Positions 1-64,000 of a stretch of DNA of 64,000 nucleotides are shown here, piece by piece (position 1 is the first letter of the stretch; each line of letters begins with the position of its first letter). The stretch is from Patescibacteria group bacterium (GTDB lineage Bacteria > Patescibacteriota > Patescibacteriia > UBA9934). Where the stretch lies: the NCBI GenBank assembly GCA_041666145.1, contig JBAYHK010000005.1, positions 8,921-72,920 on the forward strand. Reading direction: 5' to 3'. Below the pieces are notes generated by a model. That model did no database searches, had not been told where the DNA came from, and saw nothing but the letters and a program-made list of their open reading frames with translations. A program made the position numbers and the translations under genes.

Positions 1-474
1 AACTCCCATAGCAACGTTCATTGTAAGCACGATGACCATCGCCGGAATTGCCAATCGGTCAGGAATGATGCTCGCACGCCAATCAAACATGAAAATCGGC
101 AAAAGGAGCATTGCAAGAATTCCGTTGCGAATAAAGAGCGCAATAACATCAGAAGCGTCTCGAGCGAAAAACGGAATACTCACGTCGCCAGAAAAAATCT
201 GCCATGCAAAACCAACAAATAAAATTCCCATCGCTATCTCAAGTGCAGGATACTGCCATGGAATAATCGACTTACACGCTCGACATTTTGCCTGAAGCAC
301 AATGTAGCTCACTAAAGGAAAATGATCTTTTGCATGCATTGGCCTTGCGCAAGTCACACATTTCCTCCTTCCAGCGGTAAAACGTAAACCATCAGGCGTG
401 CGAAGAAGAAATGTATTTACAAGCGCGCCACATGCAAGCCCAAGAACAAGAGCAATACCTAGAGGAATCAACAT
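1..474 (-). CDS. pilD: Prepilin peptidase (A24 family), N-terminal ~158 aa. The ORF runs off the window start, so the 3' end is missing.
   Basis: Manual minus-strand translation from ATG at 472-474 gives MLIPLGIALVLGLACGALVNTFLLRTPDGLRFTAGRRKCVTCARPMHAKDHFPLVSYIVLQAKCRACKSIIPWQYP...FMFDWRASIIPDRLAIPAMVIVL with no stop before nt 1. It has the tetracysteine CxxC...CxxC motif and the D...IIPD catalytic-Asp region typical of prepilin peptidases. It is absent from the ORF track because it is open-ended. Confidence 0.7.
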   Translation of the reverse strand, partial: MLIPLGIALVLGLACGALVNTFLLRTPDGLRFTAGRRKCVTCARPMHAKDHFPLVSYIVLQAKCRACKSIIPWQYPALEIAMGILFVGFAWQIFSGDVSIPFFARDASDVIALFIRNGILAMLLLPIFMFDWRASIIPDRLAIPAMVIVLTMNVAMGV

Positions 475-477
475 ATT

Positions 478-963
478 TTAAATAGCAGAACAGGCGCCCG
501 CAGAAAAACCATTCTCAGAAAGACAGTTCACACCTTTTGCAACCCCGAGCAAAGCGTTTCCACTTTCGAGTTCAAATTCAATACGAAATGCATCTTCTGA
601 CCCGCTATAACAATAGACATCATTAACATCGTTACAAGAAACTTTCTCTTTCAATCCCGCTGCTGGTGGAACGGTAACAAGACTTAAATACGGAGTTGGG
701 CCACTCACGGAACAAGGACCAGAAAAACCCTCCTGAGATAAACATGAGGTAAGCGCCTGACCAAGTGCAATAGGAACTTCAGCAGACGGATACGCACTGT
801 GATTTTGAAAATACATATCAACCGACATCTGAATCTCTCGTACATTTGCAAGACGTGTTACGTCACGCGTATGCGACCGCGCAGAAAGAACAGCGTAACC
901 AGAGATCAATCCAATGACTCCGATGATCGCACCCATAATGAGAAGCTCAGCGGTTCTTGTCAT
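478..963 (-). CDS. Type IV pilin-like protein with a prepilin-type N-terminal hydrophobic helix and a conserved Glu
   Basis: Internal start MTRTAELLIMGAIIGVIGLISGYAVL within ORF 478..1086 has the hydrophobic N-terminal helix with Glu typical of pilins/pseudopilins. It is followed by a Cys-containing C-terminal domain. It lies between pilM and pilD. The leader is atypical, so the start is uncertain. Confidence 0.5.
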   Translation of the reverse strand: MTRTAELLIMGAIIGVIGLISGYAVLSARSHTRDVTRLANVREIQMSVDMYFQNHSAYPSAEVPIALGQALTSCLSQEGFSGPCSVSGPTPYLSLVTVPPAAGLKEKVSCNDVNDVYCYSGSEDAFRIEFELESGNALLGVAKGVNCLSENGFSAGACSAI

Positions 964-1327
964 AAAAAATTTGCAAACGCGCCATAATATCGCGCGGACT
1001 ATGTTGTGTTGTAAGGAGTATATCATCGGCACCCGCCTCATAAAGCAAAGATCGCTGCTCATGAGAAAGCTTGTGACAAAGCGCAAGAATGCGCATGTTC
1101 TTTAATGCAGGATGTTTTCTCATCCTCCGAATGTCATCAACAAGGGAAGCAACAACATCTTCATCAAGCAAAAGTGCAAACGGTCGAAGCTGCAATGCCC
1201 GACGTTCAAATTCTGCAACATCTTGCAGACATACAATTTTCGCAAATCGCTCCCCGTATCGCTCATACATGCTCCGAATAACTACATGCGGAACAATACA
1301 AACAATCTGAGGACGCGAAGCGATCAT
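947..1327 (-). CDS. CheY-like receiver domain protein (single-domain response-regulator-like)
   Basis: 126 aa. LLLDEDV ... ALCHKLS ... AGADDILL pattern resembles a receiver (REC) fold with the acidic pocket. It sits inside the pilus gene string. Confidence 0.5.
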   Translation of the reverse strand: MIASRPQIVCIVPHVVIRSMYERYGERFAKIVCLQDVAEFERRALQLRPFALLLDEDVVASLVDDIRRMRKHPALKNMRILALCHKLSHEQRSLLYEAGADDILLTTQHSPRDIMARLQIFYDKNR

Positions 1328-1329
1328 AT

Positions 1330-2469
1330 TTATTTCTCTTTTTCAGGAACAACTCGCATTGCTAAACCAATAGCAACAGCAAATCGACTTCCAACTTCAT
1401 CTAAAACAGGTCGAGATGCCAACGGCGTTGCAATACGCGCCCAAGGATCACCAACATACACATTAACATCAAGCGCATTTGTCATTGCCTTATCAAATCC
1501 AGCAAGCTGCGCAGAACCACCAGTAAGAATAACCTTATTAATGAGCTTCGTCGCAACATGTGAATCTTCTTGCAAGTTCATATCAAGTGCATATTTTGCC
1601 TCATGCAACAACGGCTTAATCGCACTCACAAGTGCTGAAGGCATAACATCGCCATCATTAAGCACAATGTCTTTTTTCATAGCCTCCGCTTCTGACATTC
1701 CAATCCCCATTGCACTTGAAAATGCCGAGGTAACAGCATTACCGCCAGATTTAATACCGCGTGTTACATATGGAACACCACGCTCTGCAATAATAATATT
1801 CGTTCGTTCACCACCAACATCAACAATCATCGTTTTTGCACTATCTTTCCCAATCAAAGCACGCATAAGCGCAAACACTTCAGTTTCCAATGAAACCAGA
1901 TCAAGCTTTGCCATTTTGAATACTGCAATGTATTTCTCTACAAGCGCTTTTGGTGCCGCAGTTACCTGAACACGCACCGTCTTGCTACCAACCTCAGCCT
2001 TGGGTTCCGCAATATCTACCTTCCCATCTTGTTGCTTCTGCTCCTCTTTTGGCAGCATGTCCTTGTCAATAATATGCGAGTCGATAATCATTTCCGAAAT
2101 TGGAAGAGGCAATAACTTCGCAGTCTGCACCTCAACAATCGAACGAATATCTTCCTTTGCAGACTTTGGCATTGGAATGCTGATGATCGCATGAAACACG
2201 CTCGATGCTGGCAACGCGGCAACTGCTTTTCTCGCGTTCATGCCGCTCGTCTTCACAATATTCTGAATGATGTCTGCAAGGTGCTTCGGGTCGTCAACAG
2301 AGAGTACAGACACATCCCCTCCTGGAGCAATATCTGCGTATCCATACGTCACCAAACGAATCTTTCCTCCTTCTTGCATTAACTCGACAATCTTAAGACT
2401 CGTCGTCCCAATATCAACCCCGAGCAAGCCAGATGACGGCTCTTCTTTCTTCGTTCCAAAAAGAGACAT
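1330..2469 (-). CDS. pilM: Type IV pilus assembly ATPase-like protein PilM (actin-like)
   Basis: GLLGVDIGTTSLKIVEL N-terminus and overall actin/FtsA-like architecture of PilM. Probable start at MSLFGTKK (internal M of ORF 1330..2523). Confidence 0.8.
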   Translation of the reverse strand: MSLFGTKKEEPSSGLLGVDIGTTSLKIVELMQEGGKIRLVTYGYADIAPGGDVSVLSVDDPKHLADIIQNIVKTSGMNARKAVAALPASSVFHAIISIPMPKSAKEDIRSIVEVQTAKLLPLPISEMIIDSHIIDKDMLPKEEQKQQDGKVDIAEPKAEVGSKTVRVQVTAAPKALVEKYIAVFKMAKLDLVSLETEVFALMRALIGKDSAKTMIVDVGGERTNIIIAERGVPYVTRGIKSGGNAVTSAFSSAMGIGMSEAEAMKKDIVLNDGDVMPSALVSAIKPLLHEAKYALDMNLQEDSHVATKLINKVILTGGSAQLAGFDKAMTNALDVNVYVGDPWARIATPLASRPVLDEVGSRFAVAIGLAMRVVPEKEK

Positions 2470-2512
2470 AGTGCAAAAAGTATAACATGACAGTTGCAAA
2501 TATAACCCGCTA

Positions 2513-2929
2513 TTACGCTGCATCTAACGAAGCATTTACCAATGAATCTGCATGCATATTCTGTTCACGAAAGACATGCGTAAATTTCACCGACCTAAAC
2601 TGCGTTCGAAGATTATGAACCTCTAAAAATCGCTTTGCGATTTCTGGATTCCTTACTCGATACTCTCCATTCAACTGTTTTACAGCAAGCTCTGAATCCA
2701 ATCGAACATCTACAAACTCATAACCAAATTCCTTTGCTTTCTGTAAACCAATAATGATGCCCGTATATTCCGCCTGATTGTTCGTATTCATCCCAATATA
2801 TTTCACAACCTCTGCAATGCATTCCCCCTCCGTTCCGTCATCATTGAGCGCAAAGAGGACAGCAGCACCAGCAGCCTTCCCTGGATTTCCCCTCGATCCT
2901 CCGTCTGCATACATTCGTACTGTCTTCAT
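2513..2929 (-). CDS. rnhA: Ribonuclease HI
   Basis: YADGGSRGNPGKAAGAAVL ... NNQAEYTGIIIGLQKA RNase H type 1 signature. 4-nt ATGA-type overlap with upstream recJ. Confidence 0.85.
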   Translation of the reverse strand: MKTVRMYADGGSRGNPGKAAGAAVLFALNDDGTEGECIAEVVKYIGMNTNNQAEYTGIIIGLQKAKEFGYEFVDVRLDSELAVKQLNGEYRVRNPEIAKRFLEVHNLRTQFRSVKFTHVFREQNMHADSLVNASLDAA

Positions 2930-4647
2930 ATATGTTTTTGAATATCTACTATTTTACATTGAACCTCACGCCTCCCATTCCATACGTTTATTCCAGGCTC
3001 ATACGCAATATCAACTCGTGTTCCTACTGAAAATTCTTTCGCTCTATTTCCCAACCCAAATCCTACAAACTTTCGAGCCACGCCTTCTTCATCAAGAACC
3101 GTGAGTCGAAGATGCGATGCTGTTGTTCCCATTGTTTCTACCGTCATAACTGTTTCGCCGCGTACTGCAAACACTGGAGAACGATTCCCTTCCCCGAATG
3201 GCGCACAAGCTTCCAACGACTCAAGAAGATCAAGCGTCATCGCTGACGGCGCAACAACAGCATCTATCATCAAAGTCTGTACAACTCCAACATCCCCAAA
3301 AATCCCTTTTGCAAATTCATTTACTCTTTTCCTAAATAAATCGACCTGATCAAGGGTCTGTATTGTCAATCCGCAAGCTTGAGGATGACCTCCTTTTTTC
3401 AAAAATACATCACCACATGCATCCATCGCTTCAACAAGATGCAATCCACCGGCAGTTCGTCCGCTCCCAACATATCGACCATCTACCCGAGTCAAAACAA
3501 ATGCAGGACAACCAAAATCACCGACCAACTTTCCTGCAATCAATCCAACAATCCCCGGTAACCAATCGTCACTCGTCACCACAAGAACTTGATTCGCAGA
3601 AAGCATGTTGCGTGCAATCCCTTCTGCTTGTTTATATGACGCTCGAAAAATATTCTGACGTTCTCGATTCAGTCGCTCCAAAATAGTCGCTGCAGCCTCC
3701 GCCTCTCCAATTGATGTTGCCGCAATCGCATCAAATGCAAGTCGAGCACGAGAAAGTCGACCCGCTGCATTAAGTCGCGGACCAATACGAAATCCAATGG
3801 CTTGCGTATCAACTCCCCCAAGCTCAGTTCCAGACGCTGCAAGAATCGCTCGAATACCAGGCCGACGAGTCTTATTCAGAACTTTCAATCCAAAGTGCTC
3901 AAGCACACGATTCTCTCCAGTAAGCGGCATTACATCAGTAACCGTAGCAATCGCAACCAAATCCAACATCCATTTTTCATAACCATTAACAAAATCCGCA
4001 CCTCGCTTTCGAGCCTCGCAAATCAACGCTGAAGCAAATTTGAACGCAACACCAGTTCCACAAAGCGACCTGTTTGGATACGTCTCGCCTGGTGATGAAG
4101 GATGAAGAACAATCGCATGATTTGGAAAATGTTCACCAAGCTGATGGTGATCACAAACTATCGTTACAATCCCAGCATCATGCGCATGATCAAGTTCAAG
4201 ACCGTACGCAATGCCGCAATCAATCGTAACCAAAAGTTTCTTTTCTTCTGCAATAAATCTGTCGACGGTGTGCATGGCAACTCCATAACCATCACGCTCA
4301 CGATCTGGTAAAAACACCTCAACATTCAAAACATATTTCATCTGCTCTGCAATGTCCTTCAAGGCACCAAAAAGTAACGCAACTCCAGAAACACCGTCTG
4401 CATCATAATCACCGTGAATCACTATCGCGTCACCATGTTCCATTGCAAAGAACATTGCATCTACCGCCTGCTGCATTTGCGCAAAAAGAAACGGTGAATA
4501 CGTCCCCTTCTCCCAATCTGGAGACAAAAAATATTCTCGCTCTTCAGGCGGAATTCCACGATTTACCAAAAGCTGCGTCACGAGATCATCGTGGTTTCGC
4601 GGCGCAATGATCCATTCGCGTGGCATGCTAAAAACCAAACTGACCAA
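2926..4647 (-). CDS. recJ: Single-stranded-DNA-specific exonuclease RecJ (DHH/DHHA1)
   Basis: VIHGDYDADGVSGVALL DHH motif, length 573 aa, DHHA1-like C-terminal half. Confidence 0.85.
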   Translation of the reverse strand: MVSLVFSMPREWIIAPRNHDDLVTQLLVNRGIPPEEREYFLSPDWEKGTYSPFLFAQMQQAVDAMFFAMEHGDAIVIHGDYDADGVSGVALLFGALKDIAEQMKYVLNVEVFLPDRERDGYGVAMHTVDRFIAEEKKLLVTIDCGIAYGLELDHAHDAGIVTIVCDHHQLGEHFPNHAIVLHPSSPGETYPNRSLCGTGVAFKFASALICEARKRGADFVNGYEKWMLDLVAIATVTDVMPLTGENRVLEHFGLKVLNKTRRPGIRAILAASGTELGGVDTQAIGFRIGPRLNAAGRLSRARLAFDAIAATSIGEAEAAATILERLNRERQNIFRASYKQAEGIARNMLSANQVLVVTSDDWLPGIVGLIAGKLVGDFGCPAFVLTRVDGRYVGSGRTAGGLHLVEAMDACGDVFLKKGGHPQACGLTIQTLDQVDLFRKRVNEFAKGIFGDVGVVQTLMIDAVVAPSAMTLDLLESLEACAPFGEGNRSPVFAVRGETVMTVETMGTTASHLRLTVLDEEGVARKFVGFGLGNRAKEFSVGTRVDIAYEPGINVWNGRREVQCKIVDIQKHI

Positions 4648-4837
4648 AACTCACAAGCATGGAAATCATGACCAACATGGCAATAACCATCCAAACCTTC
4701 TGTATTTTTTTTCTCTGTAAAGTCATGCGCACAGGGTAACAACGTAAAAGCGTCCCGTCATGCCCAACTGGGGACGATATTGATTTTTTTCTCTTATTAA
4801 AGCTAATATCAGTCGCCACACAAAGGGAGAGAAATCA

Positions 4838-5467
4838 ATGGGCACAAAAGAAAAAAGGTTCGATCCTTCAAAATTCACTGTCGTCTTCGACAGAATAGAA
4901 CCAGGAATAGGAGAGATTGGGGTTTGTATCGCCGGAGAATGGGATCTCGGCAGTGAAAGCTTCGCCGTCCTCGACCACGAATTACTCACCTACACAAGAG
5001 CAAGTGACCAGTCACTAATCATACCGATTGACGACAAAAAGCTCGCAAAAGAGATTCTCACAATCGCAATCTCATTCTTCTTCATTTCCGAAGGAGACAT
5101 CGTCACAAGTAAAGAACAACCGATACGAACAGATATCGATGGAACAGAAATCTACACACTCAAGATTCCTGAGTATGGAAAAACCGAAGTGGAGTTCGCC
5201 GGCGCAATCGATATCGATGAGGTCATATACCAGCTGTGCTTCGCACGTCGCTCAAATCCTCTTGTCATCATCCTGGAAGTCACAGGAACAGATCCGATCG
5301 CATTCCGAGAAATAGATCTTAAGAACAGAGATCTTATCGAGGAGATCACTGAAGCCTTTCTTCTCGAAATGGGGATTGGAACTCCTGAGACGGAAGAGGA
5401 AGAGGAGTGCAAATCAAAGAAACCTGGCGTATCTGCATGGGTCCCGATCCTCGATCAAGAAAACTAA
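4838..5467 (+). CDS. Hypothetical acidic protein
   Basis: 209-aa ORF preceded by SD-like AAAGGGAGAG 7 nt upstream of ATG. Ends in a Glu-rich tail and is followed by a hairpin terminator. No family recognised. Confidence 0.45.
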   Translation: MGTKEKRFDPSKFTVVFDRIEPGIGEIGVCIAGEWDLGSESFAVLDHELLTYTRASDQSLIIPIDDKKLAKEILTIAISFFFISEGDIVTSKEQPIRTDIDGTEIYTLKIPEYGKTEVEFAGAIDIDEVIYQLCFARRSNPLVIILEVTGTDPIAFREIDLKNRDLIEEITEAFLLEMGIGTPETEEEEECKSKKPGVSAWVPILDQEN

Positions 5468-5481
5468 CGCAACGAACGAAA

Positions 5482-5504
5482 GAGCCGCTCCAAAAGAGCG
5501 GCTC
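5482..5504. terminator. Bidirectional intrinsic terminator between convergent genes
   Basis: gagccgctc-caaaa-gagcggctc, a 9-bp perfect stem. The minus-strand read is followed by tttcgttcgtt, downstream of the lepA stop. Confidence 0.5.
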
Positions 5505-5551
5505 AAAATGTTTATATACAATAAGCAAGGTAAACTTTTTTCGATTCATGA

Positions 5552-7360
5552 TTATCGCTTGAGTACTTTTAAATATGCTTCACTCGGAATCTCCACGCTT
5601 CCAACGCCCATTGCAAGCATTTTCTTCTTTCCTTTCTTCTGTTTTTCAAGCAGCTTCATCTTTCGTGTTGCGTCACCACCATAAAGTTTTGCCGTCACAT
5701 CTTTTCTCAACGCAGAAATACGCTCTCCAGCGACAACTTTTCCTCCAATAGTCGCCTGAAGCTTAATCACAAATTGCTGCTGAGGAATACTTTCCTTTAA
5801 AACTTCAAGAACTCGACGACCAACACGCTCAGCCTCGTCGCGATAAACAAGCATCGCAAATGCGTCGACAGGTTCATCCGCAACAAGAATGTCGAGCTTT
5901 ACAACATCAGCTTCTCTATACGTAAACACGTCATAACTCATGGACGCATAGCCACTTGAAGCACCTTTCAACTTATCATTAAAATCGACAATAATCGCAG
6001 AAAGCGGAAGCTCGTAATGCAATACAGCGCGGCCCTCAGAAAGATAATCTGTATTAACGTAAATACCTCGACGGTCTTGCGCTAACGACATGACGTTCCC
6101 AATAAACTCCGTTGGCGTAATCATGTCGACTCTTGCCCATGGCTCGTCAATATGATCAATAAAACTTGGGTCTGGAAGATCAAGAGCGCTTTTTACCACC
6201 GAATACTCAGGCTTTTCATTTACATAAACGTGATACGCCACGCTTGGGAGCGTTACCACAAGACCGATCGTAAATTCACGACTTAGCCGCTCTTTAAGAA
6301 TCTCCAAGTGGAGCATACCTAAAAATCCGCACCGGAATCCGTATCCAAGAGCTGGTGAGTGCTCAGGTTCAAATACAAGAGCGGAATCATTCAATTTCAA
6401 TCTATCCATCGCGTCACGCAACGCTCCGTACTCGTCACCTTGTGCTGGGAAGATTCCCGCAAACACCATGGGTCGAACCTCACGATACCCAGGCAATGCC
6501 TCGACATGATTCGTGATTGGCAAAACAGTCATGGTGTCACCCACTCGACATCCACGAATATCTTTCAAGCCAGTAACAACATATCCAATCTGTCCAGTCT
6601 CTAACTCGTCACGAGACGAAAACTTTGGCGTCAATGCACCAAGCTCGATAATCTCTCCATCTGCACCAGTCGCAAGCATCCGAATCTTGTCACGCCTCTT
6701 AAACACCCCATCCATAACTCGAACATACGCCACAACACCTTTATAGTCGTCATAAGACGAATCAAAAATCACAGCACGCGGCGCAGCATCAGCCTTCCCT
6801 TCTGGCGACGGAATAAGATCGATGACTCTATCAAGCAGCTCTCGCACACCCTCTCCTGTCTTTCCAGAAACAGCGAGAACATCTTCCGGAGCACATCCTA
6901 AAAGTTTCACGAGCTCCGCCTTTCGTGCTGGAACATCCGCAGCTGGAAGATCAATCTTGTTCAACACTGGAATAATCGCCAAATTTTCTTCCACTGCCAA
7001 ATACAAATTCGCAATCGTCTGAGCTTGAACTCCCTGCGTTGCGTCAACAAGCAGAATCGCTCCATTCACTGCAGCGAGCGAACGACTTACCTCGTAATTA
7101 AAATCGATATGACCAGGGGTATCGATGAGATTCAACGTGTACTCAACGTCACCCTTCTTCCAAATCATTCGAGCTGGAGCAAGCTTAATGGTTATTCCAC
7201 GTTCTCGCTCAATATCCATGGAATCCAAAAGCTGCTCCTTCATTAAGCGCTTGTCGACGGTTCCCGTAATCTCCAATAATCGATCTGAAAGCGTGGACTT
7301 TCCATGATCAATGTGGGCAATAATGCAGAAATTTCGAATGTTTTGTTGTAATACAGCCAT
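5552..7360 (-). CDS. lepA: Elongation factor 4 (LepA)
   Basis: NFCIIAHIDHGKSTLSDRLL G1 motif, 602 aa, LepA C-terminal domain. Confidence 0.9.
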   Translation of the reverse strand: MAVLQQNIRNFCIIAHIDHGKSTLSDRLLEITGTVDKRLMKEQLLDSMDIERERGITIKLAPARMIWKKGDVEYTLNLIDTPGHIDFNYEVSRSLAAVNGAILLVDATQGVQAQTIANLYLAVEENLAIIPVLNKIDLPAADVPARKAELVKLLGCAPEDVLAVSGKTGEGVRELLDRVIDLIPSPEGKADAAPRAVIFDSSYDDYKGVVAYVRVMDGVFKRRDKIRMLATGADGEIIELGALTPKFSSRDELETGQIGYVVTGLKDIRGCRVGDTMTVLPITNHVEALPGYREVRPMVFAGIFPAQGDEYGALRDAMDRLKLNDSALVFEPEHSPALGYGFRCGFLGMLHLEILKERLSREFTIGLVVTLPSVAYHVYVNEKPEYSVVKSALDLPDPSFIDHIDEPWARVDMITPTEFIGNVMSLAQDRRGIYVNTDYLSEGRAVLHYELPLSAIIVDFNDKLKGASSGYASMSYDVFTYREADVVKLDILVADEPVDAFAMLVYRDEAERVGRRVLEVLKESIPQQQFVIKLQATIGGKVVAGERISALRKDVTAKLYGGDATRKMKLLEKQKKGKKKMLAMGVGSVEIPSEAYLKVLKR

Positions 7361-7402
7361 AATCTGAAAGAAATCCTACTGTATTTTTACCAATCACGCA
7401 AT

Positions 7403-7431
7403 TGACTAAACATCCGTTTTCCGCTAATATA
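7403..7431 (+). promoter_or_regulatory. Sigma70-like promoter candidate (TTGACT, 17-nt spacer, TAATAT)
   Basis: ttgact at 7403-7408 and taatat at 7426-7431 with 17-nt spacing, ~70 nt upstream of the ORF starting at 7500. Confidence 0.45.
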
Positions 7432-7499
7432 AAACGTTTCTCGGCAAAAACACGAGAACAAAATTCAGAAAATTTTCACCACTTTATTCGAGGTTCATA

Positions 7500-8063
7500 A
7501 TGTTTGAAACACAAAGAAACTTAGAGTCCGACCTAGAAGACCTAGAAGACCTAGAAGACCTAGAAGACCTAGAAGACCTAGAACCGGATCCTATAAAAGA
7601 ACTGTACGCCGAACGGTTGCAGAAAGTTCGAGAGCTCCCGTTCTCCAACGTTCGAAAGCTCCTGTTCTCCGACGAGTTTACCCGCGATACTATCCCTAGA
7701 AAGATGCGGAATCTACCGCCACCACCCAGTAGAGAGATGGGGCTCATTGCGTGGACTGCGTATCGCGATGGACTCATCGAATTCGCGGAAGTACAGGGCT
7801 ATATCATCGGAAGACTCGTATCGCCTTCATGGAACACTCCCCTTGGTTTCGGGTTCGTAGCTGAAGGATATGTAGGAAAAAGAAAGATATCCTACATCGT
7901 TGGCAGACTGAAAAATAAGCTCGAACCGGAACCAGAATGTGGACAGCTCGTTCTTCTCACACGTGGATACGACAAATCTGAAGATCTACGAAAGACTAAC
8001 CAGCCCACCAGGCCTTACGAGCCAATCCCGAACTGGTTTGTAACCAAAGAGGAGGCTCGTTGA
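7500..8063 (+). CDS. Hypothetical protein with N-terminal (LED)n acidic repeat
   Basis: 187-aa ORF downstream of a consensus-like promoter. The N-terminus is encoded by a 9-nt microsatellite. No family recognised. Confidence 0.5.
   Translation: MFETQRNLESDLEDLEDLEDLEDLEDLEPDPIKELYAERLQKVRELPFSNVRKLLFSDEFTRDTIPRKMRNLPPPPSREMGLIAWTAYRDGLIEFAEVQGYIIGRLVSPSWNTPLGFGFVAEGYVGKRKISYIVGRLKNKLEPEPECGQLVLLTRGYDKSEDLRKTNQPTRPYEPIPNWFVTKEEAR
7532..7583 (+). repeat. Perfect 9-nt tandem repeat (cctagaaga) x5.8 encoding LEDLEDLEDLEDLEDLE
   Basis: Read directly: cctagaaga repeated head-to-tail, in-frame inside ORF 7500..8063. Confidence 0.85.
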
Positions 8064-8116
8064 ACACAAAAAAACACGATCCCCTGTTGCCACGATCGGC
8101 CACGGGGGATTTGCTT

Positions 8117-8689
8117 TTAAAAGCCCATTGTAAGATTCACCGCTTCCTTTGCTTGAACTGGAGTGAAGTTCACCGGAATCAGTCGACGTTCACCAGATCG
8201 ATCGTCGTACAAAACGTAACCATTTTTTAACCCAAATTCGTACACTTCTTTTGTCACCTTCACGTCTTGTAAGCAATACTCACGAATCTCATCTATCTTC
8301 CCCTCCTTCCACCAAGCAACTGCCTGAAGACCGTGACTCGATTTCCTCGTTCCAACCGTTGCCGCGGCAACATCATCAAGCTTTATTCGGTATCCTAATG
8401 ACTTTTCAATGTGTTGCAAAATGTCGAGCTGCTGAAGCTTGAGCAAATCTCCGGCGTAATAATTGTTTAAAACAGGCATGTCAAAACCGATTGAATTGTA
8501 TCCAATAATTCGGCCACCAACTTCAAGTTTTGCAAACATCTGCGGCAAATCTTTTTCTAAATACGACTCGTAGGTATCTGTTTCGTAGTAATACACGCCA
8601 ACAAGAGAAACTTTCAGTTTATCTGTAAAATACCCACCAACTTCCTCAAAAGTATTCTGTGTTTCAATGTCTAAAACAATATCGTTCAT
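8117..8689 (-). CDS. DEDDh-type 3'-5' exonuclease (DnaQ-like fold)
   Basis: VLDIETQNT (Exo I), IGYNSIGFDMPVL (Exo II), HGLQAVAWW...EYCLQDV (Exo III, H-x4-D). Confidence 0.65.
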   Translation of the reverse strand: MNDIVLDIETQNTFEEVGGYFTDKLKVSLVGVYYYETDTYESYLEKDLPQMFAKLEVGGRIIGYNSIGFDMPVLNNYYAGDLLKLQQLDILQHIEKSLGYRIKLDDVAAATVGTRKSSHGLQAVAWWKEGKIDEIREYCLQDVKVTKEVYEFGLKNGYVLYDDRSGERRLIPVNFTPVQAKEAVNLTMGF

Positions 8690-8749
8690 AAAAACATTTC
8701 ATCGCAAAAAGTATTCGCATCCTATCGAATATAACCGTCAACTTCCACC

Positions 8750-9610
8750 CTACCATCCACATCGAACAGCGATACCTGTTGGAAGTTCAAAGGCACGCAC
8801 CGATTCTTCCTTTAACGTAAGCTCAACAGACTGAATCTCTGTTTTCCAAGAAATCGAGGTGCGAAGAAGATTTTCAATCGAGAGTGCCGGAAATCCGAGT
8901 GAATACGCGTTGACAAGAAGCAACCCCGAATTCTTATTTAACAACTTTGCGCAATCAGTAAGCAATTCAGGAAGATGATCCTCGAACTGCCAAAGCTCTC
9001 CCTCTGGACCGCGTCCAAATGCGGGAGGATCCATAAAAATTGCATCATACATATTGCCTCTACGGATCTCTCTTGCAACAAACTTTTGAGCGTCGTCAAC
9101 AATCCAACGTATCGGCCTTTCTGAAAGTCCCGACAAGTCTGCGTTCTCTTTTCCCCATGTCACAACAGGCTTGCTTGCATCAAGATGCGTAACATCCGCG
9201 CCAACACTTGCAGCAACAAGCGTTGCCGCACCGGTATATCCAAACATATTCAAAACTTTCATTCCAGGCTTTACATTCTCTCGAATCCAAACCCAGTTAT
9301 TCGCCTGCTCAGGAAACAATCCCGTGTGCTTAAATGATGTTGGACGGATACGAAACGTCAAATCTTCCCAATGAATATTCCAAGACTCTGGAACTTTTTT
9401 ATTGATAGTCCATTCACCTTCTCTACCCTGCCGTTTATACGAGAGATGAGAGTCATTCCAAGCCTCTTCATTTTCTTTTTTCCAAAGCGCCTGCGGCTCG
9501 GGACGAATCATAATAACGTCACCAAAACGTTCACGTTTTTCAAATGCCCCAGAATCAAGAAGTGCAAACTCTCGCCACTCTGCACAAGATCGAACAAGAG
9601 GCAATGACAT
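8750..9610 (-). CDS. Class I SAM-dependent (r)RNA methyltransferase, RlmI/YwbD-like without PUA domain
   Basis: LNMFGYTGAATLVAA (motif I), DAIFMDPPAFGRG (motif IV DPPxF). Confidence 0.6.
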   Translation of the reverse strand: MSLPLVRSCAEWREFALLDSGAFEKRERFGDVIMIRPEPQALWKKENEEAWNDSHLSYKRQGREGEWTINKKVPESWNIHWEDLTFRIRPTSFKHTGLFPEQANNWVWIRENVKPGMKVLNMFGYTGAATLVAASVGADVTHLDASKPVVTWGKENADLSGLSERPIRWIVDDAQKFVAREIRRGNMYDAIFMDPPAFGRGPEGELWQFEDHLPELLTDCAKLLNKNSGLLLVNAYSLGFPALSIENLLRTSISWKTEIQSVELTLKEESVRAFELPTGIAVRCGW

Positions 9611-9612
9611 AT

Positions 9613-10404
9613 TTACAAAGCAACAAAAATCAAAAGCATAAGCAATCCAAAGCCTATTCGATAATATGCAAATGGAAGAAAATCTTTTGTTTGAATGAAA
9701 TGGAGGAATGCACGAATAACAAAGAAAGCTGAAACAAATGCAGTAATAAAACCAACAATCAAAAGTTCAACTTCGCTTAAAGTAAGCGACACCCCATCTT
9801 TCATGAGCGTATAGATTGAAGCAGCGGCAAGTGTTGGTATTGCAAGCAAAAATGAAAACTCAGCAGCAACTGGACGTGTAACGCCAAGCATGAGTGCTCC
9901 AATTATCGTCGCAGCAGAACGCGATGTTCCGGGAATGAGTGCCAAACATTGAACTCCGCCTATAAAAAATGCCACCTTGTAAGACATCCGGTCGATACTC
10001 TTTATGTATTCCGTGTGACGACCCCACTCTATAAACATGAGAGCGATGCCTCCAACAATTAACGCAAGCGCTACGATAATAGGATTAAAAAGCGACTCTT
10101 TTATTACTGAACCAAAAAGTCCGCCAAGCACAATTGCTGGAATTACCGCAATCAGAATCTTTGTCCATGTTTTCAAAACAACACGATCTATCTTTTTATG
10201 AGTAACTGGCCAAATTTTCTTCCAATACACCACAACAACAGCAAGAATTGCACCAAACTGTATGACAACGTCAAACGTCTTTGTAAAATCTTCAGAAAAG
10301 GCAATCCACTGATTTGCAAGAATGAGATGCCCTGTCGACGATATTGGTAAAAATTCAGTAATGCCTTCAATCAGCCCAAGTGCAATTGCCTTGAGAAATT
10401 CCAT
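9613..10404 (-). CDS. uppP: Undecaprenyl-diphosphatase
   Basis: GITEFLPISSTGHLIL and PGTSRSAATI signatures. Polytopic membrane protein, 263 aa. Confidence 0.9.
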   Translation of the reverse strand: MEFLKAIALGLIEGITEFLPISSTGHLILANQWIAFSEDFTKTFDVVIQFGAILAVVVVYWKKIWPVTHKKIDRVVLKTWTKILIAVIPAIVLGGLFGSVIKESLFNPIIVALALIVGGIALMFIEWGRHTEYIKSIDRMSYKVAFFIGGVQCLALIPGTSRSAATIIGALMLGVTRPVAAEFSFLLAIPTLAAASIYTLMKDGVSLTLSEVELLIVGFITAFVSAFFVIRAFLHFIQTKDFLPFAYYRIGFGLLMLLIFVAL

Positions 10405-10406
10405 AA

Positions 10407-12365
10407 TTAATCATCAAAATGGATGTGCTCTCCTGGAGCAACTGGCATAGGCACGGCACTAACGGTCGTTGCCGCAACAACTGGATCCTTACGTTCCGCG
10501 GTAACATCGGGTGAATACACTTTCGGTCCTTTAAAGGCTTCCACTTGTTTTCTTTGCCGATACGGCTTCTTTTTTGTAAAAGATTCTGAACCAACAGATG
10601 CAACCACCGGTCGAGGAACGAAAACCTTCTGCTGAATTAATGAAGGTGTCTGTTGTTTGGATACTAAAGGAACAGTGGAGGCATTCTCTTCGTGTCGATG
10701 AGGCTCTGTAAAAACAGAACGGGACGGAAGATTGTTCAAAGAAACCTCCCCGGAAGTTGGAATGACAATCGCCTCTCCATCCTTTGGCGTTGGTGGAGGA
10801 TAGTATTTTTCACCTGGTCTCGGCGTTCGCACGGAAACATTTTTCTCCCCCTTCTTCTTCCGTTCTTCGACGATTAACGTATGACAATCATCACAATAAA
10901 TTGGACGAGTTCTATCTAGTTCTACTGGAAGAGAAAACTTCTTTCCGCAACGCGCACAGTCATACTCGTGTCCAAATCGAGCCCTTTTCGCTTCCTTCTT
11001 TTCTGCAGAAATTTTTGCAAACTCAGCTCCAACATCAAGATTCTGATCAAAACCGCTCCAAGTCATCACTCTTTCTTCAATCATTTTTCGATTTCCTCCG
11101 AATCGTTCACGAGATTGCTGAACAACCTTTTCCTCACTTCCTGTTCGCTGTGCTATCGGCGGAAGTGTTAATGCAGAAAATGGCTGGCTCGTAACACCAT
11201 CAATCATTAACTTTAAATAAATTCCATACTTTGGAAGGTTGATCAAATCTTCTGGCGTAAATCTTGGCATGAATTCACTTTCCATGAATTCAGCGTCTTT
11301 TGCACCAATACGAAATGTAATCAAGCTCCCCACATTTCCGAATACCGCGTCACGAACAGCAGTAGAAGTTAAACTATCGAGTTGCGCAATATACTGATGA
11401 GCAATAATGAGATTCAACCTATATTTCCGAGCCTCAGAAAGAATGTCCGCAAATGACTCTGTGGCAAAATTCTGAAATTCATCAACATACAGATAGAAAT
11501 CCTGTCGATCATTCTCGTTACGAATGTTCACACGCTCCATTGCAGACATGTAAATTTTCGTGATGATCATTCCGCCTAAAATGCGCATGGCATCTTCTCC
11601 AATCTGACCTTTGGAAAGATTAATGAGAAGAATTTTTTTATCGTCCATGATCTCACGGAAACTAAAAGCGGACTTTGATTGTGCAACAATATTGCGCATC
11701 ATTGTTGATGCCAAAAATTGTCCAACCTTGTTTTGAATTGGCGCAGAAGCCTCGGCAGCAAACTTTACATCATACATGGCAAATTCCTTAAGCCAGAAGG
11801 CCTGAACCATCGGATCTTTTACATTTTGAACAATCTCTGCCCTATATTCCTTGTCTGAAAGCATGCGATTGATTCCAAGCAATGTTGTTCCTGGAGTATC
11901 AAGAAGCGCGAGAATCGTATATTGCAAAATGTATTCCATGCGAGCGCTCCAAACGTTCTCCCATACCTTTTTAAAAATCGAAAGAAGACTGTACATCACC
12001 TTTGAGTTGTAATCATTCACAAGCTCCCATCCCTCTGTCTTCTCTAACATGTTAAACGCAATTGGAAAGTCACTATCTGCAGGATTGAAATACACAACAT
12101 CATTAATTCGCCAGGAGGGAATGTAATCAAGCATTTTACTTACAGTATCGCCATGTGGATCGATATAACAACATCCATGACCAGCATAGATGTCGGCTAA
12201 AATCATATTCTCAAGCAACGTAGTCTTCCCCATTCCAGTCTTTCCGACCATGTATATATGACGACGACGATCGTCTGTCTTAATACCAAATCTTCGCATG
12301 CCATTGCGAAAATTTGTTTGGCCAAAGTAGATAATATCCTTCTCGTGATCATGTTCGTATCTCAT
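10407..12365 (-). CDS. VirD4/TraG-like (FtsK-HerA superfamily) P-loop ATPase with a C-terminal zinc ribbon and Pro-rich tail
   Basis: GKTGMGKTT Walker A followed by CCYIDPHGD (DPxGD box of coupling proteins), LYVDEFQNF Walker B, IAHQYIAQL. C-terminal part has CARCGKKF...YCDDCH then a low-complexity Pro-rich tail. Confidence 0.6.
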   Translation of the reverse strand: MRYEHDHEKDIIYFGQTNFRNGMRRFGIKTDDRRRHIYMVGKTGMGKTTLLENMILADIYAGHGCCYIDPHGDTVSKMLDYIPSWRINDVVYFNPADSDFPIAFNMLEKTEGWELVNDYNSKVMYSLLSIFKKVWENVWSARMEYILQYTILALLDTPGTTLLGINRMLSDKEYRAEIVQNVKDPMVQAFWLKEFAMYDVKFAAEASAPIQNKVGQFLASTMMRNIVAQSKSAFSFREIMDDKKILLINLSKGQIGEDAMRILGGMIITKIYMSAMERVNIRNENDRQDFYLYVDEFQNFATESFADILSEARKYRLNLIIAHQYIAQLDSLTSTAVRDAVFGNVGSLITFRIGAKDAEFMESEFMPRFTPEDLINLPKYGIYLKLMIDGVTSQPFSALTLPPIAQRTGSEEKVVQQSRERFGGNRKMIEERVMTWSGFDQNLDVGAEFAKISAEKKEAKRARFGHEYDCARCGKKFSLPVELDRTRPIYCDDCHTLIVEERKKKGEKNVSVRTPRPGEKYYPPPTPKDGEAIVIPTSGEVSLNNLPSRSVFTEPHRHEENASTVPLVSKQQTPSLIQQKVFVPRPVVASVGSESFTKKKPYRQRKQVEAFKGPKVYSPDVTAERKDPVVAATTVSAVPMPVAPGEHIHFDD

Positions 12366-12371
12366 ACGATG

Positions 12372-13889
12372 CTATATTGGAAGATTCGGAGGAACATCGC
12401 TCTCTCGAATAGCAGCCGGCATTATCTGTTCTACATTCGCATGCTCCGTTGGAGATGTTGGAGTCGGCAAGAGTAGCTCAGATTCTGGAAGAGATCTGAC
12501 ACGCTCCTCTTCTTTTGTCTCTTCAATAGTTCGTTTCCAATTTGGGAGCTGAGGATCTTCTTTACTAGCAAAACTCAATGTATCCGGCGCCTCTGCACGA
12601 CGCGCCCCTACGTTACTCAATACTGGAGTTCTCGCATCAGCTGCCGGAAAATGAAACAACGTAGCCAACTCTTCAACATTCATATACAACCAGTCAGCCC
12701 CCTCTCCTCCACTTCTCCGCTTATAACGAGAAACTAATTTTCGTTGCTTACCCGCCATCTGCCATTCCTGCCAAATGTAATCATTTTTTGGTACAGAAGG
12801 TGCAAAAAGTCCCAAACGATTCATGTATTGATGATTGAATGTCGCAAACATACCCTTAGCAGAACTCGCCATAAGTCCCCGACTAAACTTCTTTTTTGGA
12901 CCTGAAGAAACCCAGCGGATTTTCGTCTTCCATGTTACCTTGGAAATTTTTTCTGCAACTGCATCCATTATGAGACGTTCATGCGAGGTCATTCGAAACA
13001 TACGAAAGTCATCTTTCTTTTCCTCATGAGCCGCTTCACCAAAACCAACCCCCGCTACCTGAGTCAGGATACCCTTAGGCAACCAAAGGACATTTTCAGC
13101 TAATGCACCAAATGCACTGGGTTTTTGCTTCTTCTCTTTACCCATCATGGCATTCAAATATTCAGCACCCTCTTTTACAAGCGTCTGACTATCTGGTGGC
13201 TGAATGATGATCTGAATCCAAAAATATTCTCTCTCCTTCATTTTCCCCAAAAACTCAATAATTGGTAGCAATGGATCTTTAAAACGAAAATCCTTCTCTC
13301 CTTGGTGCTCAAATTCTTTGTATGTTCGAATTGGAAAATAAGATTTTTCAGCGAATACCATTTCACTTCCAAAAACTTCAAACTCTTCATTTGGATATTC
13401 ATTCGGCAATACATCTACATAGTCATCTACTTCTATAATCTGTGCCTCGGGATATTGCGCATACAAAGCAGCCTCAACCAAATCACGATATTTATCAATA
13501 GTGCGAATTAAAAATCGAACATTCCCCTCACTTCCAACGATCTCAAGACTAAAAAAAGATTGAAATTTCCCGATCAGCCAGACTTCTCTCCAAGTAATCG
13601 CAGACTTCACACCGGAAATATTCATGAAAAAATTCTCCATGCCCTTCGGGGTATTGATCGCATCCTGAGGAACACGAATTTCTAATAACTGCCATCGCAA
13701 TGCAGCATTATATTTTCCTTGTTTATAATCCATCCAGATATGCGTCAAGCCCCAGATAATAACACCAAAAATTGGAATCCACCCGACCACGAGCAAGGCT
13801 TGAGCCGCAATAAGTGGCAGAGGAGTTGTATTTATGTAATGTAAAACTGTCGTTGGAAGCGAAATGGCAATACCAAGCATAGATAACAA
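12372..13889 (-). CDS. Membrane protein (2 N-terminal TM helices plus ~430-aa soluble domain), partner of the VirD4-like ATPase
   Basis: 505 aa. Hydrophobic helices at residues ~10-50, no recognisable catalytic motif. A 6-nt gap to the downstream ATPase gene implies one operon. Confidence 0.45.
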   Translation of the reverse strand: MLSMLGIAISLPTTVLHYINTTPLPLIAAQALLVVGWIPIFGVIIWGLTHIWMDYKQGKYNAALRWQLLEIRVPQDAINTPKGMENFFMNISGVKSAITWREVWLIGKFQSFFSLEIVGSEGNVRFLIRTIDKYRDLVEAALYAQYPEAQIIEVDDYVDVLPNEYPNEEFEVFGSEMVFAEKSYFPIRTYKEFEHQGEKDFRFKDPLLPIIEFLGKMKEREYFWIQIIIQPPDSQTLVKEGAEYLNAMMGKEKKQKPSAFGALAENVLWLPKGILTQVAGVGFGEAAHEEKKDDFRMFRMTSHERLIMDAVAEKISKVTWKTKIRWVSSGPKKKFSRGLMASSAKGMFATFNHQYMNRLGLFAPSVPKNDYIWQEWQMAGKQRKLVSRYKRRSGGEGADWLYMNVEELATLFHFPAADARTPVLSNVGARRAEAPDTLSFASKEDPQLPNWKRTIEETKEEERVRSLPESELLLPTPTSPTEHANVEQIMPAAIRESDVPPNLPI

Positions 13890-13927
13890 AAGTATAGCAC
13901 GTTAACGTTGCGAAATATTCATAAAAT

Positions 13928-13966
13928 AAAAAAACTCAGACAGCATGTCTGAGTCTTTTTATTTTA
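13928..13966. terminator. Bidirectional intrinsic terminator after secDF
   Basis: A-run, then actcagac-agcat-gtctgagt (8-bp stem), then ctttttatttt. It sits between the secF stop and the next gene. Confidence 0.6.
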
Positions 13967-13980
13967 AAAAAATACAATGT

Positions 13981-14880
13981 TTATGCACGATTCGCTCTCC
14001 ATCTTTCCCATTCAACCAAAAGCGGGCTCGCAATAAAAATCGATGAATACGCACCGGAAACTAAACCAATCATCAGTGCTAAAACGAAAGGTCTTGTAGT
14101 CTCACCACCAACCAAGAAAACAGCGAACAACGGAAGGAATGAAGAGAATGTTGTATTCAATGAACGAGCGAGCGTTTCCATTATGCTTGAATTCACAATG
14201 TCTCCAAATGACATGTCACTATGTCTACGACGAAGAAGATTTTCGCGAGTTCGATCAAGGACAACGATCGTGTCATTAATGGAGTATCCAAGAATCGTCA
14301 AAACCGCAGCCACGAAGGCCATGTCAACTTGATATCCAAAATAATGGCCCAAGACCGCAAAAACACCCAACGGAATCATCACATCGTGAAATGCGGCAAT
14401 CATAGTAACTACCCCATATTTCCATGAGGCAACTGGGTGTGTGACCTTACGAAACGCCCAAGCAACGTAAACAAGAATAAGAATGAGCATCAGTACCGAT
14501 GCAGATATGGATGCGCTTCGTAACTCATCACCAATCACAGGGCCAACCGTATCAAAGCGGATCTCTTTCGCGTCTACAGAAAGAGCTCTTACTATTGAAA
14601 GAATCATCTGGTGCTGTTCTTCAGTTACTGGCGCCAATCGAACAAAATATGTGTCGCCTTCGCCCTGCTGCACAACCGATTCAAAACCACCGGCTGTTGC
14701 CGCTTCACGGATCGCGCTCACCGATGTTCCAGGCGCTGAAATCTGCATCAAGCTACCACCGGTAAAATCAATACCAAAATTCAGACCGTACGCCAAAAGT
14801 GCACCAAATGCGAGAACAACAATAGCGACAGATATCGCGAGCCAAAGCTTAGACTTTCCAATAATGTTTATAGGTTTCAT
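13981..14880 (-). CDS. secF: Protein translocase subunit SecF
   Basis: N-terminal TM then GIDFTGGSLMQI SecF signature. Six-TM RND-like C-terminal half. Confidence 0.9.
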   Translation of the reverse strand: MKPINIIGKSKLWLAISVAIVVLAFGALLAYGLNFGIDFTGGSLMQISAPGTSVSAIREAATAGGFESVVQQGEGDTYFVRLAPVTEEQHQMILSIVRALSVDAKEIRFDTVGPVIGDELRSASISASVLMLILILVYVAWAFRKVTHPVASWKYGVVTMIAAFHDVMIPLGVFAVLGHYFGYQVDMAFVAAVLTILGYSINDTIVVLDRTRENLLRRRHSDMSFGDIVNSSIMETLARSLNTTFSSFLPLFAVFLVGGETTRPFVLALMIGLVSGAYSSIFIASPLLVEWERWRANRA

Positions 14881-14886
14881 ACACGG

Positions 14887-16884
14887 CTAAAGACCAAGAA
14901 AGAAGAATTTTGAACGAACTTTTTGCATACGAGCAATCCTCCTTAAAATAAACCTGCAAACAACAAACGCGCAAAATAACGAAACAAACACACCCAATGC
15001 AAGCGTCAACGCAAACCCGCGAATTGATCCGGATGTAAGCTCAAAAAGGATGCCAGTCGCTATAAGAGTAGTTGTATTACCATCACGAATAGAAGGCCAT
15101 GCGCGACGGAAAGCTTCTTCAACTGCAGAAGGTAAATCACGACCAGATCGAAGCTCCTCTTTCATGCGCTCAAAAATAAGCACGTTTGCGTCAACCGCAA
15201 TACCAAGAGAAAAGATGAATCCAGCGATGCCAGATAACGTGATCGTCACACCGAATGTCTTAAAGAGCGCCAAGTTAAGAATTCCGTAAACCGCGAGTGA
15301 CACAATTGCCACCACGCCAGCAAGACGGTAGTACAACACCATGAAAAGAGCGACGAGCAAAAATCCAATCAAGCCAGCCTTAATGCTAAGGTCGAGCGAC
15401 TCTGCGCCAAGAGCTGGACCTATAGTCTGCTGACTCACGACGGCAATAGGTACAGGAAGCGCTCCAGCATTCAAACGTTGTGCTAATAACTTCGCTTCAG
15501 CAATCGTAAAGTTTCCGCTTATCGTAGCCTCTCCGCCATAAATCGGCTCATTAACAACTGGCGTTGTTATAGCCTCACCATCTAAAAAGATTCCAATGAT
15601 CTTCCCTACATTATTTTTTGTAAGCTCTGAGAAAAGCGCAGTTCCGTTCTCATTAAACTGCAAAATAACTAGTGGCGCCCCACTATTAGGATCAAATGCA
15701 ACTGACGCATGTTTTAAATCCTTTCCAGAAAGCTCCGTATTCTTCCAAGGATCAACGGTGAGAACATCAGAGGCCGTCGTCCAAGGCATCTCGATATGTG
15801 CAATCTCGTAACTTCTCGAAGGTCTTGACCCTACCCTATATAAAATATGGTACCCAAACTCTGTTTCAATAACATCTGAAATATTTGTATCACGAAGATT
15901 GTATGCAGCGTCTTCAAATGCTTGAACCATCTGACCTCGAGCAACATAGTCGAGATCTCCCCCATTTTTTCCAGATCCTGGATCATCTGAGTTCGCCTTT
16001 GCTAAGTCTGCAAAGTTTTGCGTTGTTGCTTCTGATTTTAATTGCTGCGCGAATGTAAGTGCCTCTTCTTTTGTTCGTGTTTGTGCACAACCAGTGGCTC
16101 CGCTATAACAAATCAAGATGTGAGAAATACGTGGTTCAGATTCCGTCTTCCTACTTATGTACTTAACAACATGCATTCGACTCGTACCTTCATAAAGCCC
16201 GTTAATAACACCAACTTTTAAACGTTTCGATTCAATCTGCTCAACAAGACCGTCATATTCTTTATCATCCGCAGTAACAAAACCAATATATCCACCGTTT
16301 GCTTTTGTCGATCCATCAATTGAGTTCTCCAAAGCAAGAGCGGCAAAGTCTTCGCCGGCAAGTGCCTTATCCATTATTGCAAGAGCATTCTTTCGCTCAT
16401 CAACCTGCGCCGCATCAATCTGCATCTGCTGCTCTTCTGTAGGTGTTGTATTTACATCTTCAATCGGAGTCCTGAATGCTAAAACTGGAGTCTCACCAAT
16501 CTGACTAATCGCACTCTGCACATCCGTCACGCCCGGAAGGTCCACAAGCACACGATAGTGACCATCTGAAACGTTTGTCTGCACAATAGGTTCTGCAACA
16601 CCAAAAGCATTCACGCGACGCTCAATAACATCACGAACGCCTTCAAGGGCAATATCTCGTTCCGCAGAATCAACCGACGTCATGTCAGCTTCGTAAACTA
16701 AATGCGCTCCACCCTTAAGATCTAGACCGAGCGTAAAGTCGCGCTCTGGAATATACGGCAAATGAAAGCCGACCTTCTCTTTCATGGTAACCATGACTGC
16801 ATTCCATTCCTTAGGGAAAGTCATGAGTCCTGCTGCAATGGCCAAAAGTACCAGCGCGGATGCGCCAATCACATTACGCTTCAT
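14887..16884 (-). CDS. secD: Protein translocase subunit SecD with two inserted parvulin-type PPIase domains
   Basis: GLDLKGGAHLVYE SecD P1 start and C-terminal RND-like TM bundle. Residues ~160-355 contain two parvulin-like segments, the second with ISHILI...GKNGGDLDYV...FGYHIL. Confidence 0.85.
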   Translation of the reverse strand: MKRNVIGASALVLLAIAAGLMTFPKEWNAVMVTMKEKVGFHLPYIPERDFTLGLDLKGGAHLVYEADMTSVDSAERDIALEGVRDVIERRVNAFGVAEPIVQTNVSDGHYRVLVDLPGVTDVQSAISQIGETPVLAFRTPIEDVNTTPTEEQQMQIDAAQVDERKNALAIMDKALAGEDFAALALENSIDGSTKANGGYIGFVTADDKEYDGLVEQIESKRLKVGVINGLYEGTSRMHVVKYISRKTESEPRISHILICYSGATGCAQTRTKEEALTFAQQLKSEATTQNFADLAKANSDDPGSGKNGGDLDYVARGQMVQAFEDAAYNLRDTNISDVIETEFGYHILYRVGSRPSRSYEIAHIEMPWTTASDVLTVDPWKNTELSGKDLKHASVAFDPNSGAPLVILQFNENGTALFSELTKNNVGKIIGIFLDGEAITTPVVNEPIYGGEATISGNFTIAEAKLLAQRLNAGALPVPIAVVSQQTIGPALGAESLDLSIKAGLIGFLLVALFMVLYYRLAGVVAIVSLAVYGILNLALFKTFGVTITLSGIAGFIFSLGIAVDANVLIFERMKEELRSGRDLPSAVEEAFRRAWPSIRDGNTTTLIATGILFELTSGSIRGFALTLALGVFVSLFCAFVVCRFILRRIARMQKVRSKFFFLGL

Positions 16885-16916
16885 AGTGCGTGCATTCTAG
16901 GCAAACTCAAGATATT

Positions 16917-18089
16917 TCACAAGGGATTTGCTGTGTATTCGCGTAATTCCTGCATCATTCGAAGGTAAAAACCAAGATTCTGTAAAGTAGCCAATCGTAA
17001 TCCAACGGTTTCTTGTGTCTTAAAAAGATGGCGAAGGTAGGCCCGAGAAAACTGTTTCGATGTAAAAACGTCACCGAAGGCATCTATAGAAGAAAGATCC
17101 TCAGTAAAACGCTCATTTGTTATTTGAATCTTTTCATAAAGCACTGCGGCTATCTCTTTGTCAGACCCACCGGAAACTGCAAGATCAAATGCAGAACGAA
17201 CTGCAATACGCGGATTCTGATTCCACACAAAAAGCGAACCATGTCTTGCGTTTCGCGTTGGAAGCACACAATCAAACATATCAATTCCAACGGAAACGTA
17301 ATACACAATCTCTTCTGGCATGCCTCCCCCCATGAAATATCGCGGTCGATCAGAAGGCATTATCGCCGCAAGCGCTTTTACAACACGAAATGTATCTTCA
17401 CGCTTTTCGCCAACAGAAAGACCGCCAATCGCATAACCGTCAAAATCAATCTCCTTCAAACCGTCTAACGATCGTCTTCGCAAATCCTCATGCGTACCGC
17501 CTTGTACAATCCCAAAAAGCAATGCCCTATCTTTCTTATCCTCAATCTGTTTAAAAAAATGCGCCTTCGAACGTACTGCCCAACGAAGTGACCGCTCCAT
17601 AGCATCTTCATATCGTTCACGAGTTGAGTCTCCGGCAGCTACGTCATCAAACTGCATTCGAATCGACGAACCGATCGCTTCTTGAATTTCCATTGATCGC
17701 TCTGGAGTTAGTCGAATTGTTGCGCCGTCAATATGCGACTGGAACGTAACACCGTCTTCATCTGTCGCATTCAAATTCGACAAACTGAAAACTTGATAGC
17801 CTCCACTATCGGTAAGCATAGGCCCCTCCCAATCCATCAACGATCGCATGCCTCCAAGATTACGCAAGACGTCTTCACCAGGACGCAACAGTAAATGGTA
17901 CGTATTTCCAAGAATAATCGACGCACCAAGCGTAGAGACTTCTTGAGGAAGCAACGTCTTTATCGCTCCAGCCGTTGCGATCGGCATAAAAACCGGCGTC
18001 TCAACAACGCCGTGAATAGTCGTCAATGTCGCACGCCTCGCCTGACCGCGCATGTTCCCTATCTTAAACGGAGATTCGATTTCGCTCAT
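16917..18089 (-). CDS. tgt: Queuine tRNA-ribosyltransferase (tRNA-guanine transglycosylase)
   Basis: RGQARRATLTTIHGVVETPVFMPIATAG N-terminus, catalytic Asp region and zinc CxCxxC...H site near the C-terminus. Start placed at MSEIES. Confidence 0.85.
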   Translation of the reverse strand: MSEIESPFKIGNMRGQARRATLTTIHGVVETPVFMPIATAGAIKTLLPQEVSTLGASIILGNTYHLLLRPGEDVLRNLGGMRSLMDWEGPMLTDSGGYQVFSLSNLNATDEDGVTFQSHIDGATIRLTPERSMEIQEAIGSSIRMQFDDVAAGDSTRERYEDAMERSLRWAVRSKAHFFKQIEDKKDRALLFGIVQGGTHEDLRRRSLDGLKEIDFDGYAIGGLSVGEKREDTFRVVKALAAIMPSDRPRYFMGGGMPEEIVYYVSVGIDMFDCVLPTRNARHGSLFVWNQNPRIAVRSAFDLAVSGGSDKEIAAVLYEKIQITNERFTEDLSSIDAFGDVFTSKQFSRAYLRHLFKTQETVGLRLATLQNLGFYLRMMQELREYTANPL

Positions 18090-18789
18090 ATAATCCAATA
18101 GAAACAGCAACGCCAACATTTAAAGACTCCAAAGCCGAATCAATGACAATTTTCACAGAAGTTCCCTCAATAGGAAGCACTATGCCCGCGCCCTCATTCC
18201 CAGCAATAATCATCGCAGGGCGTGTCCCGATCCTTGCAATATCAATCGCGCCTTCTGCAAGTTCCAATCGATAGACTACACGATTACATAAAGCGATGAG
18301 CTCTAAAGCGTCTTCGCGCGAAACCGTCATCCATGGCACACGAAGAATCGCACTTGCCGACGCACGTACGACTTTAGGACTTGTTACTTCTGCAGACTCA
18401 ATGAGAATCACGCTCGCACCAAAACCCAAACATGCACGAAGAATCGTTCCAACATTTCCAGGATCTTGAACCCCATCAAGAACAATAATCGTGTTTCTGG
18501 ACTGAACATCCTCAATCGTCCAATTCGGAATCTTTGCTACTGCTGCAAATGCCTGAGGAGTTTCTGTTGAAACAAATTCAGCAAAGCGCTTTGTGTCAGC
18601 AGAAGTAAAGGTCCATTCAACAAGACTCCCAGCATCACGAACAAACTTCTCGCCTTCGATAATAAATCTTCTAAGCTCTTTTCTACCTTTTTTTGTAGTT
18701 AATCGTGTTAGCAATTTTTCTTGAGTAGCTGTCAACATAGAAATTATTTCGCGGAGTCTTGAGCAAAAGCATCTTTCGCTACGTTCCAA
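18064..18789 (-). CDS. TrmH/SpoU-family RNA 2'-O-methyltransferase (RlmB-like)
   Basis: IILDGVQDPGNVGTILRACLGFGA and IPMEGTSVKI-like motifs of the SPOUT class. Confidence 0.8.
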   Translation of the reverse strand: MERSERCFCSRLREIISMLTATQEKLLTRLTTKKGRKELRRFIIEGEKFVRDAGSLVEWTFTSADTKRFAEFVSTETPQAFAAVAKIPNWTIEDVQSRNTIIVLDGVQDPGNVGTILRACLGFGASVILIESAEVTSPKVVRASASAILRVPWMTVSREDALELIALCNRVVYRLELAEGAIDIARIGTRPAMIIAGNEGAGIVLPIEGTSVKIVIDSALESLNVGVAVSIGLYERNRISV

Positions 18790-19787
18790 AGCGAATCATC
18801 ACCTTGAAGATGCTCGTAATACCACCATTCAACTCCCCAAAGCAATGCCTCATGAATTCCGGTCTCTTTCGCAAACTGAAGATGTTCTCGAAAATCATCT
18901 GCAGAAAAATTAACATCAATAGATCCCGATTCTTGAGGATTCCCAGTAAACCACGGCTCCATCTGAAGCTCCGAAATAACAATATCGTCAGTAAAGAATC
19001 GAGCTACAAATGCATGAACCCGATAATAAAATGGGGTATTTGGAAATGCCACCGGGCCAAGAATATCCTGGTGTGCAAATCTATAAAGACTAACACCTAT
19101 AGAATCACTCAATGAAGCAACATTAAACCAAAGTTCCTGCTCGCCACTTACTGTCATCATAATCGGTCGACTATCTAACGCTCGCACAAGTGCAACTTCC
19201 TGACGCAATCTCGACAAAGATGGCTCTGGACATTCGCCGTAAGAAAAGAATGGCTCATTCTCTACTTGCCATCGAGTGATCACGTCGTATTGACGAGTAT
19301 GAGAAACCAACGCCTGCATGTAACGCAATACCTGTCCGTCAAATCCCTGAACATTTGAATCATAAAAAGAAGGGATGTAACACTCTGGCCAACGAGGCAC
19401 CTTCATTCCAATCGCAAGCGTAACTGAAATATCGTGGTCTGCCGCGATATCAAGTAAACGATCAATTCTCGAAAAATCAAACTGCCCTTGAGCTACTTCA
19501 ACATCACTCCAATACACAGGGATTCGAACATCATGAACACCAAGATCATCCACAATCGCTCGCAGTGCTTCAGCCGAATCCAAACCAAGCGATTGTGCGT
19601 ATTTATCTGAAAAAGTCACTCCCAACGTTTGAGGAGAAGAACGGAGTAAAGAGAATCCCAATAGAAAGAACCCGCAAATCATGGACGTTAAAATGAATGC
19701 TGCGAATGCCGCATATTCTCGCCACCCACGAATCCTATGATGCCTCCAGTATTTCATGTTAAATTTCCTCTTTTTTCTCACGAACAA
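18744..19787 (-). CDS. Membrane-anchored TIM-barrel glycoside hydrolase (clan GH-A, GH5-like)
   Basis: N-terminal TM/signal-anchor. WQVENEP (acid/base Glu) and ISELQMEPW (nucleophile Glu) about 110 aa apart. Confidence 0.45.
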   Translation of the reverse strand: MFVRKKRKFNMKYWRHHRIRGWREYAAFAAFILTSMICGFFLLGFSLLRSSPQTLGVTFSDKYAQSLGLDSAEALRAIVDDLGVHDVRIPVYWSDVEVAQGQFDFSRIDRLLDIAADHDISVTLAIGMKVPRWPECYIPSFYDSNVQGFDGQVLRYMQALVSHTRQYDVITRWQVENEPFFSYGECPEPSLSRLRQEVALVRALDSRPIMMTVSGEQELWFNVASLSDSIGVSLYRFAHQDILGPVAFPNTPFYYRVHAFVARFFTDDIVISELQMEPWFTGNPQESGSIDVNFSADDFREHLQFAKETGIHEALLWGVEWWYYEHLQGDDSLWNVAKDAFAQDSAK

Positions 19788-21339
19788 AATTCAACCAACT
19801 CTCAACAAATTCAATTGCAACTTTCAGTGGAGCTTCAATAATAAAGTCAAAGAAATAAATGAAGACATTAATCTTCGCAACACGAATGGATAACCACGAA
19901 CCTGCACGAACAATAGGCAGCATGAGAACATCAAAAATTGTTCCTATAAAACCATTTCGCGCATCTGATGCAACAATATCTTTTGTTGAAGAACGGATAC
20001 GAATGCCAAAAAACGTCACCAGAGAAAGGAAGAAGAGAAAGAGCGCAATAGAAAGCCCATGGAATCCAAGGCTATGCAAAACTGCACCAATGATTCCGTA
20101 AACTCCTAAGAATAATATCGCGTACAAAACACCAAAAACACTGAACCAAGTATTCCTCGAATCACGACGTACACGAACGGAAAGTAATACATGCGGAGCG
20201 CCAACTGCGATCGCCCTTGCTGTAGCAATATAGTCTTCGACATTCTTTTTCTCTGGAATGGAAACCGTCAAGCCAATTAATGCCAAAAAGATTGGGTGGA
20301 AAGTGATATTCACCAAGAGCGGATACCAAGATGCCTCTTGCGCAATAAAAAGATCATAAGGAACTTCAATAATCAACGCGAGCAACATCTTTGTAAGAAA
20401 GAGAAACATTACAGCACGAACAACAGTCCTACGAAGACGAACATTAAAATCCTTAGTTCTTTCATGAAGCGCACCCCTTATTGCATCGTCAAGTGCTGTG
20501 GGATCTGTTACAAGAGGCGTGTGATCTTTCGCGGTCACAAATGCATCACGAAGCACCCTAAATATGCCAGCCTTTCTACGAAGCACGCGCCCGAGACGAT
20601 CCGTAAGCGGATGGAAAAGCTCCTCTTCGATGGTTGAGATGACAGGAACAATATTCGAAGCAAGCTCATCAATTAGCCTCTGGTCCGCCTGCACGCCAGC
20701 CCAAGTTGGATAGTAAAGCGTCAATAATCGATAACGTAACGTTGCGGCATTGCTCTTAAGAAGTGTTCGATGAATCGCTATATAAAGCCGAAGATCTTTC
20801 TTCTCTTCTGTAAGATCAAACTTTGGATCCCAATCAATTCGACTCCGCATTTCCTCGTACATGAAACTTGCAAGCGCCTCGTCACTTGCCGGTGGTGCTA
20901 GTGCGTATTCCACCTCTGTCGCGACAACATCAAGCAACCAAGTGGTCAGCTCTTCACGCTTTGTCTTCACGCTCATTACCGCAGAAAAAAGCGGTTCGTA
21001 CTTTGATAAAATTATTGCAATCTTCGGCCCGAGAGAAAGCGGAATACTTTTATTTGGCAAGTACTTTGCCCAAACTAATTCCTTCAACAGGTCCGCAGCC
21101 ATCTGCTCTGGAGAGTCTCCACTCCCTCGATATCTTCGCAACATTCGCTCAATCGCGTTTCTTCGCAAAAGATGCTCCTCTTGATAGTCCAAAGTATTCC
21201 GAACTTTTTCATAAAATGAAGCAGCGGTAGATGCCGGCACGCTTACTTCAATTGTTTCTTCACCAGCGCCTGCTTCAACAGGGGCGTCATAGTGTCGAAC
21301 TCCTGCAGCTAATTTTGCTAATCGTTCGTACATAAACAA
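19759..21339 (-). CDS. Hypothetical membrane protein (N-terminal soluble domain, C-terminal polytopic region)
   Basis: 526-aa ORF. Hydrophobic helices concentrated in the last ~200 aa. No family recognised. Confidence 0.4.
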   Translation of the reverse strand: MFMYERLAKLAAGVRHYDAPVEAGAGEETIEVSVPASTAASFYEKVRNTLDYQEEHLLRRNAIERMLRRYRGSGDSPEQMAADLLKELVWAKYLPNKSIPLSLGPKIAIILSKYEPLFSAVMSVKTKREELTTWLLDVVATEVEYALAPPASDEALASFMYEEMRSRIDWDPKFDLTEEKKDLRLYIAIHRTLLKSNAATLRYRLLTLYYPTWAGVQADQRLIDELASNIVPVISTIEEELFHPLTDRLGRVLRRKAGIFRVLRDAFVTAKDHTPLVTDPTALDDAIRGALHERTKDFNVRLRRTVVRAVMFLFLTKMLLALIIEVPYDLFIAQEASWYPLLVNITFHPIFLALIGLTVSIPEKKNVEDYIATARAIAVGAPHVLLSVRVRRDSRNTWFSVFGVLYAILFLGVYGIIGAVLHSLGFHGLSIALFLFFLSLVTFFGIRIRSSTKDIVASDARNGFIGTIFDVLMLPIVRAGSWLSIRVAKINVFIYFFDFIIEAPLKVAIEFVESWLNFVREKKEEI

Positions 21340-21340
21340 A

Positions 21341-22084
21341 CTAAAAAAGTTCTCGTTCTGGAGATTGCGACACTATCGCATACGCATCCTTGGCCGACTC
21401 TACCACAGCCACAATTTTTATGTCGTTCGCATCAATCGCGTCTTGCGTACCGTAGACTGCCGTCTCTAACCACTCAATAAGCGGTGTCCAATGTTCTTTT
21501 CCTACTAAAACTATTGGCATTCGTGCTGACTTCCCAGTTTGGATGAGAGTAATAAGTTCGAAAAGTTCATCTAAAGTGCCAAACCCACCCGGGAAAAAAA
21601 CATAAGCCTGCGCAGCAGCTGCAAGCATGACTTTCCGAGTAAAGAAATAATAAAAACCGTGAGAAAGAGAAGTGTAAGGATTGAGACGCTGTTCGTGCGG
21701 AAGCTGAATATTCAAGCCAACCGACGGCGCGCCAACTTCAAATGCCCCCCTATTCGCCGCCTCCATAATGCCAGGCCCTCCGCCAGTAATAACAGTGAAG
21801 CCACTCTTACCTAACATCTGTCCAAGCGTATAGGCCTCCTTGTACCAATGACTGCTCGGATGCGCTCTTGCTGAACCGAAAATCGATATTTCGTGCTCAA
21901 CACGAGTGAGAAGTTCAAACCCTTCAACCAGCTCCGCCATTACACGAAATACACGCCAAGAAATCTCAGATGCATGAAGAGTCATCCCACCTTGACGGCA
22001 TGCGGCACGCTCTTCTTCATTCAAAGGAAAACGATATGATCCAGAAGTTTTTTTTGACAAAGTTTTTCCACGAAACAATCCCAT
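21341..22084 (-). CDS. LOG-family (TIGR00730) Rossmann-fold nucleotide-binding protein
   Basis: SIFGSARAH...VITGGGPGIMEAANRGA...FPGGFGTLDELFE signatures. Confidence 0.85.
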   Translation of the reverse strand: MGLFRGKTLSKKTSGSYRFPLNEEERAACRQGGMTLHASEISWRVFRVMAELVEGFELLTRVEHEISIFGSARAHPSSHWYKEAYTLGQMLGKSGFTVITGGGPGIMEAANRGAFEVGAPSVGLNIQLPHEQRLNPYTSLSHGFYYFFTRKVMLAAAAQAYVFFPGGFGTLDELFELITLIQTGKSARMPIVLVGKEHWTPLIEWLETAVYGTQDAIDANDIKIVAVVESAKDAYAIVSQSPERELF

Positions 22085-22092
22085 AGATGTGA

Positions 22093-23322
22093 CTATTGTA
22101 TCATCCCCTCCTTACGCAAAACGCATCGAAGGTCAACGATCAATGATCCTTTCATGCTTGAAAGAATCTGTTCCCGATTCATTGAAGAAAACTCTGGCCA
22201 ATTCGTCATGATCACTAAAGCATCAGCGTCGCTAACCGCATCGAGCATGCCACGAGCAATTTCTACTCGAGAAAAATCCGAAGAAAGCGAGCGAACAAGA
22301 GGATCAAACGCAATAATATTTGCATCTGCAGCTAAGCACTGTCGAAGAAGTTCTAAGGCCGGCGCATCACGAACATCATCAGTCCCTGGCTTAAAAGCCA
22401 AACCCCAAACCGCGATTCGCTTCCCTGCCAGCGAACCCAATTCTTGTTCTAGCATGCGATAAGACAAAGATTGACGCTCGGTGTTTACCAAGGTTGTTGC
22501 CTGCAGAATCTTTAAAGGCGTCCCGACAGAATCACCGAGATGCATAAGCGCTCGAACATCTTTCGGAAAACAACTTCCACCATATCCAGGACCTGGCTCT
22601 AAAAACTTCGAACCAATTCTGTCATCAAGTCCCATTCCTTTTGCAACAATACGAGCATCTGCACCAACAACGTCGCATAACCCAGCTATCTCATTAATAA
22701 AACTTATCTTTGTAGCTAAGAAACTATTACTCGCATACTTAATCATTTCCGCTGTAACGGTATCCGTAACAACAATCGGCGCATCGACATCTTTATAAAT
22801 TTCTTTTACCGTCGCCGAATCCTCACCGCTATCTGCGCCAAGAACAATCCTCGATGGATGCAAACCGTCATATACCGCATTTCCTTCGCGCAAAAACTCT
22901 GGATTTGCAACAACTCTCAATCTTCCATTCACAAATTCAGTAATCAATCGACTTGTTCCAGGTGGAACTGTCGACTTTAAAACAAATACGTTATTCGGTG
23001 CTACTTCTGCGCATGTTAACGCAGCAGATTTTACAAAAGACAAATCTGCAGAGCCGTCTGCGGCACTCGGAGTTCCAACACAACAAAAGACAATGTCGCA
23101 TGTACACGCCAATGAAAGATCCGTCGTAAAGATCACTGGAGTCGATGCAGAACAAAAAACTTCCAGCATCCCTTGTTCAAAAAAAGGCAAACCTCCTTGT
23201 TGCAGAATTTCAATCTTCTTCTCATTCAGGTCTGCACAGGTTACAGAGAAACCCCGAGCCGCAAAACTCGCCGCAGTTGCAAGTCCAACGTATCCCGCTC
23301 CGAGAATGCCGATTGTTTTCAT
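22093..23322 (-). CDS. Nucleotide-sugar dehydrogenase (UDP-glucose/GDP-mannose dehydrogenase family)
   Basis: IGILGAGYVGLATA NAD-binding N-terminus, GGSCFPKD catalytic Cys motif. Confidence 0.85.
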   Translation of the reverse strand: MKTIGILGAGYVGLATAASFAARGFSVTCADLNEKKIEILQQGGLPFFEQGMLEVFCSASTPVIFTTDLSLACTCDIVFCCVGTPSAADGSADLSFVKSAALTCAEVAPNNVFVLKSTVPPGTSRLITEFVNGRLRVVANPEFLREGNAVYDGLHPSRIVLGADSGEDSATVKEIYKDVDAPIVVTDTVTAEMIKYASNSFLATKISFINEIAGLCDVVGADARIVAKGMGLDDRIGSKFLEPGPGYGGSCFPKDVRALMHLGDSVGTPLKILQATTLVNTERQSLSYRMLEQELGSLAGKRIAVWGLAFKPGTDDVRDAPALELLRQCLAADANIIAFDPLVRSLSSDFSRVEIARGMLDAVSDADALVIMTNWPEFSSMNREQILSSMKGSLIVDLRCVLRKEGMIQ

Positions 23323-23334
23323 ACAAGAAGTATT

Positions 23335-23874
23335 TTACTCATCCGTATCTGCGAATGCACCTTGTGCAGCAATATTTCCAGAAGGAGTAGAAACACCGTC
23401 ATTCGGTTCCACCATAACAACAACATTTGGATATTCAACTGGACATTGAACAGAAAAAACTTTCGCGAATGTTCCATCTGCTCGAGTCTCGAGAACTCCT
23501 GCAGACTGCACATCTGCCAATCCGTCTTTCACCATCCAAACTTCATACGAAGTATTTAGCGCTAATGCCGGAAGATGAAGTACTACATTATATTCAGCGT
23601 TCTCTTCACTCCCACGCCTATACACCACGCCAGCCAACGCACCGTCAATTCCTGTAATCGACGCACTTCCGTCCAAAACCACCGGTGAAGAAAGAGTTAC
23701 AACATCTAATGTTTCCGCTTGTGTTGCTACGGCTTTTTCATTACTTGTTCGGAACCATCCAATGAGCCGAAATACGAGAAATCCACCCAATCCAACAACA
23801 ATCAAACAAAGAATGACGCTTCCGATCCCGCCTCTCGATCTGGATCCTCGATGTTTATAACTTTGATGCATCAT
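23335..23874 (-). CDS. Membrane-anchored hypothetical protein (possible anti-sigma-K RskA-like C-terminal domain)
   Basis: Single TM after a basic N-terminus. 4-nt overlap with upstream malic enzyme gene. Family assignment is a weak recollection only. Confidence 0.35.
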   Translation of the reverse strand: MMHQSYKHRGSRSRGGIGSVILCLIVVGLGGFLVFRLIGWFRTSNEKAVATQAETLDVVTLSSPVVLDGSASITGIDGALAGVVYRRGSEENAEYNVVLHLPALALNTSYEVWMVKDGLADVQSAGVLETRADGTFAKVFSVQCPVEYPNVVVMVEPNDGVSTPSGNIAAQGAFADTDE

Positions 23875-25019
23875 ACGGATTCAATTGCATTTGCAATAAC
23901 CTCTGCCGGATTAACCTCGACGATTCTTGGAATAATACACTCAGCAATCGGAGCAGAGACCATTCCTGCAAGCGCAGTTGCTGCCGCAATCTTCATTTCA
24001 CTTGTTAACTTACTTGCTCGACGATTCAAAAGACCACGAAAAAGACCTGGATACACTAGAACATTATTGATCTGATTTGGATAATCAGAACGTCCAGTCG
24101 CGATCACTGCCGCACCGGCGGCTTTTGCATCTTCAGCCTCAATTTCTGGTACTGGATTTGCAAGGGCGAAAACGATTGGGTTCTTTGCCATGCTCCGCAC
24201 CATGTCTTGAGTCACAAGATGTGGCCGACTAACGCCAATAAATACATCAGCACCGGTCATGGCATCTGCAAGGCCGCCTTCGATGCTTTTCGCATTCGTC
24301 ATGGATGAAAGTTGCAGCTTCTCTCCGGACAAATCTGTTCGATGTTTGCCAACGATTCCTTTCGAGTCTAGAAGAACGACGTTTGCAACGCCTGAATCGA
24401 TAAGAAGCCGAGTTATTGCAACGCCAGCAGCGCCGGCGCCATTCACAACCACAGACAATGACGACAATTCACGACCAACAACTTTTGCCGCATTCATCAA
24501 GCCAGCAAGCACAACAATCGCCGTTGCATGCTGGTCGTCATGCATGACCGGAATATCTAAAAGCTCAATAAGCCGTTTTTCTACGTCAAAACATATTGGC
24601 GCAGCAATGTCTTCCAAATGGATTCCACCAAATGTTGGAGCAATCATTCGTACCGCCTCAACAATGTCGTCTGCGTTTTGACTTGCAAGCACAATTGGAA
24701 CTGCGTCGATATTCGCGTACTTTTTGTAAAGCACTGCCTTGCCTTCCATGACTGGCAGTCCTGCTTCTGGGCCAATATTTCCCAAACCAAGAACGGAAGA
24801 ACCGTCAGAAACAACTGCGACAGTTCGGCCCTTCATGGTCATGTCGTAAGCAAGACTCTTGTCTTTCGCAATCGCTAAACACGGCGCTGCAACTCCCGGC
24901 GTGTACGCAATACTCAAATCATCTTGCGTTTCAAGCGACATAAGGCTTGTTATCGCCCATTTTCCTGCATGCTTTTTATGTTCCTCAATAGAACGTTCTG
25001 CGTAATTGTGTGATGCCAT
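23871..25019 (-). CDS. NAD(P)-dependent malic enzyme (short form)
   Basis: SIAYTPGVA...VAVVSDGSSVLGLGNIGPEAGLPVMEGKAVLYK...NGAGAAGVA signatures. Confidence 0.9.
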   Translation of the reverse strand: MASHNYAERSIEEHKKHAGKWAITSLMSLETQDDLSIAYTPGVAAPCLAIAKDKSLAYDMTMKGRTVAVVSDGSSVLGLGNIGPEAGLPVMEGKAVLYKKYANIDAVPIVLASQNADDIVEAVRMIAPTFGGIHLEDIAAPICFDVEKRLIELLDIPVMHDDQHATAIVVLAGLMNAAKVVGRELSSLSVVVNGAGAAGVAITRLLIDSGVANVVLLDSKGIVGKHRTDLSGEKLQLSSMTNAKSIEGGLADAMTGADVFIGVSRPHLVTQDMVRSMAKNPIVFALANPVPEIEAEDAKAAGAAVIATGRSDYPNQINNVLVYPGLFRGLLNRRASKLTSEMKIAAATALAGMVSAPIAECIIPRIVEVNPAEVIANAIESV

Positions 25020-25028
25020 AGAAGAAAA

Positions 25029-27218
25029 CTAGTAGTCACCTAAAAATGATTTCGGAGATTCTTTTCTTGTTACCGTTTCGCCCATGTCGTCGAGTACGAT
25101 TGTGGGTCCATCCTCATCTTCCCACGATTGCTTCTTCACCGCACGTGATTGATATACTCCGCCACCATATGAAGATTGACTCCACTGTGGCATCTGCCGC
25201 CTTAACCGCACATTTTCTATCATTCCCAAAGGAATCTCTTGAATAAAAGGCGACGGTTCTCGAACGTCGATTGAATCAAATCCAGTAACCAGCGGATACG
25301 TCAAAAAAAGTTTTGACTTGGCTCGTGTTACAGCAACATAAAAAAGTCGACGCTCTTCTTCCAGTCCACCATGCTCACCCATACTCCGGTCACTAGGAAA
25401 CATTCCGCCGGCACAATGCAATACAAACACCGCATCCCATTCCAGTCCCTTTGCCTGATGGATCGTCGACAGAATAAGCTTTTCTTCTCCGCTTCCACTA
25501 TCAGCTTCATGCGAAGTGTCATCCATGCGCCCGCCAAAGTCTCCAGTCAATGTCATTGCATCTAAAAATTCACCAAGATCTTTGTACTGTTCTGCAAATA
25601 CAGACAATTGCTCAAGATCATCTAATCTGTCTCGGTAATTCGGATACTCAGATTCTAAATACATTCGATACGATTCGTGAGAAGCAAAGGAACGAACTGC
25701 ACTAGCAGGAATCGGCGCAGCAAACATTGCTCGCAGAATGTTCGACGTATGACGGAATCCTTCTGCTGCACGAGCGCCAATATTCAACGGAGAATCCAAG
25801 GCTTCCTGTGCAGACTCAAACTGTGCCATGTGTTCTGCAATCTTCTGGCTTGTTGTTAAACCCAACCCTGGTTGAATCTGTAAGGCGCGCAGCCAAGCAA
25901 CCACATCGCGACCGTTTCGAAGCAGCCGAAGGTGAGAAACGGCGTCCTTAATATGTGCCCGTTCAAAAAATTTCATTCCGCCACGATATTCATACGGAAT
26001 CGAGCGCTTCATCAACTCGAATTCCACAGCTTGCGAATGAAATGCTGCACGGAAAAGAACGGCAATATTCTTCAATGGACATCCTTCATCTATCAACCCC
26101 AAAATCTGCTCAACAACATATTGGCCCTCTTCTCGCGCGTCATTCGCCGGAACCACAAATGGCTTTTCACCAGACAATCTTGCAGAGAACAATTCTTTTT
26201 CAAACTGGTCTGTATTATTCGCAATCACCGCGTTTGCAACATTCAAGATTTCTGGCGTTGACCGATAGTTTGTTACCAATCGAAAGGTTCGAGCGTCAGA
26301 GTATCGTTTTGGAAAATCAAGAATGTTTCGAATCTCTGCCGCACGAAATGAGTAAATACTTTGCGCGTCGTCACCAACCACTAAGACGTTCCGATGAACA
26401 CCAGCGAGAAGATCAACAATATCTGACTGAATAATGTTCGTATCTTGGAACTCATCCACCAAAATATATTGAAATCGATTCGCAAGCTGTTCTCGAACCG
26501 CGTGATTGTTTTGAAGTAAAAGTAAAAGTTGCAAAAGTAAATCATCAAAATCCATGCTTCGCGCTGTTCGCTTTGCAGAAGCGTATCGCTCTGCAACCAT
26601 GCTAATCTCCGGGAAAATTGCCCCGAAATGATTCGCTCTCTCTTCAACAACACTCTTCAGCGGAATTCGCGCATTCTCACTATATGAAATCAAACCTCGC
26701 AGCACATTCACACTCGGAAAGCGTTTTCCTTTCGTGTCGATGCGCAATTCTTTAATGCACAATTTCATCATGTCGTTCGCGTCGTCTTCATCCAAAATAG
26801 AAAAGTCATTTCCAAATCCCGTCTGCGATCCATACATGCGAAGAATTCTGTTTGCGATTGAATGAAATGTTCCAGACCACAATCCGCTTGGATATGCCCG
26901 CAACAATCCCTCAACTCGCACCATCATTTCCTTTGCTGCTTTGTTCGTAAACGTCAAAAGCAATATTCTGTCTGTTGGCACACCGTGCTCGAGCAACCAT
27001 GCAACTCGGTATGTAATAGTCCTTGTTTTTCCGCTCCCCGCCCCTGCAAGAACCAACGTTGGTCCTCCTGAGCTCGATACCGCGCAAAACTGCTCTTCAT
27101 TGAGTTCGTTTTTATAATCAATATGTAAATTTGGTGACAGTTGATTCGCAGATAAAACAAAATCTTTCATACTGTCCGTAGTGTAATAGATGAACGTCGA
27201 TACAAGAAATAAACTCAA
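25029..27218 (-). CDS. uvrD: UvrD/PcrA-family SF1 DNA helicase
   Basis: LVLAGAGSGKTRTITYRVAWLL (motif I), VDEFQDTN (motif II), 729 aa. Confidence 0.9.
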   Translation of the reverse strand: MSLFLVSTFIYYTTDSMKDFVLSANQLSPNLHIDYKNELNEEQFCAVSSSGGPTLVLAGAGSGKTRTITYRVAWLLEHGVPTDRILLLTFTNKAAKEMMVRVEGLLRAYPSGLWSGTFHSIANRILRMYGSQTGFGNDFSILDEDDANDMMKLCIKELRIDTKGKRFPSVNVLRGLISYSENARIPLKSVVEERANHFGAIFPEISMVAERYASAKRTARSMDFDDLLLQLLLLLQNNHAVREQLANRFQYILVDEFQDTNIIQSDIVDLLAGVHRNVLVVGDDAQSIYSFRAAEIRNILDFPKRYSDARTFRLVTNYRSTPEILNVANAVIANNTDQFEKELFSARLSGEKPFVVPANDAREEGQYVVEQILGLIDEGCPLKNIAVLFRAAFHSQAVEFELMKRSIPYEYRGGMKFFERAHIKDAVSHLRLLRNGRDVVAWLRALQIQPGLGLTTSQKIAEHMAQFESAQEALDSPLNIGARAAEGFRHTSNILRAMFAAPIPASAVRSFASHESYRMYLESEYPNYRDRLDDLEQLSVFAEQYKDLGEFLDAMTLTGDFGGRMDDTSHEADSGSGEEKLILSTIHQAKGLEWDAVFVLHCAGGMFPSDRSMGEHGGLEEERRLFYVAVTRAKSKLFLTYPLVTGFDSIDVREPSPFIQEIPLGMIENVRLRRQMPQWSQSSYGGGVYQSRAVKKQSWEDEDGPTIVLDDMGETVTRKESPKSFLGDY

Positions 27219-27220
27219 AC

Positions 27221-27245
27221 GCCGGGGAAGCTACCCCGGCGTCGC
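27221..27245 (-). terminator. Intrinsic terminator for the 27250..27885 gene
   Basis: cgccgggg-aagcta-ccccggcg. The minus-strand read is followed by tttgagtttatttctt. Confidence 0.55.
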
Positions 27246-27249
27246 GTGA

Positions 27250-27885
27250 CTACCTAGTCGATTTTGTAAGCGGTAGAAGAGCACGAACAAAATCGTCTAA
27301 CGACAGAGCCCTGTGGATTTCTTTTTCGAACTCGAATGTGATCCATCCATCAGAAGACACCTTGGCACATTTCCAGTCAGACAACCCGCCCTCACGGCTA
27401 GGCGTATTCACATTGAACCTTGCCCCATGGGAATACGTTGAGGTGTGTACATGAAGAACAAAAGTTCTCGGCTTCTTTTTTGCTCCAGGCTCTTCCCTTC
27501 TCGTTTTCTGGAATCGCTCTACAGAAACCAGGCGCCCTTCAGTGAGCACAACAATGAACACCTTTTCCGAAAATGGATTCCAGTCAGTGGCCCTGGAAAT
27601 AACCAGCAACGTGGAAGCGGAGAATATCAGAGCGCATGTCGAGCCAAGAATTTCGTAGCTCATCCAACCCGTAACCACGGAAGCGCCAAGAAAAACAACC
27701 GCGAACAGTGCCGCAAAACAGTGTTCGACCCGACTACGAGAAAGGTCCTCTTTGTCGATACGAAGAATCTGAGCCCGCGCATCACCAGGATTCCTGCCGT
27801 GACTATCCATCAGATCACCTCCTTGAAATACTGCAGTTATCACAACAAACCCCCGGAGAGTAACAGACTTCAAATCATCAAACAA
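27250..27885 (-). CDS. Hypothetical membrane protein (two TM helices then a possible bacterial PH-like domain)
   Basis: Hydrophobic hairpin HCFAALFAVVFLGASVVTGW...ALIFSASTLLVIS. It lies in a stretch that looks GC-richer than its surroundings and has its own terminator. Confidence 0.35.
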   Translation of the reverse strand: MFDDLKSVTLRGFVVITAVFQGGDLMDSHGRNPGDARAQILRIDKEDLSRSRVEHCFAALFAVVFLGASVVTGWMSYEILGSTCALIFSASTLLVISRATDWNPFSEKVFIVVLTEGRLVSVERFQKTRREEPGAKKKPRTFVLHVHTSTYSHGARFNVNTPSREGGLSDWKCAKVSSDGWITFEFEKEIHRALSLDDFVRALLPLTKSTR

Positions 27886-27966
27886 GAATGAAAGAAAAAT
27901 TGACCACGAACAAAATCTCCGCTAATCTTCGCCCCGGACATTCCAGTCCTCAACCCTTGGAGCGTC

Positions 27967-28533
27967 ATGCTCATACTTCCACCCTACTCTTTCCTCCCCC
28001 CGGGACTCATCGAGTGCGAGAGACCGGAAAATCTTCATCTCAAAATTGTTCCGTCGAAACACCTCATTTTCGGAAGATGCGGACATAAGTTCAGCGTGTC
28101 TGGCAGCTCCACTCTCGTAATAGACGGAACCGTTGAAAAAGTCGCAGACACTGCAAGTCTCTGCAAACCAACGTCAATGAACTCCGTACGACTTCTAAGA
28201 AGCCGTTGGCTCCTGAGAAACCTTCTCTTTTCGACGAGCCTACATCGTTGCGACGAATGCAGAAGAAGAGAGGAACTCGACTCGACCATCATATGCCCCA
28301 TGTGCATGGGAACGATCCCGCCACGTTTTCTGTGCAGGATAGAGAAGGAGGGATCTGTACGTTCGATGCTTGGAGAACGGCAAGATCGCATTCAACATGC
28401 AACAAAGGTCATGAGCGCAGAAGATGAACAAACGGAAATCATCGTCTGCGAAAGTTGCGGACGTCGCAGAGGATCCAGTACGACGCTCTTTCGCTGGAGC
28501 GGCAAATACGTCATTCCGTTTACTGATCAATGA
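27967..28533 (+). CDS. Hypothetical Cys-rich protein (three CxxC pairs)
   Basis: GGAG 6 nt upstream of ATG 27967. CDEC...CPMC...CESC spacing suggests zinc binding. It competes with antisense ORFs 28035..28391 and 28240..28530, so the coding strand is uncertain. Confidence 0.3.
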   Translation: MLILPPYSFLPPGLIECERPENLHLKIVPSKHLIFGRCGHKFSVSGSSTLVIDGTVEKVADTASLCKPTSMNSVRLLRSRWLLRNLLFSTSLHRCDECRRREELDSTIICPMCMGTIPPRFLCRIEKEGSVRSMLGERQDRIQHATKVMSAEDEQTEIIVCESCGRRRGSSTTLFRWSGKYVIPFTDQ

Positions 28534-28586
28534 CCAAGCAGAAAAAACGCACGGCTCCGCTCTACGAGAGTGGGGCCGTGATGTGT

Positions 28587-28832
28587 TTAAGAAATGATAA
28601 GGAATTCTTTTTCGTACTTCTGCAACTTCTTTATTTCTATTTCTCTTTTTCTCGCGTCACCTTCTGATTCCTTTTCTTCATGCCAAACAAGAGTCACCGG
28701 CAGCCTCGCCCTTGTGTATTTCGCGCCTTTTCCGGTGTTGTGCGCAACAATTCGCTTACAGATATCTGTCGAAATTCCTGTATACAACGTTCCATCAGCA
28801 CAACGAAGGATGTAAACATTCCATGTTGGCAT
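28587..28832 (-). CDS. GIY-YIG nuclease-domain protein (YhbQ/UPF0213-like)
   Basis: WNVYILRCADGTLYTGISTDICKRIVAHNTGKGAKYT, an 81-aa single-domain GIY-YIG. Confidence 0.8.
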   Translation of the reverse strand: MPTWNVYILRCADGTLYTGISTDICKRIVAHNTGKGAKYTRARLPVTLVWHEEKESEGDARKREIEIKKLQKYEKEFLIIS

Positions 28833-28837
28833 AAATG

Positions 28838-29413
28838 TTATTGCAACTGAATATCATGACTCCGAATCGCCCGTCGTCGCTTGACGTAATCTGGAATTGT
28901 TCTTGCGACAAGATTCCAAAACTTTGCAGAATGATTCATCTGTCCTAAATGACAAAGCTCATGAACAATGATGTAGTCGGAAAGATGTGAAGGCAGAAGC
29001 GCGATCTTGTAATTAAAATTCAAATTCCCTTTTCCCGAACAACTCCCCCATCTGGTTCGCTGATTACGAATCGCGATACGGTTCCACGAGAAACCGTAAA
29101 TCTGATTAAAATATTCGAGCCGTTCATTTACAAGTCGCAATGCATTCCTTTTATCTTCCGCGACTTCTTTCGCTGTTCGTTTCGGTGCCACCGGCTTTGC
29201 ATGTTTCTTCGCAAAAGAAATCTTCGCTAAAATCCAATCCGCTTTTTGCGCAATTGTCTGTTCAATCATGCGTTTCGGAAGCAACACCGGCGCCGTTACC
29301 ACAAGCTTCCCGTCTGCATGAACCGCAAACCTCAGCACCCGAGAAAAGCGCTTACGGCGAAGAATGTAAGGAATATTTTGAAAACTACGCAATTCCTCCT
29401 GCGGCTTTTGCAT
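28838..29413 (-). CDS. DUF45/YgjP-like zinc metallopeptidase (M48-like)
   Basis: HELCHLGQMNHSAKFW HExxH motif near the C-terminus. Size and layout are DUF45-like. Confidence 0.75.
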   Translation of the reverse strand: MQKPQEELRSFQNIPYILRRKRFSRVLRFAVHADGKLVVTAPVLLPKRMIEQTIAQKADWILAKISFAKKHAKPVAPKRTAKEVAEDKRNALRLVNERLEYFNQIYGFSWNRIAIRNQRTRWGSCSGKGNLNFNYKIALLPSHLSDYIIVHELCHLGQMNHSAKFWNLVARTIPDYVKRRRAIRSHDIQLQ

Positions 29414-30116
29414 ACTGACAATACACGCAGTCATCTGCTGCCTTCGGAGTTTTACTTGACTGCAAACACGTTCGCATCTTCATCAATGTTTCTGCAATCC
29501 AATCATCATTGCCAGTATACGGAAGAACCTTCACATCAAATTCAATCTTTCCATCAAACGCTGCAACATCTTGTCTGCCATTGCAGTACACAAAATAGCC
29601 AGTCGACAAAACAACAAATCCCATTCTCCGCAAAATCCATTGATAGATTTCCATTTGCCGCTTGTAACTCATTTGCCAATCAGCATCCAAAGTTACCTCA
29701 CTACTTTTACTGGTCGCCTTATAATCCACCACAATAATCTCGCCATTTGGCGCGACCCAAAGATCGTCTACTGCACCGGTGACCAAGAAGTTAGACGGTT
29801 CATCCACCACCTGACACCCAACAAAATTCTCTCTCCACCGATCCATCTCCTCATGCGCAAACGGAATGGCATTAATCCCATATTCCCTCATCAACGGATG
29901 CGCCGTCCCCGCTACCCGATGCACATCAAATTCCTTCTTCAACAACAAATCGACCGTCTTATTGATGTTAAACGGCGGCCCACTTGGCCTTCTAATCCCT
30001 AACCGTCGATCAAGATAAAAACATCGTGGGCATTTTACAAAGTCTTCGATTTTAGAACGTGAAACTTTGTATGGGGATTTTGATGCGGGATCGTAGAGGT
30101 TGCGGGTGCGGGACAT
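29385..30116 (-). CDS. PD-(D/E)XK nuclease with N- and C-terminal Cys clusters (Cas4/RecB-nuclease-like)
   Basis: DDLWV...IIVVDYKAT (D-x(n)-D/E-x-K arrangement), CPRC near the N-terminus and C...CVYC at the C-terminus. Confidence 0.55.
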   Translation of the reverse strand: MSRTRNLYDPASKSPYKVSRSKIEDFVKCPRCFYLDRRLGIRRPSGPPFNINKTVDLLLKKEFDVHRVAGTAHPLMREYGINAIPFAHEEMDRWRENFVGCQVVDEPSNFLVTGAVDDLWVAPNGEIIVVDYKATSKSSEVTLDADWQMSYKRQMEIYQWILRRMGFVVLSTGYFVYCNGRQDVAAFDGKIEFDVKVLPYTGNDDWIAETLMKMRTCLQSSKTPKAADDCVYCQYAKAAGGIA

Positions 30117-30250
30117 ATTTTTTTACTCAAAATCTTTCAATATAACACCTTCTTAAGTTTTTCATTCCATCTTCTTTTAGCAATTCCGTCTCAACACACT
30201 ACTGTCAGTGAGAATAAGAAAAAACGCCTTCGAGTGTATAGAAATGTTCG

Positions 30251-31651
30251 TTAATCCAAAAAAGCCAAAGCCGCTTCCTCATCCTTTTCAACGAAGATTT
30301 CAACGGCTCGCTTTGCTTTTTCAAGTAGGACTTTTGCTTGTTTACGTAGTTGCAAAGCTTCTAACACCTTGTTTGCAAGTTCTTCTTGTTTTGCATCTGC
30401 GAGCATTGGTATTTTGACCTGCATAGCACTTTCTGGCTTCAAGTGAGCGATAATCGCGCCTCCTGACATTCGCTCAATCTGAGTTTTGCAGTAGAAAGAG
30501 TTGAGGACCAATGCAAGGTAGTTGTTGTTTATCTTTACCTTCGGTTTAAGGCGCAGAAACGCACCACTCATAATTGCATCAACATCCTCATTGAGAGCAA
30601 ACGAAATGCCGATTGTGCCATCTTTTGTGAACAAAACTTCGCCCTTGTTTGGCTTATAGTTTTCCTTCAATCCTTCGTACAACTCTTCTGAAATTTTCTT
30701 CTCAACATCCTCTATGCCGTAGATAGTAAAATCAGAAACACGAATGAAATCTTTCCCTTCTTCTGCATACGCTTCGCTTCCAACTTCAACGCCTTTCTTT
30801 ACTGAAACGATGTCGCCAAGTTTCTCTTGTTGAACTTTTGATACTCTCTTAGTTATCTCATCGTATTTTGGTTGCCAATACTCGGCATCAAAGCGACTGT
30901 CTGCTAACGCTTCGCTAAAGTTTCGGACCGAGATAGTTTCTTCAGTGCCTTTGTAGCCCTCAAGATTGATTTCTTTAAGAAGCATCTGTTCAGCTTCTCT
31001 GTACACGTTCTCGCTCGCTGTTTTCTTTTCGTACGCATCCAAGATAAGCTTCTGAACAGTATTCTCAATCTGTTTTTTGGGTTGTACAATCTTCAGTTCT
31101 TCAAGAATAGTTAGGTTTATGTGTCCCTGAACACCCCCACTTGCAAACCTCATCAACTGAAAACGCCCATACATTGAGTTTAAGAAAGCAGTTAGGTAAA
31201 ACGGGCTTACGTTTTCTTTTGAACGGATAATAATGATATCGGCAGAGTTTGTCTTTTCATCTTCAAGGTAAACTGAAGCGTTGCCAAAAGAACCACTGCG
31301 AGCAATCAAAATGTCGTTCTTAGACACTTGTGATTTTTTGAGCTTTTTATGAAAATCATCGTTTATCCTTTGACATTCTGCTACATCTACAAAAAACTCT
31401 TTCACATTTCGTGTTTGCAATAGTAAAACCCCTTTATCATCGTACTCAGATACCATTGAGCCAACAAAGCCCACATCTATTTTTTCTGAAAGCTCTCCTA
31501 GTAACTCAACATCTTTTCTTTCATTGATTAAGCTATCAAGAGCTACAAAATGAGGGTCGTAATACTCAGCATCAAGACGACCAACTAAATCACTGTAGTT
31601 TATTACCGAGATTGCGAGGTTGTTTTCTTTTGTAATCGTTTGCCAAGACAT
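30251..31651 (-). CDS. hsdS: Type I restriction-modification specificity subunit HsdS (two target-recognition domains)
   Basis: Duplicated TRD architecture with conserved spacer helices. It lies immediately downstream of hsdM with a 2-nt gap. Confidence 0.8.
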   Translation of the reverse strand: MSWQTITKENNLAISVINYSDLVGRLDAEYYDPHFVALDSLINERKDVELLGELSEKIDVGFVGSMVSEYDDKGVLLLQTRNVKEFFVDVAECQRINDDFHKKLKKSQVSKNDILIARSGSFGNASVYLEDEKTNSADIIIIRSKENVSPFYLTAFLNSMYGRFQLMRFASGGVQGHINLTILEELKIVQPKKQIENTVQKLILDAYEKKTASENVYREAEQMLLKEINLEGYKGTEETISVRNFSEALADSRFDAEYWQPKYDEITKRVSKVQQEKLGDIVSVKKGVEVGSEAYAEEGKDFIRVSDFTIYGIEDVEKKISEELYEGLKENYKPNKGEVLFTKDGTIGISFALNEDVDAIMSGAFLRLKPKVKINNNYLALVLNSFYCKTQIERMSGGAIIAHLKPESAMQVKIPMLADAKQEELANKVLEALQLRKQAKVLLEKAKRAVEIFVEKDEEAALAFLD

Positions 31652-31653
31652 AG

Positions 31654-33591
31654 TTATTTCAAGAAGCTAAGACCTTGCTCTTTACCCCAAGCAACAAAGG
31701 CTTGAGCGATTTCATCGAGGTCGCTTAGATACTCGGGATTGCCATTTTCATCCTTCACGGCTTGTCCTTCTTCGTCTTTCTCAAAAATATAATCACCACT
31801 ATTATCTTTGAATGATTGCTTTTGTGTGGCAAAGAAAATAGGATAATCTTTTACAGTCGAACTTCCACCAGCATCTACTTCATTTTCATTCCACTTCTGC
31901 AAGAAAATAACAGAGGTCTTTGTGCCTGTGTGTGGCTTAAACGAATTACCGTGTAGCCCTACAACCGCCAAGATACGAGCCTTTTGCATTATGTATTTAC
32001 GAACATATTCCTCACTTGTGTTATTAAAAATACCCTGCGGAAGTACGACAGCAAGCCTACCTCCTGCTTTTACAAAATCAAGGTTCTTCTCAATGAAAAG
32101 CAAATGTCTGTCTACTGATTTTTGCATTTTGCCTTTGGCGTTTTTACCGAGAACATATTGCGAGAGAAGGTGTTTTTCTTTTACCTCACCCGCAAAAGGG
32201 GGGTTAGCAAGCAAAACATCAAATTCTAACTCTTTTAAGGAATCTAGATTATCAAAATATTTCGTGTTGTCATCAAAGTATTTTACAAGATCGAGTTCTC
32301 TTAGTTCGCTTTTAAACTTTTCAGGCCACTCTTTGGTATCAAGTGAGGTGGTTTTGTAGATATGACTTTTGCCGTCGCCAGCAATAACCATAATTGCACG
32401 ACTTATCTTTGTTGATTTTTCGTCAAAATCTATACCGAACAAGTATCGCATCGCATACTCTTTCATTCCTGCTTTTGAAAGGTTATCGTTTCTAGCAACA
32501 TACTGCATTGCATGTACCAAGAACCCAGCACTACCGCACGCTGTATCTATGACATATTCTTTTTTCTTTGGGTTCATCATTTGCACACACATATCAATCA
32601 CAATACGAGGCGTAAAGTATTGACCTTTCTTGCCTTTGGCTACATCAGGGAGCAGGTATTCAAAGGCCTCGTCGATGATGCGGAGATTGGAGCCGAACAA
32701 GCGTACGTCCTGTAATTCACCGACACAGATAGAGAGATGTTCAGGCGATAGCTTGATTCTGTCAGTCCTCTCAAAGATTTCAGGCCATTCTTTTTTTGCG
32801 TCCTCAAATAAATCGTCAATTACTTTTTTTGTATCCTCAGGCTTGCCATTAGGACTCTTTCTGAAATAGAGCTCTTCGCCATTGCGAGAAATGGCCTCCT
32901 TTTCGTCGTAGAGCTTTGAATAGATGAGTTTAAATATCTCATCAAAGCTATCAAAACCGGATTGAGCAAGTACCAATTCTTCAAGTGTTGTAATAATTAT
33001 CTTAAGATCTTGTTCATGCAGATCTTTAAGAACCTTTCGTTTTTGAAGAACATCGGAAACATCTTCTCCGTATGCGGGTATTTGATCTAAAGTATCAAAA
33101 TCCTTTGGATACGGACGGAACAATATCAACTGATACTTGCCATTAAGCGCAACACCAATCGGCGAACCCTCTGCATTCAAATATGACTTTAACTGCTGAA
33201 TATCATTCTCGACATTTGGCGCTTTGACTTCGATAATCATCTTTATCGTTTGCCAAGTTTCGTTTGTATACACGACAATATCAGCTCGTTTATTGTCATT
33301 TTTCTCACGACCAAACTGCACGATCTTTTCAAGTTCGATGTGTGCCTTTGGATACTTGTACTTCTTTGTAAGTTCTAAAAGGTAAAGCTGACGAACAATT
33401 TCCTCGGGCGCAGATTTACCCGTCTTTTCATTGTAGACAAGTTTTTCTTCCTCTAATCTCGAAATAGATTTTACGTAATACTTACCCTCCTCCTTTTGAT
33501 ATATTTCAATCTTGGCCAAATCATCGAACATTAGAAGATCCTGTTCGGGATTTTTAAAGATTTTACTTAAAATCTGCTGAGTTATGGTCAT
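31654..33591 (-). CDS. hsdM: Type I restriction-modification N6-adenine DNA methyltransferase HsdM
   Basis: VIDTACGSAGFLV (motif I), VLLANPPFAG (NPPF motif IV), N-terminal HsdM_N-like region. Confidence 0.9.
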   Translation of the reverse strand: MTITQQILSKIFKNPEQDLLMFDDLAKIEIYQKEEGKYYVKSISRLEEEKLVYNEKTGKSAPEEIVRQLYLLELTKKYKYPKAHIELEKIVQFGREKNDNKRADIVVYTNETWQTIKMIIEVKAPNVENDIQQLKSYLNAEGSPIGVALNGKYQLILFRPYPKDFDTLDQIPAYGEDVSDVLQKRKVLKDLHEQDLKIIITTLEELVLAQSGFDSFDEIFKLIYSKLYDEKEAISRNGEELYFRKSPNGKPEDTKKVIDDLFEDAKKEWPEIFERTDRIKLSPEHLSICVGELQDVRLFGSNLRIIDEAFEYLLPDVAKGKKGQYFTPRIVIDMCVQMMNPKKKEYVIDTACGSAGFLVHAMQYVARNDNLSKAGMKEYAMRYLFGIDFDEKSTKISRAIMVIAGDGKSHIYKTTSLDTKEWPEKFKSELRELDLVKYFDDNTKYFDNLDSLKELEFDVLLANPPFAGEVKEKHLLSQYVLGKNAKGKMQKSVDRHLLFIEKNLDFVKAGGRLAVVLPQGIFNNTSEEYVRKYIMQKARILAVVGLHGNSFKPHTGTKTSVIFLQKWNENEVDAGGSSTVKDYPIFFATQKQSFKDNSGDYIFEKDEEGQAVKDENGNPEYLSDLDEIAQAFVAWGKEQGLSFLK

Positions 33592-33605
33592 ATTTTTTGG
33601 CCGAA

Positions 33606-34670
33606 TTATAAATACCTCGCCTTATTCCTCAAATGTTCCTCATACGTTTCTGCATAATAGATGTCGCCTTCGTCTGTTGTGAGGAAGTAATAATAATCAT
33701 TATGCGTTGGGTGAAGGACAGCGTTGAGGGCGTTGAGGCCTGGGGCAGAAATTGGGCCGGGTGGGAGGCCGGGGTTTTTGTAGGTGTTGTAAGGGGAATC
33801 CACTTCAAGATCGGCGTAGGTTGGGCTTGGGTTATCGCCGTCAATGATGTAGTTAATGGTGGCATCGGATTGAAGCGGCATGCCAATGTCTAATCGTTTC
33901 AAGAAAACATCAGCAACATTTTTCATGGTCTCTGCAGTGCGAACTTCTTTTTCAACAATCGAAGCCAACGTAAGAATGTCATGCGTACTCATGCCTGCAG
34001 AATCGCCGGTTGCAACACCAATCTCATTCACTCGCGTTTCCATGGTACGCAACATGGTTTCTGCAATCACGTCTGCGGTGGCGTCCGTATTGAATTCGTA
34101 GGTATCTGGAAAAAGATAGCCTTCTAAATCAACGCCAGATGGCTTTCCTGCGCTTACCACAAATGGATCGCTCGCAAGCTCACTCTTTGCCGAAGTCGCA
34201 AACTGCCACGCTTCAAGAGAAATCTCTGGCAATGCGGCATGAATACGCTCCCCCATTTGCACAAGAGAAAATCCTTCTGGAATCGTAATGCGCACCGATG
34301 TTGATTGAATGCTTTGTAAGGTATCGATAATCGCAGAATAACTCATGCCCTCTTGAAAAACATAGGTTCCCGGATAGACCGTCTCGACATCAAACAATCG
34401 TGCATACACCCGAAGCCAAAACGAGCTTGCAATATCGTTCTGATGCAACCTTGATGCAACGGTTCCAAAAATATCAGTCTCCTCTACGGTCATTGGAATG
34501 TCTTTTGCGTCAGCATTTGGCTCCCGCAACCATGCCGCATTCACAAAGAGATAGCTCGCAATAAGAAAAAAGACGACGACCATGCCGACAAACGCGGAAA
34601 GAATTTGTAAACGACCAGGAAAACGAGAAGGTTGGTAGGGATAAGGCATAGGGGTGAGCGACCTCCTCAT
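33606..34670 (-). CDS. mltG: Endolytic murein transglycosylase MltG (YceG-like)
   Basis: N-terminal TM. PYNTYKNPGLPPGPISAPG signature of YceG. Confidence 0.8.
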   Translation of the reverse strand: MRRSLTPMPYPYQPSRFPGRLQILSAFVGMVVVFFLIASYLFVNAAWLREPNADAKDIPMTVEETDIFGTVASRLHQNDIASSFWLRVYARLFDVETVYPGTYVFQEGMSYSAIIDTLQSIQSTSVRITIPEGFSLVQMGERIHAALPEISLEAWQFATSAKSELASDPFVVSAGKPSGVDLEGYLFPDTYEFNTDATADVIAETMLRTMETRVNEIGVATGDSAGMSTHDILTLASIVEKEVRTAETMKNVADVFLKRLDIGMPLQSDATINYIIDGDNPSPTYADLEVDSPYNTYKNPGLPPGPISAPGLNALNAVLHPTHNDYYYFLTTDEGDIYYAETYEEHLRNKARYL

Positions 34671-34809
34671 ACTCCCCCTTGGTAAGGGGGAGGTAGCTTG
34701 GCGGACGCGAGAGGAAAAGAAAGTGATGAGAGTAAAGAATTGATGTGTGTCGGGAGTGAAGACCGCGTCTTCCCCCTCCTTAACAAGGAGGGGGCTAGGG
34801 GGAGGTAGC
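34671..34809. repeat. Intergenic G-rich repeat/hairpin cluster with agggggaggtagct occurring twice
   Basis: ctcccccttggtaagggggaggtagct at ~34675-34701 and ccccctccttaacaaggagggggctagggggaggtagct at ~34768-34806. Several nested inverted repeats including gaagaccgcgtcttc. Confidence 0.5.
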
Positions 34810-35550
34810 TCATCGCTTCTTCATCTTTTCAATATGCGCAGCAACACGAGCTAATCGTTCTGGGGTACCGCTATCAAACCATGGCTCGGTTGCATGATAA
34901 AAACCAACTGGCCTGCCAGAGCGCGCAATTCTTGGCCAAAGATGCACTTCATTTGATATTGGCAAAACGTCGTCTACCACGTCACGAACGGATTTATTCA
35001 TGACATACCAACCAGAACTAATGAACCCCGTTTCTTTTCCAAGAAGCTCAAGTTCAGACTGCGATCGATCGACATACGCTTCAAGATTTTTGCGTTCTAC
35101 ACTTGGACGCAAAATTTCATATTTCGCAATATCTGCGCTTGGAAGTTCAATGGCGGCGATTGTTGCGATCTCTCCGTACTTTTTATGATGCTCTATAAAC
35201 GCGGGAACGTTGATCCAAAAAAGATTGTCTGCGTTTGCCACGATGAAATCATCTGCAACGTCATCCCAATTCACAAGCTTCGTCCAGCCACCAGTGCCCA
35301 TTGGTTCTGGTTCGACAAGATACGAAAGTTGCATGCCGAGCCTTGATCCTTCACCAAACTCATCAACGATCATGTGGCCAAGATGTGCAACAGAAATCGC
35401 AACATTCGTTATTCCAGCAGCTTGAAGATGTTCAAGAACGTACTGCATCATTGGCTTGCCATGAATTGGTACGAGTGGCTTTGGAAGATGGTCTGTTAAT
35501 GGTGCAAGACGCGTTCCTTTTCCGCCTGCAAGAAGAATTGCTTCAATCAT
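34810..35550 (-). CDS. Sugar-phosphate nucleotidyltransferase (NDP-sugar pyrophosphorylase-like)
   Basis: MIEAILLAGGKGTRLAPLT...PKPLVPI N-terminal signature of the glycosyltransferase-A-like nucleotidyltransferase fold. Confidence 0.75.
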   Translation of the reverse strand: MIEAILLAGGKGTRLAPLTDHLPKPLVPIHGKPMMQYVLEHLQAAGITNVAISVAHLGHMIVDEFGEGSRLGMQLSYLVEPEPMGTGGWTKLVNWDDVADDFIVANADNLFWINVPAFIEHHKKYGEIATIAAIELPSADIAKYEILRPSVERKNLEAYVDRSQSELELLGKETGFISSGWYVMNKSVRDVVDDVLPISNEVHLWPRIARSGRPVGFYHATEPWFDSGTPERLARVAAHIEKMKKR

Positions 35551-35570
35551 ATCTGCTCCATTTCTATCAC

Positions 35571-35600
35571 AAAACGCGGACTCTTTCGAGCCCGCGTTTT
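35571..35600. terminator. Bidirectional intrinsic terminator after the repeat-protein gene
   Basis: aaaacgcgg-actctttcgagc-ccgcgtttt, with 9-bp outer pairing plus inner pairs and A/T runs on both sides. Confidence 0.55.
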
Positions 35601-35612
35601 GAATGGTAACTT

Positions 35613-38114
35613 CTACGCGTTCAGTTCACTTCGAGTGCTCATGCCACTTGTATCTACATCAATTTCCGATGCAGACTGAATATCATCTCCGATTGTGAAT
35701 TGACCCCATGCCGTTGCAGGAACGTCAATCACGTAATCTGCCCAATTCGATCCATACAATTCCGTCGCAAGAGCTTCGGAAGTAATCCATCGAAGAATGT
35801 TGCCCTCCTCGAGCGCGTAAACATTATTCACTGATTGCACCTTAATCAAAACAGATCCAGCCTTCGCCATCATCGGAGCACCAATAGGATAGTTTGTAAG
35901 GCTCTCATCCGTTACGTTAACAACTGAACTGAAATCATCTGCATAGGTGAAGAAAGTTTGGCTGTCCAAGAATGGGCGACGAGCTCCGTCTGCACCAATA
36001 AAGTACACAGTGCTCCACGATTCCCCTCTCATGAAGGTTCCTTCAGCGAGCAATGTTGTAGCATCGCCCGAATCTGTTGAAGTTTCATCTGAAATCGATT
36101 CTTCTGTTCCGATACTGAAGGCATCAGAAGAATCTGTAGCAAGAACAGTTACAAGGTCTGTCCCTTCTGCAAGAATCGTTACACTCTGTGCAGAAATACT
36201 TGGGGCAGTCCATGTATACGCACCATCATTCACAGTATTCTCAATGATCGAATTTGACGTCACCCCTCCATCTGTTGAATACGCAAGATTCACATAACTT
36301 GGCGTGCCCGTGCCGCTTGAAGTGTTCCAAGCAATTGCAATTTCATCTCCCGGCATGAACACATCCGCAGCTACAGGAAGAGTCATCATGATTCCGTAAG
36401 TTAATGGAGTTGACGAATATTCAGAAGCTGAGGAAGTTCTCGTAATAGTGTCTGCGGTAACAGCGGCGTCTGTGTCGTGAACTGCGTCTGCCGAAGTTGT
36501 TGTTGTAATTGTATATGTTCCAGTCGATCCTGCTGTACCAGGATTTACAATCATACTGATTGTACAAATCTGCGCACCGGCAGCTTCAGCGTCTCCTCCG
36601 CTCCGAGTCAATGTCACAACCTGTCCAGCAACAGCCGTAGTAAATGAGCCATTCATAGTAGAACACGTTCCACCGGTTGCGCCAGTAACGTTAAATCCGG
36701 AAGGGAATGTGACCACAATCTTTCCCGTCGATTCCAATGCATTAACCATTGTAAAATACACTGTCGCTGTACTTGATGTTGCGCTCCTCAAATTTGATGG
36801 CTCAACATTTGTAGAGGTTAATGTAGCCGCAACAATGGTATCTGCAGTAACAGCAGAGTCAGAGTCATGAACAACGCCTGAAGAATTTCTCGTTTTAATC
36901 ATGTAAGTCCCAGTCGAACCTGCAGTTACTGGATTTACTATTGCATTAATCGTACATGTCTTTGCGCCAATCGTCGCAGTACTACCGCCACTTCGAGTTA
37001 GCGTTACCACTTGATCTGCAACGGTAGTAGTAAATGAACCATCCATTCCGGAACACGTTCCACCGGTTGCACCAGTAACCCCATATCCACTTGGAAATGT
37101 GACTTCAATCTTTCCATCTAATTCCAATGTATTGAGCATGGTAAAAGTAGCCGTCGCCATACCAGACGCCCCAGCAATCAACGTCGCTGGTTGTACATTT
37201 GTCGATCCTAGCGCCCCTGGAGAAATAGTATCTGCAGCAACGGCAGCGTCTGTATCGTGAACTGCATCTGCTGAAGTTGTTGTTGTGATTGTATAGGTTC
37301 CAGTTGATCCCATAATTCCCGGGTTCGAGATTCCACTGACCGTACAAGAATGTGCACCAGCCAATGCGACCCCACCAGTACTACGCGTCAATATTACAGT
37401 CTGAGTATCGACACTCGTAGCAAATGAACCGTCCATAGTAGAACACGCCCCGCTTGCTGCACTTGCTACATTAAATCCTGATGGAAAGGTAACCTTAATC
37501 TTTCCATTTGCTTCGAGTGTATTCACCGAAGTAAATGTGATCGTCACTGTGGTAGATGCCCCAGCAGTTAATGTTGAAGGCTGAACGTTTGTTGATGTTA
37601 ATGCTGCGGCGACGATAGTATCTGCAGCAACGGCAGCATCAACGTCGACCTCAACATTCGATACGTCAGTCGTTTGGATTGTGTAAGTTCCAGTGGAACC
37701 GGCAACATTAGGATTTACGATTCCGTTAATTGTACAGGTCTGCGGTCCAGTGGCCTCTGGATTATTTCCAGGACCTCCACGAGCGATCGTGACGACTTGA
37801 TCTGCAACGGTAGTAGTAAATACGCCATCCATCGTTGAACAAGTTCCTCCACTTGCACCGGCTACATTAAATCCTGATGGAAAGGTAACTTTAATTTTTC
37901 CATCCCCTGGAAGTTCTGTTGCCGTTGTAAATGTGGCTGTAACAACACTCGTAGCCCCAGCAACTAATGACGCAGGCTGAACGTTCGTTGATGTCAAACC
38001 CGCAGCATGAGCAAACTGTGCAGTCCCAAGAAATCCAGACAGCGCAATCATGGTACCTGTGAGTACTGCAGCAATGCGTTTTGCGGCAGCCAATCGTGTT
38101 CGCGTTTCAATCAT
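35613..38114 (-). CDS. Secreted/cell-surface protein with four ~140-aa tandem repeats and a distinct ~240-aa C-terminal domain
   Basis: Signal peptide ending AHAAG. Repeats each begin LTSTNV(Q/E)P and contain GKIKVTFPSGFNV...GGTCSTMDGSF...GSTGTYTITTT. Thr/Ser/Gly-rich. Confidence 0.6.
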   Translation of the reverse strand: MIETRTRLAAAKRIAAVLTGTMIALSGFLGTAQFAHAAGLTSTNVQPASLVAGATSVVTATFTTATELPGDGKIKVTFPSGFNVAGASGGTCSTMDGVFTTTVADQVVTIARGGPGNNPEATGPQTCTINGIVNPNVAGSTGTYTIQTTDVSNVEVDVDAAVAADTIVAAALTSTNVQPSTLTAGASTTVTITFTSVNTLEANGKIKVTFPSGFNVASAASGACSTMDGSFATSVDTQTVILTRSTGGVALAGAHSCTVSGISNPGIMGSTGTYTITTTTSADAVHDTDAAVAADTISPGALGSTNVQPATLIAGASGMATATFTMLNTLELDGKIEVTFPSGYGVTGATGGTCSGMDGSFTTTVADQVVTLTRSGGSTATIGAKTCTINAIVNPVTAGSTGTYMIKTRNSSGVVHDSDSAVTADTIVAATLTSTNVEPSNLRSATSSTATVYFTMVNALESTGKIVVTFPSGFNVTGATGGTCSTMNGSFTTAVAGQVVTLTRSGGDAEAAGAQICTISMIVNPGTAGSTGTYTITTTTSADAVHDTDAAVTADTITRTSSASEYSSTPLTYGIMMTLPVAADVFMPGDEIAIAWNTSSGTGTPSYVNLAYSTDGGVTSNSIIENTVNDGAYTWTAPSISAQSVTILAEGTDLVTVLATDSSDAFSIGTEESISDETSTDSGDATTLLAEGTFMRGESWSTVYFIGADGARRPFLDSQTFFTYADDFSSVVNVTDESLTNYPIGAPMMAKAGSVLIKVQSVNNVYALEEGNILRWITSEALATELYGSNWADYVIDVPATAWGQFTIGDDIQSASEIDVDTSGMSTRSELNA
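36340..38000 (-). repeat. Four ~400-450-bp tandem DNA repeats encoding the protein repeats
   Basis: The DNA sequence of the repeated protein units is ~85% similar, e.g. 36481-36545 compared with 37262-37326. Confidence 0.7.
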
Positions 38115-38279
38115 AAGATATGAGTGAATAAAAATTGTTCCTTCTAAGCATACTCCACATAACCCAAAGTCAATGTTTCATTATCCACAAAATTCTATAA
38201 AACTGAAAGAAAAATACTCGTGACCACTAAGCTAAAAAACAAATCGAGTATTGCCAAATTATGAATCGAATCCATGCAC

Positions 38280-39893
38280 CTAAAGCAATGGAGTCCCTGT
38301 CATTTCTGGGGGCTGAGGAATACCAAGAATTGCTAACATAGTCGGCGCAATATCTGCCAATATACCGCACGGAGGCATGAGAGAAAGGTCGCCGTCTGGT
38401 GCATCACCAGCAATCGAAGGCTTCCCTTCAAACTGCTTTCCAACAATCCAAAAAGGCACTGGATTTGTTGAATGCTCTTTATCAATATCATGAGTCTGTA
38501 AATTCAAAACTTCTTCTGCATTTCCGTGATCCGCTGTTATAAAAATCACTCCATCTTTTGCCAAAACTGCCTCAACAATCTTCCCCACACATCCATCAAT
38601 CGTCTCTACACCCTTAATTGTTGCCTCCAAATCACCCGTATGCCCAACCATGTCTGCATTTGCAAAATTCGCAATAATTACATCGTAATTATTGCTACCA
38701 ATCTCTTCTAAAATCTTATCAGCAATAGAAATCGCGCTCATCTCTGGCGCCTCAGAATACGAAGAAACGTGAGGGGAAGGAATAAGCGCTCGATCTTCAT
38801 GTAAAAACGGCTCCTCACGTGTTCCATTAAAGAAAAATGTTACATGCGCATACTTTTCTGTTTCTGCTACATGAAGTTGCACCAGCCCTGCATCTGAAAG
38901 AACTTCCGCGAGTGGATGAATCACCTTTTCTGGCGTAAAAGCAACAGAAACTGGCAATCCAGATTCATATTCGGTCATTGTTACAAACAATACATCGCGA
39001 ATTGGTTCGCGATGGAACGATTCAAAAACCGGCATAACAAAAGCCTTTGTAAGTTCACGAGCACGATCTGGACGATAATTCCAAAAAATAACCGCATCCC
39101 CTGGAGTAACCACTGCCACAGGCTTACCGTCCTTCTGCAATACAGTCGGAACAAATTCTTCATCATAAACTTCACGCGAATATGACAGCTCAAGCGCTGC
39201 AATCGGATCTTCCGCAACGGCATCGGATCGACCAAGTGCAATAGCGTTATACGCCTTCTCGATCCTGTCCCAGCGATTGTCTCTGTCCATTGCAAAATAT
39301 CTTCCGCTAATTGTCGCAAGCTGCCCAATGCCAATCTCCTTCATGTGCGCAATCGCATTTTTTATAAAATCAAGTCCAGCATTATAAAGCGTATCTCTTC
39401 CATCTAACATTGCATGAACTGCAACGCGCTTTATTCCATGTTCTTTCGCCATTCGAAGCAATGCATAACAATGTTCATCAAACCCATGAACTTTTCCGGA
39501 AGAAAGTATTCCCATGAGATGAAGCGTTCCACCTGAAGATTTCACTTTATCTATTGCCGAAACAAGTGCCTCATTTTTCATGAATTCACCATTTGTAATA
39601 GCTTTTCCTAAACGCGGCAAAGTCTGGTAATACACGCGTCCCGCACCTATCGCCAAATGTCCAACCTCGCTATTCCCCATCTCACCCCAATTCAGTCCAA
39701 CCTCTTCACTTGACGCCCGTAATGTCATTGACGGATATCGTTGCGTCAGCATGTGAAACGTTGGAGTTTGTGCACGAGTAATCGCATTCCCTTCTGAGTC
39801 AGGAGCAATGCCAAATCCGTCTAAAACCAAAAGAACCACAGGACGTGGACGATGAACATTGCCAGATTGATCAGGCGACATAGATATCGCCAT
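38280..39893 (-). CDS. gpmI: 2,3-bisphosphoglycerate-independent phosphoglycerate mutase
   Basis: VVLLVLDGFGIAPDSEGNAI N-terminus, 537 aa, metal-binding His/Asp pattern. Confidence 0.9.
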   Translation of the reverse strand: MAISMSPDQSGNVHRPRPVVLLVLDGFGIAPDSEGNAITRAQTPTFHMLTQRYPSMTLRASSEEVGLNWGEMGNSEVGHLAIGAGRVYYQTLPRLGKAITNGEFMKNEALVSAIDKVKSSGGTLHLMGILSSGKVHGFDEHCYALLRMAKEHGIKRVAVHAMLDGRDTLYNAGLDFIKNAIAHMKEIGIGQLATISGRYFAMDRDNRWDRIEKAYNAIALGRSDAVAEDPIAALELSYSREVYDEEFVPTVLQKDGKPVAVVTPGDAVIFWNYRPDRARELTKAFVMPVFESFHREPIRDVLFVTMTEYESGLPVSVAFTPEKVIHPLAEVLSDAGLVQLHVAETEKYAHVTFFFNGTREEPFLHEDRALIPSPHVSSYSEAPEMSAISIADKILEEIGSNNYDVIIANFANADMVGHTGDLEATIKGVETIDGCVGKIVEAVLAKDGVIFITADHGNAEEVLNLQTHDIDKEHSTNPVPFWIVGKQFEGKPSIAGDAPDGDLSLMPPCGILADIAPTMLAILGIPQPPEMTGTPLL

Positions 39894-39911
39894 TCTACCA
39901 TGAAAAATGCC

Positions 39912-40244
39912 TTATCGGACAGCAACTACGTTCGTATTTACTTCAATAAATACAGAAGGTGTTAACGATTGAAGACCTAAAAATGCTTCCCGTGTTTTCA
40001 CACTATGAAGGGATCGCAATTTTGCAATTTGTATATCAAGCCGATCTCGTTCATTACGAAGCTCCACATTCCGTTGCTGCAATTCTCGAACCGCATATCC
40101 CTTTGTGGCCGCAGCATTCACCTGAGCAACATATAAAATTCCAAAAGCGACCATGCTGCCAGCCATTACTACAGACAACACTCGAGGATTCTTAACGATC
40201 CGCTTTAATAATGAAAATTTTCCTCCTTGAATATCCATACTCAT
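39912..40244 (-). CDS. ftsL: Cell division protein FtsL-like (bitopic, coiled coil)
   Basis: Follows mraZ-rsmH with a 4-nt overlap. Single TM then RELQQRNVELRNERDRLDIQIAKL coiled-coil. Confidence 0.6.
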   Translation of the reverse strand: MSMDIQGGKFSLLKRIVKNPRVLSVVMAGSMVAFGILYVAQVNAAATKGYAVRELQQRNVELRNERDRLDIQIAKLRSLHSVKTREAFLGLQSLTPSVFIEVNTNVVAVR

Positions 40245-41110
40245 TCTATTTTTTTTTCAACAATCCTGAGTTTTGCGCTCCGCGAACGAGGATTGAATCT
40301 TTGTTCTTCTAGAGACGCAACAATCGGCCTTTTCGTAACTGAATGAATGTCTTCACGCTCTTTACACCAAACTTTTATTAACCGATCCTCAAGTGAATGA
40401 AAGGTGATTATCGCGAATCGTCCTCCGGGACGCAATACATCCACAATACCGACAAGCCCCTTTTCTATCTCCCCAAGCTCATCATTCACGACAATGCGCA
40501 ATGCTTGAAAAACTCTTGTAGCTGGATGTATTTTTCCGGTTCGAGGGATGACGCTAGTAACAACAGCCGCAAGCTCACCAGTCGTAGTAATTCTAGAAAT
40601 TCGTCTAGCATCGAAAATAGCCTTAGCAACAATCGAAGCACGCACCTCCTCGCCATATCGTCGAAAAATCGTTGCAAGATCATCCCTGCTCCACGAATTC
40701 ACGATTTCTTCTGCGGATAAATCCTGACGAACGTCATAACGCATATCTAATGGCCCATCATTCATGAAAGAAAATCCGCGCGAAGCGTCATCAACGTGAA
40801 CGGAGGAAAAACCCAGATCAATAAACGCGGCATCAAATATTCCAACCGAATGAAGCGCAACATTCCCAAACGAATCGTGAATAAACCTCACTCGGGAATC
40901 AAATATGGCAAGGCTTTCCTTCGCGGTGATCAGATTACGATCATCACGATCGAATGCGACAAGCTCACCATCTGGCGATGTCGCAGAAAGGATCAAGGCT
41001 GCATGACCGCCAAGACCTACCGTTCCATCCATCACTCGACTACCCGAACGAAGCAATAAGCCTTCGAGTACCTCTTTTGCAAGAACTGGAATATGAGCGT
41101 TACCGGACAT
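40241..41110 (-). CDS. rsmH: 16S rRNA (cytosine1402-N4)-methyltransferase RsmH
   Basis: HIPVLAKEVLEGL...GTVGLGGHA signature, 289 aa. Confidence 0.9.
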   Translation of the reverse strand: MSGNAHIPVLAKEVLEGLLLRSGSRVMDGTVGLGGHAALILSATSPDGELVAFDRDDRNLITAKESLAIFDSRVRFIHDSFGNVALHSVGIFDAAFIDLGFSSVHVDDASRGFSFMNDGPLDMRYDVRQDLSAEEIVNSWSRDDLATIFRRYGEEVRASIVAKAIFDARRISRITTTGELAAVVTSVIPRTGKIHPATRVFQALRIVVNDELGEIEKGLVGIVDVLRPGGRFAIITFHSLEDRLIKVWCKEREDIHSVTKRPIVASLEEQRFNPRSRSAKLRIVEKKIE

Positions 41111-41114
41111 ATGG

Positions 41115-41546
41115 CTATATGTTCAATCCACCAAGCTCCTCTGCAATCCTTTCCGCATCTTTCTCTGTCTGTGCAACATACGTCGTCCAGCGTTCCATGT
41201 CCCAAAGTTCTAATCGCGTATTAACGCCAACAATAACGACATCTTTTTTTAGCCCTGCATACTGACGAAGATACCCAGGCACAATGCATCTTCCCTGTTT
41301 GTCCAATGCCACGTCCATTGCACCAGCAAGCATGAGTCTGGCGAATGCACGGGCATTGGACTGTCCCAAGGGCAAATTTGCGAGTGACACTGCAAGCTTG
41401 CCCCACTCCTCCATAGGAAGCAGGAATAATGAAGAGTCCAAACCTCGCGTTACCACCGCACCACACGCAAGTGCTTCTCGAAACTTCATAGGGACGGCAA
41501 GCCGTCCTTTGTCGTCGATAGTGTGATTGTATTGACCAAGGAACAT
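41115..41546 (-). CDS. mraZ: Transcriptional regulator MraZ
   Basis: MFLGQYNHTIDDKGRLAVP duplicated SpoVT/AbrB-like halves. Confidence 0.9.
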   Translation of the reverse strand: MFLGQYNHTIDDKGRLAVPMKFREALACGAVVTRGLDSSLFLLPMEEWGKLAVSLANLPLGQSNARAFARLMLAGAMDVALDKQGRCIVPGYLRQYAGLKKDVVIVGVNTRLELWDMERWTTYVAQTEKDAERIAEELGGLNI

Positions 41547-41675
41547 GGCCGGTGGTTTTTTAAGCCGTCACGAGACGGAGGGGAATTCTCCAAAAATTCT
41601 TCGTTTGCAAAAACGTCTACGCACAATCCCCACTTTGTGCCTTCTTGCTCCACTTTACTCCTCCCATGGCCAGTA

Positions 41676-41713
41676 AACAAAAAAAATAGGCAAATATTGT
41701 GGATAAAGCCTAT
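41676..41713 (-). terminator. Weak intrinsic terminator after uvrC
   Basis: ataggc...gcctat stem (6 bp, large loop) followed on the minus strand by tttttttt. Confidence 0.35.
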
Positions 41714-41729
41714 CTTTGTTCTATTTCTT

Positions 41730-43046
41730 TTAAATACCAGAATTCCGAGATCGAAGAACTCTGTGATACACACCAGCAAATCGATGAGCCTCATCTCTAG
41801 CAAGTTGAAATAATGCACGATGCGATTTAACGACTCTGCAAAGCTCTGCATCGTCTAAATCATAAATGAATCGATCCTGCTTTCGATCAAATCCCTTAGC
41901 AATCCCGACTACCGGAATCTCGACGCCGAACTCTTTCAAAACCTCTGTCACTCTATTTGTCTGTCCCTCCCCTCCATCAATAACAAACACGTCCGGCAAA
42001 GACCACACATTGGGTGATGTTCGAAAACGATTCAATCGCCGACGCATCACCTCTTCCATAGCTGCAACATCATTAACACCTTCAAAACTTTTTATCCGAA
42101 ACTTTCTATACGCCGACTTATTCGGCTTGCCGTTTTCAAAAACAACCATTGACGCAACAGTTGAGGTTCCGCCTATATGTGCAATGTCATATGCTTCAAT
42201 TCGACCAAACAGGTTTAGTCTTCCGCCTTCAATAACAATGTTTTTACCAACAATATCCCAGTCATCTTCTCGCATAATCAATGCCACATCGTTCACATGT
42301 TCTAACGCGTCAATCTTGTTGCGTAAATCTGCAGCAGTCTCAAAATCCTTCATGATTGCCGCATGCCGCATATCACGACCCATCTGTCTTATGACGGATG
42401 TTTTCTTTCCTTCAAAAAATTTTATGAGTTGACCGATAATTCTTCGATATTCTTTTTTTGAAATCTCTCCAGTACAAACACCAGGACATCGGCCTATCTG
42501 CGCATCAAAACATTGACGACCTCCATTCTTGTACTCACACAAACTCCAAGGAATCGATCGACGAATAAGATCCAACGCAATCCGTAATGATCGACTACTA
42601 ATATAAGGACCAAAAACCGCAAGAAACTTTTTTTTCGCAACCGAAGAAAGTGTTTTTGTAAACGGCCGGATTCCCATGCGCTCAAGATCTAAACCGCGCA
42701 AAAAGATTGGCTTGGGATAGTCCTCATTTGTAATACACAAATATAAAAAACTTTTATCATCTCGAGAAAGGACATTGTACGGTGGCTGAAATGCACGAAT
42801 CTGATTTGACTCCAAAACAAGCGCTTCAATAACCGTCGCAGTTTGGATGTAATCAATACGTGCAATATTTAAAACAAGATCTGAAATTCGTGCGTTGTGA
42901 GCCTTAACAAAATACGATCCTACACGTTTTTTTAGACTTGTAGCCTTTCCAATATATAAAAGTTTTCCATGTAAATCGTAATAAAAATACACACCAGGCG
43001 CATCTGGGAGCTCTTGATTGAGAATGTGAATCGACGAAGGAATCAT
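41730..43046 (-). CDS. uvrC: Excinuclease ABC subunit C, short form lacking the C-terminal (HhH)2 domain
   Basis: GIY-YIG N-terminus (GVYFYYDLHGKLLYIGKATSLKKR), UVR motif (DFETAADLRNKIDALEHV), RNase H-like UvrC domain. 438 aa rather than ~600. Confidence 0.75.
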   Translation of the reverse strand: MIPSSIHILNQELPDAPGVYFYYDLHGKLLYIGKATSLKKRVGSYFVKAHNARISDLVLNIARIDYIQTATVIEALVLESNQIRAFQPPYNVLSRDDKSFLYLCITNEDYPKPIFLRGLDLERMGIRPFTKTLSSVAKKKFLAVFGPYISSRSLRIALDLIRRSIPWSLCEYKNGGRQCFDAQIGRCPGVCTGEISKKEYRRIIGQLIKFFEGKKTSVIRQMGRDMRHAAIMKDFETAADLRNKIDALEHVNDVALIMREDDWDIVGKNIVIEGGRLNLFGRIEAYDIAHIGGTSTVASMVVFENGKPNKSAYRKFRIKSFEGVNDVAAMEEVMRRRLNRFRTSPNVWSLPDVFVIDGGEGQTNRVTEVLKEFGVEIPVVGIAKGFDRKQDRFIYDLDDAELCRVVKSHRALFQLARDEAHRFAGVYHRVLRSRNSGI

Positions 43047-43078
43047 GCCAATACCTTACCCGAACATCCAAAACACTG

Positions 43079-44212
43079 CTACCCAAAAATCGTCATAATC
43101 ATAATCGCAAAAAAGGCACAAAATGTAATACCAACAAAAATCTGAGGGATTCGGAGACTGTTCCGTGGCAGCTCCGAACTCATCCGCGCACGCTCATACG
43201 CAACAAGAAGAGCTATTGCAGTAATCGAGCCCAGAATGCCTCCTGTTACAGAAAGAATAGACAAGAGAGAGTTGACTCCAAGAAAGAGAAAAACGAGCGG
43301 AACCGTCATAGTTAAAGACCATGCCGGAATAAATCGCAAACGAAAATCAAACAAAAACGTATTCGTTAATGAAGATGCAATATTCATGAAAGCAGAAAAT
43401 ACCACAATAAGTGCGATGACTGAGGCTAGAATGTACACGCCGCTACCAAGAACATTGTTCAAACCAAGAATTGCATTCTCCGAAGTTGCATCTCCAGTAA
43501 CACCGACTATAGAGAATACAAAAATTCCATAAATACCCAACACAACAGCCAAGGAACGACGGATGACTTGAGGCAGTAAAAATGCCGACCTTCCGAGCAA
43601 ATCACGAGCCTCTGGAATCGCAGAAATTCCATGAAATGCGAAAACCATCACTCCGAAAGCTACGCCAAGATGTTCAGGCGCAAAACCAAAAAAATTCGGC
43701 CAATGAATACTCGGAATTGCGGAAATAGCCAAGACGACAATAAGACAGAAAAAAATGGGAAGTAAAATGCGCTGAATCCGTGAGACAAAAAAAGTTCCTC
43801 CGACTGTACTCAATGCTGCGATAACAAAAAATGCTAAAGTCGCCGTAAGGGGCGTCAAGGGAAGAAATGAGAACGTTACTATTCTTAAAAACTGCCCACC
43901 GAAAATACAATACGCAAGTAATGCTCCATAAATACTCGCAATGTATGCGGTGGCAGCGATAAACGTTCCAAAATGTCCCAACTCACGACCGACAACCTGA
44001 ATAAATCTCGCTTTACCGCCACGAACAAGCACAAGATCTGCGTACAACGTAAGAAGAATCGTGCTCAAAAGAGCCACAACGAATAAAAGCGCAGCCCCAA
44101 GACTAAAACCGACCTGAGCAACGACAAAAGGCAATGACAGCATTCCAACACCAACTGTCGTGCCAATAATTACACGAGAAGCACGAGCTTTTACAACGGA
44201 AACTGAAGGCAT
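43079..44212 (-). CDS. HAAAP-family amino-acid permease-like membrane protein (Mtr/TnaB/TyrP-like)
   Basis: RVIIGTTVGVGMLSLPFVVAQVGF N-terminal motif. ~11 TM helices. Start placed at MPSVSV. Confidence 0.55.
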   Translation of the reverse strand: MPSVSVVKARASRVIIGTTVGVGMLSLPFVVAQVGFSLGAALLFVVALLSTILLTLYADLVLVRGGKARFIQVVGRELGHFGTFIAATAYIASIYGALLAYCIFGGQFLRIVTFSFLPLTPLTATLAFFVIAALSTVGGTFFVSRIQRILLPIFFCLIVVLAISAIPSIHWPNFFGFAPEHLGVAFGVMVFAFHGISAIPEARDLLGRSAFLLPQVIRRSLAVVLGIYGIFVFSIVGVTGDATSENAILGLNNVLGSGVYILASVIALIVVFSAFMNIASSLTNTFLFDFRLRFIPAWSLTMTVPLVFLFLGVNSLLSILSVTGGILGSITAIALLVAYERARMSSELPRNSLRIPQIFVGITFCAFFAIMIMTIFG

Positions 44213-44294
44213 AATTACGTATATTGTAGCATGGCATGTTGAAAATCTTGTTATCCCCCTCCCGCCCACACTCTCTCCACTTCCACCAAAAAGC

Positions 44295-45797
44295 ATGGAC
44301 GTTTACTATGACCACACTATGGTTGATGGCGGCAGAATTCCTCCTCATAACCTTGAAGCCGAGCGCTCATTGCTTGGTGCACTTTTGCTTGATCAAGATG
44401 TTCTTCTCAAAATCGGCGACACGCTGAGAAGCGAAGATTTTTACAAAGATTCTCATCGGCTCATGTATGAAACGATGCTTGAACTCGTAGATCGCCACGA
44501 GCCAATCGATGTACTCACACTCGGGAATCGACTTGAAGAAAAAGGTGTTCTCAAACAAATCGGCGGCCGCACAGCGCTCGTTGAGCTCACCAATGCAATC
44601 ACCACGGCAGCGCATGTTGCGCACCATGCAGAAATCATCGCAAAAAAAGCAGCGCTCCGTCGTCTTCTCCATGCAGCAAGCGACATCACGGATCTTGGAT
44701 TTGATGAATCACAAGATGTTGACGTCCTTCTGGACGAAGCCGAACGCCGTCTCTTTAATGTTTCACAAAACTTCATTAAACAATCGTTCGTCCCTCTTCA
44801 TAGCGTTCTCACGCAGGCGTTCGATCGTATCGACGAGCTTCATCGCGAACGAGGCAAGCTTCGTGGCGTACCAACAGGATTCGTCGGAATCGATAATCTT
44901 CTCGCTGGATTGCAAAATTCTGATCTTATTATTTTAGGTGCACGTCCTTCTGTTGGAAAAACCTCCTTCGCTCTAGACATCATGAGAAGCGTCGCACTAA
45001 AAACGAATAAACCCGTTGGATTTTTTAGCTTAGAAATGGCCAAGGAGCAACTCGTTGATCGTCTCATCTCTTCTGAAGCAAATGTTGACTTATGGAAGCT
45101 TCGCACCGGGCGACTTTCAGAAAGTGCCGATGACTTTCCACGTATTGGCGACGCGCTTGGCAGACTCGCAGAAGCACCAATTTTTATTGACGATTCTCCA
45201 ATAGCAACCGTAATGAGCATCCGCACAAAAGCTCGAAGACTCCAAAGCGAACATGGACTTTCCATGATAGTCATTGACTACCTACAGCTCATGGAAGCTA
45301 GAAAGAAAACGGACAATCGCGTGCAAGAAGTCGCAGAGATTAGCAGAGGGCTAAAGCAAATCGCTCGCGAACTCTGCGTTCCAGTCCTTGCTCTTGCACA
45401 GCTCTCTCGTGCCGTCGAAATGACAAAACCGGCAATTCCAAAACTTGCACATCTCCGCGATTCTGGAAGTATTGAACAAGATGCTGACGTTGTGATGTTC
45501 TTATATCGCAAAGCTGCAGATAAGAACTACCAACTCGAAGAACTCACGCCAGAAGAAAAAACGCGCGCCGAAGTCCACATAGCAAAACACCGCAATGGAC
45601 CGACTGGCATGGTTCCGCTTTTCTGGGATGCAACACATGCTTCATTCAAAAATCTTGATAATCGAACTGGAGGGACACCTGTTAATACCACAGCGCCGAA
45701 CATACAGCCATCAAACAATTCAAGAACAGAAAATGTCGGGCTCCCGCCAGGAATTCCACCGAAAAATGCAGGGCTTCCGCCAAAGCGCTCAGCTTGA
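44295..45797 (+). CDS. dnaB: Replicative DNA helicase DnaB (with low-complexity Pro-rich C-terminal tail)
   Basis: HNLEAERSLLGALLLD N-terminal domain, GARPSVGKTSFALD Walker A, VIDYLQLM. The ~45-aa C-terminal extension is rich in P/N/G. Confidence 0.9.
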   Translation: MDVYYDHTMVDGGRIPPHNLEAERSLLGALLLDQDVLLKIGDTLRSEDFYKDSHRLMYETMLELVDRHEPIDVLTLGNRLEEKGVLKQIGGRTALVELTNAITTAAHVAHHAEIIAKKAALRRLLHAASDITDLGFDESQDVDVLLDEAERRLFNVSQNFIKQSFVPLHSVLTQAFDRIDELHRERGKLRGVPTGFVGIDNLLAGLQNSDLIILGARPSVGKTSFALDIMRSVALKTNKPVGFFSLEMAKEQLVDRLISSEANVDLWKLRTGRLSESADDFPRIGDALGRLAEAPIFIDDSPIATVMSIRTKARRLQSEHGLSMIVIDYLQLMEARKKTDNRVQEVAEISRGLKQIARELCVPVLALAQLSRAVEMTKPAIPKLAHLRDSGSIEQDADVVMFLYRKAADKNYQLEELTPEEKTRAEVHIAKHRNGPTGMVPLFWDATHASFKNLDNRTGGTPVNTTAPNIQPSNNSRTENVGLPPGIPPKNAGLPPKRSA

Positions 45798-45839
45798 TAC
45801 GATGCACATTATTCCAATCTTTATCTTTCAAATCTTTTT

Positions 45840-46133
45840 ATGTTCAATAAGCTTAAACAGATCAATGACCTCCGCACACAAAGCAAGCAAATGAAAGCAA
45901 TGCTTGATGAAGTCGTCGTTGTAGGGCAAAGCTCGGGCGGCAAAGTTATGGTCACCGTGAACGGAAGTCATGAAACGCTCGGAGTGCAAGTCGCCGACGA
46001 TCTTGATCACACAAAAATCGCAGAACACATCAAAGCAGCGCTCAATGATGTAAATAGCAAACTTCAAGGAGAGCTTATGAAAAAAATGAAGGAGATGGGC
46101 GGACTAGATGCGTTCAAAAATCTTGGACTGTAA
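45840..46133 (+). CDS. ybaB: Nucleoid-associated protein YbaB/EbfC
   Basis: 97 aa. Conserved KQMKAM...VVVGQSSGGKVMVTVNG...HETLGVQV core. Followed by recR. Confidence 0.9.
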   Translation: MFNKLKQINDLRTQSKQMKAMLDEVVVVGQSSGGKVMVTVNGSHETLGVQVADDLDHTKIAEHIKAALNDVNSKLQGELMKKMKEMGGLDAFKNLGL

Positions 46134-46164
46134 AAACTTCTTTTTACTTTTCCAAAAATAATGT

Positions 46165-46764
46165 ATGCGGAAGTTTCCTGTCGCAATCCATCATGCGGTT
46201 TCCGCGCTCGGTCGACTTCCAGGAGTTGGGCCAAAAACTGCACTTCGCTATGCATTTGCACTATTACGATTCTCAAAAAATGATCTTCTTCTCTTAAGCC
46301 GATCCATCGTAGACCTCACAACGATCACAACATGTAAAACATGTTTTACTTATGCAGAAAGCGATACGTGCGACATCTGCGCCGACTCGTCTCGCGACGT
46401 ATCAAAACTTTGCATTGTCGCCGAAGCGCGTGACATTGCCACATTGGAAGCCACGAGCGCATACAAAGGAAAATATTTTGTCCTTGGCGGCGTTTTGAAT
46501 CCAATCGACGGAATGACTCCAGAAACCCTAAACATCCACGAACTCGTTGATCGATTAAAAAATAATCCATCAATTCATGAATGCATTTTAGCCTTTTCGC
46601 CAGACGTCCACGGTGAAACAACAATTCTCTATCTTGCCAGACTTCTCGAACCTTTCAAGGTTTCAACAACTCGACTGGCTCGCGGACTTCCAATGGGAGC
46701 AGACATTGAATATGCAGATGAAGTCACATTAGCAAGTGCAATTTCTGGACGTTCAAAAGCGTAA
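46165..46764 (+). CDS. recR: Recombination protein RecR
   Basis: HhH N-terminus (LPGVGPKTALRYAF), C4 zinc finger (CKTCFTYAESDTCDIC), Toprim domain. Confidence 0.9.
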   Translation: MRKFPVAIHHAVSALGRLPGVGPKTALRYAFALLRFSKNDLLLLSRSIVDLTTITTCKTCFTYAESDTCDICADSSRDVSKLCIVAEARDIATLEATSAYKGKYFVLGGVLNPIDGMTPETLNIHELVDRLKNNPSIHECILAFSPDVHGETTILYLARLLEPFKVSTTRLARGLPMGADIEYADEVTLASAISGRSKA

Positions 46765-46784
46765 AGATCGCTCAACATCCTTGT

Positions 46785-47417
46785 CTATTCATCAATGACC
46801 CCTTCTTCAGATTCAATGTTTATTTTTCGTTTTCGATTTTCAAGAACCTGTACAACACAATAAAAAACAATAATCACAAGCATCCCAAGTCCTACCCAAC
46901 GAATCCCACGATGAATCGACGACCAGAATTGTCCAAAAAAGAATCCGACTGCAAGATACGAAATAGACCACAGAATACCACTCACAATATTCATAATCAT
47001 GAATGATCGCCAGCGCATTTTCAGGACTCCGGCAATAAATGGAACGAAAGGACGCAGCGGGCCAAAGAATCTACCGAAAAATACCCCAACAACACCATAA
47101 TCATCCATGAACTTTTCTGCACGATCGATAGCCCTCTGAGAAAAAAGTACAGGAAATCGTTTTGCAGGATTCACTCCTAGGCGTCCAAGAACAAAACTGA
47201 AGATATCTCCCAAAATCGCTCCAATAGCAGCAACGAATGCAGCCGTCTGCATATTAAACAGATGCTGAGAAATCAAAAATCCAAAAATAACTACAAATGT
47301 TGCGCCTGGAATAAGAAGTCCAAAAACAGCAATAGATTCACCAAAAGCAACTGCAAAAAGAAAGGCATATGCCCATCCGCCAAGCTGAGAAAGAAGCGAG
47401 AACCAATGTTCAAACAT
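46785..47417 (-). CDS. DedA/TVP38-family membrane protein
   Basis: GGWAYAFLFAVAFGESIAVFGLLIPG motif, 210 aa, 4-6 TM. Confidence 0.75.
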   Translation of the reverse strand: MFEHWFSLLSQLGGWAYAFLFAVAFGESIAVFGLLIPGATFVVIFGFLISQHLFNMQTAAFVAAIGAILGDIFSFVLGRLGVNPAKRFPVLFSQRAIDRAEKFMDDYGVVGVFFGRFFGPLRPFVPFIAGVLKMRWRSFMIMNIVSGILWSISYLAVGFFFGQFWSSIHRGIRWVGLGMLVIIVFYCVVQVLENRKRKINIESEEGVIDE

Positions 47418-47514
47418 ATTGAATGGACTGAGGATAGCGCCGCCATCTCCTTCTTGCCAGAGCCGTCCCGCACATGATACGATTTTCGCGCATTATTCAA
47501 TGCCTTTACACCAT

Positions 47515-47591
47515 GCCGGTGTAGCTCAGATGGTTAGAGCGGCGGTTTTGTAAACCGCAGGTCGTCGGTTCGATTCCGACCCCCGGCTCCA
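47515..47591 (+). tRNA. tRNA-Thr (anticodon UGU), CCA encoded
   Basis: Hand-folded cloverleaf. Acceptor gccggtg/ccccggc (one mismatch), D-arm tagctcagatggttagagc, anticodon stem gcggt/accgc with loop ttTGTaa, T-arm ggttcgattcc, 3' tCCA. Confidence 0.85.
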
Positions 47592-47647
47592 CTTTTCACT
47601 ACTTTTGAACTTCAAGAAACTGGTCAGGAGATAAAAATGTAACGAGT

Positions 47648-47774
47648 GTAAGACGGAACGATTTGAGACTATTTTCGGTGCGGAGCTAGGAAAGCTCGCG
47701 AAACGTACTTCTTGGTACGTTGAGCGAGTTTCCGACGCGACAAACCGAAAAGAGGCCAAATCGTTCCGTCTTAC
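47648..47774 (+). repeat. Structured 127-nt module closed by a 17-bp perfect inverted repeat, abutting the 5' end of tRNA-Tyr
   Basis: gtaagacggaacgattt (47648-47664) pairs with aaatcgttccgtcttac (47758-47774). Inner 8-bp IR ttttcggt/accgaaaa and hairpins gagct-aggaa-agctc and acgtac-ttcttg-gtacgt. Confidence 0.5.
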
Positions 47775-47776
47775 CA

Positions 47777-47861
47777 GGGTTGGTACTCAAGCGGTCAACG
47801 AGGGCAGACTGTAAATCTGCTGGGCTTCCCTACGAAGGTTCGAATCCTTCCCAACCCACCA
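47777..47861 (+). tRNA. tRNA-Tyr (anticodon GUA), long variable arm, CCA encoded
   Basis: Acceptor gggttgg/ccaaccc perfect, anticodon stem gcaga/tctgc with loop ctGTAaa, long variable arm tgggcttccctacga, T-arm gaaggttcgaatccttc, discriminator a then CCA. Confidence 0.85.
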
Positions 47862-47863
47862 CA

Positions 47864-47987
47864 TAAAATCCAATAAAATTGTCCGTAGTGTTGTCACCTC
47901 CTGCGTGCGGCCCTCTCCGTACGGCAAAGTACGAATTCGGGCCGTACTCGTCGGCTCCTAGCTACAAACAATTTTATTGGATTTTAT
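47864..47987. repeat. Structured 124-nt module closed by a 20-bp perfect AT-rich inverted repeat, abutting the 3' end of tRNA-Tyr (MITE-like)
   Basis: ataaaatccaataaaattgt (47864-47883) pairs with acaattttattggattttat (47968-47987). Interior has gtacggc...gccgtac hairpin and GAATTC palindrome. Confidence 0.5.
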
Positions 47988-48423
47988 TCACTCGTTCTCG
48001 TTTTGCTAAAAACCGATACAAGACAAGTGCAAAATGAATTAAGCTTGGTCAGATTCTCAGAGCGAGTAGTTCATAAGTCCTATTGGTCTTATAGGACCTA
48101 TGAGCGAGCGACGACGAAGCTGGTCAAACTTGGATACCTTTTGCCCAGTGCAACATTTGCTAAGTTTGTTTACTGCTAGGAGCCACGAGGACCGAAGCGA
48201 GACGTACTTCACAGTACATTGAGCGAGGACCACAGTGGCGACACGACAAGAAACAAGTCAAGTGCAGAAATAATTAAGTTTGTTTAAATGCAAGGCGGAG
48301 CGAGGACGGTTACGACGTCTCCGGCTAAGCCGGATCCGGCTTCGCCGGAAAGACGTACTTCACGGTACGTCGTCGATCGCCCGCAGCGACAACGCCGCAG
48401 TTAAACAAACTTGGATTATTTCT
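47988..48423. repeat. Non-coding region with a degenerate ~200-bp tandem duplication and recurring hairpin modules, ending at tRNA-Thr(GGU)
   Basis: Direct repeats acaagacaagtgcaaaatgaattaagcttgg (48018-48048) and acaagaaacaagtcaagtgcagaaataattaagtttg (48244-48281). Recurring tgagcgag and gacgtacttcacNgtac hairpins. 12-bp IR taagtttgtttaa (48275-48287) / ttaaacaaactt (48401-48412). Confidence 0.45.
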
Positions 48424-48499
48424 GCCGCGGTAGCTCAGCTGGTAGAGCGCATCCATGGTAAGGATGAGGTCTCGGGTTCGATTCCCGACCGTGGCTCCA
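48424..48499 (+). tRNA. tRNA-Thr (anticodon GGU), CCA encoded
   Basis: Acceptor gccgcgg/ccgtggc (one G-U), D-arm tagctcagctggtagagc, anticodon stem catcc/ggatg with loop atGGTaa, T-arm tcgggttcgattcccga, tCCA. Confidence 0.85.
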
Positions 48500-48546
48500 A
48501 AAATCCCTCGCATTGTGCGAGGGATTTTTGATTGCATACACCGATA

Positions 48547-49320
48547 CTACACTTCAGGACTCAAAATAGTTTCCGAAATAACCTTATACCGTAAATGGAT
48601 AAAGGAATCTTTCAGTGTTGTACAAGAGATCAAATGAAGCGCTTTTACATTCGATAATTCATCTGGAGAGTGTATAGCCTTGCCATCAATAAGCGTCGAG
48701 ACTCCAGCCCCGCCTACTGCGAGCGGAGCAACGACGATAGACATTTCATCGATGAGCCCCGAACGCAACAACGTTCCATTCAGCGTGCCACCGGTCTGGA
48801 TAGTCATTCGCTCAATGCCGTGCTCTTGCCCGAGAACCTCAAAAAGCTTTTCAAAGTCCACCTCAGGCCACACAAGTGTTTGCACATTTCCGCCAAAAGC
48901 CCGAGCTGGATGATCAGGATTTGTCGTCACCACAATGACGCGCTCGAGCCAACTGGAAAGATAGCGCAATCCCTTTTCATGAAGATGTGGCTTGTTGTCG
49001 ATAATGACTCCAGTAACAGGAATGTGTTCAGCAATCGGTTCGCGTTCATTCATTCCTATCTTTTCAAAGACCCTTCCGCTTTGCAGAAAACAAGGGTCTG
49101 TCTGCTGCTCAAGATCGTAATACTGACACAAGCCTTCTTTCACGCCTTGAATACGCTTCCAATCTTTATCTGAATCAAGAACATCAGAGTCTCCGCTTGT
49201 AATCTTGCCATCAACGGACATGAGCATGAACAATATTGTATAGGGACGATTAGTCATAATGTCTCTAGTGTGTGAGATCCAAAATATAATTGCAAGCCAA
49301 ACATAGCGTCCCAATACCAC
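48547..49320 (-). CDS. RibD C-terminal-domain / dihydrofolate-reductase-like reductase
   Basis: PYTILFMLMSVDGKIT N-terminal signature and GG(T/A)L...G..DE pattern of the RibD_C/DHFR fold. Confidence 0.7.
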   Translation of the reverse strand: MVLGRYVWLAIIFWISHTRDIMTNRPYTILFMLMSVDGKITSGDSDVLDSDKDWKRIQGVKEGLCQYYDLEQQTDPCFLQSGRVFEKIGMNEREPIAEHIPVTGVIIDNKPHLHEKGLRYLSSWLERVIVVTTNPDHPARAFGGNVQTLVWPEVDFEKLFEVLGQEHGIERMTIQTGGTLNGTLLRSGLIDEMSIVVAPLAVGGAGVSTLIDGKAIHSPDELSNVKALHLISCTTLKDSFIHLRYKVISETILSPEV

Positions 49321-49329
49321 AATAGTCCC

Positions 49330-50970
49330 TTACTCTTGAGCCGTGCCAAAGAAACTCAAGATCTTTTGCGCAGCAGAAGTGTAGGTCGCGCTGTCCATAA
49401 TGGAATGTTCTGTATTGTAATCCAAGAATGTATCAATGAATGATTGCGCCATTGATTCCCCGATGCCGTTATCACCAAAAATCAGGGAAGATAATCGCGT
49501 ATATTCAGCATCGTATTGTGCTTTAAATTTTTCATTCGCAAACAATCGTTCCTTTAACGTATTTGTCTTACCGCTCATCCCTCCCCCACGATTCTCTTTT
49601 ACAACACCGGCATTTGCATCTGCACCATTGAAACCACCTTCGTTCATCCATTCATTTACCACGTTTCCAAGATCGTCTTGAGTATTCGTCTGCATACGGT
49701 TGCCTCCACCTAATCCACCAAGCGCCAAATTCTGATCCCATGAAAGCATGGTGAATTGTTTTGTTTCTTTGTTGTAATACAGATAGTAATTGCTTCCCAT
49801 GCCACTAAATGAATCTTGATTTTGCAACAATGTATCAAGCGCCATCATGCGGATGAGTGAGTCAACATCAATCCATGAATCAAGGTCTTGAGCAAACACT
49901 TCATCTGAAGATTCATCAAGGAATTTTAAGAATTCAATGAGCGGAGCAAGATCATCATCACCAACATTGGTCACCTGCTCATACGAATTGGCATACAACG
50001 TTGGATCATCGCCAAGATAAGAGAATCCAACAAAGTTTCCTGCCTTATACAACACGCCATCAGAAGAACCGAAATACTTTTCAATGTAGGACTCATCGAG
50101 ATTCTCTGTAAGTACGTATAACGAGGGCTCATTATCTGCCATGGTGACAACGCCATACGACGATTCTGGCACAATCTGACCAGCAGCGTCATGAATCGCG
50201 AATGCCACTGGCTCGCTCAACAAGCTAACATCGCTACCAATACGAACAGCGAGTTCTGTCACACCTTCATACGATTGACCGTCAACAAACTCATCGAATT
50301 TTATGAGAAATGGTGGATTGCCGCCTGTTGATGACACCATTCCACCACCCGCTAGCTGACCAACATTTTCTTGACCACCCTGCGCTCCGCCTGGATGCAT
50401 AGACGCGAAAAGCGTCTGCAATGTTGATCGCTTTTCTTCGTCAGAAAGAGTATCCCAATCCTCTGGAAGCGTGATGAATGGAGGAAGTTGGAGATTCTCC
50501 AAATCGATCATGTCGATATTGAAGCCCATTCGTCCCTGTGGTCCTCCCTGCATAACATCAGCAGGGATATCTCCGATTGGTGCAGCACCCATGCCACCAC
50601 CCTGTTCAGATCCACTTCCGCCAAGAGTCTGACGTAACGTAAGATTACCTTTTAATCGCACACCAACATCATCAATCGTTACCCCATCAATGGTGACGCT
50701 AGTACGATAATAATCTTTCTCGCCAGTTTCTTGGTACGTCGTAACCATGGAATCATATTCTTCTGCAGTCAATCCGATGCTCACGTCATGAACCACAGAA
50801 GCATCAAAAAGCGCGACACTATTTTCATAGCCGCTTTTCTCAGCTTCGATAAAACCGCTTTCACCAAAGTGATACGCGATGATGCGAAGTGAACCACATA
50901 CAAGAGCAATGCCAATACTGGCAACGAGCGCAAGAATGATCCAATAATTTCTTTTCCAGACTAAAGACAT
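49330..50970 (-). CDS. CotH-family (atypical kinase-like) secreted protein
   Basis: N-terminal signal/TM. NYYLYYNKETKQFTMLSWDQNLALGG matches the CotH NYYLY...WDxD core. Confidence 0.6.
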   Translation of the reverse strand: MSLVWKRNYWIILALVASIGIALVCGSLRIIAYHFGESGFIEAEKSGYENSVALFDASVVHDVSIGLTAEEYDSMVTTYQETGEKDYYRTSVTIDGVTIDDVGVRLKGNLTLRQTLGGSGSEQGGGMGAAPIGDIPADVMQGGPQGRMGFNIDMIDLENLQLPPFITLPEDWDTLSDEEKRSTLQTLFASMHPGGAQGGQENVGQLAGGGMVSSTGGNPPFLIKFDEFVDGQSYEGVTELAVRIGSDVSLLSEPVAFAIHDAAGQIVPESSYGVVTMADNEPSLYVLTENLDESYIEKYFGSSDGVLYKAGNFVGFSYLGDDPTLYANSYEQVTNVGDDDLAPLIEFLKFLDESSDEVFAQDLDSWIDVDSLIRMMALDTLLQNQDSFSGMGSNYYLYYNKETKQFTMLSWDQNLALGGLGGGNRMQTNTQDDLGNVVNEWMNEGGFNGADANAGVVKENRGGGMSGKTNTLKERLFANEKFKAQYDAEYTRLSSLIFGDNGIGESMAQSFIDTFLDYNTEHSIMDSATYTSAAQKILSFFGTAQE

Positions 50971-50976
50971 AGCGTC

Positions 50977-51678
50977 CTAAAGATCGGTGGTGTTATAACC
51001 AGTCAATAACGAGACGTTCAAATTACCATTGAGTTTCTTGATTGCAGATAGCATCTCTTGTTTCTTTGCGCTCTTTTTCAATGTGACTGAATACACAAGC
51101 TCAGTAAGAAGCCCGGAGCGAATTGAATCAACACTGATTAATTCTGATCGTCCAGTAAATGTTACAAAGATGTCATCAAAAAGCTTCTCAAAATCAACAT
51201 CATTATTTAACTGGATCTTCAAAATCTGACTCGTAATCGGTTGAGCGAACAGATTAAATTTACTCAAAATCAACACAACTAAACTAATAATCACCGTTGA
51301 GAGGATGCCGAGAATGTAGAATTTCGTTCCCATGGCCATACCGATTGCCATGGCAAAAAAGATGAACCCGACATCTCGCGTTTCTTTTACCGCATTTCTA
51401 AAACGAATAATCGAAAGTGCTCCAACCAGAGAAAATGCACGCGCAATATTTGATCCAACAATAAGCATAATCACCGTCACAATCATGCCCATGAGGATCA
51501 GGGTGTGAACATAGCTTTGCGTATATGAAGTGCCCTTATGCGTTTTCTGATACACAAATGCAATAAAACTCGTCAACACAAAACTCAAGACCAACGCAAG
51601 AATAACATCAGTAATCGTGAATGTTCCTGTTAAGTCCTGAATGCCGAGCGATGAGAAAAGTGCGAGAAATTGATCCAT
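50977..51678 (-). CDS. DUF4956-like polytopic membrane protein
   Basis: 233 aa, 5-6 TM. It sits between the CotH and VTC-domain genes, where this membrane protein is typically found. Confidence 0.5.
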   Translation of the reverse strand: MDQFLALFSSLGIQDLTGTFTITDVILALVLSFVLTSFIAFVYQKTHKGTSYTQSYVHTLILMGMIVTVIMLIVGSNIARAFSLVGALSIIRFRNAVKETRDVGFIFFAMAIGMAMGTKFYILGILSTVIISLVVLILSKFNLFAQPITSQILKIQLNNDVDFEKLFDDIFVTFTGRSELISVDSIRSGLLTELVYSVTLKKSAKKQEMLSAIKKLNGNLNVSLLTGYNTTDL

Positions 51679-51687
51679 AGAAAGAGA

Positions 51688-52476
51688 TTAGGTTTCAAGA
51701 TGAAAGAATGAAGAAGGGGTAACGCTTGCACACTCGAGTCCCTGACAGTACTTGCTCACACGAATGAGACGATGGTTATACGCAGCAACCAGCTCAGTAA
51801 TCCAGTACGGAATACGATCATTTGTCTTAATCTCCATAACGACCATGTCTGGAGAAATCATGAATCCTTCCTTTGGATTCTCAGCTAAATCAAGATTCTT
51901 TCGGCTATAAGTGACGTCAGAATCAAATGTTATACGTAATCCAGCGTCATAATCGCTTCCAACATAGGCTTCTCGCGAATATGTTGTAATGATCTGTGGT
52001 TGAAGATTGCCAAGAATAAGCATTGATTCAGCTTCCTCAATCACGGCATGATCACGCGGTTCGTGCTCTGGAACAATGTGACGCTCACAAAAATTAAGCG
52101 CATCCCGGTATCGCATTGGCACACGACGCTTTTGCGTAACCCGATCAAGTCGCTGCTTAATCTCAAGAAAAACAATACTATCGCCAGTTAATGGACCATC
52201 GTCACTATAATGACGAATCCGAAGCTTTCTCCGAAATTTAATACCTTCAATCTTTTCCCAGTAACATCGGAAATCATCTGAATCAAAATACAAACTTTTC
52301 AACGTATATGATCCGATCTTTCCGTGCTCGTCTTTTTCCATGAATGCACAAAGATGCATTTTAAGTGCTTCAGCCTGAGAACGAGAAAGGAGATATTTCA
52401 GCTCAAATCGATTGAATTCACGAAGGGCTTGTATTGGCATAGATAAATACGCGCCCAAGCGTAGCAAACCCCTCAT
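51688..52476 (-). CDS. VTC-domain (polyphosphate-polymerase-like, CYTH fold) protein
   Basis: NRFELKYLLS opening and basic tunnel residues (KFRRKLRIRHY) typical of VTC/CYTH domains. Confidence 0.6.
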   Translation of the reverse strand: MRGLLRLGAYLSMPIQALREFNRFELKYLLSRSQAEALKMHLCAFMEKDEHGKIGSYTLKSLYFDSDDFRCYWEKIEGIKFRRKLRIRHYSDDGPLTGDSIVFLEIKQRLDRVTQKRRVPMRYRDALNFCERHIVPEHEPRDHAVIEEAESMLILGNLQPQIITTYSREAYVGSDYDAGLRITFDSDVTYSRKNLDLAENPKEGFMISPDMVVMEIKTNDRIPYWITELVAAYNHRLIRVSKYCQGLECASVTPSSFFHLET

Positions 52477-52559
52477 GAAGAAAAGATGAAGCGCGCCATA
52501 CTCATTTGAATATGACGCGCTTTCATGAAACTGATCTTCTTTTTTCTTAAGAACTCACG

Positions 52560-53594
52560 CTATGCCCGAGGCAACGTTACCCTTACCGTCGTACCTTTTC
52601 CCGAAGTGCTCTGCATGTTGAGCGATCCTCCAATGGCGTGCAAAATTCCAGAAACAATAGAAAGTCCAAGTCCGCTTCCGCCAGTTTTTCGTGAACGGCT
52701 CTTTTCTGCACGATAGAAACGCTCAGATGCTCGAGGAAGTTCTTCTGGTGTCATACCAATGCCAGTATCTTTTATTTCAAACGTCACGGTTTTCTCATCA
52801 TAGCGTACATCAACATCTACGCTTCCTTTTGGAACATTGTACAAAATCGCGTTATGTAAAAGATTTACAAAAACCCGAGCAACGCTCTCTTGATTTGTCG
52901 CAAGAACATGAAGAGAAATATTTTTTGGAATGTTTGCGGTAAGGACGACATCATGAGCACTAGCAATACCGCGTAACCGCTCAATACTTTGTAAGAGCAC
53001 AGGAAGAACATTAATAGACTCCCGTACTTCAGGTTCAGAAACACGATCAAGCCGTGAAAGTGTCAGCAAATCACCCACCAATCTCGTCATGCGATCAACT
53101 TCTTCAAGTCCGTCATCGATTCGTTGCCTTTCATCTGCTCCACGAGCATCGTGTTTTGCGTTTTCAAATTGTGTCCGAAGAATAGCAAGTGGAGTTCGCA
53201 ATTCATGGGAAGCGTCGCCTAAGAAATCTCGTTGTTTTTCATACGCCCTTTGGATAGGCCGCAATGTTAAGCCAGCGAGCCAATAACTTAAAAAAGCAGA
53301 AATTAAAAGAAGGATTCCATTCACCAACCAGATAATGCCCTGAAGATCAGCACGAACCGTGTCAGACGTTGGAGGTGGAGGTGGTAATGGCTGCGTGACT
53401 GTCTGTGCTTCAAAATCATGGAATCGAACATCGAGCCGACTGGAAAAAAGCGATCGGGTAATCTCACTTGATAAAAAAAGAATTGACGCAGCAAGAGCGA
53501 CGTACAACACGGTTAACGAAAATCTCGAGCGACGAAAATCTCGATTAAGCCAATCGGTAACCTTTGCCCCAAACCGTTTCAAGACGTTTTGCAT
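52560..53594 (-). CDS. Two-component sensor histidine kinase
   Basis: Two TM helices, HAMP-like linker, H-box ASHELRTPLAI, N/G1/G2 boxes (GGSGLGLSIV). The ORF overlaps the upstream RR by ~50 nt, so the start is uncertain. Confidence 0.85.
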   Translation of the reverse strand: MQNVLKRFGAKVTDWLNRDFRRSRFSLTVLYVALAASILFLSSEITRSLFSSRLDVRFHDFEAQTVTQPLPPPPPTSDTVRADLQGIIWLVNGILLLISAFLSYWLAGLTLRPIQRAYEKQRDFLGDASHELRTPLAILRTQFENAKHDARGADERQRIDDGLEEVDRMTRLVGDLLTLSRLDRVSEPEVRESINVLPVLLQSIERLRGIASAHDVVLTANIPKNISLHVLATNQESVARVFVNLLHNAILYNVPKGSVDVDVRYDEKTVTFEIKDTGIGMTPEELPRASERFYRAEKSRSRKTGGSGLGLSIVSGILHAIGGSLNMQSTSGKGTTVRVTLPRA

Positions 53595-54210
53595 AAGATG
53601 GTGGAAGCTTCTTTCGAAGATTTTTCATGTGCACATCAACAACATTACTAAACGAATCAAAGAATCGATCCCAAACCTGTGAAAGAATATCTTCGCGAGT
53701 GACTACAGCACCCTGATTACGCAAAAGATATTCCAATAAACCATATTCACGAAGCGTCAAAACAATGCGGTTGCCGTCTGCAGTCACTTCTTGCGTACGG
53801 GTATCAAGAATAAGACCATCAAGAGCAAGAGTGTCTCCAATAATGACATGAGAAGATCGACGTGCAAGTGCACGCAAACGAGCAACAAACTCTTCAAAAG
53901 AAAATGGCTTTACCATGTAATCATCAGCACCAATGTCCAATCCAGTAATTTTATCTTCCAATGCTCCACGGGCTGTTAAAAAAAGAACCGGCGTTGTTAC
54001 TCCATGATCACGAAGGTTTTTGCACAGCGTCACGCCATCACGCTTTGGCATCATAATATCGGTCACTACAACGTCATATGCATATTCACGAGCAAGACGT
54101 TCACCTTCTTCGCCGTCATATGCAGAATCAACCGCAAAACCGCGGCTTTTAAGGCCAGAAACAATGGCATGATTCAATTTTTCCTCATCTTCAACAATAA
54201 GGATTTTCAT
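53545..54210 (-). CDS. OmpR-family response regulator
   Basis: MKILIVEDEEKL...VVVTDIMMPKRDG receiver and winged-helix C-terminus (YLLRNQGAVVTREDI...VWD). Confidence 0.85.
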   Translation of the reverse strand: MKILIVEDEEKLNHAIVSGLKSRGFAVDSAYDGEEGERLAREYAYDVVVTDIMMPKRDGVTLCKNLRDHGVTTPVLFLTARGALEDKITGLDIGADDYMVKPFSFEEFVARLRALARRSSHVIIGDTLALDGLILDTRTQEVTADGNRIVLTLREYGLLEYLLRNQGAVVTREDILSQVWDRFFDSFSNVVDVHMKNLRKKLPPSYAKRLETVWGKGYRLA

Positions 54211-54364
54211 AGAGAACAATCATAGCTCAACATCCATGAAGAAATCATGAAGATATTTTCGTTTTATCATGTTCGTAATATGCGGAAACGGCGCCCCAGA
54301 TGGAGCGCCGTCGCCAGATTCACAAGAAGAAACCTTACCAAAATTCAGCCATTCTGTCAATGCA

Positions 54365-54387
54365 AAATAGCTAAATTTATAGCTAAT
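54365..54387. promoter_or_regulatory. Direct repeat atagcta-N5-atagcta in the divergent promoter region (candidate response-regulator operator)
   Basis: aaatagctaaatttatagctaat lies between the divergently transcribed RR operon and the 54473 ORF. Confidence 0.25.
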
Positions 54388-54472
54388 ATTATTCAATTTC
54401 TATAAAGAATCTTCAATGATATTGCAGCACACTTTTCGTACTTTTATCTGTTCATTGATATGATCTTTTTCT

Positions 54473-55066
54473 ATGACTGCACTATTCGGATACATTTCTT
54501 TCATTTTGAGCATCCTCAAAACAATTCCCTACGCCAGAGACATCTTTCTTAAAAAAACCAAACCCGAACGTGCATCATGGCTCATATGGACATTACTCGT
54601 TTGGATTGCGTTTTTCTCACAGCTTGCAAAAGGAGCTACTGATTCATTATGGCTAACTGCTGGTGTGGGAATAACAGCATTACTTATTTTCTCACTCTCC
54701 CTAAAATTTGGAGTCGGAGGATTCACTCGACGTGATGTCACCGCATTGGGAATAGCAGGACTAGGACTCGTGTTCTGGTACATCACAAATGAACCGATAT
54801 ATGCGCTTGCAATCGCTATCGCGATCGACGCTATCGGAACCCTTCTCACTGCCATAAAGTCATACGAGCATCCGTTTGAAGAGACCCTCATTGCATGGAT
54901 TACCGCTATAGCTATCGGAATATTTGGCGTTCTTGCCGTAGGATCATTTGAGCCTTTTCTTCTTGCGTATCCTGTGTATATTACCGTCGCAAATGTCACG
55001 ATCGTAACGTGCTTAATAATTGGCCGTCACAGGCAACGAAAACAATCCATTTATACGTCTAACTAA
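54473..55066 (+). CDS. Hypothetical polytopic membrane protein
   Basis: 197 aa, ~6 hydrophobic helices. No family recognised. Confidence 0.4.
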   Translation: MTALFGYISFILSILKTIPYARDIFLKKTKPERASWLIWTLLVWIAFFSQLAKGATDSLWLTAGVGITALLIFSLSLKFGVGGFTRRDVTALGIAGLGLVFWYITNEPIYALAIAIAIDAIGTLLTAIKSYEHPFEETLIAWITAIAIGIFGVLAVGSFEPFLLAYPVYITVANVTIVTCLIIGRHRQRKQSIYTSN

Positions 55067-55067
55067 T

Positions 55068-56183
55068 ATGTTCGCGACATCATTCTTTCGTGCCAGCTAT
55101 GCATACATACTCAAACCAATTCTCTTCTGTTTCGATCCTGAAGACGTTCACGACCTCGCTACTCAAACTGGAATACTTCTCGGTCGCTTCCCAATCACCC
55201 AAGCAATAACTCGTCACCTATTCGATTTTCGTCATCACTCGCTTGAACAAAATGTACTCGGAATTCACTTCTCAAATCCCGTTGGCCTTGCCGCTGGCTT
55301 TGATAAAAACGCTGAACTTATCGACATTATGGGACCGGTGGGATTCGGATTCTCTGAAGTTGGATCGATTACCGGGGAATCATGTACTGGAAATCCAAAG
55401 CCACGTCTTTGGCGACTTCCAAAATCAGAAGGAATCATGGTGTGGTACGGACTAAAAAATAAAGGATCAAAAGAAATATCAAATCGACTACAAAGAAAGT
55501 CGTTTTCAATTCCAATCGGAACTAGCGTGGCAAGAACGAATGACGCAACAACCGTCGAAATCGAAGCTGGCATTGCGGACTACATAAAAGCGTTCAGCGC
55601 AATGGCAACAATCGGAGCCTATACAACCGTCAACATCAGTTGCCCAAATACTTGCGGCGGAGAACCATTTACAACTCCAGAACGTCTCGAGCGACTTCTC
55701 ACGGAACTCGATAAAATCCCAACCGAAAAACCTATTTTTTTAAAGTTCCCTTCTGACATTCCATTTACAAACGCCGATGCTTTAATTGATGTTGCAAAAA
55801 AACATAGAGTAAACGGCTTTGTTATTGCAAACCTTACAAAGGAATACTCAGCGTCAACAATCGACCAATCGGAAATCTCAAATGAAATGAAAGGTGGAAT
55901 AGGCGGAAAGCCAACATTCAGTCTATCGAACGCCCTCATCTCACATGCATATTCCTCAGCGGGAGATCGATTCACCATCATCGGGGTTGGTGGGATATTC
56001 ACCGCAGAAGATGCATATGCAAAGATTCGTGCCGGAGCTTCGCTTGTTCAGCTTGCCACTGGCATGATTTTCCGTGGGCCACAACTTATTGGAGAAATCA
56101 ATAAAGGACTCGTTGAACTTCTTGCCCGCGATGGCTTTACGAATATTGCACAGGCAGTCGGTGCAGACCATCGAAAAGCGTAA
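55068..56183 (+). CDS. pyrD: Dihydroorotate dehydrogenase (quinone), class 2
   Basis: N-terminal membrane-association helix then FDPEDVHDL, GLKNKG, GIGGKP..., IIGVGGI signatures. Start chosen at MFATSFF to match the class-2 N-terminus. Confidence 0.8.
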   Translation: MFATSFFRASYAYILKPILFCFDPEDVHDLATQTGILLGRFPITQAITRHLFDFRHHSLEQNVLGIHFSNPVGLAAGFDKNAELIDIMGPVGFGFSEVGSITGESCTGNPKPRLWRLPKSEGIMVWYGLKNKGSKEISNRLQRKSFSIPIGTSVARTNDATTVEIEAGIADYIKAFSAMATIGAYTTVNISCPNTCGGEPFTTPERLERLLTELDKIPTEKPIFLKFPSDIPFTNADALIDVAKKHRVNGFVIANLTKEYSASTIDQSEISNEMKGGIGGKPTFSLSNALISHAYSSAGDRFTIIGVGGIFTAEDAYAKIRAGASLVQLATGMIFRGPQLIGEINKGLVELLARDGFTNIAQAVGADHRKA

Positions 56184-56256
56184 CTGCAACAATTTTGGCT
56201 GTTATTTGACACTTTTCTCACTTTCCCGTACACTTTTGCCAATATTTTTTTCTCGT

Positions 56257-56412
56257 ATGTCCCAAGAAAATCTCATCAAAATGGAATGCGTTACATGCAA
56301 ATCATTAAACTATCGTTCAAAGAAAAACAAGAAAATCCTAAAAGATCGTCTTGAACTCAAGAAATTCTGCGAACAATGCCACAAGCACACGGTTCACAAA
56401 GAAACGAAGTAG
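56257..56412 (+). CDS. rpmG: 50S ribosomal protein L33
   Basis: MSQENLIKMECVTCKSLNYRSKKNKKILKDRLELKKFCEQCHKHTVHKETK shows the L33 C4 zinc-ribbon pattern. It is embedded in a longer spurious ORF (56074..56412). Confidence 0.85.
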   Translation: MSQENLIKMECVTCKSLNYRSKKNKKILKDRLELKKFCEQCHKHTVHKETK

Positions 56413-56438
56413 CCCAGAGCTACTTCGTTTCTTTTTTT
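56401..56438. terminator. Strong intrinsic terminator (13-bp perfect stem) shared by rpmG and the convergent TPR gene
   Basis: gaaacgaagtagc-ccaga-gctacttcgtttc followed by tttttttc. Confidence 0.8.
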
Positions 56439-56445
56439 CTAGCAA

Positions 56446-57234
56446 TCACGACCGAGCATCTATGAGCATTTTTTCAAATACTACGATTTTCTGATTTTCT
56501 GGATTCACCTTACTGAGATGATCAATAGCCACCTGTGCTTCGTGATACTCCCCCACCGCAATTGCTGACTGAATAAAGAAATCAAGATATTTCGGATTAT
56601 TCGGGCTGATGTCTCGTCCTTTTGAATAATATTCATGAGCAATCTTCTTCTCTCCAAGTTCCTCATGAACCTGACCGAGCGCGATCATTACACTTGCATC
56701 ATTCGGAACCAACTTTGCCAAAAACTCTAATGCTTCTTTCGACTCCGCATATTGCCCCTGAGAAAGATACATGCGACCTAATACTTCATATGCCTCAGCA
56801 TGCCTTGGGTCGTGGCTGACTACCGCGATGAGCTTCTGCTCAGCAAGGTCAAAACGCTCATGCCCAATTGCCGTCTTAGCTTCCTCCACCATCCGATGTA
56901 ACGCTGAGGCATCCATAGTTCCTCCTCCACCACGTTGTCGCTCAACATATCGTCGTTCAAGTGCAGTAAGCCTTCCCGCGATTCTACGAAATGCATCACG
57001 AACTGCATGAAAAATCGGTTGCAATGCAGTCTTCCATACTGTTCGACCCCGTTCTCCAACCTGTCGCATCATTCTTGCTTCAAGCAAAGAATTCTTTCGT
57101 TCACGCGCCTGAGCTTCACGAGAAGACATTGGATTTACAATAGAGAGCTGCGGAGCCTTCTTTATTGCAACTCGAAGCAAATACCCAAAAGAAATACCAA
57201 TTGCTAAAACAAGAATCCAGTCAAAATTTGTCAT
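56446..57234 (-). CDS. TPR-repeat protein with N-terminal membrane anchor
   Basis: TM helix then three or more TPR-like units (AEAYEVLGRMYLSQGQYAESKEALEF...). 4-nt overlap with tpiA. Confidence 0.7.
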   Translation of the reverse strand: MTNFDWILVLAIGISFGYLLRVAIKKAPQLSIVNPMSSREAQARERKNSLLEARMMRQVGERGRTVWKTALQPIFHAVRDAFRRIAGRLTALERRYVERQRGGGGTMDASALHRMVEEAKTAIGHERFDLAEQKLIAVVSHDPRHAEAYEVLGRMYLSQGQYAESKEALEFLAKLVPNDASVMIALGQVHEELGEKKIAHEYYSKGRDISPNNPKYLDFFIQSAIAVGEYHEAQVAIDHLSKVNPENQKIVVFEKMLIDARS

Positions 57235-58004
57235 ACATTTTGTGCAATCATTACATCTCTCGCCGCAAAAATAATTGCTTCAAATTCCTGTATCTTTAAA
57301 CTCGCTCCGCCAACAAGGACTCCATCAATCTCTGGCTCTCGCAAAAACTGATACGCATTTTCTCCACTCACAGAACCTCCATAAAGAATCTGCACATCAA
57401 CATGCATATTTTTCAAAAGCTCTTCAAGCGTTTTGCGAATGATCCCATGCATAGCAACAACGTCGGAAATACGCGCACTCTTTCCACTACCTATTGCCCA
57501 CACCGGTTCATAAGCCACAAGTAATCGCGAAGACCGAGCAAATTCAACGTTACGCAAGGCCATAACAAGCTGCGCGGCCACCGTTGACTCCGCCATTCCA
57601 GATTCTCGATCAGGGACCGACTCTCCAACGCAAAGAACAGGAACAATCGATGTCTGTGCAACAAGTTTCATTTTCGCATTCACGACGTCATCCGTCTCCC
57701 CATTCATTGCTCGACGCTCTGAATGACCAATAATAACAAAAGTACAGCCAACATCATCAAGCTGTGCAACAGAAATATCTCCAGTAAATGCGCCAAAACG
57801 CTCTGTTCCAGTGGTCTGTCCACCAAGTGCAACGCGTGTTCGGACTAGCACTTTTCGAACTTCAGAAAGCGCAGTAAATGAAGGGCACAAAACAATTTCT
57901 GGCAATATTTCATTGCCCATAATGAACCGCAAAACGCCACGCGCCTGGGCAAGCGATTCGCGAATCCCTAAGTGCATTTTCCAATTTGCAATAATAGTTT
58001 TCAT
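57231..58004 (-). CDS. tpiA: Triose-phosphate isomerase
   Basis: IIANWKMH, IGHSERR, YEPVWAIGSG, GGASLK signatures. Confidence 0.9.
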   Translation of the reverse strand: MKTIIANWKMHLGIRESLAQARGVLRFIMGNEILPEIVLCPSFTALSEVRKVLVRTRVALGGQTTGTERFGAFTGDISVAQLDDVGCTFVIIGHSERRAMNGETDDVVNAKMKLVAQTSIVPVLCVGESVPDRESGMAESTVAAQLVMALRNVEFARSSRLLVAYEPVWAIGSGKSARISDVVAMHGIIRKTLEELLKNMHVDVQILYGGSVSGENAYQFLREPEIDGVLVGGASLKIQEFEAIIFAARDVMIAQNV

Positions 58005-58008
58005 AAAC

Positions 58009-59283
58009 CTAATTCAGAGGAATCAACCTTTTCAATTCATCCTCAGAAGCAAACGGTCCAATTGCTGCAAGCGACATTCTTCCAAAAACAAGGTATTGGT
58101 TTGCAACACGTGCAATGTCAGACAATGTGACTGCATCGAATTTCTTCAATCGCTCATCTGGTTCTTGAATAACATCAAGAAACAACGCCTGTCTTCCGTA
58201 GTATTCTGCTCGACTTGCTGAATCTTCTAAATTTAATAATAAACCACCGCGTACATGATCCTTCACCATTTCAAGTTCTTCCGACGTAACACCGTGAACT
58301 GCCACTTTTCGTAATTCATTACAAATAACCTGCATCGCTTCTGCCAATCGATTGACATCAAGCCCTGCACGAACCGTAAACATGCCAGTGTCCTGATACG
58401 CTTCCGTTCCTGTCTGAACGCTATAGCACAACCCCCTGCGCTCGCGAACTTCTACAAATAATCTTGAGCTCATTGTGCCGCCAAGAATTGCCGAAAGAAG
58501 TTTAAGTGCTGGTTCATCAGCATGGCCGCGCTCAATCGTGGGAAATCCAAGAGCAAGCTGCACCTGTTCAACTTCTTTCTTCTGAAATCGCACACGACCT
58601 TGTAAAACATCATTTTCGATATGATCAAATTTCGATCGTAAGACACCAGAAGATGGCACTACTCCAAACGTTTTCTCAAGTTGTCCAATGAAGTCATCCG
58701 GAAGCTTTCCAGATGCAACAATGACCATATTTTCTGGTCGATAATGCGCAGAATGATACGCAATCACATCCCCACGCTGCATTGCCTTCATCGTCGCTGA
58801 AGTTCCTGCAATATTTCTTCCTAAAACATGTCCATCAAACATTGCTTCTTCAAGAAGATCCTCAATGTGCATCATTGGGTTCTCCTCATACATCTTTATT
58901 TCTTCAATAATGACTTGTTTTTCACGCTCCATTTCTTCTCCGTCAAACTTCGAATGGAATGTCATGTCATGCAAAAGGTCTATAGCAACTGGCAATTGTT
59001 CTGCAGCAATTTTCACCCAATATCCAGTTAAATCTTTTCCGGTATACGCATTAAATTGAGCTCCATACCGATCAAGTTCTTTTGAAATATCAACCGTCTG
59101 GGGACGACGTTCTGTTCCTTTAAACATTACATGCTCAACGAAATGAGATCCACCCCAAACTTTTGAATCTTCAAATCGTGATCCCACTTGAAAAAGCACC
59201 AAAATCGCAGCAGCATCAGTGCCAGAAAATGGCGCAAGAACAACGGTCGCGCCATTTTGAAGCGCTGTCTGTGTAAACGACAT
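58009..59283 (-). CDS. M16-family (pitrilysin/insulinase-like) zinc peptidase
   Basis: Inverted zinc motif HFVEHVMF (HxxEH) plus downstream E. Two-domain M16 length. Confidence 0.8.
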   Translation of the reverse strand: MSFTQTALQNGATVVLAPFSGTDAAAILVLFQVGSRFEDSKVWGGSHFVEHVMFKGTERRPQTVDISKELDRYGAQFNAYTGKDLTGYWVKIAAEQLPVAIDLLHDMTFHSKFDGEEMEREKQVIIEEIKMYEENPMMHIEDLLEEAMFDGHVLGRNIAGTSATMKAMQRGDVIAYHSAHYRPENMVIVASGKLPDDFIGQLEKTFGVVPSSGVLRSKFDHIENDVLQGRVRFQKKEVEQVQLALGFPTIERGHADEPALKLLSAILGGTMSSRLFVEVRERRGLCYSVQTGTEAYQDTGMFTVRAGLDVNRLAEAMQVICNELRKVAVHGVTSEELEMVKDHVRGGLLLNLEDSASRAEYYGRQALFLDVIQEPDERLKKFDAVTLSDIARVANQYLVFGRMSLAAIGPFASEDELKRLIPLN

Positions 59284-59290
59284 AGATAGA

Positions 59291-59830
59291 TTAAATCGTG
59301 GTGATTTCCTTTTCCTTCTTCTCACCGAGCTCGTCTATTTTTACCGTATATTCTTTAACAACTTTTTCTATCGCCTCTTCTATTCGTCGTTTTTCATCTT
59401 CTCCACCGTCTAACTTCGCAGCACTTTTTCTTGCCTCTTCACGAACTTTTCTAAGACTCACGCGAGCATCTTCTAACTTTTCCTTCATGATTTTTACCAT
59501 TTTTGTTCGCGTCTCTTCTGTCATCATTGGCATCATAAGCCGCAACGACTTTCCATCTACAACTGGATTAATGCCAACATCACTCTTCTGAATTGCAATC
59601 TCGATAAACTTCACAACACTACTATCCCAAGGTTCAATCAAAATCGTCTTCGAATCTGGAGTGGTAATCATCGCAAGCGCCTTAATAGGTTGCATTACCC
59701 CATATGCCTCAACCTGTACTGGCTCTAAAATGGCTGCAGATGCACGGCCTGTACGTATTGCTCCAAGCTCTGTAACACAATGATCAATCACCTTTTGAAA
59801 CTGTGGCTTCGCGTCATCGATAATGCTCAT
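59291..59830 (-). CDS. frr: Ribosome-recycling factor
   Basis: 179 aa from MSIIDD. Conserved AIRTGRAS...ILEPVQVEAYG and RRF helical C-terminus. Confidence 0.9.
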   Translation of the reverse strand: MSIIDDAKPQFQKVIDHCVTELGAIRTGRASAAILEPVQVEAYGVMQPIKALAMITTPDSKTILIEPWDSSVVKFIEIAIQKSDVGINPVVDGKSLRLMMPMMTEETRTKMVKIMKEKLEDARVSLRKVREEARKSAAKLDGGEDEKRRIEEAIEKVVKEYTVKIDELGEKKEKEITTI

Positions 59831-59854
59831 AGAAAAGAAAATTCTCTGTGCAGT

Positions 59855-59894
59855 GTAAAACGAACACCACACACGGTCAACGCGTGTGTGGTGA
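59855..59894 (-). terminator. Intrinsic terminator after the BNR-repeat gene
   Basis: caccacacacg-gtcaacg-cgtgtgtggtg (11-bp stem). The minus-strand tail is ttcgtttta. Confidence 0.45.
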
Positions 59895-59917
59895 AATTTC
59901 GCTCATGTTGGCGAAGT

Positions 59918-60976
59918 TTACTTTGATGTAACCGTTGCACTTCCAAGGTATAAATGCGTACTATCCTCTGGATCAATCATGAGAGCAAACCCGGCTCGAG
60001 TTGACGGAAGTTCACTCGTCGTCCATGCGCTTCCACCAGATGTCGAGCGGTTCAGTGTAGAGTCTGTAGCGTAATACATCGTGTCACTCCCTTCTGGTGC
60101 AATCGCAAGACCGTAGATTCTCACCTCACCACTTCCAGGAATCAACGAAATACCAGACCATGTTGCACCGCTATCAACCGAAGACAAAAGTCCATATTTT
60201 GTATTCATAATCAGAAGACTTCCATTCGCATTTTGTGCAAATCCGTACACGCGATCTGATGACTTAAAGTCCTTTAGCGTCTTTTCAAAATTCGTCCAAG
60301 TTGCACCGCTGTCTATTGTTCGACTCATTCCGCTTGTTTTTGTTCCTACAAGAACTATTCGGCTATCCGCGTTACTTATAGTGATCGATGTCGCCTCATC
60401 ATCAAGACGAGTCATCGTTGTCCAGCTATTTCCACCATCTACAGAACGAATAACGTCTCCAGATGTTGTAGCAATCCACAAAATTTTTGGATCGTACCAA
60501 TCAAGAGCCATTGCCGAAATCGTTACATCTGACTGGCTCCCAACATAACTCTCCGTATTGAAGCTTCTTCCGCAATCTTCTGTTTTCATTACACGATCCG
60601 TCTTTGCAACAAAATACGTACACACATCTTTCGAGCTAACACCAATCCCTACAACTTTCCCAGATCGCGCAAGGGTCTCTTCTGGTCGCTGCCAAGAAAC
60701 TCCACTATCAAGCGAATAGAAAACTCCATTCTCTAACGATCCGGCGTATACCGCAGAACTATCTTGAGGATCAACAGCAAACGTCGTCACATCAATTGCA
60801 GACAACGAGCTTACCCCAGTCGCGGTTGGAACTGCAGCAGTCTGCTGCCATGTCTTTCCTGCATCCGTCGATTGCCACACGCCTCCAGACGAGGACTCTA
60901 CAGACCCTCCAAAACACCCAGCACCCATCAATACCAGAGCAGCACATGCTGCAGAACCCTTCAAAAGATTATTCAT
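59918..60976 (-). CDS. BNR/Asp-box repeat beta-propeller lipoprotein (sialidase/Ycf48-like fold)
   Basis: Lipobox LMGAGC. Six S-x-D-x-G-x-(S/T)-W Asp-box repeats (STDAGKTW, SLDSGVSW, SVDGGNSW, TIDSGATW, SVDSGATW, STSGGSAW). Confidence 0.7.
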   Translation of the reverse strand: MNNLLKGSAACAALVLMGAGCFGGSVESSSGGVWQSTDAGKTWQQTAAVPTATGVSSLSAIDVTTFAVDPQDSSAVYAGSLENGVFYSLDSGVSWQRPEETLARSGKVVGIGVSSKDVCTYFVAKTDRVMKTEDCGRSFNTESYVGSQSDVTISAMALDWYDPKILWIATTSGDVIRSVDGGNSWTTMTRLDDEATSITISNADSRIVLVGTKTSGMSRTIDSGATWTNFEKTLKDFKSSDRVYGFAQNANGSLLIMNTKYGLLSSVDSGATWSGISLIPGSGEVRIYGLAIAPEGSDTMYYATDSTLNRSTSGGSAWTTSELPSTRAGFALMIDPEDSTHLYLGSATVTSK

Positions 60977-60977
60977 A

Positions 60978-61814
60978 TTAATCTAATTGTACCGCAAGTT
61001 CAGTAAACGCAATTAATGGATTTGCATTTGCCGCGATTCGCTCACGTGTTTTTAAGACTGCATGAAGTCCCTTTGCAGAAGCACGATTCGACATATGAAG
61101 TTCCTGTATGAGCGCAATAAAAAGCGACTCAAAATCCTTTAACTCTTGCTTCGCGATATCTTGAGCGGCTTTCAAACGTTCAACTCCCGAACAAGACACA
61201 AGTCGTTTTGCATTCAACAGAATGTCTTCAGATGCCGCTGAAGATACTCCAAAAAATGAAAGGGTCACTGCACGAGATCGAATAGTGGGAAGCAATGCAG
61301 ATTCTTCGTGGGAAATAAGCACAATAACAGTTCCAGCATTTGGCTCTTCTAACATCTTCAATAACGCATTCTGACTTGCCGTGTTCAACACATTTGCATC
61401 ATCAATAATCACAACTGCCTTCCCAGAAATCGACGATTGCCCTAACCGATGAAGAACGTCGCGGATGCTTTCAATGTCATATGCCCTTGTTCCATTCTCA
61501 CGAACTTCTGGAGAAAGCGAAATAAAATCTGGATGACGAAAAAGTTCATTCAAATCTACACGGAGAAAAGCCGATGCAAACTGCTTGGCTACTGTAGATT
61601 TCCCAATATGTTCAGGACCACAAAACGCAAAAACTCCATTTTCTGCTCCAGAAATAATAAAACGCTCCAAAACTGATATTTGGCGTTTATGGCCTAAGAT
61701 TTGCGAAAAATTCGCATGCATAAGGTTGACACTTTCGTACTTTTTTGGTATTGTACTTGGTTCGCTCCGCAACGGGAAACCCATGCATCCAAGGACGAAC
61801 AACCTCGTGGTCAC
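60978..61814 (-). CDS. holB: DNA polymerase III delta-prime subunit-like AAA+ protein
   Basis: FAFCGPEHIGKSTVAKQ Walker A-like, VVIIDDANVL, SRAVTL sensor region. 278 aa. Confidence 0.7.
   Translation of the reverse strand: MTTRLFVLGCMGFPLRSEPSTIPKKYESVNLMHANFSQILGHKRQISVLERFIISGAENGVFAFCGPEHIGKSTVAKQFASAFLRVDLNELFRHPDFISLSPEVRENGTRAYDIESIRDVLHRLGQSSISGKAVVIIDDANVLNTASQNALLKMLEEPNAGTVIVLISHEESALLPTIRSRAVTLSFFGVSSAASEDILLNAKRLVSCSGVERLKAAQDIAKQELKDFESLFIALIQELHMSNRASAKGLHAVLKTRERIAANANPLIAFTELAVQLD
61726..61754 (+). promoter_or_regulatory. Sigma70-like promoter candidate (TTGACA, 17-nt spacer, TATTGT) antisense inside the 5' end of holB
   Basis: ttgaca at 61726-61731 and tattgt at 61749-61754. 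It would transcribe the GC-rich 61.76-62.10 kb region that ends at a plus-strand-oriented terminator. Confidence 0.3.
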
Positions 61815-62078
61815 TGTCGTTTTTTCTATAACGAAACATCACACGTTCTCAAAAAAACAAGAAATCGTAACTTGAAAGCATTTAGAGAGACTTCGTTCTC
61901 TCTGCTGCTCTGGAGGAGAGAGATGGATCTACTCCGTGGGCAACACCATGCCGTAGATCCGACGCGCCAGCGGACGTATGGGCTTCGGCTCACCCGTTCC
62001 ACAGAGGTGCGTCATGGCACACATCAACTTCGGCTGATCACTATGCCCGATCACCTCCAGGACATTATAGAGAACACC

Positions 62079-62108
62079 AAGCGCCCAATAGGGCGCTTTT
62101 GGTTTTCT
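62079..62108 (+). terminator. Intrinsic terminator oriented for the plus strand
   Basis: aagcgccc-aata-gggcgctt (8-bp stem) followed by ttggttttct. The minus-strand read lacks a T-tract. Confidence 0.55.
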
Positions 62109-62862
62109 AAAGAACCCTCCCCCATTGCTCAGCCGCTCTCCAAGCAAGCTCAAACGTCGCCCTACAAACATCAGCAATAGCTCGAGAACGAACCTCGATA
62201 GCAATAAACTCTTTTTCTGAAGAAAGAAATAAAACCCGATCATAACAAATGGCCATTTCACCAGTAACCGCGAACAGCAATTTCGAAATAAGACGAATCT
62301 CATGAAATTCAGCAGAAGTCTGAATAGAGCCTCGATCGGTAAGAAGTATGCTTCGAACATGTTTATTCACCTCCGGACTCCCCACGTCCCGCAGTTGACG
62401 CATTTCCATTGCACAAAACGTTTCATAGTCCAAAAGCTGAACAATTTCACCAGGGAGCATTTGAAATTCCTTGTGAATATCTCGCAAACCCCCTTCACCA
62501 GAAAAATACCGCACCCCCGTGTCTTGACCACCAAATGCATGGAGCGCTCGAAGATTTGGAACAATCTCTTCAAAAGCGAGTGACCGTGCCTCTGCTCTGC
62601 GCCGCTCTGCTTCAAAAGATTCACGAATGACATGCGGTGACTCCATGAGGAAAACGCGCTCTCTTCCACGAAATATTGACCGCGCAAATCCATAACGAAC
62701 GAGTGTTGATAGCACGTCGTGAGCCGTAGCTCTTGAAAGCGCGAATTCCACAGAAACATCCCTTGCAGCAACCTCACCATGCTGAGTAAGGAAGACGTAT
62801 ACCTCGGCAATACGCGGTGGAATTCCAAGCGCAGTGAGCGAACTTGTCATTGCAGTAAACAT
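62107..62862 (-). CDS. TrmB-like winged-helix transcriptional regulator
   Basis: N-terminal LGIPPRIAEVYVFLTQHGEVAARDVSVEFALSRATAHDVLSTLVRYGFA matches the TrmB-type wHTH. Start placed at MFTAMTSS. Confidence 0.5.
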   Translation of the reverse strand: MFTAMTSSLTALGIPPRIAEVYVFLTQHGEVAARDVSVEFALSRATAHDVLSTLVRYGFARSIFRGRERVFLMESPHVIRESFEAERRRAEARSLAFEEIVPNLRALHAFGGQDTGVRYFSGEGGLRDIHKEFQMLPGEIVQLLDYETFCAMEMRQLRDVGSPEVNKHVRSILLTDRGSIQTSAEFHEIRLISKLLFAVTGEMAICYDRVLFLSSEKEFIAIEVRSRAIADVCRATFELAWRAAEQWGRVL

Positions 62863-62928
62863 ATATCTGCAGTATGCAGATCGCCTTTCGAAACATATCC
62901 GCAACCATATCTTCTTTTTGTTCGGACC

Positions 62929-63981
62929 CTACCGAATCATTGCACGAAGTGCCCCCAGCGTCTTTTGTGCACAATGAGCCCAAGAATACGTCGTAACACG
63001 CAAAAATCCTGCCTGCCGATATTGTTCGCATAACGCCGAATTCTGAAGCAAATTTTCTATACCTTGAGCAAACGCGGAAACATCATTTTGAGAAACAATC
63101 ATCGCCGCATTACCGGCAACCTCAATAGTCGAAGGAATGTTAGATGCAATAACCGGAGTGCCGTGTTCCATGGCTTCAAGGATAGAAATACCAAATCCCT
63201 CAGCTCGCGAGGGAAAGGCGAAGCAAAAAGCAAAACGAAGTAATATCGATGCATCATGATCCGTTATGTATCCAGGAAGACGAATGTCTTTTTCTATATT
63301 TTCTTCTGCAATCGCTCGTCGAATCTCCTGTTCTCCAAATCCAAATTTTCCAGCAAGTACGAGTGTCAACGGATGACCATGGCCAAGTCTTCTCTTTAAA
63401 GACGCGAATGCTCGAATAAGAAACAGAGTATTCTTCTTTTTTTCTAATCGGCTCATGGCAAAAACATATTTTCCTGCGCTAACTTGATATCTGCGAAGCA
63501 CTGCAGAAGGATCTTCTTCTACAACAGGCAAGGCTGGTGCAAGCGGAGTAACAGTAATGCGCGCAGCATCGATATGATATTCACGAAAAAGATCATTTTT
63601 CGTTGCGAGCGATGGAGCAAGAATCGTCTGCGCGCGACTTATCGCTCGACGAACCGCAAGATCCTGTCGACGAACCACAGACGGCTCGTAGACATCAGGA
63701 ACAATTTTGAAAGCAATATCATGCAACGTCGTTGCAACCTTCGTCGACGGTCGCATCAACATCGGCACCTCGTGACCAGGAACAAAAAGTACACTCGGTG
63801 GATGAAGCAACATCTCGATACTCAATCGACCGTGCGTCCATCCTCTAGGAATTCGCCAGCCAAGCTTCTTCCACGCCCATTGCTCCGGTAAGACAAGATC
63901 TCCCGGTTTTTCTCCATGCGCATACAAAATAATCCTCTCATCTTCCGCAAGCGGCTCTTTCATCATCGCCTCAAGCAACAT
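62929..63981 (-). CDS. GT4-family (GT-B fold) glycosyltransferase
   Basis: EGFGISILEAMEHGTPVIAS E-x7-E motif region and Rossmann-like halves. Confidence 0.8.
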   Translation of the reverse strand: MLLEAMMKEPLAEDERIILYAHGEKPGDLVLPEQWAWKKLGWRIPRGWTHGRLSIEMLLHPPSVLFVPGHEVPMLMRPSTKVATTLHDIAFKIVPDVYEPSVVRRQDLAVRRAISRAQTILAPSLATKNDLFREYHIDAARITVTPLAPALPVVEEDPSAVLRRYQVSAGKYVFAMSRLEKKKNTLFLIRAFASLKRRLGHGHPLTLVLAGKFGFGEQEIRRAIAEENIEKDIRLPGYITDHDASILLRFAFCFAFPSRAEGFGISILEAMEHGTPVIASNIPSTIEVAGNAAMIVSQNDVSAFAQGIENLLQNSALCEQYRQAGFLRVTTYSWAHCAQKTLGALRAMIR

Positions 63982-64000
63982 CCTCGTATATCGCGGTACT

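Follow-up and report, generated by a model that had tools for sequence, protein, structure and literature searches.

A DUF8128 membrane protein and a soluble coupling-type ATPase as a conserved gene pair of Patescibacteria

The two genes and their products

Two genes lie one behind the other on the reverse strand of the 64-kb window (the whole stretch of DNA analyzed here), in the same frame and 6 nt apart: the first encodes a membrane protein of the DUF8128 family and the second an ATPase of the coupling protein (T4CP) type (Table 1). The preliminary description placed the pair upstream of secDF; read in the direction of transcription, it is downstream of secD-secF, with a terminator-like hairpin in between and a TATACT −10-like box, a match to consensus only, about 13 nt before the ATG at 13880. 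The DUF8128 gene yields 505 aa from a TTG at 13889 or 502 aa from this ATG, which is the more likely start and the one used by public gene calls; of the 505-aa gene described 6 nt upstream of the ATPase gene, the spacing thus holds and the length should probably be 502 aa.

Table 1. Features of the gene pair and its neighbors in the window
Feature	Position	Strand	Basis
uppP/bacA, beginning 2 nt past the T4CP stop	9613–10404	−	annotation
Soluble T4CP-type (VirD4/TrwB-like) ATPase gene, 652 aa	10407–12365	−	Pfam, NCBIfam and PDB matches
Disordered Pro- and Lys/Arg-rich tail, terminal peptide PVAPGEHIHFDD	10410–10868	−	alignment of close homologs
Zinc ribbon CxxC-x17-CxxC (C470, C473, C491, C494)	10884–10958	−	invariant cysteines
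Walker B YLYVDEF, aa 291–297 (D295/E296)	11475–11495	−	invariant columns
Walker A GKTGMGKT, aa 41–48	12222–12245	−	columns G41–K47 invariant
DUF8128 (PF26449) membrane subunit gene	12372–13889	−	ORF; PF26449 in precomputed annotation and public gene calls
EPPxxLP-type motif, copy 2, PPNLPI, aa 500–505 (extreme C terminus)	12375–12392	−	P500, L503 and P504 invariant in 30 homologs
EPPxxLP-type motif, copy 1, RRAEAPDTLSF, aa 430–440	12570–12602	−	R430, E433, P435 and L438 invariant
Globular alpha/beta domain, aa 66–411	12657–13694	−	AF2, Foldseek, conservation
Hydrophobic membrane anchor, aa 24–50, with conserved central GWIP kink	13740–13820	−	hydropathy, AF2
Terminator-like hairpin with flanking T-runs, between secF and the DUF8128 gene	13934–13954		consensus match only
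secD (parvulin PPIase insert) and secF, conserved upstream neighbors	13981–16884	−	Pfam annotation

PF26449 is assigned in precomputed annotation to an identical protein (P0001) and to all listed homologs except one, and the family is large: 1,488 homologs at E ≤ 1e-3 among 8,000 candidates scored, and 2,476 clusters at 50% identity in an exhaustive search. The protein provides a membrane anchor and a cytoplasmic domain of ∼345 aa, the location of the latter being predicted from the positive charges that follow the anchor. Instead of the two N-terminal transmembrane helices described earlier, we find one strongly hydrophobic stretch of ∼27 residues (hydropathy windows above 1.9 over aa 24 to 33) that bears the GWIP kink and is preceded by a weakly hydrophobic helix. 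AF2 places helices at residues 24 to 35 and 37 to 63 of this region, W46, G47 and W52 are invariant in the family alignment, and the anchor may cross the membrane once with a kink or form a helical hairpin. The globular domain carries the conserved motifs YAQYPEAQI, FEHQGEKD and EELATLFHFP. The first EPPxxLP-type motif stands directly behind it and the second behind a variable, disordered linker; most of 44 diverse DUF8128 members carry the motif, and its C-terminal copy is retained in distant ones with linkers of up to ∼250 aa.

The downstream gene encodes an intact P-loop ATPase of the T4CP type, without the usual membrane domain. Its motifs GKTGMGKT, YIDPHGD and YVDEFQNF bear out the Walker A, DPxGD-type and Walker B arrangement first noticed, and both Walker motifs are unchanged in 23 of 23 aligned homologs. 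Pfam models agree (PF10412 TrwB_AAD_bind, 50 bits against a cut-off of 20.5, 2.7e-13; PF02534, 32.8 against 20.1; PF12696, 30.2 against 22), as does the sequence of the TrwB crystal structure (E 1.8e-5); scored against the family HMM, TrwB reaches only 24 bits. In hhalign, the family profile matches TrwB with 94% probability and VirB4 (TrwK) with 2.6%, and a VirB4 identity by sequence was rejected, the genes in the window also being split and having no VirB3 neighbor. An FtsK/SpoIIIE identity was set aside as well: PF01580 matches only over the P-loop (E 0.057), and the FtsK alpha/beta/gamma domains and 4-helix membrane region are not found in this ATPase. As the preliminary description held, there is no N-terminal membrane anchor, since the Kyte-Doolittle maximum of any 19-residue window is 1.06; the ATPase core begins at about residue 30. 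The Cys4 zinc ribbon and long Pro-rich tail are likewise present. The ribbon cysteines are invariant in 23 homologs, the ribbon occurs in 34 of 40 complete distant homologs, and PF23477 and TIGR04272 match it with scores below their cut-offs. The tail (aa 500 to 652) is 13% Pro and 16% Lys plus Arg; most close homologs share a KKRRRR patch and a C-terminal PGERIxF, the consensus of the terminal peptide being PGERIxFD/E, and 22 of 40 distant homologs end in G[EQ]x[IV]x[FL]. The AF2 monomer model of the ATPase has a pLDDT of 50.

Pairing across lineages and genomic context

DUF8128 and the T4CP are adjacent across deep divergence and form one polypeptide in at least one lineage. Among 80 distant metagenome loci (partner identity 27 to 49%), 51 had enough downstream sequence; the T4CP gene follows immediately 3′ of DUF8128 on the same strand in 41 of these, with gaps of ≤10 nt or overlaps in 23 of the 41, and is not adjacent in the other 10. 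Both T4CP-centered look-ups found DUF8128 upstream, and annotated relatives concur. A natural fusion on one contig, called as a gene in two data sources (P0522, L039:16090-18654, 854 aa), joins a membrane segment, a DUF8128 domain (aa 92 to 411, E 4e-44) and a T4CP (aa 411 to 834, 458 bits). The EPPxxLP motif that occurs twice in DUF8128 also stands just ahead of the ATPase core in this fusion and in two shorter paralogs. Given the adjacency, the fusion and the common motif, the pairing is not due to chance. The ATPase core retains 53 to 73% identity where its partner retains 27 to 39%. No second copy of either family occurs in the window, and we found no description of the DUF8128 partner, the fusion or the motif in the searchable literature.

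The commonest neighbors of the pair are Sec genes, SecDF at 41 loci and SecA at 12 (within 10 kb), rather than DNA uptake genes; secD-secF lie upstream on the same strand at 30 of 46 distant loci, and we treat them as context with no demonstrated part in the machine. A DNA-binding protein with Sigma70_r4 and HARE-HTH domains is encoded directly upstream at 37 of 80 loci. ComEC directly adjoins DUF8128 in two lineages (2 of 80 loci), between which the DUF8128 proteins share only 36% identity. MurB, a Mur ligase, UppP and glycosyltransferases recur near related pairs, uppP/bacA adjacency being lineage restricted (3 of 36 distant loci); in the window, the neighbors are secDF, uppP and an rRNA-type methyltransferase. 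Among the ∼45 window ORFs scanned or annotated, there is no relaxase or other T4SS gene, in line with the preliminary description, and no integrase; at ∼90 related loci, neither a relaxase nor a T4SS gene turned up within 10 kb. The proposal made there of a split or rewired coupling-ATPase module within a secDF gene string, as opposed to conjugation machinery, thus finds support in the adjacency, the fusion, the secDF linkage and the housekeeping context.

Stand-alone (orphan) T4CPs of Patescibacteria were already reported in 2025: T4CPs occur in 2,918 of 3,035 genomes, just 148 of the 5,713 T4CPs are close to virB4, and relaxases number only 109 (PMC12102498). The housekeeping context, the lack of DUF8128 relatives on 2.9 million viral contigs, the high sequence identity of the ATPase core and these counts together indicate a core gene rather than a mobile element. 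VirB4 is present in 2,417 Patescibacteria genomes (80%) (PMC12102498), and the module may therefore still serve a chromosomal T4SS encoded elsewhere in the genome.

A probable relative is found in S. epibionticum, where SEML1_0294 (Sigma70_r4 plus HARE-HTH) precedes SEML1_0293 in the order of the related loci. SEML1_0293 is a long form of 921 aa, apparently fused, and is probably the Saccharibacteria counterpart of the pair; its length and the synteny suggest that the N-terminal ∼360 to 400 aa are DUF8128-like. In Tn-seq, SEML1_0293 is non-essential, as are comEC, comF and dprA, and the T4SS genes are essential (PMC10633639). The S. epibionticum annotation includes no ComFA and a bona fide, essential FtsK (SEML1_0096), and its T4SS has been described as lacking recognizable coupling and relaxase proteins. 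The orphan T4CPs (PMC12102498) and SEML1_0293 (PMC10633639) probably belong to the family studied here, near-universal and far from virB4; those reports make no mention of DUF8128 as a partner, of split versus fused forms, of a fold resembling VirB4, of the duplicated motif, of the zinc ribbon or of synteny with secDF.

A possible VirB4-like fold and comparison with known systems

The AF2 model of DUF8128 is of medium confidence overall (pLDDT 72; mostly 75 to 92 over aa 66 to 411). In a Foldseek search of this model against the PDB, a check proposed in the preliminary description, TrwK/VirB4 chains occupy all of the top 10 places (E 1.4e-5 to 3.8e-3, with a probability of 1.00 for 9 of 10), and the first unrelated match follows at E 0.03. 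In the model, VirB4 (TrwK of R388) is thus the only convincing structural match, through superpositions with TM-scores of 0.29 to 0.34 and rmsd of 8 to 12 Å; the link comes from one fold search, the 10 chains are all of a single protein, and the output does not give the aligned VirB4 residues. Judged by size, the globular domain most likely corresponds to the VirB4 N-terminal domain, which spans aa 15 to 400, mediates VirB4 dimerization and is wrapped by VirB3 (PMC9259494). At the sequence level, hhalign of DUF8128 against TrwK gives nothing, and neither CagE_TrbE_VirB (PF03135) nor any VirB4-type signature is present in the two proteins or in 44 DUF8128 members. Since VirB4 is the only convincing fold match, the pair looks, as far as the model goes, like a VirB4-style layout of a membrane/N-terminal-domain subunit and a motor subunit, with a motor of the T4CP type.

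The resemblance to VirB4 (TrwK) plus VirB3 extends to the succession of membrane helix(es), a 350- to 400-aa alpha/beta N-terminal domain and an FtsK/HerA-type ATPase, all in one chain in P0522, and to a (L/E)xxxx(W/F)xx(L/F)P motif that TrwK and DUF8128 both carry where the N-terminal part is about to end. Unlike VirB4/VirB3, however, the pair has a motor that is T4CP-like by sequence, a split polypeptide and no adjoining VirB3/6/8 genes. With the T4CPs VirD4, TrwB and TraD, the ATPase shares a nucleotide-binding P-loop domain into which a helical region is inserted, Walker A and B and an AHQ motif, whereas it lacks their N-terminal membrane domain, adds a C-terminal zinc ribbon and basic tail, and is encoded on the chromosome among housekeeping genes, with neither a relaxase nor T4SS genes close by. 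A T4CP subfamily without membrane domain is also recognized, and pIP501 TraJ with TraI and IncH R27 TraG with TraJ show that a poorly anchored or soluble ATPase can need an adjacently encoded membrane protein (PMC7434980). Judged by sequence, our pair appears to follow the same two-partner arrangement, a membrane protein standing beside a T4CP without membrane domain at most loci and the fusion serving as a Rosetta stone. The pIP501 and R27 partners are described as small membrane proteins (∼200 residues and at most five membrane helices in the IncH TraJ-like ones) of plasmid transfer operons (PMC7434980); by these descriptions, DUF8128 is set apart by its ∼500 aa, its large, putatively VirB4-like cytoplasmic domain and its chromosomal location.

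The crenarchaeal Ced DNA import system (bioRxiv 10.1101/2024.09.27.615246) is similar in that modules like the VirB4 N-domain are spread across two proteins, CedB and CedD, that its genes are chromosomal rather than plasmid borne, and that it moves DNA without a relaxase; around Walker A, the ATPase also matches the NCBIfam CedD model weakly. Yet CedB and CedD are each a full HerA-clade ATPase with part of the N-domain, whereas in the pair the whole putative N-domain would lie in DUF8128, without an ATPase, and the motor is of the T4CP type.

Possible function and alternative explanations

On balance, we consider it probable that the two proteins together build a single NTPase motor, of hexameric type and anchored in the membrane, that belongs to the VirB4/VirD4 lineage and is inherited vertically as a core module of Patescibacteria rather than carried as conjugative cargo. 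The DUF8128 domain would be homologous to the N-terminal domain of VirB4, with its anchor in the role of VirB3, in which case the pair would follow the VirB3-VirB4 layout but with a motor of the T4CP type. DUF8128 would recruit the ATPase ring and organize it at the membrane, perhaps with the help of the duplicated EPPxxLP peptide, which in the fused or unsplit relatives stands in cis before the ATPase core. Driven by ATP, the ring would thread or hand over a polymer, most likely DNA or nucleoprotein captured by the zinc ribbon, basic tail and C-terminal peptide, and might pass it to a conduit through the membrane whose genes lie elsewhere, be it the competence channel ComEC or a chromosomal Patescibacteria T4SS; docking on the latter could reuse the contacts between N-domains by which VirB4 subunits pair. 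The modest TM-scores, the lack of a VirB4 signal in sequence and the 10 loci with a non-adjacent T4CP speak against this reading of the pair.

We lean toward DNA as the most plausible substrate because of the biology of the T4CP family (PMC7434980), the zinc ribbon and KKRRRR patch, the Sigma70_r4 plus HARE-HTH gene upstream, the ComEC adjacency in two lineages, and the dispensability that SEML1_0293 shares with comEC, comF and dprA in an organism with an essential T4SS and no annotated ComFA. Against a role in DNA uptake stand the prevalence of Sec genes among the neighbors and the rarity of ComEC adjacency.

The pair could instead simply be a coupling protein, encoded at a distance, for the chromosomal Patescibacteria T4SS (VirB4, TrsD, VirB3, VirB6 and VirB2-like pilins), selecting protein effectors or DNA for delivery to the host cell, with DUF8128 as a membrane adaptor like pIP501 TraI/TraJ. 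The distance of many T4CP genes from virB4, the frequency of VirB4, the known two-partner T4CPs and the possibility that a VirB4-N-domain-like partner docks on the T4SS inner-membrane complex make this a tentative option, which we nevertheless doubt: T4CPs occur in more genomes than VirB4 does, T4SS genes are missing around all ∼90 loci, and in S. epibionticum a T4SS described without coupling or relaxase proteins is essential while the syntenic T4CP is not. Considerably less probable is a helper of envelope biogenesis or protein export linked to Sec, with secretory or membrane proteins as the targets of the ATPase and a zinc-ribbon tail that would serve much as the C-terminal zinc domain of SecA does. 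The secD-secF and SecA linkages and the recurrent MurB, Mur ligase, UppP and glycosyltransferase genes are what suggest it, but the order tgt-secD-secF ... recJ is old and conserved in bacteria, so the linkage to secDF may be an inherited position; moreover, the hairpin in the window and, in many lineages, the sigma4/HARE-HTH gene come between secF and the pair, and we know of no T4CP-family member that works with Sec.

That the genes form an anti-phage or anti-plasmid module of the MADS mad8 or HerA type seems very improbable. The top PADLOC match of the ATPase core is indeed mad8 (66.9 bits, 5e-19; HerA matches are weak), and outside the CPR its nearest relative, at 38% identity, is a stand-alone protein of 395 aa encoded between transposases on a Sulfitobacter plasmid; however, the other seven genes of the mad1-mad8 operon are absent, DUF8128 has no PADLOC match, and a fixed housekeeping position across deep lineages with very high conservation is the behavior of a core gene, the opposite of that of defense islands. 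We give slightly less credence still to a decayed integrative conjugative element or a chromosome segregation translocase akin to FtsK, to which membership of the FtsK-HerA superfamily, weak FtsK_SpoIIIE and DUF87 matches and a G+C content of 0.41 to 0.42 in the two genes, slightly below the window mean, might point. A decayed element is at odds with the intact, invariant catalytic motifs, with the lack of an integrase, relaxase or repeat boundary in the window and, strongly, with the conserved synteny; an FtsK-like role is at odds with S. epibionticum, whose own FtsK is essential and whose T4CP is dispensable.

Within the favored reading of a membrane-anchored motor, a bolder version, which we hold to be unlikely, would make DUF8128 plus T4CP an autonomous, Patescibacteria-wide nucleic acid translocase that works without a T4SS. 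If so, the pair would represent an unrecognized third branch of the VirB4/VirD4 ATPases, combining a VirB4-type N-terminal domain with a VirD4-type motor, and in evolution it would be intermediate between these two T4SS ATPases. One possibility would then be that it is the ATP-driven motor for drawing DNA through ComEC that is otherwise missing in a phylum without an annotated ComFA.

Pairing of a DUF8128 membrane protein with a coupling ATPase

We found that the 505- or 502-aa protein encoded directly upstream of the 652-aa VirD4/TrwB-type coupling ATPase (T4CP) belongs to the Pfam family DUF8128 (PF26449). Using a diverse DUF8128 profile, we collected 80 metagenome loci whose DUF8128 proteins are 27 to 49% identical to that of the window and counted adjacency in the 51 with at least 1.5 kb downstream of DUF8128. 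In 41 of these 51 loci, a co-oriented T4CP gene lies no more than 700 nt downstream; in 23 of the 41, the gap is at most 10 nt or the genes overlap. Look-ups centered on the ATPase likewise show DUF8128 upstream. One contig carries an 854-aa protein, a called gene in two sources, that joins a membrane helix, the DUF8128 domain (residues 92 to 411; E value, 4e-44), and the T4CP core (residues 411 to 834; 458 bits); it is a classical Rosetta-stone fusion and has the same architecture as VirB4. The preliminary description had proposed a split or rewired coupling-ATPase module in the secDF gene string. Adjacency and fusion bear this out; the observation is confirmed, and its reading was essentially correct. 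A single machine, in which DUF8128 serves as membrane and scaffold subunit and the T4CP as motor subunit, is well supported.

On the minus strand, the pair is part of a tight, co-directional array that extends from tgt to the RNase-H-fold exonuclease (see the table), with lepA and recJ beyond it; the gaps that follow the 505-aa ORF measure 6, 2, and 2 nt successively. ATG 13880, the choice of public gene calls, is the likelier DUF8128 start, with a TATACT box about 13 nt ahead of it; as a hairpin with T-runs lies between secF and the 505-aa ORF, these signals suggest that the pair may begin its own transcript. Identical deposited copies of the 652-aa protein and of its partner in the 502-aa form are labelled "Patescibacteria group bacterium," Candidatus Uhrbacteria stand closest among relatives with a name, and a single-sequence query against genome contigs returned four close relatives only. 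Every one of the ∼45 window ORFs scanned or annotated is housekeeping or ordinary chromosomal (among them DnaB, UvrD, UvrC, TIM, iPGM, LepA, RecJ, PilM, MraW, a two-component system, and a restriction-modification island). None of them is a VirB4, VirB6, VirB8, relaxase, or integrase, which upholds the earlier statement that the window holds no other type IV secretion system (T4SS) component or relaxase; ComEC was not found in the window either. The SecD of this array carries a parvulin-type PPIase (Rotamase) inserted between SecD_1st and the P1 head, an architecture that recurs in every annotated related Patescibacteria locus.

Coordinates of the gene array, of other window features, and of related loci
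Feature	Sequence	Position	Strand	Remark
187-aa ORF region	window	7484-8063	both	ORF on plus strand
RNase-H-fold exonuclease	window	8117-8689	-	
SAM methyltransferase	window	8750-9610	-	
uppP/bacA	window	9613-10404	-	
T4CP ATPase	window	10407-12365	-	652 aa
DUF8128 protein	window	12372-13889/13880	-	505/502 aa; start TTG 13889 or ATG 13880
secF	window	13981-14880	-	co-directional tight array
secD	window	14887-16884	-	co-directional tight array
tgt	window	16917-18119	-	co-directional tight array
Restriction-modification island	window	30251-33591	-	
833-aa ORF	window	35613-38114	-	
CotH/DUF4956/VTC cluster	window	49330-52476	-	
854-aa fusion	L039	16090-18654		
Short T4CP-only paralog	L026	13593-15011	+	
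Short T4CP-only paralog	L052	19864-21255	+	
Sigma70_r4/HARE-HTH gene	L073	962-2089	+	example among L028-L090
ComEC next to DUF8128	L030	709-2232		ComEC upstream
ComEC next to DUF8128	L062	2997-7913		ComEC downstream, with PilM and pilin
Stand-alone T4CP-like ATPase	L009 (Sulfitobacter mediterraneus plasmid NZ_CP081110.1)	99994-101181		395 aa

Domain features and a probable VirB4-like fold

The ATPase exceeds the Pfam cutoffs for three T4CP families (PF10412, PF02534, and PF12696) and matches the sequence of the TrwB crystal structure, and its family profile aligns to TrwB with 94% probability compared to 2.6% for VirB4/TrwK. Walker A and B are invariant in the family, as is a CxxC-x17-CxxC zinc ribbon located C-terminal to the core, and the protein has no hydrophobic segment. 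Its disordered tail bears a KKRRRR patch in most relatives and ends in a conserved peptide, PGERIxF(D/E). The core is under unusual constraint, with 53 to 73% identity (median, 59%), whereas the partner in the same loci reaches only 27 to 39% (median, 33%). AF2 modeling of the ATPase from an alignment of 23 sequences gave no usable structure (pLDDT, 50). The two short T4CP-only paralogs (463 to 472 aa; ∼430 to 440 bits to the family HMM) are without the zinc ribbon; one of them sits immediately after the main T4CP, and the second copy of T4CP that published work counts per genome may in part be explained by such paralogs.

DUF8128 forms a large family (2,476 clusters at 50% identity in an exhaustive search at an E value of ≤1e-3), whose hosts, where named, are always Patescibacteria (Uhrbacteria, Falkowbacteria, Komeilibacteria, and Parcubacteria); the term itself is absent from the searchable literature. 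The N-terminal part contains a ∼27-residue hydrophobic stretch, kinked at a GWIP sequence in its center, followed by an alpha/beta domain (residues 66 to 411), predicted to be cytoplasmic, with the near-invariant motifs PKGMENFF, YAQYPEAQI, FEHQGEKD, and EELATLFHFP. After this domain come a first (K/R)xEPPxxLP-type motif and a variable disordered linker, and a second copy of the motif forms the extreme C terminus (PPNLP[VIFLM]). EPPxxLP also immediately precedes the ATPase core, both in the fusion and in the two short paralogs, where it is N-terminal; the split point therefore falls directly after it. We regard this peptide as a candidate docking element in trans.

A fold search against the PDB with the AF2 model of DUF8128 (pLDDT, 72; pTM, 0.64) returned as its ten top matches only TrwK/VirB4 chains of the R388 T4SS (E values, 1.4e-5 to 3.8e-3; probability, 1.00 for nine chains and 0.94 for the tenth), and the next match was unrelated (E value, 0.03). 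The TM-scores are low (0.29 to 0.34), as expected for a multidomain match, and the evidence that this domain looks like VirB4 is good rather than conclusive. No sequence link to VirB4 emerged from a two-profile hmmsearch of PDB sequences, from hhalign against TrwK (R388 reference sequence, NC_028464.1), or from the Pfam scan; the hmmsearch linked DUF8128 to no solved structure, and the scan of 44 members at an E value of ≤10 linked it to no other Pfam family. The end of the TrwK N-terminal domain (LALEAGYWAQLP) loosely resembles EELATLFHFP, a likeness that is suggestive only. In R388, VirB4 dimerizes with VirB4 through its N-terminal domain (residues 15 to 400), and the bitopic VirB3 wraps around this domain (PMC9259494). 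The DUF8128 domain is consistent in size and position with this role, and we infer that DUF8128 is the equivalent of VirB3 plus the VirB4 N-terminal domain. The pair also bears on the divergence of VirB4 and VirD4.

Genomic neighborhood and published Patescibacteria T4CPs

Upstream secD-secF on the same strand was found in 30 of 46 distant loci, and uppP adjacency is limited to closer relatives. Unbiased clustering of neighboring genes recovered SecD/F (41 loci), a ∼375-aa protein with an N-terminal Sigma70_r4 and a C-terminal HARE-HTH domain (38 loci), MurB (14 loci), MnmA (13 loci), and SecA (12 loci). In 37 of the 80 metagenome loci, the Sigma70_r4/HARE-HTH gene immediately precedes DUF8128; we looked for it in the window and its close relatives and did not find it. 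ComEC is a direct neighbor of DUF8128 in two distant lineages that share just 36% identity in DUF8128, where a rough estimate (∼900 genes per genome, independent lineages assumed) predicts ∼0.2 such adjacencies by chance. In one of them (L062), the metallo-beta-lactamase portion of ComEC has a gene of its own, apart from the DUF4131/Competence portion; genes for PilM, a response regulator, and a type IV pilin come next, and no T4CP is adjacent. The pair is a core gene and not mobile DNA; a phage or mobile-element origin was rejected because DUF8128 has no relative among the 2.9 million viral contigs of IMG/VR.

Quinonero-Coronel et al. (2025) reported 5,713 VirD4-type T4CPs in 2,918 of 3,035 Patescibacteria genomes (96%), only 148 of them near virB4; VirB4 was present in 2,417 genomes, relaxases numbered only 109, and the role of a T4CP that usually has no T4SS gene alongside was left as an open question (PMC12102498). 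The T4SS of the saccharibacterium Southlakia epibionticum was described as being without recognizable coupling and relaxase proteins (Wang et al., 2023; PMC10633639). According to its supplementary tables, the essential Sigma70_r4/HARE-HTH gene SEML1_0294 (annotated "RpoS") lies directly upstream of SEML1_0293, a nonessential 921-aa T4CP whose P-loop domain begins near residue 361 (PF10412 from residue 402); comEC, comF, and dprA are nonessential, and ComFA is not listed. As the same gene order is present in distant metagenome loci and the extra ∼360 to 400 N-terminal residues fit a fusion, SEML1_0293 is very probably the fused form of the DUF8128-T4CP module. In contrast to SEML1_0293, a second long T4CP/FtsK-like protein, SEML1_0142 (1019 aa; ATPase at residues 381 to 800), scored as essential in Tn-seq, as did the small preceding gene SEML1_0141 (PMC10633639).

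Plasmids offer precedents for T4CPs that lack a membrane domain and work with a partner (pIP501 TraJ/TraI and R27 TraG/TraJ; PMC7434980), and the archaeal Ced DNA importer spreads VirB4 N-domain pieces over two ATPases (bioRxiv 10.1101/2024.09.27.615246). The literature already covers the orphan ATPase, whereas its DUF8128 partner, the fusion of the two, the twin motif, and the neighborhood pattern appear to be undescribed. The module is a chromosomal, phylum-wide T4CP, split here and fused elsewhere, with a partner that resembles the N-terminal domain of VirB4.

Substrate and alternative readings

We propose that DUF8128 would hold a ring of T4CP subunits on the cytoplasmic side of the membrane, perhaps by means of its EPPxxLP peptides. 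We lean toward DNA or nucleoprotein as the substrate, because these are what T4CPs handle, because the zinc ribbon, the polybasic patch, and the terminal acidic/aromatic peptide, which we take to be TraD-like (compare TraD-TraM), resemble nucleic-acid or adaptor-binding elements, and because the commonest immediate neighbor is a DNA-binding σ4/HARE-HTH protein. ComEC abutting DUF8128 in divergent lineages points the same way, as does the probable Saccharibacteria counterpart, which is nonessential like the competence genes and unlike the essential T4SS. The strongest synteny of the pair, that with Sec genes, counts against DNA. A Sec-linked export helper is conceivable, but the gene order tgt-secDF...recJ is ancient, and in the window secF and the pair have a terminator-like element between them. 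The main rival reading is that contacts between N-terminal domains could just as well dock the module on the chromosomal T4SS.

A defense role of the MADS mad8 type is suggested only by a PADLOC mad8 match of the ATPase (66.9 bits) and by a transposon-flanked relative on a Sulfitobacter plasmid (L009), but it is contradicted by the pair's genomic behavior, and with one of eight components matched we rejected it as the main reading. An ICE remnant is effectively excluded by the invariant catalytic motifs and conserved synteny, and an FtsK substitute by the genuine, essential FtsK of Saccharibacteria (SEML1_0096; PMC10633639 supplement). Among the relatives found outside the CPR, this plasmid-borne ATPase is the closest, with 38% identity to the CPR protein; it is without a membrane partner, has a recombinase and transposases on its flanks, and is possibly related to mad8-type ATPases.

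With a dedicated, co-inherited partner, a fusion, a probable VirB4-N-like fold, conserved docking-type peptides, and DNA-related neighbors, the orphan ATPase becomes a machine of two defined parts, and predictions that follow from it can be tested. Patescibacteria are host-dependent and account for a large share of bacterial diversity. The probable fused counterpart occurs in Saccharibacteria, a group for which assays of gene replacement and transformation are available. The pair offers a concrete and testable way into an open question of CPR biology.

Elsewhere in the window, the 833-aa ORF has no significant Pfam match, its sole match being a sub-threshold PatG_C. A lone plus-strand ORF amid minus-strand genes, called as 181 or 187 aa depending on the contig and without family assignment, begins with an (LED)n/(SRS)n trinucleotide-type repeat (LEDLEDLEDLEDLED). 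The restriction-modification island, an HsdS-like specificity subunit with a 645-aa HSDR_N/N6_Mtase/Eco57I-type fusion, has a lower G+C content (0.395 to 0.40) and a reversed AT skew compared to the rest of the window and was probably acquired horizontally. A further cluster, consisting of a CotH kinase-like protein, DUF4956, and a VTC (polyphosphate polymerase-type) domain protein, adjoins a histidine kinase/response regulator pair.

Follow-up and report, generated by a model that had tools for sequence, protein, structure and literature searches.

CPR (Patescibacteria) genomes are about 1 Mb in size and hold almost no non-coding DNA. The locus described here raises the question of what an 830-nt block of non-coding hairpins represents inside a tRNA operon of such a bacterium. 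The block lies in a stretch of 64,000 nucleotides from a Patescibacteria group bacterium, referred to below as the window. The source genome is tightly packed, and the 58 ORFs of the window comprise housekeeping genes and a type I restriction-modification island; genes for transposases, integrases or HUH proteins are missing from this set. The DnaB protein of the window is at most 69% identical to those of MAGs labelled Uhrbacteria, Parcubacteria or Patescibacteria, and these matches identify the window as part of a CPR chromosome.

An initial annotation of the region had described tRNA-Tyr as sandwiched between two modules, each closed by a long perfect inverted repeat, and had proposed either MITEs or structured RNAs co-transcribed with the tRNA. 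The modules can now be compared with homologous copies from related genomes. They probably represent an interspersed palindromic repeat family of about 125 nt (MITE/ERIC/RPE-like), belonging to one CPR/Patescibacteria clade, whose copies would be co-transcribed with tRNAs and removed in processing.

Organization of the tRNA operon

The operon encodes two tRNAs for threonine and one for tyrosine (Table 1). Its upstream neighbours are dnaB, ybaB, recR and a divergent DedA/VTT gene, and downstream of it lie RibD_C, CotH, DUF4956 and VTC genes. The CATGATACGATT motif is also found upstream of the orthologous operons of four related loci (L089, L091, L093 and L098), and a hairpin also occupies the terminator position in orthologous operons. 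A simple terminator scan did not call the hairpin at 48498-48530. Judged from these sequence features, promoter, tRNAs, modules and terminator apparently form one transcription unit. Placed between one promoter-like site and one terminator-type hairpin, at 1-5 nt from the tRNAs, the modules would be part of the pre-tRNA. A minus-strand promoter for module B was also considered and rejected, the match being weak and the corresponding L091 sequence containing no equivalent -35/-10 pair.

Table 1. Features of the Thr-Tyr-Thr operon; positions are counted from the first nucleotide of the window
Feature	Position	Strand	Description
Promoter-like site of the tRNA operon	47454..47483	+	TTGCCA, 18-nt spacer, TG-n-TACGAT (extended -10)
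tRNA operon, Thr-Tyr-Thr	47515-48530	+	Five hairpin modules and two arm fragments in the spacers
tRNA-Thr(UGU)	47515..47591	+	
Leader spacer	47592..47647	+	3'-arm fragment and AGTG flank of module A
Arm fragment in leader spacer	47613-47626		CAAGAAACTGGTCA
Left 8-mer	47641-47648		AACGAGTG
Module A, subtype A	47648..47774	+ (sense)	18-bp perfect outer stem; ends 2 nt before tRNA-Tyr
Inverted repeat arms of module A	47648-47665 / 47757-47774		
Apical hairpin of module A	47703-47720		ACGTACTTCTTGGTACGT
tRNA-Tyr(GUA)	47777..47861	+	
Module B	47863..47987	- (antisense to the tRNA transcript)	20-bp perfect AT-rich outer stem; starts 1-2 nt after the CCA of tRNA-Tyr
Arms of module B	47863-47882 / 47968-47987		Extendable to 26 nt at 92% complementarity
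Spacer after B	47988..48028	+	TTCAC motif and arm fragment
Right 8-mer	47989-47996		CACTCGTT
Arm fragment after B	48015-48030		Matches the 3' end of module D and the unit junction AAGTGCA
Module C, subtype E	48029..48144	+ (sense)	nhmmer E = 1e-17
Module D, subtype E	48147..48260	+ (sense)	3' arm truncated
Apical hairpin of module D	48202-48219		
Module E, subtype E	48264..48425	+ (sense)	Stem base overlaps the first 2 nt of tRNA-Thr(GGU)
Nested hairpin insertion in module E	48310-48352		43 nt
Apical hairpin of module E	48353-48370		
tRNA-Thr(GGU)	48424..48499	+	
Terminator-type hairpin	48498..48530	+	A-tract, GC stem, T-tract; 15-bp perfect inverted repeat

The hairpin modules

The placement of tRNA-Tyr between two inverted-repeat modules is borne out by the sequence. 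Both modules are real, but they are two of five homologous hairpin modules, about 115-165 nt long, which are accompanied by two arm fragments and distributed between tRNA-Thr(UGU), tRNA-Tyr and tRNA-Thr(GGU). Modules A, C, D and E have the orientation of the tRNAs and B is the reverse complement. The 2-nt distance given for the end of module A holds, while its inverted repeat measures 18 rather than 17 bp; for module B the 20-bp perfect repeat was described correctly and the start lies 1-2 nt after the CCA. The two 8-mers that had been read as an outer bracket around the whole unit are present as well, but they do not form a separate bracket. The left one is the 5' flank of A, with AGTG standing at the flank in all five copies of the window. 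The right one is part of a TTCAC-containing spacer motif, found after the B position in five of six operons compared within the clade (all but L089).

The homology of the modules is seen in several ways. The apical motif ACGTACTTCNNGGTACGT is shared by A, D and E, and these three occurrences compare with 0.22 expected by chance. GAGCGAG on the 3' side of the apex is common to A, C and D, and motifs of the GCGACA type recur in the modules on the 3' side of the core. The subterminal motif CATTTGAG...CCAAATG and an apical ACGTAC hairpin are present in the family. The reverse complement of B aligns with all the modules (MAFFT) and has GCTAGGAGCC, ACGAG, CGTACTTnnnnGTAC and GGTGACAAC in common with D. 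A five-copy profile (nhmmer) found every module with E values from 1e-17 to 1e-24 and gave no further matches in the 64-kb window. Module C is the most diverged of the five copies, with its apical hairpin replaced and G.U pairs in its outer stem.

The C, D and E units are arranged head-to-tail and each starts with AGTGCA. The arm fragment in the leader spacer is similar to the 3' arms of C and D. The head-to-tail arrangement and the 3'-arm fragments point to local tandem duplication, by which C and D seem to have arisen from an E-type unit.

The secondary structure potential of the operon is high. Nine inverted repeats of at least 15 nt, with their arms within 250 nt, occur in the whole window, and five of the nine fall in the 1-kb operon. 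Compared with shuffled sequence, the fold of the spacer holding A has a z-score of -8.4; that of the 562-nt spacer with B-E is about -8.9 on either strand. Module A and its junction with tRNA-Tyr were recovered at 100% identity in Logan SRR6484324 (L082), which was assembled independently from a different sample.

Copies in related genomes

The initial annotation had proposed a check for further copies, and 17 distinct ones were found in related metagenomic contigs. Together with the five of the window they make 22 copies, which represent about 10 independent sites in related genomes and occur in both orientations; about seven of the ten sites are sense relative to local transcription. A metagenome pattern scan with a core pattern fitting A, D and E returned four contigs, all of which were confirmed by nhmmer. 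Further contigs of related species were reached through homologues of the adjacent DedA protein (Table 2).

Table 2. Copies of the family in related loci
Locus	Thr-Tyr-Thr operon	Copies elsewhere	Remarks
L084 (duplicate L087)		Copy ending 5 nt upstream of tRNA-Leu(UAG)	Same orientation as the tRNA
L085		Copy at contig end	17-bp perfect outer stem
L086		Copy in 23S-5S spacer	Antisense to the rRNAs; rRNAs confirmed
L098 (= L099)	Thr, A (sense), Tyr, B (antisense), E (sense), Thr	One dnaB-ybaB	
L091 (= L092)	Thr, Tyr, B (antisense), E (sense), Thr	Upstream of rplU; upstream of DUF6938 gene	
L093 (= L094)	Thr, A, Tyr, then short hairpin	None found	tRNA-Thr(GGU) truncated by integrase island
L096 (= L097)	Tyr, Thr, E, Thr	trmB-holB spacer; dnaB-ybaB spacer	
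L095	Compact, no copies	trmB-holB spacer; dnaB-ybaB spacer	
L089	Compact, no copies	None found	

Orthologous operons of the clade are occupied at the same places. Position A is also filled in L098 and L093. At position B, L091 and L098 carry antisense copies whose outer stem is again ATAAAATTG, and at position E the copies of L091, L098 and L096 end 2-3 nt before tRNA-Thr(GGU). The gap between hairpin and tRNA is 2-5 nt in several species. Positions A, B and E are old and common to related species. The notion of a paired element inserted on both sides of a tRNA gene gives way to three separately conserved positions, with C and D as apparent local duplicates.

Filled and empty sites can be compared directly in several cases. 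L091 has a copy in the rplU leader where L090 has none, and the two differ by about 130 nt that include the whole outer stem; the remaining alignment is nearly identical. The dnaB-ybaB spacer is empty in the window and in L088. Empty sites may reflect deletion rather than insertion. As to the target-site duplications that had been suggested as a check, the one clean filled/empty pair, the rplU leaders of L091 and L090, is at most compatible with a TA duplication, its flanks having diverged. TA stands at both ends in about half of the copies, as read by eye.

The Tyr-Thr spacer of L089, 33 nt long, holds a small hairpin, AGAAAAGCTCG-GCAA-CGAGCTTTTCT, which is the outermost stem of the B copy in the sister genome L091. 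It is most likely an internally deleted B copy. Another origin for the short hairpins of L089 and L093, which have B outer-stem sequence at the same place, was judged less likely than internal deletion because B-type copies in two subclades share inner sequence and because the empty rplU site is without the outer stem.

The family appears confined to a narrow part of the CPR. A covariance model run over 1.46 Mb (the window and 91 loci) found no copies in about 80 loci of other CPR lineages, with the exception of L013, where two marginal matches look like a related hairpin repeat. In a DnaB-based scan of a genome collection, synteny with the tRNA operon was lost in the 80 CPR loci, and L030, the only one of them with a Thr-Tyr-Thr operon, has no family copies there. 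A first pattern scan of a viral collection gave no matches. A second one gave four, of which one (L104), at the end of an IMG/VR contig with phage tail genes, is likely a true family member. The partial 23S genes of L084 and L086 yielded no copy within the gene itself. In the readable 71 kb of the source genome all five copies lie within the tRNA operon, and the roughly 7 kb beyond the window add none. Dispersal is seen across related genomes and not within the 71 kb read of the source genome.

Structure, covariation and strand polarity

All 22 copies fold as one long hairpin. The covariation that had been proposed as a check on homologous loci was found. The alignment of A-type copies (12 sequences) yields a consensus hairpin of 43 pairs, and 29 of these show double compensatory changes. 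In this alignment 93.2% of the cells are paired, against 72.8% in shuffles (none of 500 reached the observed value) and 37-42% when the partner columns were slid; the covariation score is 0.54 versus 0.18. Among the six E-type copies, compensatory changes occur in 14 of 42 pairs, and one pair is U.G in five of the six. The secondary structure is thus backed by covariation beyond the controls, in a test that does not distinguish RNA from single-stranded DNA. The substitution pattern is compensatory, that of a nucleic-acid hairpin and not of codons.

The core and the apical hairpin are the most conserved parts, and the sequence of the outermost stem is common only within subfamilies. A G.U pair at the base of the apical stem is conserved and the loop is UUCNYG. 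The GA-rich strands on both sides of the apical stem could form tandem G.A pairs.

The two strands of the element are not equivalent. In 19 of the 22 copies the fold of the family strand is more stable than that of its complement, often by 10-20 kcal/mol, and G.U-type oppositions in the stems outnumber A.C-type ones (60 versus 31). Covariance-model scores are about twice as high on the family strand as on the opposite strand; module A scores 139 bits on the plus strand versus 67 bits on the minus strand, and module B is matched on the minus strand only. The same polarity holds in copies that are antisense to local transcription, namely B in the window, L091 and L098, and the L086 copy. Copies within one locus face both ways, so that the polarity is not tied to the replication strand.

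The comparison of L091 with L098 provides a measure of constraint. Their tRNAs are 100% identical. Identity is 96% in the E copy, where two changes lead from U.G to C-G, and 90% in the B copy, which shows three compensatory pairs. In the 50-nt spacer that separates B from E it is only about 50%, and indels occur. Copy identities so far above that of the spacer indicate that sense and antisense copies alike are constrained, or else homogenised. Covariation, strand polarity and conservation above the spacer are what the structured-RNA alternative of the initial annotation predicts.

Comparison with known elements

Database searches did not assign the modules to a described family. With Rfam 15 at the gathering score, only tRNAs were found in the window, and with E values up to 10 only weak matches far under the gathering scores appeared. 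The best of these overlapping a module was a plant miRNA precursor, at 26.6 bits versus a gathering score of 180. The Rfam search that had been proposed for the modules thus matched them to no family, and in the related loci it returned rRNA and tRNA only. In a phage collection tRNA-Tyr alone was matched by blastn and the modules were not, and blastn of the modules against 5,426 E. coli genomes gave no match. A full-text literature search on such repeat elements in CPR bacteria returned no describing paper. The kind of element is known; what is new is the family, the phylum, the crowding into tRNA and rRNA spacers and the very clean covariation.

Several classes of palindromic elements can be set beside the modules. 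REP and REPIN elements consist of REP units of 20-40 bp that carry a GTAG or CGTC tag, form inverted doublets and are associated with a RAYT gene. In the CPR copies no family-wide GTAG/CGTC tag was seen, the whole hairpin of about 125 nt is conserved, and no Y1 transposase is encoded in the window. Integron attC sites carry R''/R' core sites (RYYYAAC / GTTRRRY) at their ends, and are found with cassettes and an integron integrase. An attC reading was rejected, since the ends of the modules are variable and the core is conserved, the opposite of attC, and the units directly adjoin one another or the tRNAs with no intervening cassettes, and no integrase is encoded in the window. Readings as retrons, riboswitches or ribozymes were also set aside, their defining features not being found.

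Two classes are associated with stable RNAs. The rtT repeats of the E. coli tyrT operon (RtT RNA in Rfam) are non-tRNA units that arose by local duplication and are released by tRNA processing. The modules resemble them as repeated non-tRNA units in a tRNA-Tyr operon; unlike the modules, rtT repeats are neither long hairpins nor dispersed in the genome, and the modules have no Rfam match to them at E values up to 10. The intervening sequences (IVS) of rRNA are hairpins of about 100-150 nt inside 23S rRNA helices, removed by RNase III. The likeness lies in sporadic hairpins of that size in stable-RNA transcripts that are excised during maturation, an excision which for the CPR copies is predicted. 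IVS are located in 23S helices, whereas the CPR copies occur in spacers and mRNA leaders.

The closest parallels are to be found among MITE-sized repeats. MITEs are non-coding elements shorter than 200 bp (PMC2229807), a size that includes the modules, whose units measure 114-163 nt and which are likewise non-coding. Multiple copies at unrelated sites occur across the related genomes, and filled and empty orthologous sites are seen in the rplU leader, the dnaB-ybaB spacer and the tRNA operon spacers. The MITE reading holds to this extent: the copies form a multi-copy, non-coding palindromic family at unrelated intergenic sites. It does not fit in that there is no family-wide terminal inverted repeat matching an IS, the long TIRs being subfamily-specific. 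The 58 ORFs of the window include no transposase gene. No IS or longer autonomous element with the same ends was seen.

ERIC is the 127-bp enterobacterial repetitive intergenic consensus, which is reported to have orientation-dependent effects on RNA decay in Yersinia (PMC2229807). ERIC/IRU elements are similar to the modules in size (about 125 nt), in being non-coding imperfect palindromes of transcribed intergenic regions in both orientations, and in a transcript that is a long stem-loop. The modules differ in phylum, in having no sequence match (blastn against E. coli) and in outer stems that are much longer and perfect; moreover, the CPR copies are pressed against tRNA and rRNA genes, and RNase E, which is invoked for ERIC, is not known to apply to them. 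Rickettsia palindromic elements (RPEs), of 105-146 bp, have been reported inside the genes of tmRNA and RNase P RNA (PMC2229807). They share with the CPR family the palindromic form, the reduced genome and the association with stable-RNA genes; they also occur in frame within protein-coding genes, whereas all CPR copies are intergenic or in spacers. A relationship in sequence between RPEs and the CPR family is not expected. The Correia/NEMIS elements of Neisseria are palindromes of MITE size that share a transcript with neighbour genes, in which RNase III binds or cuts the hairpins (PMC2229807, PMC2649163). Correia elements carry a family-wide terminal repeat of 24-26 bp, a TA duplication and an IHF site, in contrast to the CPR termini, which are shared within subfamilies only.

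Proposed processing and alternative explanations

According to the interspersed-repeat reading, the pre-tRNA would contain the modules, folded as hairpins whose continuous stems reach up to 20 bp. RNase P would cut the 5' ends of the tRNAs 2-5 nt from the hairpin base, the 3' ends of the tRNAs would be trimmed, and RNase III would probably cleave the stems, with the hairpins being released and destroyed. The action of RNase III on Correia hairpins is a precedent for this step. Release and destruction in processing would allow copies to be tolerated in stable-RNA spacers. The family would have spread as a non-autonomous mobile element, and some of its copies may have been co-opted as processing or insulating hairpins.

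Some observations do not fit. For a simple selfish MITE, neither a family-wide TIR nor a transposase gene is in view, and individual selfish inserts would not be expected to be better conserved between orthologous sites than the spacer beside them. A pure model of processing hairpins in the transcript leaves unexplained that the antisense B copy, retained for a long time, folds better on the non-transcribed strand. These misfits leave room for a host function of the RNA in cis, for single-strand DNA transposition, or for something new.

A host function in cis is possible, though less likely as the main account. The copies would then be processing, insulating or stabilising hairpins, e.g., RNase III entry sites at which pre-tRNAs, pre-rRNAs and intercistronic mRNAs are separated, or protein-binding RNAs, selected by the host and multiplied by duplication, with mobility secondary or absent. 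Strong covariation and conserved irregularities such as the apical G.U pair and the UUCNYG loop speak for it, together with the strand polarity, the predominance of sense sites, the constant gap to the tRNA in several species and the 90-96% identity of orthologous copies beside adjacent spacer at about 50%. Sister genomes with compact operons (L089, L095), however, manage without the hairpin, and the contexts of the copies are heterogeneous. The B-site copies of three species and the 23S-5S copy are antisense to the transcript, yet G.U pairs and family motifs persist in them on the strand that is not transcribed. This explanation and the interspersed-repeat reading are not mutually exclusive. 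It is quite improbable that the hairpins are small RNAs released by tRNA processing from a tRNA-punctuated array and acting in trans or bound to protein. The tandem array between tRNAs, the conserved loops and internal loops and the 2-5-nt 3' tail that sense hairpins would bear after RNase P cleavage would agree with such RNAs; many copies lie away from tRNAs, some are antisense, a conserved single-stranded region resembling a seed was not found, and the family is absent from sister genomes.

Transposition through single-stranded DNA, in which a Y1/HUH transposase would read the internal hairpin on one strand of an IS200/IS605 miniature or REPIN-like element, would account for the absence of a family-wide TIR or target-site duplication and for a polarity independent of transcription. 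In keeping with it, the apical hairpin is conserved and the termini are variable, no clear target-site duplication was found, and antisense copies retain their polarity. It is nevertheless very improbable, as no Y1/RAYT gene was found in the window or in related loci with listed gene calls, and the copies read show neither a tag of the GTAG/CGTC type nor a cleavage motif conserved in the flanks. The copies are not oriented with the replication strand, and the conserved unit is the whole single hairpin of about 125 nt, not two sub-terminal hairpins. The breaks of Logan assemblies inside the operon would suit an assembly artefact, or the modules might be chance palindromic spacer, the outcome that the initial annotation had named as its refutation. 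The probability of either is negligible: 22 homologous copies come from independent samples and assemblies, module A recurs unchanged in a second dataset, and the density of inverted repeats, the fold z-scores and the strong covariation rule out chance.

A wider and rather unlikely interpretation is that the family represents a new, CPR-specific class of structured nucleic-acid elements with a strand-specific function independent of the host transcript. In one version, RNA or single-stranded DNA hairpins may be bound by a dedicated protein and excised by the tRNA-processing machinery from a tRNA-punctuated hairpin array; in another, a hairpin-based mobile element may home to the ends of stable-RNA genes. 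Both versions would explain together why copies of either orientation are under purifying selection, why loops and G.U pairs are conserved and why the gap to tRNA ends stays at 2-5 nt.

The interspersed-repeat reading and its functional alternative differ in their wider meaning. If the family is selfish, stable-RNA spacers would be safe havens for mobile DNA in streamlined genomes, and the breaks of assemblies at such operons would be explained. If it is functional, the maturation of tRNA and rRNA in a large section of the bacterial tree, so far uncultured, would be linked to a structured element of a new kind. The family is conserved across species, and its covariation signal is among the clearest obtainable from about 20 sequences. 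The covariance model can be used for annotating the family and for avoiding spurious ORF calls over its copies. Two such ORFs had been called, one of 70 aa in L081 and one of 66 aa in L091.

Spacers outside the tRNA operon that carry palindromic inserts

The hairpin repeat, a palindromic non-coding family of about 125 nt, is also found between protein-coding genes. The dnaB-ybaB spacer holds a copy in three contigs of related CPR species (L095, L096 and L098), and other hairpin-forming insertions, unrelated to the repeat, occupy the same spacer in L098 and in a further relative, L093 (see table). This intergenic site is one of repeated accumulation of palindromic inserts.

Another spacer lies between a TrmB-like gene and holB in the window. 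It contains a small terminator-like hairpin, followed by a long-range inverted repeat with the arms GTTCTCTATAATGTCCTGGAGG and CCTCCAGAGCAGCAGAGAGAAC, and the approximately 140 nt between these arms are kept in L095 and L096. Each of the two relatives bears a copy of the hairpin repeat at this locus: in L095 it directly adjoins the left arm on the outer side, and in L096 it directly adjoins the right arm on the outer side, with its orientation reversed. Since both arm and orientation are reversed, the junction, in which the copy is followed by CCGTTCTCTC, is identical relative to the arm in both contigs. No match to this spacer was obtained in Rfam at E values up to 1. It may hold a structured RNA that is not yet annotated, or it may be a favoured context for insertion.

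Coordinates of the spacer, insertions, called ORFs and candidate family members
Feature	Locus and positions	Strand	Size	Remarks
Hairpin-forming insertion unrelated to the hairpin repeat	L098 10950-11120		~160 nt	dnaB-ybaB spacer
Hairpin-forming insertion unrelated to the hairpin repeat	L093 14640-14734		~60 nt	dnaB-ybaB spacer
Non-coding spacer, TrmB-like gene/holB	window 61814-62107	-	~290 nt	
Called ORF over tRNA-operon hairpin repeats	L081 4881-5093		70 aa	Public gene caller; no Pfam hit on record
Called ORF over tRNA-operon hairpin repeats	L091 8803-9003		66 aa	Public gene caller; no Pfam hit on record
Related-looking hairpin repeat, two copies	L013 13036-13130; 2393-2488	+; -		Covariance model, E = 0.02-0.03
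Likely hairpin-repeat family member	L104 3-122	-		IMG/VR UViG 2888060440_000003; 28 bits

Possible relatives in a more distant lineage and on an IMG/VR contig

The covariance model also retrieved two elements resembling the hairpin repeat from L013, which belongs to a more distant CPR lineage (DnaB identity 53%). Both have in common the core GAGGCGUA-loop-UACGCCGA and the 5' flank AGGACTTACGCA, which suggests that the hairpin repeat belongs to a wider superfamily. The candidate on the IMG/VR contig L104 contains the motifs GAGACGTAC...GTACGTTGAGC and GCAGCAACGC. Its position is terminal in the contig stretch on record, and the contig encodes phage tail and tape-measure-like proteins; this copy could mark a prophage border adjoining host DNA or could be borne by the phage itself.

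The tRNA operon in relatives and in the window

The ORFs called over the operon's repeats in L081 and L091 are almost certainly spurious. Three independent short-read assemblies of the window's species or a 91%-identical relative (L082, L083 and L088) all break at the operon or just before it, as would be expected if the repeats interrupt assembly there. In L093 (about 4900-9600), the closest relative found, tRNA-Tyr is identical to that of the window, and the ortholog of the operon's tRNA-Thr(GGU) is truncated. Behind the truncated gene come an island, whose products include a tyrosine integrase as well as Fic and HTH proteins, and a diversity-generating retroelement (RVT_1 plus bAvd).

Over the whole length of the window (1-64000) the GC skew of the plus strand is negative, and 49 of the 58 ORFs lie on the minus strand. 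The tRNA operon and dnaB-ybaB-recR, carried on the plus strand, are therefore apparently oriented head-on to replication. A low-GC stretch (30251-33591; 0.395-0.40) codes for a methylase together with a specificity subunit of type I/IIG-like restriction-modification; its neighbours are a PD-(D/E)XK nuclease and a YgjP-like peptidase.

Follow-up and report, generated by a model that had tools for sequence, protein, structure and literature searches.

The question which we will discuss is raised by positions 47988–48423 of the window, as we call the whole stretch of 64,000 nt which was analysed. The genome is compact, with about 44% G+C, and the RecR protein encoded in the window is 60–77% identical to RecR in MAGs of Candidatus Uhrbacteria and Patescibacteria: its source is a Candidatus Uhrbacteria-like bacterium (Patescibacteria/CPR). 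What kind of sequence is the block found in these positions? A preliminary description presented it as an ORF-free region with a degenerate tandem duplication, and interpreted it either as a divergent structured RNA gene, possibly rnpB-like, or as decayed duplicated tRNA leader units. The lack of coding capacity is clear: all ORFs which overlap the block have at most 83 aa and none of them reaches its Pfam cut-off, the small ORFs giving a single sub-threshold match (15 bits, with a cut-off of 27). The block is not an assembly artefact either, since an independent ENA assembly of the same genome (L001) is identical over 1200 nt of this region and two Logan contigs are identical to the window across the parts which they cover.

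The Thr-Tyr-Thr tRNA operon and its hairpin units

There are three tRNA genes on the plus strand, in which ARAGORN and Rfam agree: tRNA-Thr(UGU) in 47515..47591 (67 bits with the Rfam tRNA model), tRNA-Tyr(GUA) in 47777..47861, with its CCA encoded, and tRNA-Thr(GGU) in 48424..48499. A consensus scan gives a promoter-like site on the same strand, in 47454..47483, with TTGCCA, an 18-nt spacer, TACGAT and an upstream TG. The corresponding string, cttgccag...catgatacgatt, is also found 5' of tRNA-Thr(UGU) in three relatives (L011, L207 and L210); in a fourth one, L205, just the catgatacgatt part is kept. This site may act as the promoter of the tRNA operon. At the other end, a terminator-like hairpin (48498..48530, plus strand, inverted repeat I7) has a perfect stem of 15 bp followed by a T run. 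Counterpart hairpins are present after the last tRNA in the five relatives in which the end of the operon could be read (L005, L011, L205, L207 and L210), and it would terminate the operon. The block 47988–48423 would then lie inside one tRNA transcription unit. It had been described as located between tRNA genes, which is correct for its right border, tRNA-Thr(GGU), but the left border in 47988 is the end of a hairpin unit (copy B, see below) and has no tRNA. The complete Tyr-to-Thr spacer goes from 47862 to 48423: it has 562 nt and a predicted fold with z −8.9 when compared with shuffles, on either strand.

The spacers of the operon contain five copies of a single element, an imperfect palindrome of about 125 nt. 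We call them A, B, C1, C2 and C3; units of this element have 112–165 nt. We have used two covariance models in their study, R1, which is based on five A copies, and R2, based on eleven copies. Copy A (47648..47774, plus strand, R2 138.5 bits) is an intact sense hairpin of 127 nt, which ends 2 nt before position +1 of tRNA-Tyr. Its basal helix is perfect over 18 bp, its MFE is −71.4 kcal/mol (z −11) and it shows covariation with its orthologues. Copy B (47863..47987, minus strand) is separated from the CCA of tRNA-Tyr by 1 nt. It is an inverted copy, with its family sense in the minus strand, since R2 gives a higher score in the strand opposite to that of the operon (28.9 bits, E 6e-5, versus 15.8 bits in the plus strand), as it also does in L005, L011 and L207. 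Its fold has z −8.9 and its basal helix has 26 bp with 92% complementarity; 12 of its 40 pairs covary among four orthologues.

The block itself starts with a linker (47988..48026, plus strand), defined by direct reading of the sequence. It is similar to the CCGTTCAGTTCC leader found in L218, L011 and L005 and is probably what remains of the native leader which tRNA-Thr(GGU) had. Three sense copies follow in the plus strand. C1 (48027..48145) is degraded: it is recognized by the direct repeats D2, D3 and D5 which it shares with C3 and by inverted repeat I13. The apical CGUAC helix of the family is replaced in it by a different 13-bp hairpin (48071–48103), its R2 score of 9.9 bits is not significant and its z value is −2.75. 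C2 (48148..48268), detected by R2 with 20.2 bits (E 0.009, z −2.0), has kept the core GAGACGUAC...GUACAUUGAGCGAG, which is nearest to those of the C copies in L011 and L207 (L011C and L207C); its 3' basal arm is truncated or degraded. C3 (48262..48426, inverted repeats I8 and I18) is an intact hairpin of 165 nt, with an MFE of −81.7 kcal/mol (z −9.75) and a basal stem which extends into the first two bases of tRNA-Thr(GGU). It carries a nested insert of 30 nt (48320..48349, plus strand, inverted repeat I10), formed by two tandem mini-palindromes of 15 nt each, TCCGGCTAAGCCGGA and TCCGGCTTCGCCGGA, which are the sole two matches in the window. Among the fetched loci this pair recurs only in L001, which is the same genome, and L017 has one single match. 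C1 and C2 would be decaying duplicates, and in the tandem only the tRNA-proximal C3 is intact.

These units account for the repeats which had been noticed previously. The block shared by both parts of the region is direct repeat D3, with 40 nt, 78% identity and copies in 48015–48054 and 48250–48289, 235 nt apart. The (T)GAGCGAG blocks (direct repeat D4) are found in 48088–48108 and 48207–48227, and also in 47708–47728 in the tRNA-Tyr leader. The ACGTACTTCNNGGTACGT hairpin is present in 48202–48219, in 48353–48370 and, for the third time, in the tRNA-Tyr leader (47703–47720): there are three matches in the window whereas 0.22 are expected, and none of 100 shuffles reached three. The homology of the leader of tRNA-Thr(GGU) with that of tRNA-Tyr is thus confirmed. 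The tandem repeats are real, but they are better described as three hairpin units of about 115–165 nt (C1, C2 and C3) than as two units of about 200 bp. The description as decayed duplicated tRNA leader units is right for the most part, although it is incomplete: the tandem units are homologous to the unit in the tRNA-Tyr leader and two out of three are degraded, but the unit is not specific for tRNA. It is a dispersed repeat which is also found in spacers of protein genes, in both orientations.

Copies of the element in related genomes

We have recovered the same operon in relatives through its RecR and DedA neighbours, in pieces of about 10 kb from each of them. L005 has a partial extra A in addition to A and B, with a different short hairpin before tRNA-Thr(GGU), and L011 has A, B and one C. 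A is absent in L207, where the Thr-Tyr spacer has 1 nt; B and one C come after it. L210 has A and then a Tyr-Thr spacer of 33 nt; L216 has A and a short B. The gene order is Tyr-Thr-Thr in L213, and its single C copy (L213C, 4538–4664) is the orthologue of C3 in the window, without the nested insert. Finally, two relatives have no unit at all: the spacers have 1 nt and 33 nt in L205, 9 nt and 24 nt in L218. Presence or absence of the element varies among relatives at every site which we have compared.

The 33-nt Tyr-Thr spacer is a short hairpin with 11 bp and a GCAA loop, AGAAAAGCUCG-GCAA-CGAGCUUUUCU in L205, with one base changed in L210. The long copy B of L011 and of L207 has the stem of the L205 hairpin as its basal stem, so that one site is occupied by either a long or a short form. 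An internal deletion mediated by the palindrome has probably left this short hairpin as a scar. A further feature is found in copy A of L210, which has a basal stem of the type linked to tRNA-Tyr and a core of the type linked to ybaB; it suggests that sequence exchange takes place between copies. According to these comparisons the units are dispensable, and mobile over evolutionary time; such variation is incompatible with a gene for an essential RNA.

The A, B and C types belong to one family. R1 and R2 match the C copies of L011, L207 and L213, in the window they match B (in the opposite strand) and C2, and an alignment of 19 sequences has a common core, GA-(A/G)CGUAC-loop-GUACG..GA. With these models we have found seven copies away from tRNA genes in 563 kb of relatives. 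Four of them are in the dnaB-ybaB spacer (L006 4532–4659, L009 3007–3134, L011 4573–4698 and L213 9304–9432), one is upstream of a gene for 95 aa (L006 6964–7090), one upstream of a DUF6938 gene (L207 9748–9874) and one, in sense orientation, between convergent genes, after a terminator (L010 7619–7745). L006 and L011 have copies in at least two separate loci each. In a Patescibacterium which is less closely related (L084 10423–10552) a covariance model also detects an inverted copy, placed directly against tRNA-Thr(UGU) on its 3' side; the apical helix of this copy covaries to ACGUAG/CUACGU. When the 64 kb of the window were scanned with R2 no copy was found outside the tRNA operon, and its dnaB-ybaB site is empty. 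The family is absent from loci with a RecR less than about 70% identical.

Scanning metagenomes with a pattern from the D-arm of tRNA-Tyr, GGTACTCAAGCGGTCAACGAG, gave 120 loci, mostly from unrelated organisms and none with the GGGTTGG acceptor stem; the pattern is too general, and L084 was the only useful locus. A spurious ORF which spans the operon of L005 gave only two weak matches in a protein-database search. In viral contigs the core pattern had two matches, which we attribute to chance, since neither is matched by the covariance model. No transposase gene is adjacent to the copies in the gene tables of the 10-kb pieces. An unrelated island with a reverse-transcriptase gene is found in L216, more than 3 kb away from its copy. 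Neither the flanks of seven copies nor the comparisons of filled and empty sites show any consistent target-site duplication.

Constraint on the hairpin and possible interpretations

The covariation statistics are limited to 11 A-like copies, with 47 base pairs, because the core alone was consistently aligned by MAFFT across all 19 copies. For the same reason a single consensus fold of the 19 copies, including the C-type and the reverse-complemented B-type, was dropped. In the 11 copies the arms are complementary along the entire length of the element. Pairing amounts to 95.9%, versus 79.9% with shuffled partners, and it falls to 30–44% when the partners are slid by 1–3 columns. The comparison of related loci, which had been suggested in the preliminary description, does reveal compensatory changes: double changes are present in 27 of the 47 pairs, versus 14.5 in shuffles, and the covariation score is 0.484, versus 0.174. 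None of 500 shuffles matched the observed pairing, double changes or covariation score. The two strands are not equivalent, as there are 38 cells with G-U pairs (in 13 pairs) versus 5 with A-C in these copies. The excess of G-U indicates that the sense strand folds as a single-stranded hairpin. Most independent copies are co-oriented with transcription, so that RNA is the natural reading of the folded strand, although single-stranded DNA is also compatible. The hairpin is kept on one strand by compensatory change.

The constraint is not uniform along the hairpin. The apical helix of 5 bp, CGUAC/GUACG, is invariant in the 11 copies. It is flanked by a symmetric GA/GA internal loop (columns 53–54 and 77–78 of alignment A6), which varies in only one of its four positions, where 10 of the 11 copies have G. 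The stems beside this loop covary, for example from CUCGC/GCGAG to CUUUU/AAAAG, and the outer 13 bp or so differ among subfamilies (such as GTGGGACGAAGC, CCTGAACGTTCA and TTAGGGGTTTCT). We have considered a kink-turn of the L7Ae type, which has a 3-nt bulge together with tandem G·A pairs; it was rejected since the loop is a symmetric 2x2 loop without bulge. Several features point to a constraint at the RNA level rather than to neutral selfish DNA: pairing is well preserved among orthologues, the tandem G·A loop is nearly invariant, G-U pairs are biased to one strand, and the sense copies are placed 2–6 nt from downstream starts in five independent sites. These sites are tRNA-Tyr, tRNA-Thr(GGU), ybaB, the 95-aa gene (L006 7097) and the DUF6938 gene (L207 9879).

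The explanation which we consider likely is that the block 47988–48423 is a tandem, C1-C2-C3, of a low-copy dispersed palindromic repeat of about 125 nt and not any known RNA gene. The element itself is best read as a co-transcribed palindromic repeat of the ERIC/MITE-like type, which would form a new family in a CPR bacterium. Its copies would occupy short intergenic spacers in one Uhrbacteria sublineage, where they would be gained, lost and duplicated locally, and they may exchange sequence with one another. In the window all five copies lie inside one putative unit, from the promoter-like site in 47454–47483 to the terminator-like hairpin in 48498–48530; they would therefore be transcribed within the Thr-Tyr-Thr precursor and fold into long hairpins. 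Being located in a tRNA precursor, the copies would have to be removed in tRNA maturation. RNase P would cleave at the 5' end of each tRNA, and the near-perfect basal helices of 18–26 bp may be substrates of the RNase III type. Several points go against the repeat reading: no target-site duplication is visible, the termini vary by subfamily while the core is conserved, which is the reverse of a classical MITE, within the window the family is confined to the tRNA operon, and the features listed above point to a constraint on the RNA.

As an alternative, the hairpin may be a cis-acting RNA module with a function of its own, a signal for processing or insulation directly 5' of tRNAs and cistrons. 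The polycistronic transcript would be cut into its units, for instance in the basal helix by RNase III, and the downstream 5' end would be exposed or defined in this way; recognition would take place at the invariant apical helix with its tandem G·A loop. Three points keep such a function in play. Sense copies end just before the downstream start in the five independent sites given above. With about −71 kcal/mol (the value of copy A), a hairpin placed 4–6 nt from an AUG should prevent initiation if it is left uncut. Furthermore the 3' arm of the copies linked to mRNA has AGGA/GAGGAAG 12–14 nt before the AUG. The invariance of the apical helix and near-invariance of the loop beside covarying stems, the G-U bias towards the transcribed strand and the intact state of C3, nearest to the tRNA, when the distal C1 and C2 decay, also fit a function. 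However close relatives lack the element at every site compared. There are also inverted copies (B and that of L084), in which the G·A loops turn into U/C mismatches, and the sense copy of L010 is found after a terminator between convergent genes. Tandem multiplication and decay resemble the dynamics of repeats, and in very short spacers any insertion ends near a gene boundary. On balance we think that a cis-acting module is unlikely. A more specific proposal, also rather unlikely and slightly more doubtful, is a CPR-specific RNA module whose CGUAC helix and G·A loop would be bound by an endonuclease or RNA-binding protein, setting downstream 5' ends or gating translation. If it were true, the repeat-like spread would be a way to wire genes into this processing system, in organisms whose set of RNases is reduced. 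We also considered that the 3' arm might hold a promoter giving leaderless transcripts; in every copy read the positions −12 to −7 are GC-rich, unlike a −10 box, and this idea was rejected.

It is improbable that the units have their role in DNA, as palindromes for protein binding or recombination comparable to the hairpins used by a single-strand transposase of the IS200/IS605 or RAYT type or to attC-like sites, with an incidental RNA form. The occurrence of both orientations, the invariant palindrome ACGTAC...GTACGT and the local tandem multiplication would agree with it, and the strand bias would fit too, since G·T pairs are also tolerated in hairpins of single-stranded DNA. On the other hand the loci examined have no transposase or integrase next to a copy, the unrelated island of L216 being the exception, the elements have about four times the length of REP, and most independent copies are co-oriented with transcription.

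It is extremely improbable that the block is a divergent RNase P RNA or some other large gene for a structured RNA (tmRNA, 6S or SRP). Such a gene could be suggested by the length of the non-coding block in a compact genome, by its strong predicted fold and by short strings which recall RNase P motifs. No covariance-model signal stands behind these strings. Scanning the window with cmscan at gathering score (4227 Rfam families) gives the three tRNAs only; with permissive filters in 47400–48600, RNase P, tmRNA, 6S and SRP are absent among the 13 matches listed at E<=10, and ARAGORN calls no tmRNA. Folding predicts a series of separate hairpins instead of a multi-domain RNA, and the units of the block are repeated elsewhere. 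L205 and L218 have the same operon but lack the block, which could not happen with an RNA as essential as that of RNase P. We also found no Rfam signal for fragments of group I or group II introns, T-box, retron or CRISPR-associated RNA.

We give practically no credit to the units being decayed tRNA genes or pseudo-tRNAs, an idea which could be based on the tRNA-Gly(UCC) that adjoins tRNA-Thr(GGU) in the same cluster of other fetched loci (Tyr-Gly-Thr(GGU) in L196, Tyr-Thr(GGU)-Gly in L148), a position where the window has 562 nt of non-coding DNA, but the spacers are negative with ARAGORN and with the Rfam tRNA model, the units are simple long hairpins with no T-loop or D-loop motif, and the same units sit in spacers of protein genes. 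A tRNA-like 3' end (ACCA) in copy A was also discarded: its AC is part of the stem and the C copies have no ACCA.

For annotation, a false lead is thus removed: this block hides neither rnpB nor another large RNA gene. What we document is a strongly structured and covarying family of repeats in Patescibacteria, where repeats are unexpected because intergenic DNA is scarce. The family is not found in Rfam 15, and the literature searched does not describe elements of this kind for Patescibacteria or Uhrbacteria. In these bacteria the spacers of tRNA operons are sites of insertion for hairpin repeats, which are multiplied there in tandem and decay. If there is a function behind their regular position immediately 5' of tRNA and AUG starts, the family would be a means to study how RNA is processed in uncultivated CPR bacteria.

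Comparison with known systems

The likeness with bacterial RNase P RNA (RNaseP_bact_a/b) is limited to the fact that the block is non-coding, structured and adjoins tRNA genes. It has no covariance match and lacks P4 and the other conserved regions; it is a modular row of hairpins, dispensable and present elsewhere as repeats.

The intervening sequences (IVS) of 23S rRNA offer a closer parallel: in some relatives, but not in others, the place of a short tetraloop hairpin is taken by a long, extended one. Copy B recalls this situation, with 125 nt at the site where L205 and L210 have a hairpin of 11 bp and GCAA. The early transcripts of phage T7 have hairpins for processing by RNase III. The long near-perfect helices of our element lie in the precursor of a stable RNA and would need excision. 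In contrast to IVS the elements are found in spacers, not inside a mature RNA, and they are also present upstream of protein genes.

The element resembles MITEs in being small and without coding capacity, since it has only short ORFs below Pfam cut-offs, and in having several dispersed copies whose insertion is polymorphic between relatives. It differs from them in that no target-site duplication is visible and, in the pieces of the relatives, no transposase gene was seen adjacent to any copy.

ERIC sequences are the nearest group in architecture. They are imperfect palindromes of about 127 nt, non-coding and intergenic in transcription units, with both orientations represented; related genomes differ in having or lacking them, and an RNA hairpin is expected in the transcript (Delihas 2011, PMC3184786). 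The element is similar to ERIC and to the MITE-like palindromes (Correia/NEMIS, RUP) in its size, in being an imperfect palindrome over its full length and in its non-coding nature. As with ERIC and REP, its copies are located between co-directional genes or between the tRNAs of an operon, in either orientation, and they would be transcribed, as judged from their position. The phylum is a different one, Patescibacteria, and a sequence relationship is not expected. No duplication of TA or any other target is seen. The element has variable termini around an invariant apical core, whereas a terminal inverted repeat (TIR) bound by a transposase would show the opposite. Its copy number is apparently low, and its copies cluster in a tRNA operon and abut the starts of genes.

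Operon order and possible exchange between element copies

Close relatives differ in the gene order and orientation of their tRNA operon. Among the Uhrbacteria loci which carry this operon, L213 has the order Tyr-Thr(UGU)-Thr(GGU) (4460–4909); in L205 (2912–3183) and L210 (3952–4372) the entire operon is inverted with respect to the genes beside it, CYTH and DedA.

In the L005 locus an extra, partial 5' half-copy of A, one copy of the ~125-nt hairpin element, (gtaaaacgaagctgtttgcgtcaagtttcggtgcggaagg, 8118–8160) lies immediately 5' of the full-length A, a further sign of local tandem duplication. Copy A of L210 (4048–4174) is chimeric when compared with two L011 copies (4573–4698 and 9753–9878): its outer stem is that of the copies linked to tRNA-Tyr, its core (GAGAAAAGCUUUUGAG...) that of the ybaB-linked copy of another genome. 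From its sequence, this chimera suggests that dispersed copies of the element undergo gene conversion.

Copies and empty site in the window

Copy B runs opposite to C2, and as a result its 3' part (47953–47976) is 79% complementary over 24 nt to the 5' part of C2 (48161–48184). In the precursor these two parts could pair with each other at long range, as an alternative fold. Between dnaB and ybaB the window has an empty site, a spacer (45798–45842) free of the element; it has no recognisable Shine-Dalgarno sequence 5' of the ybaB ATG (ctttcaaatctttttATG).

Probable insertion at a tRNA gene, and other hairpins in tRNA spacers

In L216 the tRNA-Thr(GGU) gene (region 4300–4560, minus strand) is intact only as far as the anticodon arm and receives no ARAGORN call. 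It is adjoined by an island whose genes (321–4243) comprise a phage-type integrase, Fic, an HTH protein and a diversity-generating retroelement (bAvd and reverse transcriptase). The island looks like an integrative element with the tRNA-Thr(GGU) gene as its insertion site.

Before tRNA-Thr(GGU), the place of the C copy is occupied in L005 (8573–8641) and L216 (4444–4514) by a hairpin of about 70 nt which is unlike the element, GAGCGGCCGA...UCGGG(C/U)AAGCGAGCA. The GCCG(A) string from the 5' end of the tRNA is also found immediately upstream of this hairpin, 3' of the conserved CCGTTCAGTTCC leader; it could have arisen by duplication of the target or be what is left of a tRNA 5' end. The more distant Patescibacterium locus L084 has repeats of its own, different from the element, in the Tyr to Thr(UGU) spacer (9999–10349): three hairpin units of about 33 nt (ggatgtcctgcgaagccttggcgtaggaggaca) stand in tandem, and a fourth is found farther along within a larger duplicated block. 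In these genomes, tRNA spacers seem to be sinks in which hairpin repeats generally accumulate.
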